From the NCBI RefSeq assembly GCF_004010195.1, contig NW_025214658.1:1-41247 (forward strand): a stretch of 41,247 bases of DNA, written 5' to 3'. A program made the position numbers and the translations under genes. Below, one piece after another: positions 1-41,247 of this stretch. The DNA is from Chiloscyllium plagiosum (Eukaryota). Each line of letters starts with the position of its first letter. Positions within the stretch are counted from its first letter, which is position 1. The notes under the pieces were generated by a model that saw only the letters and a list, made by a program, of their open reading frames with translations, was not told the DNA's origin and did no database searches.

Positions 1-175
1 AGGATGCAAAGTCTGTTGGCTGGAGTAGAGGAACAGTGAGGCATGACCTCACAAGCATGTGTAGTTTACAAGCCCACTCGCAGTAACCACAAAGCGAAAT
101 AAATCGTACAAGGAAAAAATATTGTGTGAGTACAAAAATGGCAATAGTCATGCGTGATCTTAACTTCCCATCTAA
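1..175 (+). mobile_element. Degenerate CR1 LINE ORF2 endonuclease fragment
   Basis: Translates to VVYKPTRSNHK...AIVMRDLNFP, matching the APE endonuclease motifs VVYRPP and MGDFNFP. Confidence 0.7.
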
Positions 176-545
176 AACTCTCGATTCCATTGTAAAAATG
201 TTTGGAGAACCATAATCAAAAACATCCCATATGTCCCATAAAACATTAAGAGGGATATCTTGGTAATTGATTACTCTACTGGTGACTTAATTTTCCTATT
301 TTCTTGGAAACCATCTCTTTAATTGTGAGCATCAGAAAAGGCTTTCTTTTGCCACCAAGAAATAAATATGTTCGTTACATGTATAAGAACACTGAGACTA
401 ATCTGCACTGCACATCTGTTGCGTTTCTATCGATTTTAATAGTAGCGTGTCTTTTGATTCTTCCCAATAAATTATATGACCTCGCATCCCCTACATGAAA
501 CTGCATCTGCCAAGAATACTCTAATTGTTGGATGGAATCCTGAGG
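176..545 (-). mobile_element. Highly decayed CR1 LINE 3' ORF2 fragment
   Basis: Minus frame contains WQMQFHV (CR1 WQMxFN motif). The distal part resembles the CR1 3' region seen at about 23230-23280. Confidence 0.55.
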
Positions 546-552
546 AACAGAA

Positions 553-765
553 GGTACATGTATTTGGAAAGACAAGGACTGATTCGGGACAGTTAACGTG
601 GCTTTGTGCGTGGGCAATCATGTCTCACAAACTTGATTGAGTATTTCGAAGAAGTTACAAAGAAGATTGATGAGGGCAGAGCAGTAAATGTGATCTATAT
701 GGACTTCAGTAAGGCGTTCAACAATGCTCCCCTTGGGAGACTGATTGGCAAGATTAGATCTCATG
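553..765 (+). mobile_element. CR1 LINE reverse transcriptase fragment
   Basis: ORF 606-842 reads GQSCLTNLIEYFEEVTKKIDEGRAVNVIYMDFSKAF. Confidence 0.92.
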
Positions 766-1955
766 TAACAGCAGTGGACCTAACACCGACCCTTGTGGTA
801 TGCCGCCAGTACATTGACAACGAGAAGAACGTGTTCCATTAACTATAACACTGTTTTCTATTGGCAAGCCAATTACTGATCAAAGCTGCAATCTCTCCCA
901 CAATTCCATTCCACCGCATTGTGTGTAATAGCCTATTGTGGGGAACTTAATTGAACAACGTTCTGAAACCCATATACACCACATCAATCGGTTTACTGTA
1001 ATCTCCCTGTTTGGTCACTTTGTCAAAGAAGTAAATAAGATTCGTTAGGCAAGGCCGTCCCATCACAAAACCGTGCCGACTGTCCCTGATCAGATTATTC
1101 TTTTCCAGATGGTCATAAATCCTATCCATAATAACCATTTCCAACACGTTACCAACAACTGCAGTGAGACTCACTGGTCTGTAATTACCAGGGTTGTCTC
1201 TACGACACTTTTTGAACACTGGAACACCGTGTGCTATGCTCCAAACCACAGGCACTATTCCTGTAGATAATGATGATTTGACGATCGATGCCAAACGCTC
1301 ATCAATCTCTTCCCTTGCTACCCAGAGGATACTAGGACAGATCCCATTCAACCCAGGGGACTTGTGAGTTATCACACTCTGCAGTATTTCTATCACCTAA
1401 TCCTTGTGAACCTCCATCTCTAGTACTCTAGCCGCAAGTATCTCAGGATCTTCCTCGCCAACATTTTCATTTTCTATAGCGAACACTGTCGAAAAATATC
1501 TATTTAGCGCTTCCCCTATCTCTTCTGACACCACACACAACTTCCCATTATTATCCTTGATTGTCTCAACTTTAACTCTCGTCATTCTTTTAATCCTGAC
1601 ATACCTATGGAAAATCTTAGGGTTAACCCTGATCCTATCTGCCAATAACTTCACATGTCTCCTCCTGGCTCTTCTCAGCTCTCTTTTTAGGTCTCTCCTG
1701 ATATCGTTGGAACCCTCGGGCGCTCGAACTGATTTTTCACATTTTGTCCTAACATAAGACTTCTTGTTCTTCTTGACCAGGGATTCCACTTCCTTAGTAA
1801 ACTACGGCTCACGCGTTCTATATCTTCCCCCCAACCTGAAAGGTACATACTTATCTAGGACACACAGGAGCTTTTCCTTGAATAAGCTCCATATTTTAAT
1901 GTGCTCACCCCCTGCAGTTTCCTACCCCATTCTACGCTTCCAAAATCTTACCTAA
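766..1955 (-). mobile_element. CR1 LINE ORF2 fragment (linker and RT N-terminal part), disrupted
   Basis: ORFs 1397-1789 and 947-1396 contain NPKIFHRYVR, KSPGLNGI, NYRPVSLT and HGFVMGRPCLTNL. Stops separate the frames. Confidence 0.93.
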
Positions 1956-1959
1956 TCTT

Positions 1960-2090
1960 CCTAAATCTTGGGACTTGTGCCTCACAACACACTTCACATT
2001 CAACAACCAGATATACGAACAAATCAACGGAACACCCATGGGCTCACCGATCTCGGGACTCAGAGCAGAAGCAGTAATGCAAAGGTCAGA
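1960..2090 (+). mobile_element. Penelope-like element RT fragment, running into an assembly gap
   Basis: CLTTHFTFNNQIYEQINGTPMGSPISG matches the PLE RT motif F.FN...Y.Q..G..MGSP.S. Confidence 0.88.
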
Positions 2091-2755
2091 NNNNNNNNNN
2101 NNNNNNNNNNNNNNNNNNNNNNNNNNNNNNNNNNNNNNNNNNNNNNNNNNNNNNNNNNNNNNNNNNNNNNNNNNNNNNNNNNNNNNNNNNNNNNNNNNNN
2201 NNNNNNNNNNNNNNNNNNNNNNNNNNNNNNNNNNNNNNNNNNNNNNNNNNNNNNNNNNNNNNNNNNNNNNNNNNNNNNNNNNNNNNNNNNNNNNNNNNNN
2301 NNNNNNNNNNNNNNNNNNNNNNNNNNNNNNNNNNNNNNNNNNNNNNNNNNNNNNNNNNNNNNNNNNNNNNNNNNNNNNNNNNNNNNNNNNNNNNNNNNNN
2401 NNNNNNNNNNNNNNNNNNNNNNNNNNNNNNNNNNNNNNNNNNNNNNNNNNNNNNNNNNNNNNNNNNNNNNNNNNNNNNNNNNNNNNNNNNNNNNNNNNNN
2501 NNNNNNNNNNNNNNNNNNNNNNNNNNNNNNNNNNNNNNNNNNNNNNNNNNNNNNNNNNNNNNNNNNNNNNNNNNNNNNNNNNNNNNNNNNNNNNNNNNNN
2601 NNNNNNNNNNNNNNNNNNNNNNNNNNNNNNNNNNNNNNNNNNNNNNNNNNNNNNNNNNNNNNNNNNNNNNNNNNNNNNNNNNNNNNNNNNNNNNNNNNNN
2701 NNNNNNNNNNNNNNNNNNNNNNNNNNNNNNNNCAATTTTCTGACTATTCATAAAT

Positions 2756-2871
2756 AGGAGGAGAAAGTGAGGACTGCAGATGCTGGAGAAGGGCTCATGC
2801 CCGAAACGTCGATTCTCCTGCTCCTTGGATGCTGCCTGACCTGCTGCACTTTTCCAGCAACACATTTTCAG
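2756..2871 (+). mobile_element. Short Penelope-derived terminal-repeat insertion with hammerhead-like motif and 12-bp TSD
   Basis: CTATTCATAAAT at 2744-2755 and 2872-2883. Internal CTGGAGA-A-GGGC-TCAT-GCCC-GAAACGTC. Same family as 30851-30940 and 36931-37000. Confidence 0.8.
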
Positions 2872-3196
2872 CTATTCATAAATTGAACAACAATTACAAA
2901 TTCACTTTGTTCAAAGAACAGAGTAATATTTAGATTAATCACAACATTTAGTTACAAAGTAGGTAACCAGCTGACTGACAAGTAATAGGTGGGAGCATTT
3001 GTTAGTTTACTGAAGAAGATATCAACTTTATTTCAAATTTATAGCACGAGAGAAACATTTTTAATGTGTTTCAATTATTTGGACTTGTCCCTTTGCAACA
3101 AAAAATAGATCTATCTCATTACTTAGACATCGTAATCTTTAATTCTGCAATATTTTCAAATATTCTCCAGGAACTTATAAGCAACAGAATTAGAGA

Positions 3197-3423
3197 CAGG
3201 TATCCACACTATCCGAAAGTGAAGCATTATTATGAAACGTTTTTATAAGCTGTAAATGCATAAATCGAAGAAGCATTACTTTATATGGGAAACACCTCCC
3301 CTTTCTTCGTAAAAGTGAAAATCCTCTTCAGATTTCTTTCAGTTCGAGAAACCAGGGATAAATGTATGTCTTTTGTAAAAGCAAAGTGGCTAAAGCGAAC
3401 TTTCCAAAAGTGGGGGATACCTG
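3197..3423. mobile_element. Non-autonomous TcMar-Tigger DNA transposon (MITE), 227 bp
   Basis: Imperfect TIRs: left CAGGTATCCACACTATCCGAAAGT, right (reverse complement) CAGGTATCCCCCACTTTTGGAAAGT. TA follows the right end and GA precedes the left end. Confidence 0.85.
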
Positions 3424-4299
3424 TACACATATTTCTTGGTAACCTGTCACAAATAAGTATCAGATTTTGTGATTATTGGTATAATAGATACAAGCAGATC
3501 TAATGTTGAATTGAAAAGCAATTCAGTCTGTGCTTAGGTACTCTCTAATCAACATTCAGAGCGACTCTTGATATATTTCTGTTGAAGGATTTGATTTGAA
3601 ACCTTCCCTCGAGTCTAGTAATAGAGACACTACCACAGCTACACAAGTTCCTTTCATAATGTTCCCACTCAGGACTGGCAGGACTGTAATATTATGTTTA
3701 ATGTGGTTACTCAAATTAAAACTATCAGTTGTTTATTGTAGTAATTTGAATGGGAATTAATTAGATAGTTTCTGTGTGTAATGGACTGGAAATTAAACAA
3801 TATTTTACAATAACAATAGAATAAAGGAATGGTGGTCTTAAATAAATAGGAATCTCATGACAATTCTTTGAAAGACAAATTGACAAAACTGCGTGATCAT
3901 TGTACTTTGATTTTAAAAATGCATCAGTCATTCAATGTGAATATTCAGCTGACTACAATTTCCCTCCATTTCAAGAATGTACAACTTCCACAAATACAAA
4001 CTGAACAGTTATTGAAAAAGGAAGGAACAAGCAGATGTTAATTCTATTTTCTGTACATAAACGTGCGGTGAATTTTTAGTAAGTTATATATATGTAAAAA
4101 GGAAACTCTTATTGTGGTTCGAAATACAATAAATGTTAGCATGAAGTGAACTATAATCAAATCAATTCAACTGTGTTCTCTCAGTTAAAATACAGTTCAA
4201 TATTCAAAGTAATCGAGTGATTGTAAACTGCAATATCTTTACATTAATTCAGTGCTGAGACATAATTCCACATTTATACCCCTTTTAGTGAAGCAAATT

Positions 4300-4925
4300 T
4301 ATGCCAGGAGTCAGAGCAGGTAGCGGAGCTCCTTAAGTATTCCAGAGTGATTGGGACCTTGCTCCTTGTGAGGACAGCGTGAAACAGGCGGATATGGTCG
4401 AACCGGTTGATGTTAAGATGAAGAATGTGCTGATCATATTGAAAACTCATGGGAATAGATAAGTCCCCTGGGCCAGAAAGGATATAACTTAGGTTGTTAT
4501 GGGAAGGGAAGCAAGGGATTACTGTGTTTTGGCGATGATCTTTGCATCCTCACTGTCCGCTGGAGTCATACCAGATGATTGGAGAGTGGCAAACGTTATT
4601 CCCTTATTCAAGAAAGGCAATCAAGATAATCCTAGGAATCATCGATGAGTCAGTCTTACATCAGTTGTGGGCAAATTATTGGAGAGGATTCAGAGAGACA
4701 GGATTTATAATTATTTGGAAAAGCATAGATTGATTAGAGATGGTCAGCATGGCTTTGTGAGCGGCAGGTTATGCCTCAGAAACCTTATTGAATAATTTGA
4801 GGATGTGACAAACACATTGGTGAGGACAGAGCAGTGGATGTGGTGTATAAGGATTTTAACAATGTGTTTGGTAAGGTTCCCCATGGAAGGCTTATTCAGA
4901 AAATAATGAGGCACGGGATACAGGG
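4300..4925 (+). mobile_element. CR1 LINE ORF2/RT fragment, frameshifted
   Basis: Encodes DKSPGP, DDWRVANVIPLFKK and QHGFVSGRLCLRNLIE. Confidence 0.9.
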
Positions 4926-5064
4926 TTATCCTGATAACATGTTGAGACATTTGTGTCAGAGACTGCAAGGGGGTGAGTGAGAGAGAAATAAATTTTTAAA
5001 AAGCAGAAAGGAAAGGAACTGGTGAGCAGAGGAGCTCCAACTAGTTTCTCATCCCGCCAACATC

Positions 5065-5190
5065 GTATTGGAACGCAGACTAGTCAAGCAACGGCCTGAC
5101 ACAGTTACACATGTAGAATCATACCTTACAATGTCGCAGACACCACCATGACCATCCTTGTATATCCTATCCCACCAGCAGGACATGGAT
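5065..5190 (+). mobile_element. Endonuclease fragment of a second CR1-group LINE family
   Basis: RLVKQRPD...ESYL...YILSHQQD-like sequence. Recalled as the same family as 28840-29880. Confidence 0.55.
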
Positions 5191-5229
5191 GTAATGGAAA
5201 TGCTCGAACATGCAGGGCTATGGACTAAG

Positions 5230-5320
5230 GTCTGCAGAGTGATTTATTTGACAAATCTCCAGAATATTAAACTCCAGTCCAATTTGAAAATTTATTAACA
5301 TCATCAGACTTGAACTCCAA
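5230..5320 (-). pseudogene. Relic 3'UTR and polyA region of a C2H2-ZNF gene
   Basis: Minus strand GGACTGGAGTTTAATATTCTGGAGATTTGTCAAATAAA resembles the region after the + strand ZNF pseudogene (CTGGGCTGGAGTT near 10276). AATAAA at 5243-5248 (-). Confidence 0.45.
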
Positions 5321-5834
5321 ATGTCAGAAAAAAAATCAGAGACTGACAGCACATGTCGAGGTCACTTGGCCCATCCTGAATGTGTTGCTTGTAATAGAAC
5401 TACCTAGGCTTTACAATGTTCTGTACTCACCGATGAGAGCAACAATTTCAGACTGTGTACTCTGCCCTCTATGTTGTTATAATTTGTTTTTATGATGTAT
5501 TTCTTTTACAGCTTCATACCTTTTTTCCTGGTTTCTTTTCCAGCTCTAACTCCATTCCCCATGGCTTTGCGGGACGACCATTTCTGCTGTTTAATCTCCC
5601 CTGCCTTCCCCCGTGTGATAGACTGTCTTTTTGTCCTTGTCTCACCCCCACCTTGCTCACAACCTGTTACATTTCTGATGGTTCCCAGACCTCTGTGACT
5701 TCACTGCGCCCCCTGGGTCAGTGGCGTGAGTTTTGAATTCTCTTTGTCCAGAAATAATTGGAAATCTTTCTGGCTGCAGTTTCCCCCAGATTTTATTTTT
5801 AAAAACAGAGCATTTGTGTCAGGACCATGTTAAC

Positions 5835-5972
5835 ATAGCCTGTAGTGTGCAGGTTCGGCGGGTTGGGTTAGCCATGATAAATGTGGGGTTATGGGGGTAG
5901 GGTGGGAGAGCAGTTCATTGTAGGCTCGATGGGCCAAATAACCTCTTTCTGCCCCTACGGGATTCTGTGATG
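5835..5972 (+). mobile_element. 3' half of an HE1-like SINE, decayed
   Basis: GTGCAGGTT...AGCCATG...GATGGGCCAAATAACCTCTTTCTG...GGGATTCTGTGAT, homologous to the 3' part of 10382-10713. Confidence 0.7.
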
Positions 5973-6629
5973 CTAAATGGTTGTGATTGTCGTCACATTT
6001 TCCTCATGCCAGGTTCATTCAGCTCAGGTACACACGCTGTCTTGGTGTTTGTGTGGGTGCTCACTCACTCCTTTCCTTCAGTTTTACAGCAATTTCACAT
6101 AGTACGTGAGGGTGAGAATGAATTTGTAAACACAAATACTCCAACCAGACCCCCTCACAGGTCAGGAGCTGTTTCTGCTGCTAATGTCGCTTACAGGGAA
6201 CAGGAAAATAAAGGTTCAGTCATACATCTTACAAGGTTTCAATCAACAGGAATGGCTAAACAGCTTAAAACTCTTTTCTCAAGAAAAGAGGAAGCTGAGC
6301 GACAACCTGATACAAGCAGGAAGCTTTGTGCCTGTGTTTTCAGAGTTGAAGTTGAAATAATTGATTTCGAAGCATGTTTCATTGACCCAGATCATCAAAG
6401 GTGCTATCTAAATGTGCATATTTATTTGTCTATCTGTCTGAGTTAACGATCAGATGGGTAGGTCAGTGTTTAAGTGTCTGAGTGTCTTCCCAAATTCCTG
6501 ATTGAATCTGCCTCCCCCATAAACTCAGATGCCTCACCACTCCCTGGGTCACAGAGAAGCTCTGCTGTTACAATGAGAACTGTCTTTGCTGTCACCTCTC
6601 CTCATGCTTCTTTCTAATCCCCACTTCCA

Positions 6630-6941
6630 TTAGATTAGATTACATTACAGTGTGGAAACAGACCCTTCGGCCCAACAAGTCCACACCGACCCGCCGAAGC
6701 GCAACCCACCCATACCCCTACATTTACCCCTTACCTAACACTACGGGCAATTTAGCATAGCCAATTCATCTGACCTGCACATCTTTGGACTGTGGGAGGA
6801 AACCAGAGCACCCGGAGGAAACCCACGCAGACACGGGGAGAACGTGCAAACTCCACACAGTCAGTCACCTGAGGCGGGAATTGAACCCGGGTCTCCGGCG
6901 CTGTGAGGCAGCAGTGTTAACCACTGTGCCACCGTGTCGCC
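6630..6941 (-). mobile_element. Full-length, relatively young HE1-type tRNA-derived SINE
   Basis: Minus strand has A box GGTGGCACAGTGG, B box GGTTCAATTCCC, the V-domain core GTCCAAAGATGTGCAGG and a CR1-like tail ending in (ATCTA)n. Confidence 0.93.
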
Positions 6942-7297
6942 ATCATTAAATCCCAGCTGCCTCTTGTCCACCCACATGGGCATGTTGAAGAGCATGACAG
7001 GAGATTGGATTGAAACTGAGAATTCAATAACCAGAATGAAATATGAAGAAGGAAATAAATGGGGTTTGTGTATCTCAGGATACAGACTCCAGGCTGAGTC
7101 CTTTGTGGGCATTCCCGCAGTAATACGAGACAGCATTCCAAGATGAGAGTTAAACCCAAGTGGCAGGAGAGGGAGCCACTGAACATTAGCAGGTTTGGTT
7201 CAAACACAGGTTTGTTCAGTCAGTAACAGTGTTAGACATGGAGGTGAAGTAAGCAATGAAGGGAAATGTTGCCACAAGCTGCAGATGGACAACCTTC

Positions 7298-7380
7298 ATT
7301 GGAACAGGAGGAGGCCATTCAACCCTCAACCCTCCTCTGCCATTCAATTAGATCATGGCTGATTTGTGGCCTAACTTACA
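7298..7380 (-). mobile_element. CR1 LINE 3' terminal fragment
   Basis: GGAACAGGAGGAGGCCATTCAACCC...CCATTCAATTAGATCATGGCTGAT, homologous to 31520-31590. Confidence 0.7.
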
Positions 7381-7454
7381 ATTTTCAAAACTCTTTGAAC
7401 TCATCAATAAACTCTTCTGCAATAGACAAGATCAATATTGAAAAACTAAACATC

Positions 7455-7550
7455 TACAATTGCTGGGAAATCAGAAACAAAAGCAGACATTGCTGGAAAA
7501 AGTCAGCAGATCTGGCAGCATCTGTGGAGTGTGAAACTTTGGGTTCAGTG
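7455..7550 (-). mobile_element. Penelope-derived terminal repeat fragment
   Basis: TGCTGGAAAAAGTCAGCAGATCTGGCAGCATCTGTG is the reverse complement of about 20723-20757. Confidence 0.7.
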
Positions 7551-7799
7551 ATCAGGCAGGTGACCACCTGCAGCTGACCATTCTGCCTATTCTGTAACAC
7601 TGGAGCAGGTTCTAGTGCGAGGGGAACGAGATTGTCAATAGCAACTGAGAAAACAGGATGATGTGCTCAATCAGACTAAAACCCATTTTGTTTTTTCACT
7701 TTTAATTCAAAAGCAAACATTATTCATTATCATTTCAGAAATAATAGGCCAGAAATCAACTCTTCATGTCATTGGGTCTTGGAAACTGTGTTAATTCTG

Positions 7800-7935
7800 A
7801 CCTGGTCCAGCCGACATGTGAATCCAGACCCTAAATAATGGGGTTGACTCTAAACCGTCTTCTAGGCAGTTGGAACGGATGACAAATGCTGCCCCAGCAA
7901 GTGATGCCGTGATCCCATGAACAAACAAAATAAAT
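7800..7935 (+). mobile_element. 3' end of a shark SINE (SacSINE1-like) with CR1-group tail
   Basis: ACATGTGAATCCAGACCC...AAATGCTGCCCCAGCAAGTGATGCC...ATCCCATGAACAAA. The tail is shared with 11770-11925. Confidence 0.6.
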
Positions 7936-7948
7936 CCAATTGCTGTGG

Positions 7949-8122
7949 TTACTTGTGAACTCGCTGGTGTTTCACCAAGCTGGGTAGCTGAGTGAATTGC
8001 TTCCCACACTCAGAGCAGGTGATTGGCCTCTCCCCAATGTGTATTCGCTGGAGTACAGTGAGGCTGGATTGTGTCCTGAACCCAGTCCCACAGTGACAGT
8101 ACCTGAATGGTCTCTCACTGGT
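7949..8122 (-). pseudogene. Terminal two C2H2 zinc fingers and stop codon of a truncated ZNF gene
   Basis: Translates [57 protein letters not shown]. The second finger is intact and the first has lost zinc ligands. No upstream fingers or start codon. Confidence 0.88.
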
Positions 8123-8269
8123 CTCCTGTGACCGGGGGAGATGATATTCACCTTCCCGGGGATGGTGGGTACAGATACCTCCAAGAGGGATCCAGTGAGA
8201 GTTGATTAGGACAAACTGTTTACATTCATGAAAGAATCAATAATGATGAGGCACTGATGTAAAGGGATT

Positions 8270-8520
8270 GACAAAGGAAGCACATGTGACATGGGACAAA
8301 ATGTTTTCATGCAGAGAAAGTTTATGGTCAGGAATACACTGCCAAAGAGTGTGGTGGAACCAGGTACAATGAAGAGAATAGAATTGAACAGTTACTGGAA
8401 GAGGGCGAATGGGAAGATTTATGGGGTAAAGGTAGAAGAATGGCATTCAGTGAGGTGATCCTTTGGAGAGCTGATGAGCCAATCAGCCTCCTTTTGCATC
8501 GTAACAATTCTGTGAACATT
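8270..8520 (+). mobile_element. Decayed CR1 LINE 3' end
   Basis: AATGTTTTCATGCAGAGA...GGAATACACTGCCAAAGAGTGTGGTGGAA and a typical CR1 3'UTR. Confidence 0.7.
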
Positions 8521-9437
8521 TCATTCTGAGCCCTCGAAGGCCCTCTAGGGAAATATCAGGACAATGTTTGGAAAGACGTCAGACTGAATGAGGGTCTCAG
8601 TGAACAAAAGCGAGGCACAGATATAGAGAGGTTTTAGCATGGATTGAATCAAATGTTACCAATTTGCACAGCCACCAACATTACAGCAGTTACAAATGGG
8701 AGTCAACAAGAGAGTGGAATTAGAGCAGCAAATAAATCTTATACAGCTAAAGGGGATGCTGGGTAAAGATACCGCAGTTAGTGCTTATTTCATGCCAGAC
8801 ACACCGCCAGGGAGCACATCGTCCTATATCTACCGACTGGGCTCTTGAAGAATTTTGTTCATTTCAAGTGTTTCATATTTCCGTCCGCCAGAGAAGACAG
8901 CTTCATGCTCCTCAATCTCTCCTGACAGGGCAAAGGTGCTGTTAGAATTCAAATCACTGAGGTGTGTTACTGACTGCTGTATGGACTGGAACTGGCAATT
9001 GAGACTGTAAGGTTACTGTATAAAATATCTTCAATTGTATTGCCAGATTGCTGGACACTTGCGGGGCTTTAAGAAAAAAAACTTAGCTTACGGGCATTGA
9101 GTGTCAGAGCACCTACTGTTGCGTGGGCATCCTGTTTAGATACAATCTATTGATAATTGTTAGAATTGACTTATACTGACTCCATCGACGTGGTCAGAGC
9201 ATTATAACGGTCATCGAAGCTAACATATTTCCCATGGGTTAAGAGTTGCAAATGATAGCTTAGGAACAATGTTCAGCTAGTAAAGTCCAGTTATTCAAAA
9301 TCATCCGAATTTACTTTCAGAAACAAGTGAGAGAAAGCCACATTATTGCATTAGTCCAAATTTAGAATTTCAGGAGAACTGAAGGGAGAGCTGGTGTTGG
9401 GAGCTGTAGTAATGAAGGAGATAAACTTGTTTTACAG

Positions 9438-10170
9438 AGAGAGAGTTCACAGATGGGAAACTCAGATTTAACATCACATTTAACACACCCAATTCCGCAG
9501 GTCCTGAACATTATACGTAACATGGAAGGGGAAAGCAGCATTCCCAGCCCGGAGAAACCATTCGTGTTGTGGATGTGGTTAAGGATTTAACTGGTCATGT
9601 GATCTGGGAAGACACCATTATGACGGGACCAGGGTGAGGGTATGTAAACGTGGGGACTGTGGTAAGGAATTCACTTACCCCTCCCAGCGGGACACTCACT
9701 GACACAGTCACACTGGAGAGAGGCTGGTCACCTGCCCCATGTATGGGAAGGGATTTACTCGCTCTTGCAATCTGCTGAGGCACCAGAGAGTGCATAGATG
9801 ACTGAGATCTGCTCTGTGTGAGAGAAAGGATTCATTCAAATCTTTCTCCTGCAGAGACACCAGTGCATTCCCACGGGGGAGAGGCGATTCACCTGCTGCA
9901 TATGCGGGAAAGGATTCACTCAGTCTTCTGATCTGCTGAGACCCCAGCGAGCCCACACAGTGGAGAGGCCATTCAGATGCTCAGTGTGTCAGAAGGGATT
10001 CAGTGATTTATCCAGCCTGCTGAGACCCCAGCATGTTCACACTGGGTAGTTGTTGTTTCCCTCTCTGTGTGACAAGGGATTTGCTGAGTCTTCAACATGA
10101 CTGACAGCCCAGTGAGTGCACACAGGGAAGTGGTCATCCCCCTGCTCCGTGTGGGGTAGAGTTCACACAT
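9438..10170 (+). pseudogene. C2H2 zinc-finger (Kruppel-type) pseudogene coding exon with about 7 degenerate fingers
   Basis: Acceptor TTTTACAG ends at 9437 and ATG at 9522 (MEGESSIPSPEKP). Repeated HTGERx linkers and CxxCGKGF (e.g. [51 protein letters not shown]). Several in-frame stops and frameshifts. Confidence 0.93.
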
Positions 10171-10381
10171 CACTGCAGGACTCTGATTCTGGAGTTACTG
10201 TTCATCAGAGTCAGGACTGGACCTTGTTCATGATGACACTGTTGGAGTATCGATGTTGTTGTTAATCACATTAACTGGGCTGGAGTTGACTGAATTTATA
10301 CTGCCACTGTCTGAACCTCAGGGTGTCTCCCTGGGCACAAGGCTCCACAAAAAGCAGTGTGACAATGACTTAAATTCTGAT

Positions 10382-10713
10382 TGTAGCACGGCTGCTTCAC
10401 AGCACCAGGTACAAGGTTGGAGTCCAGCCTTGGCCAACGGCCTGTGTGGAGTTCCCACATTCTCCCCATGATAGTGTGTGTGTCCTCTCCAGGTGCTCTG
10501 GTTTCCTCGCACAGTCTTAAGATGTGCAGGTTAGGTGGATCAGTCGTGCTAAATTGGCCATAGTGACCAGGAATGTGCAGACTAGGTAGATCAGCCATGG
10601 GAAATTCAGTATTACAGGGATGGAATGCTCTGGGCGTGATGTTCTTCTGATGGTCAGTGGGGTTTGATGGGCCAATGCTCTCCTTCCACACTGTCGGGAT
10701 TCTATTCTATGAT
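10382..10713 (+). mobile_element. HE1-like SINE, older and diverged
   Basis: Homologous along its length to 6630-6941 and 12905-13245. Ends GGGATTCTATTCTATGATT. Confidence 0.88.
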
Positions 10714-11459
10714 TGAGGATAAAGGCTACACAGCAGGGTGTCCTTGGAGAAGGAGCATGTGGTGTGTATCAATGCTCTCGATGCCTTTCGATAGAGGTGG
10801 GCACCACAGGGGACACAGTGCTTTATCTCTACCGCTGCCCCCTCCTACCCCCGACTCTACTTTGATTTAGTCCTTCCCACTCTGTCACTTGTAATGGTTT
10901 GCTTTGCCCATAATGGGCTTTGTTTATAAATATTCAATTGGTAACACAAATGGTTTACTGCTGGTGATTATAGGTTATAGGTTAACAAAAAGAAAAATGA
11001 TGTAATGATGATTTTGATAGTGGGAAGGTTGCACAGCTGTGTGTGATAACACTTCTGGGTAGGAGAAATGGGGAATAAAGAAAGCTTCACAGCTCACAGA
11101 ATGAGAACTGAAAAGCAGTTAAATCAAACCAAAGGTTGAGACAGGGAGGGAATATTTCCCTGGAGTTTGAGTAACTGGAAAGTGATGGTGTCCGGGAAGA
11201 GACAGGATTTTGTTCTAAAGGGCATTTGAAATTTTAAAAACTGTTATATTCAGATATTTTCAATTCTTTTACTTTTATTTATTGTGGAATAAACATTAAC
11301 ACAAGATTAGCAAATTTGTTTTTTTTTAATGTAAAAGACAAATGTTAAATAAAATCCATCAAACCAACCCTCACTGAAAACTGATGTGGACGTGCAATCT
11401 CCTGGAGAATCCCTGCCCTGCCTACTTCTTCCTACCCAGGCTCCATGGCTATATACATA

Positions 11460-11640
11460 CCTGAGAGATAGCAGCAGGAGGCGGCCATTCGATTGTGCTC
11501 CACAATTCAATGGGAAACAGCTGACCATCCAGCTCAGTCTCCTGTTCCTGCTGTGCTCCAATCCCCTTTGATGACTTTACCTCGAAGAACTATATCTAAG
11601 TCCTCCTTTGGCTTCACTGCCTTTTGTTCTAGTGATGTTG
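11460..11640 (-). mobile_element. Decayed CR1 3' end
   Basis: GCAGGAGGCGGCCATTCG...CAATTCAAT pattern as in the other CR1 tails. Confidence 0.55.
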
Positions 11641-11764
11641 CGGTGTTATTGTGTGGGTGTAGGCAGGAGTAATGTGATGGTTCTGCCTCCTGGAGGATGC
11701 ACTCAGCACCCCTCATCATCCTGCAGTAACATCAACCGGGTTTCAGCAACTAGAGATAGAAACC

Positions 11765-11925
11765 ATTTCTCGGATATGGGCATCACTGGCTCAGCCAACA
11801 TTTATTCCCATCTCTAGGTACCCTTAAGAAGATGGTAGTGAGCTGCTGTCTTGAACCAATTGCAGTCCATTTGGTGCAGATAGACCGACAATGCTGGGAG
11901 GTAGAGTGTTGCAGGACTTTGGCCG
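11765..11925 (-). mobile_element. 3' end of second CR1-group LINE family
   Basis: GGGCATCACTGGCTCAGCCAACATTTATTCCCATC...GTGAGCTGCTGTCTTGAACC. Confidence 0.7.
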
Positions 11926-11929
11926 AGTA

Positions 11930-12240
11930 ATTCCCCATCTTTGGTTTGTCAAATTCTGGATAACTCAATCACGATTGGCACATGATTTTGAGATTTCAGT
12001 CTGCAAATCTTCACCATCTAGCACCCTATATAAATGAATAAGTACAGATTAGAAATTCAGAACAGACAATTCTAGTTTCACTGGAATATTTTTCCCCTTT
12101 ATTCCTCCGAAGCTGTAACCCTCCAATCCACTTACTCTCTCCCACCATTCTGATTCTGCTTCCCCCTAAAGTGCACCCTCCCAATTTTCATGGAGTTGCT
12201 GATAAACAGATCCATGCCACCACTTCCCGTCCCTGGTTCG
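11930..12240 (-). pseudogene. Relic ZNF gene intron end, splice acceptor and coding-exon 5' leader, truncated
   Basis: Minus strand TTTATATAG|GGTGCTAGATGGTGAAGATTTGCAGACTG (exon starts 12025), similar to the leaders at 15963, 18847, 26846 and 9438. Confidence 0.55.
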
Positions 12241-12254
12241 ACTCTGCACCCTTT

Positions 12255-12324
12255 CTGGGTTCACTTCCATTCCCTTCAGTTGCTGCAAGCTGGGTTCACT
12301 TCCATTCCCTTCAGTTGCTGCAAG
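12255..12324. repeat. Perfect 35-bp tandem duplication
   Basis: CTGGGTTCACTTCCATTCCCTTCAGTTGCTGCAAG twice. Confidence 0.97.
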
Positions 12325-12599
12325 TCAATAATGTAACAGCAGAATGAAACAAAAGGAATCAGAAAGGGAGGTGGCGGATCCTGGACAGAAGATGAACCTT
12401 CAGTCTGGGAGAATGGGTCAGATCTTTTTTTGTTTCCCATTGGTCAATTCCCAGTGTTATGACAAGTTGGGAATGGAACTTGGTCCCATGTGGGTGTAGT
12501 CACACTTTGAACCCCCAACAAAGCAATACTACAAGCAGATGAATCCCTTCGCCAGCCAAAGTGTGAAATGCTTTCCGCTAGTTAGTCCAAAGCACATGC

Positions 12600-12885
12600 T
12601 CCAAAACCCGCCGACATTCTGTACGTGTACAGTACTGCTTTTCCCCGCACACGTGTGGTCCCTGCTTCAGGGACTGTGGGAGTTGTAGTCCCCATGAAGC
12701 CTCTGGAGACCTGTCTCTGAAAAGTGAAAGAAAGTGTGGGTTGGAGGGTGTTGTGTATAGGAGATCCATTCAGACACACAGGACATGTGGGCTGTCATTG
12801 GGTTTTACTGAGACATCCGCTTAGACAACCCGATTTCTGACGTAAGAAATACACATTCAGCCAATTGCGGGGTGGGGAGGTTAAT
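12600..12885. promoter_or_regulatory. Promoter-like motif cluster (ZNF143/Staf ACTACA site, E-box, CRE-like site, CCAAT)
   Basis: GGACTACAACTCCCACAG on minus strand at 12674-12691, CACGTG 12650-12655, TGACGTAA 12838-12845, CCAAT 12861-12865. Confidence 0.55.
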
Positions 12886-12904
12886 AATGGGCAGCAGATT
12901 TTAA

Positions 12905-13245
12905 GCAGAGGTGGCTCAGTGGCTAGCACTGCTGCCTCACAGCGTCAGGGACCCGGGTTTGATTCCAGCTTTAGGCAACTTTGTGGAGTGTACACATTCT
13001 CCCCATGTGTGCATGGTTTTGTTCGGTGCTCCAGTTTCCTCCCACAGTCCAAAGATGTGCAGGTGAGGTGGATTAGTCATGTCAAATTGCCCACTGGGTC
13101 CATGCATGAGCCGGTTAGGCAACTAACAATGGGAAATGCAGGGTTACAGGGAATGGATGGGTCTAAATGGGATGCTCATCAAAGGGTGTGGACTCGATGG
13201 GTGAATACCCTATTTCTGCACTATAGGGACTATTCTATTCTCATG
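12905..13245 (+). mobile_element. Near full-length HE1-like SINE
   Basis: A box GGTGGCTCAGTGG, B box GGTTTGATTCC, core CCCACAGTCCAAAGATGTGCAGG, tail TATTCTATTCT. Confidence 0.9.
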
Positions 13246-13249
13246 AAGA

Positions 13250-13490
13250 AGAATGTACCTATCTCGATGTGTTTGAACCTGTGGAATTCCCTATTCAAAA
13301 TGCGGTGGATGCCAGGACATGAGCAAATTTAACGAAGAGATACAGATTTTTAATTTGCAATGAGTTGAAGGGTGAGAGAGAACAGGTGGGAAAATCCAGC
13401 TGAGACCGAGGTGAGTTCAATCCTCATGGTATTAAATGGTGGAGCTGGTTCGAAGGGCTGCATTGCCTCTCCTGTGCCCAGTGCTTATCT
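13250..13490 (+). mobile_element. CR1 LINE 3' end
   Basis: AACCTGTGGAATTCCCT...AAATGGTGGAGCTGGTTCGAAGGGCTG. Confidence 0.75.
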
Positions 13491-13809
13491 TCTTACGGTA
13501 ATAACTGGAAAGCTGAATCCAAAACCTTCACCAACGATTTTCGGAAAAAGCAGGATAGTTCGGTGGATTAGCGTTCCAAACTTAGATAGTGAGGAAGCAT
13601 GTAGGAGATAATGATTTTGCAATTTTAAACTGAGGGGAGACAGTGATTTATGGTTTTAGATTGTGTAGGACATTCAAAGCGGCCAGAATACTCCGTTGTG
13701 AATATCTATCCTGTACTTTATTACAAAGCCAAGGTCTCTGACAATGAAACCCCAAACACCCGGGAAACATCGCCTCACCTCGTAATCGGATAAAAGACTT
13801 GTGATAAGT

Positions 13810-14165
13810 CTGGTTGAATTTAGAACACAGATGGAAAGCGGGAAGAGTAAATCCAATCCCAAGATCCTGTGCTTAAACAAAGGAGACTACAATAGGATGA
13901 GGCAGGAGTTGGTTAATGTAAACTGGAAGCAAAGACTTTAGGGTGGGACAGTTGACAGACAGTGGAGGAATATCAAAGAATTTTTCGAAGTGCTCAGCAA
14001 AAGTATATATCAGTGAAAAGGAAGGACTGTCGGAAAAGGAGTAATCTGCCATGGGTGGGTAAGGAAATAAGGGACTCTATCAAAATGAAATAGAAGGCAT
14101 ACAAATTGGCAAAGACACCAAGAAAAAAATAGGAGATTAAAAAAACTTCAAAGATCAACAGAAAG
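13810..14165 (+). mobile_element. CR1 ORF2 fragment between the endonuclease and RT domains
   Basis: Encodes LNKGDYNRMRQELVNVNW...QWR...QQKYI...LPWVGKEI. Confidence 0.8.
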
Positions 14166-14317
14166 CTTGATGGGATTGGAGATAAAAAGTGATGAGTAGC
14201 TATCCCCAGGGACAGAATAGCAGTTTACACTGCTAGAGGGAAACCTATTGTTTGGGGAATATATGGCCTCTGTAATTGTTGAAGCACTGAACTGTTACCA
14301 TAGAGGTAATCCTGATC

Positions 14318-14442
14318 AAGTTACAAATCACAGCACACTCCAAAAGCTTGTAATTCCAAATAAACCTGTTGGAGTATAACCTGGTGATGTGTGGTTTCTA
14401 AACATTGTTCACCCCACCCCAACCCCAGCTCCTCCACATCAG
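14318..14442 (+). mobile_element. Penelope-associated terminal repeat fragment (second family)
   Basis: TTCCAAATAAACCTGTTGGA(G/C)TATAACC is shared with 31345-31487. Confidence 0.7.
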
Positions 14443-14794
14443 AATCCTGATAGACAGCCCCTCTGAAACTGAAGCGCCTGTCAGGTACTTGAGGGAGCCA
14501 CGGGGTTGTGGGGGGACGGATGCGTGGTTCAACCACAAAGAGCTGAACTGAACTAGCCTTTTGAACTGCCGTTGTCATGGAGATAATATTGAGAGACAGT
14601 CTGTATTCAAAGTCACAAACCACAAAAGGTAGAAGAATGGGAGCCGTACATTGGACCTGATGCTGCTGAAAGGCATTTTGCACGTAAAATATCCAGGTAA
14701 CTAACATGTCTCATCAATAAAGTCTCAAAGAAGACCTCTCAGAGTTCTGTGCCTAGTTATTCCTATCCAGCAGGGTTCAGGAATATGAGTACAC

Positions 14795-15005
14795 AGCAGT
14801 CAGTCTTCACAGTGGAGAACACGAAAAACATGCGAGTAATTGATAAGGAGACTGAGGAAGGTGAGGACTTTGAAACGACCATTATCATGAAAGAGTTAGA
14901 GCTGGGCAAGTTAATGGAGCTAAGGGTACACAAGTCTCCTTGCCCTAATGGAATTTTTCCCAGTATACCAACAGACCTAGTGGGAAAAATAGCATATACA
15001 CTTAG
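14795..15005 (+). mobile_element. CR1 ORF2 fragment
   Basis: SVFTVENT...LGKLMELRVHKSPCPNGIFP in ORF 14749-15228. Confidence 0.8.
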
Positions 15006-15498
15006 AGTTGTAGAATCCTACAGCAGAGACAGGCGCTTTGGCCCAAACTGGCCCATACTGACCAGAATGTCCATCCATGCTAACCCCATTTCCCTGCACT
15101 TGGCCCATCTGCTTCTGACCCTTTGCTATCCATGTATTTGTCCAAATACCTTTTACATGTTGTTAATGTACCCACCTCAACCACTTCCACTGGCAGCTCA
15201 TTCCATATACATACCATCCTCTGTGTAAAACAGTTGCCCCTCAGCTTCCCTTTTATTCTTTCTCCTCTAACCTTAAACTGATGCCCTCCAGTCCTTGGTT
15301 CCCTGGGAAAAAGACTGAGTGCATTCACCTTACCCATGTCTCTCATGATCTTATACACTTCTGTAAAATATTTCCCGTCTGTTTCCTCTGCTCTAAACAA
15401 AAAGGTCCTCGCTTGTCCAACCTCTCCCTGTAACTCAGACCCCTAAGACCTGGCATCATCCTTGTAAGTTTCTTCTGCACCTTTCCAGTTTAATAACT
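15006..15498 (-). mobile_element. CR1 LINE 3' end (C-terminus of ORF2 and 3'UTR)
   Basis: ORF 15080-15400: EVYKIM...GGHQFKVRGER...FTQRMVCIWNELP. Confidence 0.9.
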
Positions 15499-15499
15499 G

Positions 15500-15970
15500 A
15501 AACCTACACTGCATCCATCACATTTCCCTTGTTTCCCCATGGCGCTGGAACCGACGTGACAACGCCAATGGATTGCAATCCATGATCAATAATTCACTCC
15601 ATTACAACAATTCCATTTTCATAGCTTTCTCCATGATGCAGGAATCCTTTTGTCTTTCTGTTTTCATGGTATATTGCACTTATATAAAACAAATCTGTGG
15701 CGAAACTGTTCCTGGGAAATGTGCCATGATTTTTTAGACTTTCAAAAACCAATGAACTCTCTCTCCACAGTCCCCACGCTAACATGGACTTCGCTGTCTC
15801 AGTACTTTTTTCCAGTCACACTGACATTTGAAATATTCGTCCACGGACAGAATGCACACCTTTCCTTCCAGATGAAAAGGCCAATGATATTCAGATCGGC
15901 ACGGATCCAGTAACAGGAAGTTCAATATTAATTTCTCAACTACAAATCCTCCCTTTCAGTACTCTACAAC
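15500..15970 (-). pseudogene. Heavily decayed ZNF coding-exon relic
   Basis: Acceptor-like TGTAG|AGTACTGAAAGGGAGGATTTG. Shares GCCAATGATATTCAGATC (15880-15897) exactly with 18771-18788. Residual finger-like GGGGACTGTGGA and ATGGAGAAAGC sequence. Confidence 0.6.
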
Positions 15971-15990
15971 AGAGAAAACAGAAGGTGTTG

Positions 15991-16743
15991 GAGATCCTCA
16001 GCAGGTCTGGCAGCATCTGAAATGGTGACAGATGCAGGAAACATTGCAGCCTTGAAGAAGTGTTTAGATGATCACAACAGGCATGTGTGGTTGATGACCA
16101 ATATGGAGAAGATGGAGGCATTGTATTCAACAGTTTTATACCAGAGATTCTGACCCCATTTTATTCTGTATTTCTGAGATTCCGTCTTCTCAGAAGCAGG
16201 CAGGATTGGGAAGCAGTGGAGAATGTAAATGATGTGTGACCTTCCTAGTGAGAGGATTCGAGTGCAGGAGCAGGGATCCCTTTCTGGAAGGGCCTTGGTG
16301 AGACCACATCTGGAGTACTGTGTGTACCTTTGTTCCCCTTTCCCAAGTAAAGCTATCCTGGCTATTGAGAGAGAGAGTAAAGGTGGGTCATCAGCCTGAC
16401 TTCTGGGATGTGAAGATAGTTGAGGGCAGCAGACCCTGGAAGTCAGGGTCTATACAATGTGGTTCTGGAAAAGCGCAGCAGGTCAGGCAGCATCAGAGGA
16501 GCATAAAGATTGATGATTTGATCAGGACCCTTTGTCAGTATCGATGAACAGTCCTGACCCGAAACGTCAACTTTCCAACCCCATCGTATTCATGCTGGTT
16601 ATCAAGCTCTTATTTATTGTAGTCCCACGTTCTGGCACTCAGCGTGTAACTGATATTGTAGTGCTTGGTGTGACTTCTTCAAGGCTGCAGTGTTTCCTGC
16701 ATCTGTCACCATTTCAGATGCTGCCAGACCAGCTGAGGATCTC
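15991..16743. repeat. 71-bp inverted repeat pair (15991-16061 and 16673-16743), 69/71 identical
   Basis: Direct comparison of the arms. The ORF track shows TSSRLQCFLHLSPFQMLPD on both strands. Confidence 0.93.
16462..16578. mobile_element. Penelope-derived fold-back fragment with degenerate hammerhead-like motif
   Basis: CTGGAAAAGCGCAGCAGGTCAGGCAGCATC followed by GATGAACAGTCCTGACCCGAAACGTC. Confidence 0.65.
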
Positions 16744-16919
16744 TAGCACGTTTTGGTGTTATTGCAGATTTCCACCATTTTGCTGAAGCACATGGAGACA
16801 GAGAGCTGTACAGCTACAGGTTTTGTTTACTCTGATTCCTGGAATGTCAGGACTGATTTAGGAACAGGGACTCAATCTTCGTTTAATCCTCCTTTCCTTT
16901 GGCTTTCTGAGCTGCTGAC

Positions 16920-18255
16920 TACATCACTAATATTCTACCGCCCACTCCTTGACCTGAATCTGACCCATCTAAGCCTACACTTTAATTCCCATCCCCCTGC
17001 CAGACTATATACAACCTCACCCATGGGTCTGGCAATAGCCCCCAGCAGGGGATTTCTCCCAGCTCTGCCCAGGGGTAACCAGTCAGGCAGGTACAGGTCC
17101 CACCCAAAAACAGTCCCAGTGCCTGAAGAATTAAAGCCTTCTTTGGTACACCATTTTCCCAGCCACATATCCAGCTGATCTGCCCTCTTATTCATGCTCT
17201 CACTAGCACATGGCACTGGGTGCAAGTCTCGCGGTATTGCATTTCAGGAGCTACATTTTAATGCATCCCTGATCTCCCTATTTCCAGCTTTCAGAACCTC
17301 ATCCCTTTGTTTAGCAATGTCATTGGTATCTATGTGTTCCACAACCACTGACTTTACCCTCCAGCTCCAGAATGTCCTGCAGCCGCTCCATGATATCGCG
17401 CATCCTAGCTCCAGGAGGTAATGTACCATCCTGGATTCATGTCTGTGGCTACAGCAGTGCCCGCCCTAACCCTGACCATTGAATCCGCTGTCACTATAGC
17501 CGTGTGTCCTCTCTTTCCTCCCGCTCTGTGCAGCAGAGCTCTCTGTGGTGTCATGAACCTGGCTGTTGCTGATTTCCCGAGAAACCACCCCACCCATTCC
17601 CAACCTTACAGAATCCCAGGCAGTATACAGTATCTGTTTGAGAAGAGGATGACCACTGGGAACTCCTGCACTCCCTTCCAAAGCCTTTTACTTGATCTGA
17701 TGGTCATTCATTCCCTTTCTTCCTGTGTAACCCTCACCTGTAGTGTGACGGACTCACTAAACGTGCTGTCCATAACATTCTCAGTATCGCAGATGCTCCA
17801 CAGTGAGTCTACTCACTCCTCCAATTCTGAAAAGCAGTTTCCCAGTAACTGCAGATGGGAACCCTTCCTGCACACATAGCGTCCCTTATTTCCCACATTG
17901 TGCAAGAGGAGCACACCACAGATCTGAGGTGTCCTGTCACAACATCTTTCTACATTCACCTAGTTACTCCCATTAAGAGAATTTAAATGAGTGAGCAACC
18001 TTCCTTCACTTTAAACATGTCCATTATAATAACAAAAAAAAATCTTTACTTAAGCTGATATGTCATACTTTAAAACGTAAATACTCCACAGGTATCACTG
18101 ACAAATTGGCTAATCCCATTGGGACTGTGAATTTCTGAAAGGTCTGAACTAAAACTGAGTTTCAGCTTCACCTTCTCCCTGTCTCACGTCACTATTTACA
18201 CCCAACTCCAAAACACTCTCACTGAGCCAAGCAGCACTCTTAGTGCAGCCCTGCC
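16920..18255 (-). mobile_element. 5' portion of a CR1 LINE: 5'UTR and ORF1 (Cys-rich region, coiled coil, SGNH/GDSL esterase), frameshifted
   Basis: AIVTADSMVR (GDS block I), VVVEHIDTNDI (GTND block III) and WDLYLPDWLPL (DGLH block V) in ORFs 17405-17593, 17244-17429 and 16935-17225. Confidence 0.85.
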
Positions 18256-18539
18256 ATTTTCATTGTCTGCTCACACCTACACTTCCCTCAGCCTCCTGTA
18301 CTGTTCCAATGCACCTCAATGGGAGCTCAGGACCAGCATTGTAACTTTCAATTCAGCCCGTTGTAACCCCAGAGTTAAAATGGACTTCAGCAGTTTCTGA
18401 ATGAATAGATAGTTGTCAGAATCTGGAATGTTCCACCTGAAATGGCGCTGGAATTTGAGGCCACAAGGAATTTCAATGAGAAATTTGCAGAGAATTGGAA
18501 GTAGGGAGTTTACAGATTAACATTATAAAGTGGATGATT

Positions 18540-18895
18540 GAGACTAAATCTGACAGTTCCTGCAAAAAGACGAGGTGTAATTTGGATAAATCTGTGCTCT
18601 CTCTCAGGCCAGTACCTCCTTCCACAACTGAAGGGCCAATAGTTGAACACATACCCCAAGAGTGATCCAACCATGGACTTGAACATCTTTCTGATTTTGG
18701 CTTGACAAAAATATCGAAGATAATTTCCCACAGACAGAACAGACAAACCTTTCTCGTTCCACAGTTTAATGCCAATGATATTCAGATCCTGATGACTCCG
18801 CTAACTATAGAAACTTGTTTTTTGAGATCCCAGTCTCAATTAATATCCTATAAAATGAATTCACAAAACAAAGCACACAGTCAGTGCAAGATGAA
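18540..18895 (-). pseudogene. Decayed ZNF coding-exon 5' relic with splice acceptor
   Basis: Minus strand CATTTTATAG|GATATT (exon starts 18847), then CATCAGGATCTGAATATCATTGGC and GTTTGTCTGTTCTGTCTGTGGGAAA (FVCSVCGK). Confidence 0.65.
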
Positions 18896-19224
18896 TAGTG
18901 AAGACAAACACTTCTCTTGGTATGTGTTTGATGTGTAAATGCTCCTCTTCAAATCACCCCGGCCCCACCCAGGAAGAGGACACATGCATGCTCCTTGCGG
19001 TACCTTACCCCAAATAAAGATGGCAGCCATAACCCAGGTCCTCTCACTGCCTGAAGCCCAAGCCATCTTCCCCTTTGCTGCAATTGTGGGACCAAGATTT
19101 TCTAATTCAGACTAACGACATGCACAGCGTCTAAGTAAACCCTCCCAGTCTACACTGATACATTTCATCCGGTTTCTGCTGCCACTCTCCCCTTTACGCC
19201 TCCTGCACACAGCAAGGGTCATCA

Positions 19225-20812
19225 TGTGTCCAGTGACCCTTCCTCAGAACCGATGACAGCTGGGAAAATTAATATCCCTTCAGGAAACAGGCCCTTCGGC
19301 ACAACAATTCCACACCCACTCTCCGAAGTTAATCCCACCCAGACCCATTCCCCTATCCTATTACTCTCCATTTCCCCAGACGAAAGTACATCCCTGAACA
19401 CTTCGGAAAATTTAGCTGGGCTAATTCACTTGGCCTACACATCTTTGGACTGCAGGAGATAGGGGTTAAAGAATAACTAATAGGTGGAGACAGAGCCCAA
19501 AGAGAGACAGGAACATTTGGAAAGACAAAGGAGTGGGAAGTTGGAAAGCTATTAATGGAGGAGACAGGAACCTTCTAGCATCTCAGTGGCGGTGGTGGAA
19601 ATGGTCGCTGATGATCTACATTGTGCCGCAAAAAAGACCCTGAGCTTCCAGTTGCCTGCTCTTTAACACACAAGACTGTTCCCTGTCCAACATCTCTGTC
19701 TCATGCTTCCTGCGGTGTTCCAGTGAAGCTTGATGCAAGCTGGAAGAACACTTCAGAACATACAAAATGGCTTCCTATTTCAAGGACTGCAATTTCCCCT
19801 CACACGTGGTCAACAATGCCCTCCAGTGTATCTCCTCTACTTCCCACACCACTGCCCTTGAACCCCACCCCTCCAAATGCAACAAAGATGGAATCCGACC
19901 ATCCTCACCTTCCACCCAGATACAACGCATCATCCTCTGCTATTTCCACCACCAGATCAAACCACCTGAGATATATTTCCCTCCCCGCTCCTATCAGCAT
20001 TCCACAAAGACAATCCCCTCTGTGACTTCCACGTTAGATCACGCTCCCCACCAACCCATCCTCCACTCCAGGCACCTTCCCTTGCCACTGCAAGAGGTGG
20101 AAAACCTTTGCCCACACCTTCCCCTCACCTCCATCCAAGGCACCACAGAATCCTCCCACATCCAGCATAGATTTCCCTGCCCACCTAAACACCTCATCTA
20201 TTGTGTCCTTTGCTCTCAGGATGCCAAATTGTGGAATATTTCAGGGAACATTTCTGGGACACATGCACCAACCAACCCCATCGCCCTGTGGCCGACCACT
20301 TCAGCTACCCGCCCACACCACCCCCCAACCCCGCCGCAAAATCCGAGCCACCCGACACCTGGAGGAAGAACACCTTGGGAACTTTCAACTACACGGCATC
20401 AAGGTTTCCTCATCTCCCCTCCCCACCTTATCTCAGATTCAACCCTCCAACTCGGCACAACCCTCTTGAACAGTCCCACCTGTCCATCTTCCTTTCCAAT
20501 TATCCATTACACCCTCTCACCACTACCCCCATCTACAACGACCTATTGCCTCTCTAGCTCCACTCCTTTGTCCAACTGCTCTTATCTCTCTCTTTGGACT
20601 CTATCCCCACCTATCATTTACTTCTTAACCCCTACCTTCTGCTTAAAACCGACATTTTTTTCTCAGTAACATCAGTTCCTGAGGAAGCGTCCCTGGATCG
20701 AAAATGCGAACCGATTTCTCTTCACAGATGCTGCCAGATCTGCTGAGCTTTTCCAGTAATTCTGGTTGCTATGTGTGATTTACAGCATCCGCAGTTCTTT
20801 TGGTTCTAATTT
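19225..20812 (+). mobile_element. Penelope-like element remnant: inverted 5' terminal repeat, GIY-YIG endonuclease region and 3' terminal repeat
   Basis: HLIYCVLCSQ and EYFREHFWDT...PVADHF match PLE GIY-YIG motifs. About 19460-19540 is an inverted copy of about 20560-20635, and CTGAGGAAG motifs occur in opposite orientation near 19240 and 20678. Confidence 0.85.
19278..19458 (-). mobile_element. 3' part of an HE1-like SINE nested in the Penelope terminal repeat
   Basis: GGAAACAGGCCCTTCGGC...ACACATCTTTGGACTG, homologous to 6654-6792. Confidence 0.8.
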
Positions 20813-21104
20813 ACCCGGAGTATCTAATTCAGGTCCAGCAGACTGAAACAGTGTTTATCAACCCTCCCAGTCCACACTAACTCCATCTCTCTCCCAATCT
20901 GTGCTGTCTCTCCCACTCCCTTCACACTCACTGAGTCCTCCCTCACAGTGACACTGTCCCTGCAAAGCTGGTGGTCATGTGTTGGCCTGCTGGACCCACC
21001 CCTCATTCACTTACATTGGCCGGAGGACCACGCCAACTCTCCTATTGGTCAATCAGCCAGGCCCCATTGTGACCTGAGTGGTGGGATCCTCCCAGGTGCT
21101 TCAA

Positions 21105-21485
21105 AGGCTGAGGGGTGACCTCAGAGGTTTATAAAATCATGAGGGGCATGGGTAGGATAAATAGACAAGGTCATTTCCCTGGGGTGGGGAGTCCAGAATG
21201 AGAGGGCACGGGTTTAAAATGAGAGGGGAAGAATGTAAAATGGTTGTGAGGGGCAGTTTTTTTTTCCCACTGAGGTTGGTGCGTGTATGGAATCTTCTGT
21301 CAGGAAGTGAAGGATGTTGGTACAATTATACCATTTGGCATCTGGATGGGTATATGAATAGGAAGGGTGCAGAATGATATGTGCCAAGTGTTGGCAAATG
21401 GGTCTAGATTAGGTTGGGATATCTGGTCAGCATGGTCCAGTTTAATCATAGGGTTTATTTTCATGCTGTTCATCTCTACGGCTCT
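21105..21485 (+). mobile_element. CR1 LINE 3' end
   Basis: GDxxEVYKIMRGMGRINRQGHFPG...RGHGFK...WN-like sequence plus 3'UTR. Confidence 0.9.
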
Positions 21486-21529
21486 GCCCCGTGATGAGCT
21501 TCATTATTCACAGTGAATGGGTCAGTATC

Positions 21530-21960
21530 ACAGAGCACAGGGGCTGGAGGCTATTCAGCTCATTGGGGCTGTACTCTCTCTCTCTGGAGATGGTGCCAGT
21601 CAGTCCCAACTCACCTCCCATTTGGACATCGCCCTCCAAATCCTTCCTTAAAAATGTTAAATTTCAAATTTGTTTTGACAATAACTACTGAATCTGCATC
21701 CAGCTGTCTTTCAAACTGTTCCAGATGCTCAGACCTTAGTGAGTAAAATAATCTTCACATTTTTCTTTGCATTATTTGCCAGTTACCTGAAAATAGTTAC
21801 TAAAAATTGTGACGTTAAATTTTTCTCACACTGACTGTCTGTAAATGAAATACCCTGGAAACAAATGAACTCCTTGTCGAAATCACTGTTTAACCTTCTC
21901 AGCTCCAAGGAGAATTGTCTGACCTTCTGCTAACTCTCCATAAAAGAGAAACCTATCTTA
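21530..21960 (-). mobile_element. Very decayed CR1 3' end
   Basis: CACAGGGGCTGGAGGCTATTCAGCTC...CTTAAAAATG...CTTCTCAGCTCCAAGGAGAA pattern. Confidence 0.55.
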
Positions 21961-21976
21961 ATTTTAATTTATTAGT

Positions 21977-22765
21977 GCCATAGAGATGTACAGCACAGAA
22001 ACAGACCCTTCAGTCCAACTTGTCCATGCCGACCAGATATCCTACGTTAATCTCGTCCCATATGCCAGTACTTGGCCCATAGCCTTCTAAACCTTTCCCA
22101 ATCACATATCCAACGAGATGCCTTTTAAATGTTGTAACTGTACCAGCCTCCACACTTTCTCTGGCAGCTCATTCCATACACATACCACGTTCAGCTTGAA
22201 ACTTTGCCCCTAATATCCCTTTTCAATCTTTTCCCTCACGCCTGTGCTTTCTAGTTTTGGACTCACCTAAACATGAATAAGACCCTGGCTGTTTACCCTA
22301 TCCATGCCCCTAACGATTTTATCAACCTCTATGGTCACCCCTCAGCATCCGATTCTCCAGTGAAATCAGCCTCAGCCGATTCAGCCTTTCCCTATAGGTC
22401 AATCTTTCAACCCTGGCAACATCTTTGCATCTTTTCTGAATCCTTTCAAGTTTCACAATATCATTCCAATAGCGGGGAGACCAGGACTGAAAGCAGAATT
22501 CCAGAAGTGGCTGAATGAATGTCCTGTACAGCCGGAAAATGTAATCACAACTCCTGTACTCAATGCACAGACCAATAAAGACAAGTACACCAAACACTTT
22601 CTCCACTATCGTGCCTATCTATGATTCCACTTTCAAGGAACTATGAAACTGCACTCCAAGGTGTCTTTGTTCAGCAACACTCCCCAGGACATCCCATTAA
22701 GTGTATAAGTCCCACCCTAATTTGCTTTTCCAAAATGCAGAACCTCACATTTATCTCACATATGC
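21977..22765 (-). mobile_element. CR1 LINE 3' portion
   Basis: ORF 22322-22606: LYRTFIQPLLEFCFQSWSPRYWNDIVKLERIQKR. Confidence 0.92.
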
Positions 22766-22799
22766 ACATATCTAGGCAGTAGGACAGGCAGAGACATCA

Positions 22800-23420
22800 A
22801 GTAATGGCTTAATTAATAGGGACATAGAGTAGAAGAACAGGAAGTAATTGTTAAATTTGTACAAGGCACCTGTCAGCCCTCAGCTGGAGTATTGTGTGCA
22901 CCACATTTTAGGAAAATATGTGACTACATTGGAGGGAGAGCAGAAGCAATTTACAAGAATGGTTTCAGGAATGAGAAACTTCTGTTATGAAGATAGATTG
23001 AAGAAGTTGGGACTGTTCTTCTTGGCGAGAATGAGGTTGAGAGGTGATCATACTGAGTTTTCTAAAATCACGACTTGAGCTGGACAGAGGAGATAGGAAG
23101 AAACTATATTCATTCATAAAAGGAACAAGGACTAGCATAGATGTGAAGCAATGTGCAATTTTCACTCAGTGATTATTTAGGGTATGGAATGCCATGTCTG
23201 AGATGTTCAAGAGGGGCATTTACCTCAGAGGACTATGGGTCATTAAATATATTCAAGGCTGAGATAGACAGATTTTTAATTAGTGAGGGAATCAAGGGTA
23301 ATGGGGAAAAGGCAGGAAAGTGGAGTGTAGGGTTATCAGATCAACCACAATCTCAGTGAATGGTGCAGCAGACATGATAGGCTGAATGGCCTACTTTTGC
23401 TCCTGTATCTAATGATCTCA
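22800..23420 (+). mobile_element. CR1 LINE 3' portion, probably composite
   Basis: ORF 22848-23078 LYKAPVSPQLEYCV...YEDRLKKLGLF, ORF 23153-23359 LNIFKAEIDRFL, then a 3'UTR. Confidence 0.88.
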
Positions 23421-23611
23421 GGTGATTGAATATGTTCAGCGTACAGTGAGACAGACTTTTTTAGTGTGTCCATGTGAGGTGGACATCATTAATCTTCAAG
23501 GACATCACGTTTTCAGAAGAGGGGTCAGGAAAGAGATTGGACAAGGCTCGACGGGCTGACTGATCTCCTACTGCTTATATCCTGATTAGGTCGGACACTG
23601 GCTACTCCTAC

Positions 23612-23824
23612 CTGAGCCTAGTGTTGGCTTCTGTGGGAGCTTGTTCCGTGAATCTTCTTGATACCCGTGGTCTAGAGATGTTTTGGCCAGATGCTCCATG
23701 TTCTCCTCTAGGCTGGGCAGTTGTTGTCTCTCTAGAGAATCTGCCATGCCCGTCCCTTTGGGTACTTGCCCAGATTGCAGCTTTGAACCTTGACACGGCG
23801 GTGGGTCAGGTGGAGGAGGCAGGT
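23612..23824 (-). CDS. ROBO2: Single internal coding exon (213 nt, phase 1-1) of a Roundabout-2-like gene, CC3 proline-rich cytoplasmic segment. Orphan in this window
   Basis: Polypyrimidine tract and acceptor CTTGCTTCTCTTCCTTTTATTTCCTGAAG|AC, donor CAG|GTAGGA. Only the phase-1 frame is open: (D)LPPPPDPPPCQGSKLQSGQVPKGTGMADSLERQQLPSLEENMEHLAKTSLDHGYQEDSRNKLPQKPTLGS. Colinear with the recalled vertebrate ROBO2 segment DLPPPPDPPPGQG...SLERQ..SSLED...ARTSLE...QEDIRKAPHKQGVGS. Confidence 0.82.
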
Positions 23825-23979
23825 CTTCAGGAAATAAAAGGAAGAGAAGCAAGTCAAAGATAGACTGAGATATTCTGCCACTCCAGCCTCCCTTTCATCA
23901 AGCTGAGGGCCATCAGTGGTGGAGAACTGTAATCCTATAAACCTGTCCCCTTGCCAGGGAGGATTGCAGCAGTGGAGGG

Positions 23980-24552
23980 GTTGAACAGGACATTGGTTAG
24001 TCCACTTTTGGAACGTTGCGTACAAATCTGGTCTCCCTCCTATTGGAAGGATGTTGTGAAACTTGAAAGGGTTCATAAAAGATTTACAAGAACGTTGCCA
24101 GGGTTGGAGGATTTGGGCTAGGCTGGGGGTTGAATAGAGGTTGAATAGATTGGGGCTGTTTTCCCTGTAGCGTCGGAGGCTGAGAGGTGATCTTATCTAT
24201 GTACATAAAAACATGAGGTGCATGGAAAGGATAAATCGACAACGTCTTTTCCCTGGCGTGGGAGATCCCAGCACTAGAGGGCATAGTTTTATGGTATGAG
24301 GGGATTCTCAAGAGACTTGAGAATCAACGTTTTCACACAGAGGGTGGTACGATTATGGAATGAGCTGCCAGAGGAAGTGGTGGAGGCCATTACGATTGTA
24401 ACATTTAAAAGACATCTTCATGTGATTATGAATAGGAAGGATATGGGCAGGGTGCTGACAGGTGGGACGAGATTGCATTGGGATGTCTGATCAGCATGTA
24501 CTGGTTGGACCGACGGGTCTCTGTTTCTGTGCTGTCCATCTATGACTCTTTG
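23980..24552 (+). mobile_element. CR1 LINE 3' portion
   Basis: RTLVSPLLERCVQIWSPSYWKDVVKLERV and ORF 24296-24490 FTQRVVRLWNELPEEVVEA. Confidence 0.92.
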
Positions 24553-24559
24553 ACCTTCC

Positions 24560-25214
24560 AGTCAATTCCGTATCCAAACAGTTAGTTTCGCCAGAACCTG
24601 CTAACCAGTGTGTTATGTGAAACCTTGTGTCTTTCTCAAGTTCAAGTTAATGATTTCAATGCACAAAGCCATGCTGACTCTCCCTAATCATTTCTTGCCT
24701 TTACAATGATATGTAAATCCTGTCCCTGAGAATCCCTTCCAACAACTTCTCTGCCACTGACTTCAGGCTCACCGGTCTATAGTTCCCTTTCCTTTCCACT
24801 TTTCTCAAATAATGGCATCAGTCTTCCAGCACCTCACCTGTGGCGTTCGATGGTACAAATATTTCAGTGAGGGTCCCAGCAAAAGCTTCCCTAATTACCC
24901 ACAAAGTTCTGGGATGCACCTGATCAGATTCCAGGGATTTATCCACCTTTATGCATTTTAAGACATCCAGTACCTCCTCCTCTGTAATATGTACACTTGC
25001 CAAGTTATCATATTTATTTCCCCAACTTCTCTAACTTCCATATCCCCTTTCAGTATAAACTGACATGAAATACTTACAGAATCTCTCCCACCTCCTGCTG
25101 TTCCATAGACAGTCTTGTTGATCTTTGAGGGTCGCTATTCTCTGCCTAGTTATTCTTTTGTCTTTAGTGTATTTGTAGAATTTCTTTGGATTCTCCTTAA
25201 ACCTATTTCCCAAA
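24560..25214 (-). mobile_element. CR1 ORF2 fragment, running into a gap
   Basis: ORFs 25031-25213 (KENPKKFYKY) and 24818-25003 (IKVDKSLESDQVHPRTL). Confidence 0.88.
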
Positions 25215-25749
25215 NNNNNNNNNNNNNNNNNNNNNNNNNNNNNNNNNNNNNNNNNNNNNNNNNNNNNNNNNNNNNNNNNNNNNNNNNNNNNNNNNNNNNN
25301 NNNNNNNNNNNNNNNNNNNNNNNNNNNNNNNNNNNNNNNNNNNNNNNNNNNNNNNNNNNNNNNNNNNNNNNNNNNNNNNNNNNNNNNNNNNNNNNNNNNN
25401 NNNNNNNNNNNNNNNNNNNNNNNNNNNNNNNNNNNNNNNNNNNNNNNNNNNNNNNNNNNNNNNNNNNNNNNNNNNNNNNNNNNNNNNNNNNNNNNNNNNN
25501 NNNNNNNNNNNNNNNNNNNNNNNNNNNNNNNNNNNNNNNNNNNNNNNNNNNNNNNNNNNNNNNNNNNNNNNNNNNNNNNNNNNNNNNNNNNNNNNNNNNN
25601 NNNNNNNNCTCCACAATGTCCTGCTTAACCTCTGTCACATTTTCCTCCAAAAAACATTAATCAATCATGTATCATCTATTCTAATATCACCTTCTCTGAC
25701 CTGGTTTCTATTGTGGCTTGTCATATTCCTATATTACTCGTCTGTGGTC

Positions 25750-26105
25750 TACATGACAGAAAACGGTTTTGTGGTCCATTGGGTTTATGCTGTAAAGAAA
25801 TCTCCCAGCTAACTATTTTAATCCCATTTTCCAGCACAGAGCCCATAGACCTGTCAGCCTTGGCCTTGCAAGTGTGTTCCTAAATAGATTTTAAACGCCA
25901 TCGGGATTTCTGTCTCTCACTCTCTTCCAGACAGTGAGGTTTAATGCAACTGTTGCTCTATGCTATCACCCACAGGGTTCAGAGCAGCTGGGTCTGTGCG
26001 AACCACAGATCACCCACACATTGTGAAGGATGGCAGGGTCCCCGAGAGGGGGAATAGGAGATTAACCAGGATGGTTCAAAGAATGGGGGATTTTAGTTGC
26101 AGAAT
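25750..26105. mobile_element. Decayed CR1 fragments (3' end on minus, ORF2 piece on plus)
   Basis: ATCCCATTTTCCAGCAC.. tail pattern and ERGNRRLTRMV-like frame. Confidence 0.55.
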
Positions 26106-26199
26106 TTGTGGGGCTTTTTTAAACATTAATTGTTCACGTGACATGTGTATTAGCAACACACATCAAGAATAATCATCCACAATTAATGGACTCTCCTTT

Positions 26200-26315
26200 T
26201 CAACCTCTCCCCTTGCCTGCGTTGTGGTAATATTTCAGGTTAACCACTACCAGACATCTCTCTCTAATGAGAGAGCAGTCCTATGGTCGGGTTGAACAAT
26301 GCTGACTTGATCTTT
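26200..26315 (+). mobile_element. 3' end of an unclassified shark interspersed repeat (SINE-like)
   Basis: CCTTGCCTG...CAGGTTAACCACTACCAGACATCTCTCTCTAATGAGAGAGCAGTCCTATGGTC, recalled as a recurrent elasmobranch repeat. Contains a CTCTCTC-TAAT-GAGAGAG hairpin. Confidence 0.45.
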
Positions 26316-26499
26316 TACACAGTGATGCCACTGTGCCTCGAGGGTGGGGAGAGGGAATGCTGAAGGTGGTGGATGGGAAACCACTCAGGCACAGTGCTTT
26401 ATCCTGGAGGATGTTCACTTTCTTTAATATTGCTGGGGTGGGGGGGGGGGGGGTGAAGTGCACTGATGCAGGCAAGTGGAGAATGTTCCAACACAATCC

Positions 26500-26750
26500 T
26501 GATGTGTACCTTATAGAGAGCAAACAGACATTGGGGAATCAGGGATTTGGGGAAACTGAGATTGTTCTTCTTGTAGCAAAGGAAATTTGGGGAGCTGTGA
26601 CAAAGCGGTTTACTAAAGTTACACGTTATAATAATAAACCTTAAACCCATTACAGGACACATGTTGCAGGTTTGGGAAGATCTATTGAGAGGATGGTTTG
26701 ATTCAAAGGAGAACTTTTATTCAGCAAATTGTGTTGATCTGGAACACAAT
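26500..26750 (+). mobile_element. Decayed CR1 ORF2 C-terminal fragment
   Basis: GAAACTGAGATTGTTCTTCTTGTAGCAAAGG...GAGAACTTTTATTCAGC...GATCTGGAAC. Confidence 0.55.
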
Positions 26751-26759
26751 ACTCTCACA

Positions 26760-26900
26760 CAATATGAATATCCAGGTCCTGATGAATGGAGTAATTCTGT
26801 CAGAGTTTGGCGTTACAATGACTGAGATTACCATCTGAATATCTGCCTGTAATACAAGTTTATAAAATCTGTCACTGTCAGTTCAAGTTTGAAATTCATA
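26760..26900 (-). pseudogene. ZNF coding-exon 5' relic with splice acceptor, truncated by CR1
   Basis: Minus strand GAACTGACAGTGACAGATTTTATAAACTTGTATTACAG|GCAG (exon starts 26846) then CTGACAGAATTACTCCATTCATCAGGACCTGGATAT, homologous to the 18.8 kb and 9.4 kb copies. Confidence 0.65.
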
Positions 26901-27059
26901 CAATCACCTCCTCCTGGCCGAGGATGACTGTACACATTACCCCTGGTGGAGGTTAGCAGCCACTTAAAGGGCAGATCTATGTGGGTTTCTATGAGTTCCA
27001 CCTTGGGACTTCATGTGACTGAACATGGGACAGAATGTCCCAAGATTCAGTGAGATATG

Positions 27060-27275
27060 GAGAGCAGGATTTGCTTCCTTTTCTTTCCTTCCGTTCTGCC
27101 GCTGTGCCTCCTCAATAAGACATGGGGTGTGAAAGGCTCATGCAGCTCGATGGGCAAGATGTCTCCATTCTGACCAAAGGGCAGCAAGCTCCTCCCAGTC
27201 ATGAAACAGAGTATCCCTGAAAAATCGCAACTGCGCATGCTTCCCACTGCCCAGTGCTCACAGTACATGTTTCGA
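27060..27275 (-). promoter_or_regulatory. Promoter or first-exon relic with NRF1-like site
   Basis: TGCGCATGC at 27232-27240 (GCATGCGCAGT on minus, as at 37973-37983), about 400 bp upstream of the ZNF acceptor relic. Confidence 0.4.
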
Positions 27276-27309
27276 ATAATGAGGGGGGAAATCTCCTAGA
27301 AAAGGCATA

Positions 27310-27850
27310 ACAGGAAAGTTCCAAAAGGATTATAAACGGTTTACACAGAGATATTCACAGGAAACGTGGGCAACAAGTTGGCAAATAGCGTATAACTTGG
27401 GATAAACTGTAGAAAGCTGCACCACAAAGGGACTGGGGGAAAATGAGCAGGAAACACAGAAAGCTAGCACACAGTTACAACATGGAATCAGGAAGGGGAA
27501 TGGAATGTTGTCCATTATTTCAAAGAGTTTGCAATATCACAGTTTGGAGTATATACCTTGGGGAAAATAAACTAATGGCGAGTGAGACCACATCTGGAGT
27601 AACGTGAACAGATTTGGTCGCTTTAGTTAACGAAATAGAGCAGTTTATTGGAGGCATTTCAGACAAGATCCATTGGGATGATCCCGTTTTGAAGGGATTA
27701 TCCTGTAAGCAAAAGCTGAATAAGTTGGGAATCTACTCACTGGACTTTGGAAGAATGAGAGGTGATCTCTTTGAAACATGCAGGATTCTGTCGAGGTTTG
27801 ACAGGGTAAATATGGAGAGGATGTGTCCCATTACGGGTGAGTCCTGAACC
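27310..27850 (+). mobile_element. Decayed CR1 ORF2 C-terminal fragment
   Basis: ORF 27614-27847: LKGLSCKQKLNKLGIYSLDFGRMRGDLFETCRIL. Confidence 0.8.
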
Positions 27851-27929
27851 AGATTCTGGGTCAGTCGCGGAATCAAGGGTTCTGTTTCGGATTTGACAAT
27901 TTAAAGGCAACACCGACACAGGTTAGGGT

Positions 27930-28390
27930 TTCAGTAGCAATGGAGTTGGGGTGAGAAGGAGACAACCAACGTTTCAGAGATTGGAATTCCTGATGCTTGT
28001 GATTGTGTAGAGGTCTGATCAGAAGGTCACCATGGGGTCAGATTGAAAGCAATATTGTGAAGAATGTAGTTCTGCCTCAGACACTTCCCAGTGAGAGGGA
28101 GGGGCACAGCAGTAAGGGAAATGAATTTGGAATAGCAACCGAAGGCAATGGGTTTAACAATTACAGTGTTTCATTGGAGTGAATTGCAGCTAATCGAAGC
28201 ATGGCAAGCAGTTTGATAACTGAGTTAGAGTGGAGTAATGGAGACGGATGATGGGGAGGGAGAGCTGGACATTATCAGTGCACATGTGAAACCTAACACT
28301 GTGCTTTTGGGCGATGTTACCTCCTGACAGTATGTAGGTGAGAAACAGGACGGACCAAGGATATATCCTGGAGGGACACCAAATACAATG
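27930..28390 (-). mobile_element. Old L2-type LINE RT fragment
   Basis: Minus strand GVPPGYILGP...FHMCTDNVQLSL corresponds to GVPQGSILGP...FHxYADDTQLYL. Confidence 0.75.
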
Positions 28391-28839
28391 AATTCAGAAA
28401 GGAAAGGGAGAGTGGAGATGGAGCAGGATTTTCCAATGATGGTGAGGTCAAATATTAGGTTTCAGCAGAATGGGAGAGAAGGACATAACCAGAAACGAGA
28501 GACAGACAGATCATGGAACCGGAAAGAAGCAGAGGCAGCTGATCGGATTGTCTCAATGTTATTGACAGAGAAACTCCAAGTGCTCCTCACTCTTGTTTTT
28601 GGAAGGGAGGATGGAGGAGACAGGATAATGGACATTTTTTTATTTCCAAAACAATAAAGAAAACCTGTGATAGTGATTCTAAAAATAAGTGAACAAACCT
28701 GTCGTATTTATCATTTATCAAGAATATTAAAATATACAACTGAAGTTCAGGTTGGAATCCCAAATCGGTAGAGGGTGGCTCTGAAGTCAAGAATAAAATA
28801 ACTGGAATGAAGAATCTACTGTTTGACATGGAACCATTG

Positions 28840-29880
28840 GGGATGTTTTTCTGCCATTGACAATGTCCTTGAGGGAAAGAACCGGCCCATCAAGTCACTC
28901 ATTGTATGAATCACTGCACAGTCTCAACAAAGGAATGAAACTGGATGGACAATATTAATCTACCAATGCACTAGCAAATACAATCACGCGATCGGCCCTC
29001 TTGACCCTGCAACTTCCGCCTCACTGTGGGCCAACAACAGCAGCAGAACTGTACTCCAGCCCAATCTGAAATCTCATGGTCTGATATCCCCCACTCAACC
29101 ATTAACATCAAACCAGGGGAATCAACCCTGGTTCAATGGTGAATGCAGGAGGACATGCCAGGCATACCTAAAACTGAGGTGCCAACCTGGTGCAGCAACC
29201 AAACCTGCATGCCAAACAGCACAAGCAACACCAAATAGAACTAAGTGATCTCATAACCAATAGATTCGATTTGAGTTCTGCAGTTCTGCAACACCGAGTC
29301 AAGAATAGTAATGGACAATTAAACAACTCACTGGAGAAAGCCTCACAGATATCCCCGCCCTTACCGATGGAGGGGTCTCACACATTCATGCAACAGATAA
29401 GAGCACAGCATTAGCAGCGAGTTTCAGCCAGCAGTGCCAAGTGGATGAGCCTTCTCCATTGGTCCCTAACATCACAGATATGAATCGACTTGGTTGAAAA
29501 CTGATTTCAAATCAGATCAAGAAATGGATAAGCAGTGTAAAGGTATGGGCCCTGCCAATATTCCGGCAATAATACTGTTGGCTGTGCTGCAGAACCTGCT
29601 GCCCACCAAGGCAAGTGCTGCTCCAGCACTGGCACCTACTGACTTTGTGGAACATTGCTCAGGGATGTTCCAACACAAAAACACACGGCAGATCCAATTC
29701 TCAACCAATTCCCCTCCATCAGTCTACACTCGCTCAGCAGTGAAGTGATGGAAGGTGTCATCAACAGTGCTATCAAGCAACTGCTCAACAATAACCTGCT
29801 CAGCGATGGGTTCTGCCAGGGCCACTCAGCTCCTGAGCTTGTTATAGACTTGATTCACAAACTGACAAACAGCTGAATGA
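28840..29880 (+). mobile_element. ORF2 fragment of second CR1-group LINE family
   Basis: QPWFNGECRR, GMGPANIPAI, FPSISLHSLSSEVMEGVINSAIKQLLNNNLLSDGFCQGHSAPEL. Confidence 0.8.
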
Positions 29881-29934
29881 GGGGAGGATGACAGGCCAGA
29901 CCCCCTCCAAAACCACTATTTCGACTCCAGTGAT

Positions 29935-30420
29935 ATCAACTGACCTCAGCACAGTCTCAGCTCATTTGCTGAAACTCTCATTTTTCCCTTTTGTTAACTC
30001 TAGATTTCATTATCTAAACCGACTCCTGGCCAGCATCCCACATTCACCCTCCCGATAATCTCAAGAATATTGAAAACTCTACTGCCGAAGTGCTCACTTG
30101 TACCAAAACTTGGTTATCAATCAAAAGACTCCCATTTATAAGCAACAACAATTTACTTTCGCACCTCTGAATTAATTCCTGGCTGTAAGCATTCCTATCT
30201 CCCTGCACCACACACCCTTTCATATCTCATTAACTCATTTTAGTTCAGACTCTCAATGATGTGTTTATTTTTTAGTTCATCTGTGTGACTGTTTCTATAA
30301 AATCCAAGGGAACATGGTCCGGAATCCCCACTCTAACCCTCTAAGATCTACTTTCTTCCTAAAGGCATTCTTGAAAAACTGCTTCACTGGACACAATATG
30401 CTCCATCTGTAGCCTTATGT
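29935..30420 (+). mobile_element. Old L2-type LINE 3' fragment
   Basis: AETL...FVNSRFHY...LLASIP...IENSTAEVLTCTK corresponds to L2 HAFVTSRLDY...QNSAARVLT. Confidence 0.65.
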
Positions 30421-30850
30421 CAAAAGTTATCAATAATATTTTTGTGAAATTAAAACCATGATGATTTGTAGAGATATCTTCTACTCTTCAATATCACTGA
30501 GTGAATAATCTGTAATGTCTCTTACCCAACCACGTTGTGGGAGCACCTTCACCATACAAACTGCAGCTGTACAAGGAAGTCAAACATCACCCTCTCCACA
30601 GGCAACAAGGCTTTGGTATTGATCACTGGTTTCTGTGGAAGGAGAAATACACAGTTGATGTTACAGGGAGTGCAATATGAATTACAGGGAATAAAAATGG
30701 TGCAGAATTTGACTGTCAGAAATTGAAAGAAAAAGCATTCGCTTATTGGAAAAAAGAATTCTTGACTGTCAAAGATATTGTGGAAAAAATAACCTGATAA
30801 TGGAACAGCATATGGTCAGGAGCCGGGCAGCAGTGGACAATTCATTTACA

Positions 30851-30940
30851 TTCCTGAAGAAGGGCTTATGCCCGAAACGTTGATTTTCCTGTTCCTCGGA
30901 TGGTGCCTGGCCTGCTGTGTTTTTCCAGCTCTACATTTTT
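30851..30940 (+). mobile_element. 90-nt Penelope-derived insertion with hammerhead-like core and 13-bp TSD
   Basis: CAATTCATTTACA at 30838-30850 and 30941-30953. Core CTGAAGA-A-GGGC-TTAT-GCCC-GAAACGTT. Confidence 0.85.
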
Positions 30941-31099
30941 CAATTCATTTACAAAACAGCTGTGAAAGTAATAGTAAAATACTATACAGTGCAAAAATAC
31001 ACCCATGAGAGACTGAGGAAGCTAGATAATGAACAAGTGGACATCAGAGAACCCAGAGGTGAACCCGAGCAGAGTTCACCTTTATGATCCCACAGTCAA

Positions 31100-31290
31100 A
31101 GATGTCTGGCACAAAGATGTTGGACAGAAACAGACTTCTTCGGTCCAACCTATGCCAACCAGATATACTAACCTAATCTATCTAAATTAAATCCTATCTG
31201 CCACTCCTCAACCCATTGGCGCATCTGATCAATATCCCATTGTATTCTGAGATACCCTTCTTCATTGTCCACAATACCAACTGTTGGCTG
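31100..31290 (-). mobile_element. CR1 fragments (3' end and RT piece)
   Basis: GAAACAGACTTCTTCGGTCCAACC...CTAATCTA tail, homologous to 21998-22050. Confidence 0.65.
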
Positions 31291-31344
31291 TAGCTTGTGC
31301 ACTGCTTCGTGGCTTTTGTTGCTGTTTCTCAGTTACAAGAGTGA

Positions 31345-31487
31345 GGGACAAAGTTAAAAATCACACAACCACCTGATGAAGGACCAGCAAAGTAGTGCTT
31401 CCAAATAAACCTGTTGGACTATAACCAGATGTTATGTGGATTTTAATTTTGTCCATCCTAATCCAACACCGGCACCTCCAAGTCACG
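31345..31487 (+). mobile_element. Penelope-associated terminal repeat (second family) with degenerate CTGATGA motif
   Basis: ACAAAGTTAAAAATCACACAAC at the start is partly inverted against GTTATGTGGATTTTAATTTTGT. Homologous to 14318-14442. Confidence 0.7.
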
Positions 31488-31504
31488 AGTGATGGAGGCA
31501 TGCA

Positions 31505-31847
31505 TAACATAAGAATAAAAAATCTAGGAAAAGGAGAAGGCCGTCCTGCCTTTCGAGCCTGCTCTACCATTCAATAAGATCAAGGCTGATCATTTTGTGG
31601 ATGCATTTATCCACGTTCTCACTGTATTCCTTAATTAATTATTTCTTTTTTTGAAAAACTAACTTAGCTTTAAAAACGTTCATTGAACTTGCATCAACTA
31701 CTTCCCTGGGCAATGAATTACACAGATGTCAAGAAGTTCCTTTTCAATTCAGTCCTAAATTTGCTGCCTTTCCATTGGTCCGCCGCTGACATCAATCACT
31801 TCTTCGGTCCAACCTGTCCATGACAACCATATTTCCTAACCTAATCT
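31505..31847 (-). mobile_element. CR1 3' ends (two fragments) next to a gap
   Basis: AGGAGAAGGCCGTCCTGCCTTTCGAGCCTGCTCTACCATTCAATAAGATC and CTTCGGTCCAACCTGTCCATG. Confidence 0.75.
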
Positions 31848-32700
31848 NNNNNNNNNNNNNNNNNNNNNNNNNNNNNNNNNNNNNNNNNNNNNNNNNNNNN
31901 NNNNNNNNNNNNNNNNNNNNNNNNNNNNNNNNNNNNNNNNNNNNNNNNNNNNNNNNNNNNNNNNNNNNNNNNNNNNNNNNNNNNNNNNNNNNNNNNNNNN
32001 NNNNNNNNNNNNNNNNNNNNNNNNNNNNNNNNNNNNNNNNNNNNNNNNNNNNNNNNNNNNNNNNNNNNNNNNNNNNNNNNNNNNNNNNNNNNNNNNNNNN
32101 NNNNNNNNNNNNNNNNNNNNNNNNNNNNNNNNNNNNNNNNNNNNNNNNNNNNNNNNNNNNNNNNNNNNNNNNNNNNNNNNNNNNNNNNNNNNNNNNNNNN
32201 NNNNNNNNNNNNNNNNNNNNNNNNNNNNNNNNNNNNNNNNNNNNNNNNNNNNNNNNNNNNNNNNNNNNNNNNNNNNNNNNNNNNNNNNNNNNNNNNNNNN
32301 NNNNNNNNNNNNNNNNNNNNNNNNNNNNNNNNNNNNNNNNNNNNNNNNNNNNNNNNNNNNNNNNNNNNNNNNNNNNNNNNNNNNNNNNNNNNNNNNNNNN
32401 NNNNNNNNNNNNNNNNNNNNNNNNNNNNNNNNNNNNNNNNNNNNNNNNNNNNNNNNNNNNNNNNNNNNNNNNNNNNNNNNNNNNNNNNNNNNNNNNNNNN
32501 NNNNNNNNNNNNNNNNNNNNNNNNNNNNNNNNNNNNNNNNNNNNNNNNNNNNNNNNNNNNNNNNNNNNNNNNNNNNNNNNNNNNNNNNNNNNNNNNNNNN
32601 NNNNNNNNNNNNNNNNNNNNNNNNNNNNNNNNNNNNNNNNNNNNNNNNNNNNNNNNNNNNNNNNNNNNNNNNNNNNNNNNNNNNNNNNNNNNNNNNNNNN

Positions 32701-33890
32701 CTCCAACCAAAGAGTATGACTTTACATTTATGAACATAATATTCCACTTGCCAAACCATTGCCCACTCACTCAATGTATCTATGTCCCTCTGCAAATTTT
32801 CCCAGTCCTCCGCACACATTGTTCTGCAACTCATCTTAGTGTCATATGCAAACTTTGACACCCTATATGTGGTCCCCAACTCCAAATCATCGGTATCAAT
32901 TCTAAATAATTGCAGTCCCAACACTGATCCTAGAGGCACACAATTAGTTACTGATTGCCAGCCAGAATAAGGCTTATTTGTCCCCACTCTGCTTCCTGTT
33001 AGTCATCCAATCTTCTAACCATGCTAACACTCTATCCCATGCACTCTTAGTTAATGCAACAGCCTCTTGCACAGCACCTTGTTGAAGGTCTTTTGGAAAT
33101 CCAGGTACACCGCATCCACTGGATCCCCGTTGTCCACCTTGCTCGAAATATCTTCATACAATTCCAAAAGATTTGTCAAGCATGATCTGCCCTTCATGAA
33201 TCCATGCTCTCTCTGCCCAGTGGGACAATTTCTATCCAGATTCCCTGCTATTTCTTCCTTGATAATAAACCCAAGCATCTTTCCAACTACAGAGAATAAA
33301 CTAACTGGTGTAGAATTCCCTATCTTTTGTCCACCGCCTTTCCTTACAGTCCTTCCTTTTCACTGGAATATGCCTTTGCTAAGCACTTCCTAAAATGTCT
33401 TTGAAAATCTTTTACTGCTCATCAACTGTCCCATCATAAAATCTTTGTTTCCAGTCTACGTTATCCAGGTTCTCACTCATTCTATTTTAGTTCCTCGTGT
33501 TCAAGCACAGGATCAATGTATTAGATTTTATCTTCACACTCTCCATATGTATTCTAACTTCAACCATACAGTGATCACTTCTTTCAAGAGGATCCCTAAC
33601 TCTGAGGTTATTAATTAAACCTGTCTCATTGCACAGGGGCCAGATCTTGGATAGCTTGCACCTTGTCGGTTCAATTTCATTCTGTTCAAAAAGACTATCG
33701 TGGATACACTTAATGAACTCCTCAAGGCTACCCTGACTGAGCTGGTTCGACCAATCTACATGTAGATTAAAATCACCCATGGTAATAGACATATCATTTT
33801 TACAGGCTTTAGTTATTTCTTTGTTAATTGCCCATCCCAATGTGATGTTATTATTTGGCCTGCACACTATGCTTATCAGTGATTTTCTTG
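32701..33890 (-). mobile_element. CR1 ORF2 (endonuclease and RT) with internal deletions
   Basis: MGDFNLHVDW, SDHCMV, HGFMKGRSCLTNLLELYE, VPLGSVLGLQLF, KFAYDTK. Confidence 0.93.
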
Positions 33891-33929
33891 TTAGAATTTT
33901 GAAAGCATCATTTGTGTTTCTCCTAATGT

Positions 33930-34280
33930 ACGGCAATAAAAACAACTACTTGCATTGTATGGAACCTTTCACAATGGCAAATCTCCTAGGGTGCTTCATG
34001 GATGATCAAAACATTGATTAAAGAGAATGATTTTAAAATACATCTTAACGGAGGATAGAGAAGGTTAGGGAGGCTATTCCACAGACTTCTGCCCTTGACA
34101 GCTCCAATTGTGAGTGATGCAGATGGGGTGCGTTGGAAAGGGAATGTGCAAAGGGGAAATGGAGGAGCGTAGGCAGTACATAAGGTCTTAAGGACAGAGG
34201 AGGTTCCAGACTGAGTCTGTCTGTCATAGAGGGTATAGCTGCCTCATGGAGTTTGAAGCAATGGGTCCATGCATGTCATG
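33930..34280 (-). mobile_element. Old L2-type LINE 3' end
   Basis: CAACTACTTGCATTGTATGGAACCTTT...GAGAATGATTTTAAAATACATCTTAA...GGGAGGCTATTCCACAGACTT pattern. Confidence 0.5.
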
Positions 34281-34299
34281 TTAGTCAAGGATAGTATAA

Positions 34300-36830
34300 C
34301 GGTGGCTGAGAGAACTTTTGATGAGGACTTGACTACTGAAGTAGTGTTGTCTGAGGTTAGAACAGGAGAGGGGAGATAACACTGCTTGGATTTTTTATAG
34401 GCCGCCGCAGAGTTCCAGAGAGGGGGAAGAGAGGATTTGCAAAATTACTCTGGGTAGGAGTGAAAGTAACATGGTCATCAATATGGGGTCTTTAACTTCC
34501 CCAACATTGACTGGCAATGCTATAACTCTCGTACGTCGGATGGATCCAATGTGGACAGGAGGGTTTCCTGATTAAGTATGTCAAAGGACCGACAAGAGGG
34601 GAGGCCACATTGGATCTTGTGCTTGGTCCTGAACCGGACTAGGTGTTTGATTTAGTTGTGGGTGAGCACTTTGGAGAGAGTGATCATAATTCAGTTATGT
34701 TTAGTTTAGTGATGGAAAGGGATAGGTACCTGCCACAGGTGAAGACCTATCGATGGGGCAGTGGCAATTATAATGCGATTGGGCAAGAATTAGGATGCAT
34801 AGAATGTGGTAGCAAAATTCAATGGATGCAGACAATGGAAATGTGGAGCTGGTTAAAGGAACAGATATTGCGTGCCCTTGACAGGAATGTCCCTGTCAGG
34901 CAGGGAGGAAGTGATAAGGTAAGTGAACCGTGGTTTACCACAGAAATTGCATCTTTTGTTAAGAAGAAGTAGGAGGCTTATGTGTTGATGAGACAAATGG
35001 TACAGATAAGGCGATGGAGACTTACAGATCAGCTCGGAAGGATTTAAAGAGAGTTAAGAAGAGCAAAGAGAGGACACGAGCAGTCTTTAGCGAAAAGAAT
35101 AAAGGAGAAACCTGAAGCTTTCTATAAGTATGTGAGGAATAAAGGATAGGGTAGGAATAGGGCCAATCAAAGACAGAAGTGGGAAGTTGAGTGTGGACAC
35201 TGTGGAAATCGGAGAGGTGCTAAACGATCATTTCTCAGTGGTTTTCACTCAGGAAAATGAGAATATTGTGGACAATAATAAGGTCGACGATGTTAGACGA
35301 GAAAGGATCGAGGTTAGTTATCAATTCTAGAAGGATTGAAAGTAAACAGGTCCCCTGGGCTGGATGAGATTTATCCGTGGATTGTCTGGGAAGCTAGGGA
35401 GAAGATAGCAAATACTTTGGCTTTGATATTGAGTCGGTATTGCCTACAGGTTCAGAACCAGAGAACCAGAGATTGCAAATGTTCTGCCCTTGATTAAGAA
35501 GGGCAGTAGAGATGAGCCAGGTAATTATATATGAGGTTTTGGAAAGGATTATAAGAGACAATATTTGTAATCATCTGGCAAACAAAAATATGATTTCAGA
35601 ATGTCAATATGGTTTCCTTAAGGGCAGGTTGTGTCTGACAAACCATATTGAGTTTTTTGAGATGGTGGCCAAGCATGTAGATGAGGGTAGGGCAGTTGAC
35701 GTGGTATACATGGACTTCAGTAAAGCCTTTGATAATGTTCCACATGGTAGGCTGTTAGAGAAAATGCAGCGACATGGAATTGAGTGTGATTTAGCAGTTT
35801 GGATTAGAAAGAAGACAGCGAGTGGTAGATGATGGAAAATAATCAGCCTGCAGTGCAGTTATTAGTGGTGTGCCACAAGAATCTGTTTTGGGACCACTGC
35901 TGTTTGTCATTTTTATAAAAGTCTTAGACGCAGGCATAGATGGATGGATTAGTAAAGTTGCAGATGACACGAAAGTCAGTGGAGTAGTGGACAGTGTGGA
36001 AGAATGATACAGGTTGTAGGGGTACTTGGTAAACTGCAGAATTGGGCTGAATGGTGGCAAATGGAGTTCAATGCAGCTTTGTGAAGAATATTAGGAAGGC
36101 AGAGTACTGGGTCAATGGAAACATTCTTGGTAGTGTAGATGTGCAGAGGGATGTTGGAGTCCATGTACGTAGATGGCTGAAAGTTGCCACCCAACAGTAC
36201 AGTACTGTTAAGGCGGCATACAGTGTGTTAGGTTTCATTCGTAGATGGATTGAGTTCTGGAGCCGCAATATCATGCTGCAACGATACAAAACACTGATTC
36301 GGCCATATTTGGAATATTGTTTGCAGTTCTGGTGCCCATATTTCGGGAAGGATATGGAAGCATTGGAAAGGGTTCAGAGGAGATTTCCCAGGATGTTGTG
36401 TGGTCTGGAGGGAAGCACTTATGAGGAAAGGTTGAGTGACTTGAACGTATTCTCATTGGCAAGAAGGCGGCTAAGCGAGGATTTTATAGAGACATACAAG
36501 ATGATCAGAGGCTTAGATAGGGTAGACAGTGAAAGTCTTTTTCCTAGGATGATGACATCAGTATGTATGATGGGGCATAACTACAAATTGAGGGGTGATA
36601 GAGTTAAGACAGATGTCAGAGCCAGGTTCTTTACTCAGAGAGTGATTATGGCGTGGAATGCCCTACCTACTAATGTAGTTAACTCAGCCACTTTAGGTAG
36701 ATTGAAACAATCCTTTAGATAAGCACACGGGTGATTTTGGGATAGTGTACGGGGACGAGCTGAGAATAGTTCGCAGGTTGGCGGAACATGAAGGATCGAA
36801 GGACCTGTTCTGCGCTGTATTGTTCTCAGA
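34300..36830 (+). mobile_element. Near-complete CR1 ORF2 (endonuclease, RT, C-terminus) plus 3'UTR, inactivated by many stops and frameshifts
   Basis: FYRPP, FNFPNIDW, ESDHNSV, YGFLKGRLCLTNHIEFFE, GVPQESVLGPLLF, KVADDTK, LIRPYLEYC and FFTQRVIMAWNALP occur in the correct order. Confidence 0.96.
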
Positions 36831-36930
36831 CTATTGTACTACAAGAGGTTTCTACTGTCTTAAACAGAGTGATGGATCTTGTATTGTGGGCTTACAAAGT
36901 TTCACTGATCTCTACTAAACATGTACGAGG

Positions 36931-37000
36931 AAGGGAATGCTGCCTGACCTGCTGCGCTTTTTCAGGTCTGATTTCCAGCATCTGCAGTCCTCACTTTCTC
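36931..37000 (+). mobile_element. 70-nt Penelope-derived insertion with 11-bp TSD
   Basis: CATGTACGAGG at 36920-36930 and 37001-37011. Body ATGCTGCCTGACCTGCTGCGCTTTT...CCAGCATCTGCAGTCCTCACTTTCTC. Confidence 0.85.
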
Positions 37001-37889
37001 CATGTACGAGGTAGAGTCAGGGCAATAATAAGAGGCTGCAACAGGAGGGGGACAGGTAGCTCCATACAAAACACGACTCCTTCTCAACTGGTTTCACCTC
37101 AAAAACCGAGCACCTTCCAGAAAAGCACCTCTTTATCCAACCGTAATTCTTTGCTCCACAATCATGGTATCTGGCTGTGCGCTAAGAGGAGTGCAATAGT
37201 CTGTACTGGGACCCTGAAACGCTTGGTAAAGAGTCAAATCATCTGAGCATTGAGAGCCCCACCACATTGCATGCATTTTCTCTTGTTTACAATCTGTTCC
37301 TGGCTTCCCTTGGTTTTCCTAATGAACCTGCTAAAAGTTGTTACTGCAGACACCTGCACAAGCTGTGAATTGAACCCAGGCCTCTCGGTCCAAGATTCGG
37401 GATATTTTCACAGCGTCACAAAACATCAACTTGAACTTTCTTTGTCCCTTGCCTGCTAAGTCACGCCTGAATCAACTCTGCAATTGGGAGGAAGGGGCGG
37501 AAGGGGAGGACCGAGTAGCGGCCGGTTCTCCAGCCAGAGTGAATGAGGAGAGGGGCCAAAGCATTCTCGGGAGTGAACGCTTCAAGGTTGGTCAGAGAGC
37601 AAACTATTTTGCAGGATTGATCTTTCTCACTTCATAGTGGAGCATTAAACCTCTACCATAAATTAATGTGAGATTTTAAGAAATACTGTAGTTGAAATGC
37701 AAATCTGATAACGTACATATTTCCAATTGACTTACACAACTCGAGTAAAAAACTTGTTTTCAAACTCCCAGAACGATTGGTAATTTACATACCTGACCGG
37801 TATCTTTGATTTGGACCGGACAATCTATTTGCATGCTCGACATCTCTGACTGTAATTCGACAAAGCAATTGTTAATGACTAATATTTTA

Positions 37890-38400
37890 CCCATGAGTCT
37901 GCGCAGATATGAATATTCTCTATAAACTCACTGATAACCTCAGACGCACGCGCAGTTTGGTTTCTATGTAGAGCATGCGCAGTGTCACATTGGTCAGGAC
38001 AGAGAGAGACATGGAGCTGCTTTCTCCGGCAGCGGCTGCGATCGGCTTCAGAGAGCGGCGATCAGAGCCGGTGTGTGGGAGCCCTCGCTGCGAGAAAGGA
38101 GCGGAGAGAATTCACAAATCCCGGATAAAGGTTAAAAATATCTCGAAAAAGTGTCTCTAGGCCCGGGTAAAGAGGTGGCGGTCTCTGATCAGGGAAGTGG
38201 CCCAGGGGTCACGTCCGCCATTTGTTTGAGGGAAGAGGGAGCGCGGGCATGAGGGCCGCCATCTTGAGAAGGTCAAGGTGCAGGAGGGCGGGGCTCTCGG
38301 GGTCTGGAGAACAATCAGAGGAAAGGGAAGACCCATTGTTACTGATTAATCCCACGGACACAGCGTCACTGGGCGGTCCCGCAGTAATATCCTCTCTCAG
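37890..38400 (+). promoter_or_regulatory. CpG-rich promoter and probable first exon of a + strand gene
   Basis: Local CpG enrichment. NRF1-like ACGCACGCGCAG 37944-37955 and GAGCATGCGCAG 37971-37982, YY1-like CCGCCATTT 38215-38223 and GGCCGCCATCTT 38254-38265, GC box GGGCGGGGC 38286-38294, candidate donor CGG|GTAAAG (GT 38167-38168). Confidence 0.7.
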
Positions 38401-39117
38401 TCCTGCTGGGATGTTTCACCCAGTCAGAACCAGCAGCTCTCCTCCTCTCTCAGCTCCCCTTCTGTCCTTCCTGCAGCATCTGTCCCCCGGAACATTGAGC
38501 TGCCTGTCTTGTCCCTCCCTCAGCTGTTTCTGTAATACCTGTGATATCCCAGTCCAATCTTAGATTACTTCACTAAAGACAGGAATGCACCCAATGGATT
38601 TTTCTTAACATCAGCAATTGCTTAATACTCACTCACCTGTTTTTAATTATATATTTTTTGAAGCATTTAATTCACATTCAATCATTTGCAATGTCAGGAT
38701 TTCAATGTCCAGAGAACATTTGCTGAGTTTCTGGATACATTGCTTCACAATAATACCACTAGGCCATCACTTCGTCTGCTCACAGGTTGCGCATCCCAAT
38801 ACAAAATTTAATCAACATCCTGTCTTTCTGCATAATTGTTTGATCCTGAACTCTGGTGATGTCACTCAGTATCTCTCCATGTGGGGTCCCTCACTGTGTG
38901 GGTCTAATTGCTGCCTCTGTCAGCGTCTCTCAATCTTGCAGCTACTCCAGATCCTGAGCCAACAGAATTCTCCACTCCAGAGAGATGAGGCAGTACTGGC
39001 CAGGAATGGAGACTGGGATTTTCCAGATCTCTGTGGGACTCAGTGCCATTCTACATGTGTAACCCTCACAAGCATCAGACTAATTCCCCATTCTGCCTAT
39101 TTCTCTGTCTTCTACAG

Positions 39118-39234
39118 GTACTGAAGGAGTTCCTGACTCAATAGTCTTGCCAACTGCTGGTTGGGGAGGTGTTTTGTCAGCCAGAGAGAAAAAGGTCAGG
39201 GAGGTCGGAAGCCTTGAATAAATCCTGCCGCCAG
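39118..39234 (+). other. Probable non-coding internal exon (117 nt, 5'UTR-type)
   Basis: Branch-like GACTAAT near 39078, pyrimidine tract TTTCTCTGTCTTCTACAG| and donor CAG|GTAAGA. All three frames contain a stop. Confidence 0.6.
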
Positions 39235-39759
39235 GTAAGATTACTCACAGTGCACAGAGCAGAGAGCAATGAGAGGGCACCAAACATCAGCTAACAAGAC
39301 ATGATATAGATATAGTGCTGGAGGGGGAGCAGACTCGCCTCAGGCTCAATCACCACCTCTACTTTAAGTTTTATTGTACTGAGACAGCATCGGGAGTTTC
39401 CAGTTTTCAATCCAGGCGTGTGCTGTCTTAGTGTGCACCAGGACAACAGAGGGGAATGCAGGCCTGCAATGAGAGAATGGGATCTTTCTGTTCCCTATTC
39501 CCTCTCCAATAATGTATCTATGGCTCATCTTGTGGACCATTCTAACTCCTATATCAGTTCCTATCTCTGTCATCTGCTCCCCTCTCACCAATGTCTTGAC
39601 ATATTTGAAACCTCCAGTCCAGACGACCACCCGTATCGCTGTAACTTGCTTCAGTCTCTAACAACATGCCTTGTCTTGATAGTCTCCTCCAACAACAACT
39701 GAAGACATTGGGTCTGTTTCTGTGCTGCATGACTCTTTGTTTGAGGATTCGAAAACGGA

Positions 39760-41247
39760 ATGAGTTGCATTTGCCTGTGTTTGGCCCATATCTCTTCCAA
39801 TCTTCTCCTCTCCATGTACCTGACCAAGTGTCTTTTCCATGTTGTAATTGTACTTGAATTCACCATTTCCTCTGGCAGTCCGTTCCACATATGCACCATC
39901 CTCTGTGGAAAATGTTGCCCCTCAGCTCCCTCTTTAAACCTTGGTCTCTCACCTCACGTTTATGCCTCTAGATTTGGACTCACCTACCCTTCGCAATTCA
40001 CCTTACTGAGGCCCTATATTGTTTCATAAACCTTTATAATGTCAACCCGTGGCCTCCTCTGCCCAGGGGAAATATTGACGACAATGTTACAAATATCTCC
40101 AGCTCATGTACTCAATGTTCTGGCCACTGATGACAAGTATGCCAAATGCTGGTTTCCCCACCCTGTCCCCCTGTGCTTCCACTTCCAAGGAACAATGTAA
40201 CTGCAGCCCTTGGTCTCTCTCTGTTCGACAACACTGTCCAGGGCCCAACCATTAACTGTGTTCGTCCTCCCTTGTTTGTCTGAACCAAATCCAACACCTG
40301 AATTAAATTCCATCTTTCATTCATTGGCCCACTGGCCCAGTTGATTAACATCCCCTTCGATAACTATATTCCCTGCCCACTCTTCCACTAATCTTGGTAT
40401 CCACAAACATACTAACAGGGACTGCTATATTTTCATTCAAATCGTTTATGTAAGTGGTGCACAACAGTGGCCCCAGCACCAATTCTTACAGCACACTGTC
40501 GGTCAGAGGCCTCCAGTCTGAACAACAACCCTCTCCCACCACCCTCTGGCTCCCACTTTGTATCCAGTTGGCTAGGTCTCTCTGATCCCTTGTGACCTAC
40601 CCTTACTAACCAATGTATCATGCTACACCCTGACCAAGGGTTGTTGAAGCCAGAAACAACGTATGTTGCTCTGCCTTCATCTATCTTCAAGTCAAGTTTG
40701 TGAGACGTGTTTTCCTACGCAATAAGCTATACTGGCTGCCGTAATCAGTCCTTGTCTTTCCAAATGCCATGTAAGTCCTACCTCTCAGAATGACCTCCAA
40801 CAACTGACGCACCCTGATGTCTGGCCATCAGTCTGTAGTTTCCTGGCTTCCTCTTGCAGCCTTTGTTAATTAATGACACAACATTATAATCATAGTCAGA
40901 GAGTCAGACCGCACTGTTCGGTCAATGCTAACCATACTCTAAAACTGATCTCATCCCACATGCCTGTTCCTTGATCCTATCCCTTCAAACATTTCCTATT
41001 CACAACATTATAATCATAGTCAGAGAGTCAGACCGCACTGTTCGGTCAATGCTAACCATACTCTAAAACTGATCTCATCCCACATGCCTGTTCCTTGATC
41101 CTATCCCTTCAAACATTTCCTATTCATGTACAATTCCTAATGTCTTTTAAACATTGTAATTGTCTCCACATTCACCCCTTCCTTGGGAGGTTCATTCCAC
41201 ATACAATCCACCCTCTGTGGAACAATGTGACCCTCACGTCTTTTTTT
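39760..41247 (-). mobile_element. Decayed CR1 fragments (3' end and RT), with a second CR1 3' end from about 40890
   Basis: ORFs 39651-39899 (MVHMWNGLPEEMV), 40104-40313 and 40433-40690 (KIDEGRA). Confidence 0.88.
40877..41124. repeat. Perfect 124-bp tandem duplication
   Basis: 40877-41000 is identical to 41001-41124. Confidence 0.95.

What the first reader, a model, noticed from the sequence alone, without database searches (positions are those of the whole stretch)
23612..23824. Orphan, splice-intact ROBO2 CC3 exon inside a decaying zinc-finger cluster
Seen: a strong acceptor and donor on the minus strand enclose 213 nt that are open only in phase 1-1. The peptide starts (D)LPPPPDPPP and keeps SLERQ, AKTSLD and QED..K.P.K...GS. 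Known (from recall): vertebrate ROBO2 has a phase-1-1, alternatively spliced exon with these motifs in this order, encoding the CC3 SH3-binding motif. Seen: only about 150 bp and 25 bp of unique flank separate it from CR1 pieces, and I recognised neither neighbouring ROBO2 exon in the non-gap sequence about 17 kb upstream or 23 kb downstream. Everything coding around it is decayed while this exon is intact. Inference: it is a duplicated or transduced exon available for exon shuffling, or the true ROBO2 locus with long introns that host ZNF relics, or a misassembly.
Basis: partly seen in the sequence, partly recalled or inferred. Interest (0 to 1): 0.8.

Follow-up and report, generated by a model that had tools for sequence, protein, structure and literature searches.

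The report
Misplaced copy of shark ROBO2 exon
The exon is a real piece of the shark's normal ROBO2 nerve-guidance gene, which sits intact on a chromosome, and the copy in this window is a near-identical 1.26-kb patch that was most likely pasted into a repeated region during genome assembly, not a newly moved exon.

Summary
The exon is real: 213 nt, AG/GT, open only in phase 1-1, 100% identical to shark ROBO2. It is not an orphan. The native copy lies on chromosome C12 (81,016,460-81,016,672) between its neighbouring exons. The window is a whole unplaced 41-kb scaffold. Window 22757-24013 (1,257 bp) equals C12 with one mismatch, so the exon is intact because the copy has no measurable age. The patch sits in a multi-copy repeated unit and replaces about 758 bp that sister copies keep (10 of 11 measured). 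One edge is blunt. The other is a 12-bp shared word in a CR1-like repeat. In three public runs (two samples), contigs from the patch run past the blunt edge into other sequence; none of the 24 displayed pieces bridges it, although one sample holds this unit copy's private flank. The scaffold has another N-free exact duplication. Best reading: gap-filling chimera (0.78). Rival: a real, very recent repair-templated copy in the sequenced animal (0.18), with a weak junction motif in its favour. Three look-ups of earlier scan findings returned nothing and a fourth only unrelated notes.

The parts
23612..23824 (-). ROBO2 exon, 213 nt, phase 1-1; identical to G000:C12:81016460-81016672
22757..24013 (-). 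1,257-bp tract equal to C12:81016271-81017527 (exon, 189 bp of upstream intron, 855 bp of downstream intron); it stops about 825 bp short of the next exon
22965..22965 (.). Only mismatch to C12; the window's letter is also on public contigs that run on past the blunt edge, so likely an allele of the native locus
   Evidence: records 5 and 20 (0 other letters); native origin of their overhang is inferred
22756..22757 (.). Blunt junction: no shared base, no N; 13 of 13 fetched sister loci continue in unit sequence here
24002..24013 (.). Switch point: 12 bp shared exactly by C12 and the unit; base 24001 is C12-type (9 of 9 aligned sister copies differ)
24014..24304 (+). Unit's own CR1-like piece, only about 80% like the CR1-like piece upstream of the native exon (CR1 label recalled)
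2733..41247 (.). Host: one member of a dispersed multi-copy unit (85-97% identity; matches on C7, C8, C18, C21, C25, C45 and many unplaced contigs)
40877..41124 (+). Exact 124-bp head-to-tail duplication without N, single-copy in 3 of 3 sister copies; second likely false join on this scaffold
7952..8236 (-). Decayed C2H2 zinc-finger relic
9822..10046 (+). Decayed C2H2 zinc-finger relic, inside a stretch shared by dozens of unit copies

Best explanation
A 1,257-bp stretch of the native ROBO2 locus on C12, exon included, is present a second time in this unplaced scaffold, most likely as an assembly chimera made during gap filling. Shown: the tract equals C12 bar one base, replaces about 758 bp of a repeated unit, starts in a 12-bp word shared by two similar CR1-like pieces and ends bluntly. 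Inferred: the scaffold had a gap inside that CR1-like piece; local extension from the 24 kb side slipped from the unit's repeat into the similar repeat upstream of the ROBO2 exon, ran on through unique ROBO2 sequence and was butted against the contig on the other side. On this reading the animal has one copy of the exon, working normally in ROBO2.
For: Window is an entire unplaced scaffold; exon has exactly two matches in the assembly. Identity 1,256 of 1,257. Replacement, not insertion: 752-773 bp in 10 of 11 sister intervals against 1,245 bp here, whereas three of five other private inserts examined in sister copies map as clean insertions with 5-8 bp overlaps. In runs X1, X2 (one sample) and X5 (another), contigs stop matching exactly at 22757 and run on for 90, 533 and 26 other letters; loose ends at 22756 carry the unit's own continuation; the 681-nt exon contig of X1 and X2 matches up to exactly 24013 and ends one letter later. 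X1 and X2 also hold exact contigs over 24174/24179-24357, spanning a 4-bp deletion absent from all 10 other sequences aligned, so that sample carries this unit copy or a near twin, yet shows no link to ROBO2. The single mismatch is on contigs that leave the window at the blunt edge. The same scaffold holds an N-free exact 124-bp duplication that 3 of 3 sister copies lack. The assembly is gap-rich (45 N-runs in 486,871 bases, none under 18) and fragmented at ROBO2 itself: three ROBO2-like exon matches lie on unplaced C101801 and C59189.
Against: There is no N at the blunt join. The exact overlap at the other edge is only 12 bp, short for a k-mer join. A 7-nt word spans the blunt junction and repeats 11 nt away, as in polymerase-theta-type repair; chance rate 41 of 1,600 and 159 of 3,331 in two nulls (a post hoc test). 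Public contigs drop rare variants and may prune short links into high-depth repeats; only 24 of 56,211 pieces, 24 of 631 loose ends and 15 of 51 joints were displayed. No raw DNA reads of the assembled animal were seen. I did not show a second foreign patch of this kind elsewhere in the assembly.
Confidence: 0.78

Rival explanations
1. A real, very recent templated replacement in the sequenced animal or its family. A break in one unit copy would be resected; one end would invade the similar CR1-like piece in the ROBO2 intron on C12 through the 12-bp shared word, copy 1.25 kb including the exon, release, and be end-joined to the other end with loss of about 758 bp. The exon would be a passenger with no host transcript.
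For: One-sided microhomology in 80%-similar repeats plus a blunt far end fits one-ended synthesis-dependent repair (established mechanism, recalled). A junction-spanning 7-nt repeat occurs at a chance rate of about 0.03-0.05. No N at either edge. Near-zero divergence fits a new polymorphism too.
Against: No displayed contig bridges the blunt junction in two samples, one of which holds this unit copy's flank. The right edge coincides with the end of a public contig. The scaffold is unplaced and carries another N-free exact duplication.
Confidence: 0.18
2. A fixed, selected exon-shuffling event: the proline-rich ROBO2 exon was moved by a LINE or by duplication and is spliced into a zinc-finger or other transcript of the unit.
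For: Splice signals are intact and the exon is symmetric (phase 1-1), so it could be included in frame.
Against: No target-site duplication or tail; host sequence is lost. The tract lies on the 5' side of the CR1-like piece, not behind its 3' end (orientation read from RT-like frames). No divergence, so no selection can be inferred. No intact zinc-finger frame: one complete C2H2 finger in the window and none in the 16 sister stretches scanned. None of 13 sister loci has the tract at this edge. X21 raw RNA reads (about 2% of the run) gave no depth on the exon, and no displayed joint uses 23612 or 23824.
Confidence: 0.02
3. The window is the true ROBO2 locus, with long introns that host zinc-finger relics.
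For: None beyond the exon's identity.
Against: C12 holds the exon with its 177-nt upstream exon 7,070 bp away and its downstream exon 1,679 bp away, splicing in frame to match P0002. The window's flanks belong to a multi-copy unit.
Confidence: 0.01

Closest known systems
ROBO2 (roundabout homolog 2) of Chiloscyllium plagiosum, P0002, and orthologues P0003-P0010
   Same: Exon peptide 70 of 70 identical to P0002; same position between the same neighbouring peptides in all nine proteins found.
   Different: The window holds only this exon and 1,044 bp of its introns, with no other ROBO2 exon.
False duplication / gap-fill chimera in fragmented assemblies (concept recalled; false duplication is a listed term in 10.1101/2020.05.22.110833, of which I saw only the search listing)
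   Same: Near-100% copy of a placed locus on an unplaced scaffold, edges in repeats, no bridging contig displayed.
   Different: Usual false duplications are whole haplotype copies with their own flanks; here a 1.26-kb patch sits in unrelated repeat. Raw-read proof is missing.
Templated insertion / one-sided ectopic gene conversion (SDSA, MMBIR, polymerase-theta end joining; recalled)
   Same: Short homology at one end, blunt other end with a small repeat motif, loss of target sequence.
   Different: No independent molecule shows the junctions.
LINE-mediated 3' transduction (exon shuffling; recalled)
   Same: An exon with intron flanks next to LINE pieces at a new place.
   Different: No target-site duplication, no tail, wrong side of the LINE piece, host sequence replaced.

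Membership tests
ROBO2 exon | Significant, best match to ROBO2 proteins | tested here: met
   9 of 9 hits named ROBO2 or ROBO2-like, best 100% identity
ROBO2 exon | Native copy flanked by neighbouring ROBO2 exons in frame | tested here: met
   (on C12, not in the window)
ROBO2 exon | Motif is CC3, the SH3-binding motif | not tested
   Mapping of the proline motif to CC3 is recalled. Passages of PMC12308364 say Robo CC3 binds srGAP and Abl but give no sequence. Pfam 0 families; no relevant solved structure.
ROBO2 exon | Alternatively spliced | not tested
   One search listed 3 papers; passages read in two say nothing on this exon. The proteins were found with the exon, so they cannot show skipping.
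Orphan exon | No native copy among its neighbours, or a diverged second copy kept intact | tested here: not met
   Native copy on C12; 213 of 213 identical
LINE 3' transduction | Target-site duplication, no loss at target | tested here: not met
   About 758 bp replaced; blunt edge
LINE 3' transduction | Cargo lies behind the LINE 3' end and ends in a tail | tested here: not met
   Tract abuts the 5' side of the CR1-like piece; no tail at 22757 (read from sequence, CR1 label recalled)
Assembly chimera | Near-100% identity to a placed locus, on an unplaced scaffold | tested here: met
Assembly chimera | Edges in repeats or at contig ends | tested here: met
   (exon contig matches to 24013 and ends one letter on)
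Assembly chimera | No read spans the junctions in the source animal | tested here: inconclusive
   contigs only, truncated tables, source animal unknown
Assembly chimera | Read depth not raised over the tract | not testable with these tools
   Contig depth is not copy number (tool text)
Repair-templated insertion | Microhomology or repeat motif at junctions | tested here: met
   12 bp; 7-nt motif at chance 0.026-0.048
Repair-templated insertion | Junctions present on real molecules | tested here: inconclusive
   none displayed

The most novel reading that the evidence does not exclude
The patch is real: a brand-new, repeat-guided repair event copied a complete, splice-competent, symmetric ROBO2 signalling exon from chromosome C12 into a dispersed multi-copy unit. 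That would catch the first step of exon shuffling as a polymorphism in a shark and show that 80%-similar CR1-like pieces with a 12-bp exact word suffice to template copying between loci.
Probability: 0.18. Interest if true: 0.35.

Novelty: not a real feature. Interest (0 to 1): 0.07.

Why it matters
As an artefact it is a caution: this assembly can hold N-free patches of real genes inside repeats, so lone intact exons on its unplaced scaffolds need an identity check against the chromosomes first. If real, it would be a clean example of repair-templated exon copying between loci, but with no host gene and no sign of use.

Tried and rejected
Pfam scan of the peptide: 0 families. PDB sequence search: only chance hits, best E 0.16. 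dN/dS: undefined, no differences in the exon. Run search: no RNA holder listed; not used as evidence. X21 raw RNA: 88 reads laid, all in repeats, none on the exon, about 2% of the run read; too thin to judge expression. Contig depths over the tract (4-10) against others (8-14) were too noisy and are not copy numbers. Search for more foreign patches: two window stretches missing from the first sister set (5010-5822, 8771-10212) proved to be unit sequence; window 1-2090 was not searched; five private inserts in sister copies were examined, three look like ordinary insertions, one has flanks mapping far apart across an N gap and one has a small loss; none was searched for a 100% source. So a systematic artefact is not shown. 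Paper 10.1101/2022.03.08.483466 (passages) concerns long-read gap fillers and was not used as support. Literature searches on gap-filler chimeras and templated insertions were seen as listings only. Earlier scan findings: nothing near, by words or by sequence; the genome-wide list was unrelated. Rows dropped: 4 of 13 sister loci had no alignable right side and were left out.

Full report
Observation. Window 23612-23824 on the minus strand is a 213-nt exon with a pyrimidine tract, AG and GT; the three frames have 4, 1 and 0 stops, giving phase 1-1. The 70-residue peptide finds 9 proteins among 79 candidates, all named ROBO2 or ROBO2-like, from sharks and rays. The best, P0002, is 100% identical and lies on a contig of 88,215,405 bases, the length of C12 in this genome. 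The identity is settled. The labels 'CC3' and 'alternatively spliced' are recalled. Passages of PMC12308364 confirm that Robo CC3 binds srGAP and Abl but give no sequence; passages of 10.1101/2025.03.07.642111 and PMC10084454 say nothing on splicing of this exon.

The native locus. The window is a whole unplaced scaffold, G000:C101253, and the exon region has two matches in the assembly: here and C12:81,016,294-81,016,744. On C12, tblastn of P0002 finds a run of 16 matches in order across 95 kb, and only this exon in the window. The native exon is at 81,016,460-81,016,672, with a 177-nt exon 7,070 bp upstream and the next exon 1,679 bp downstream; joined, they read in frame as P0002 does. The 'true locus' option is refuted.

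The copied tract. Window 22757-24013 equals C12:81,016,271-81,017,527 at 1,256 of 1,257 bases; the one difference is at 22965. Beyond 24013 the match drops to about 80% for 290 bp, between two different CR1-like pieces (repeat label recalled from RT-like frames). The exon is therefore intact because it is an undiverged copy; its contrast with the decayed surroundings says nothing about selection.

The host. Nearly the whole window belongs to a dispersed multi-copy unit at 85-97% identity, on C7, C8, C18, C21, C25, C45 and many unplaced contigs. Fetched sister copies cover 33,156 of 39,358 non-N bases; two of the remaining stretches are unit sequence too (with 46 and 49 matches from 40 scored candidates each). 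The zinc-finger relics are a minor, decayed part. Where the window has 1,245 bp of ROBO2 sequence, 10 of 11 measured sister intervals have 752-773 bp of repeat and one has 477. So this is a replacement without target-site duplication. Three of five other private inserts examined map as clean insertions with 5-8 bp overlaps.

Junctions. At 22756|22757 there is no shared base and no N; 13 of 13 sister loci carry on in unit sequence. At the other edge, base 24001 is C12-type and differs in 9 of 9 aligned sister copies (4 of 13 had no alignable side), so the switch lies in 24002-24013, a 12-bp exact word. A 7-nt word spans the blunt junction and recurs 11 nt away; the chance rate was 41 of 1,600 and 159 of 3,331. 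This is a weak, post hoc point for real repair.

Public data. Of 24 runs listed, the best holds 0.62 of the words of 22300-24500. Four were laid: contigs of X1 and X2 (one sample) and X5, and raw RNA reads of X21. In all three contig sets a record stops matching at exactly 22757 and continues for 90, 533 or 26 other letters, and loose ends at 22756 show the unit's usual continuation. The 681-nt exon contig of X1 and X2 matches 23334-24013 and ends one letter later. Records of X1 and X5 carry the window's letter at 22965, so the single mismatch is likely an allele of the native locus. X1 and X2 hold exact contigs across the 4-bp deletion near 24305 that none of the 10 other sequences has, so that sample has this unit copy or a near twin without a displayed link to ROBO2.

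Assembly context. There are 45 N-runs in 486,871 fetched bases, none shorter than 18. The scaffold also has an exact 124-bp tandem duplication without N at 40877-41124, single in 3 of 3 sister copies. ROBO2 itself is fragmented: matches to internal cytoplasmic exons fall on unplaced C101801 and C59189 (a strict search, counts are a floor). A published assembly of the species named used short reads with Platanus, KGF and GapCloser (10.1101/602136; passages and the assembly section read; supplements not seen). Whether G000 is that assembly was not established; the paper gives 3.85 Gb and G000 has 3.56 Gb.

Mechanism and verdict. Most likely (0.78) a gap filler extended from the unit's repeat into the similar repeat beside the ROBO2 exon and the extension was butted to the next contig; the anatomy is shown, the process inferred. 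Against it: no N, a short overlap, the junction motif, and no second foreign patch shown. A real, brand-new repair-templated replacement (0.18) has the same anatomy and only raw or long reads can separate the two. Functional exon shuffling (0.02) and true locus (0.01) fail their tests. I make no claim about what is or is not in print beyond. Novelty: not a real feature. Interest 0.07; 0.35 if the copy proves real.

Noticed in passing
window 2733-41247; sister copies e.g. G000:C8:4.70-4.75 Mb, C8:20.00-20.04 Mb, C25:53.69-53.72 Mb, C18:72.00-72.02 Mb, C45:5.99-6.00 Mb, C7:114.46 Mb, C21:9.50 Mb: A long (tens of kb) repeat-rich unit with zinc-finger relics is dispersed in dozens of copies at 85-97% identity over at least six chromosome-scale contigs and many unplaced ones; the C18 and C25 copies lie within 1 Mb of the contig end. 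No complete C2H2 finger was found in the sister stretches scanned.
   Followed up: partly
window 40877-41124: Exact 124-bp head-to-tail duplication with no N, single-copy in three sister copies at 95-97.5%; likely an unmerged overlap.
   Followed up: yes
G000:C101801:506-673 and 11551-11847; C59189:1032-1271: ROBO2-like cytoplasmic exons (76-84% to P0010) lie on unplaced contigs, and P0002 lacks the matching peptide found in orthologues, so the C12 gene model looks incomplete.
   Followed up: partly
G000:C12:81161471-81163023 (-); C35:29645986-29646213: More distant ROBO-like matches (43-59%); the C12 pair faces ROBO2 tail to tail, as ROBO1 does in other vertebrates (recalled, not tested).
   Followed up: no
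window 6629-6939: 311-bp insert absent from the fetched sister copies, with 90-96% matches in the C12 stretch; likely a young SINE-like insertion.
   Followed up: no
G000:C25:53707511-53709808; C8:4731703-4733569; C8:20014775-20015123: Private inserts in sister copies with 5-8 bp target overlaps, likely retrotransposon insertions after the unit multiplied; usable to order the copies.
   Followed up: partly
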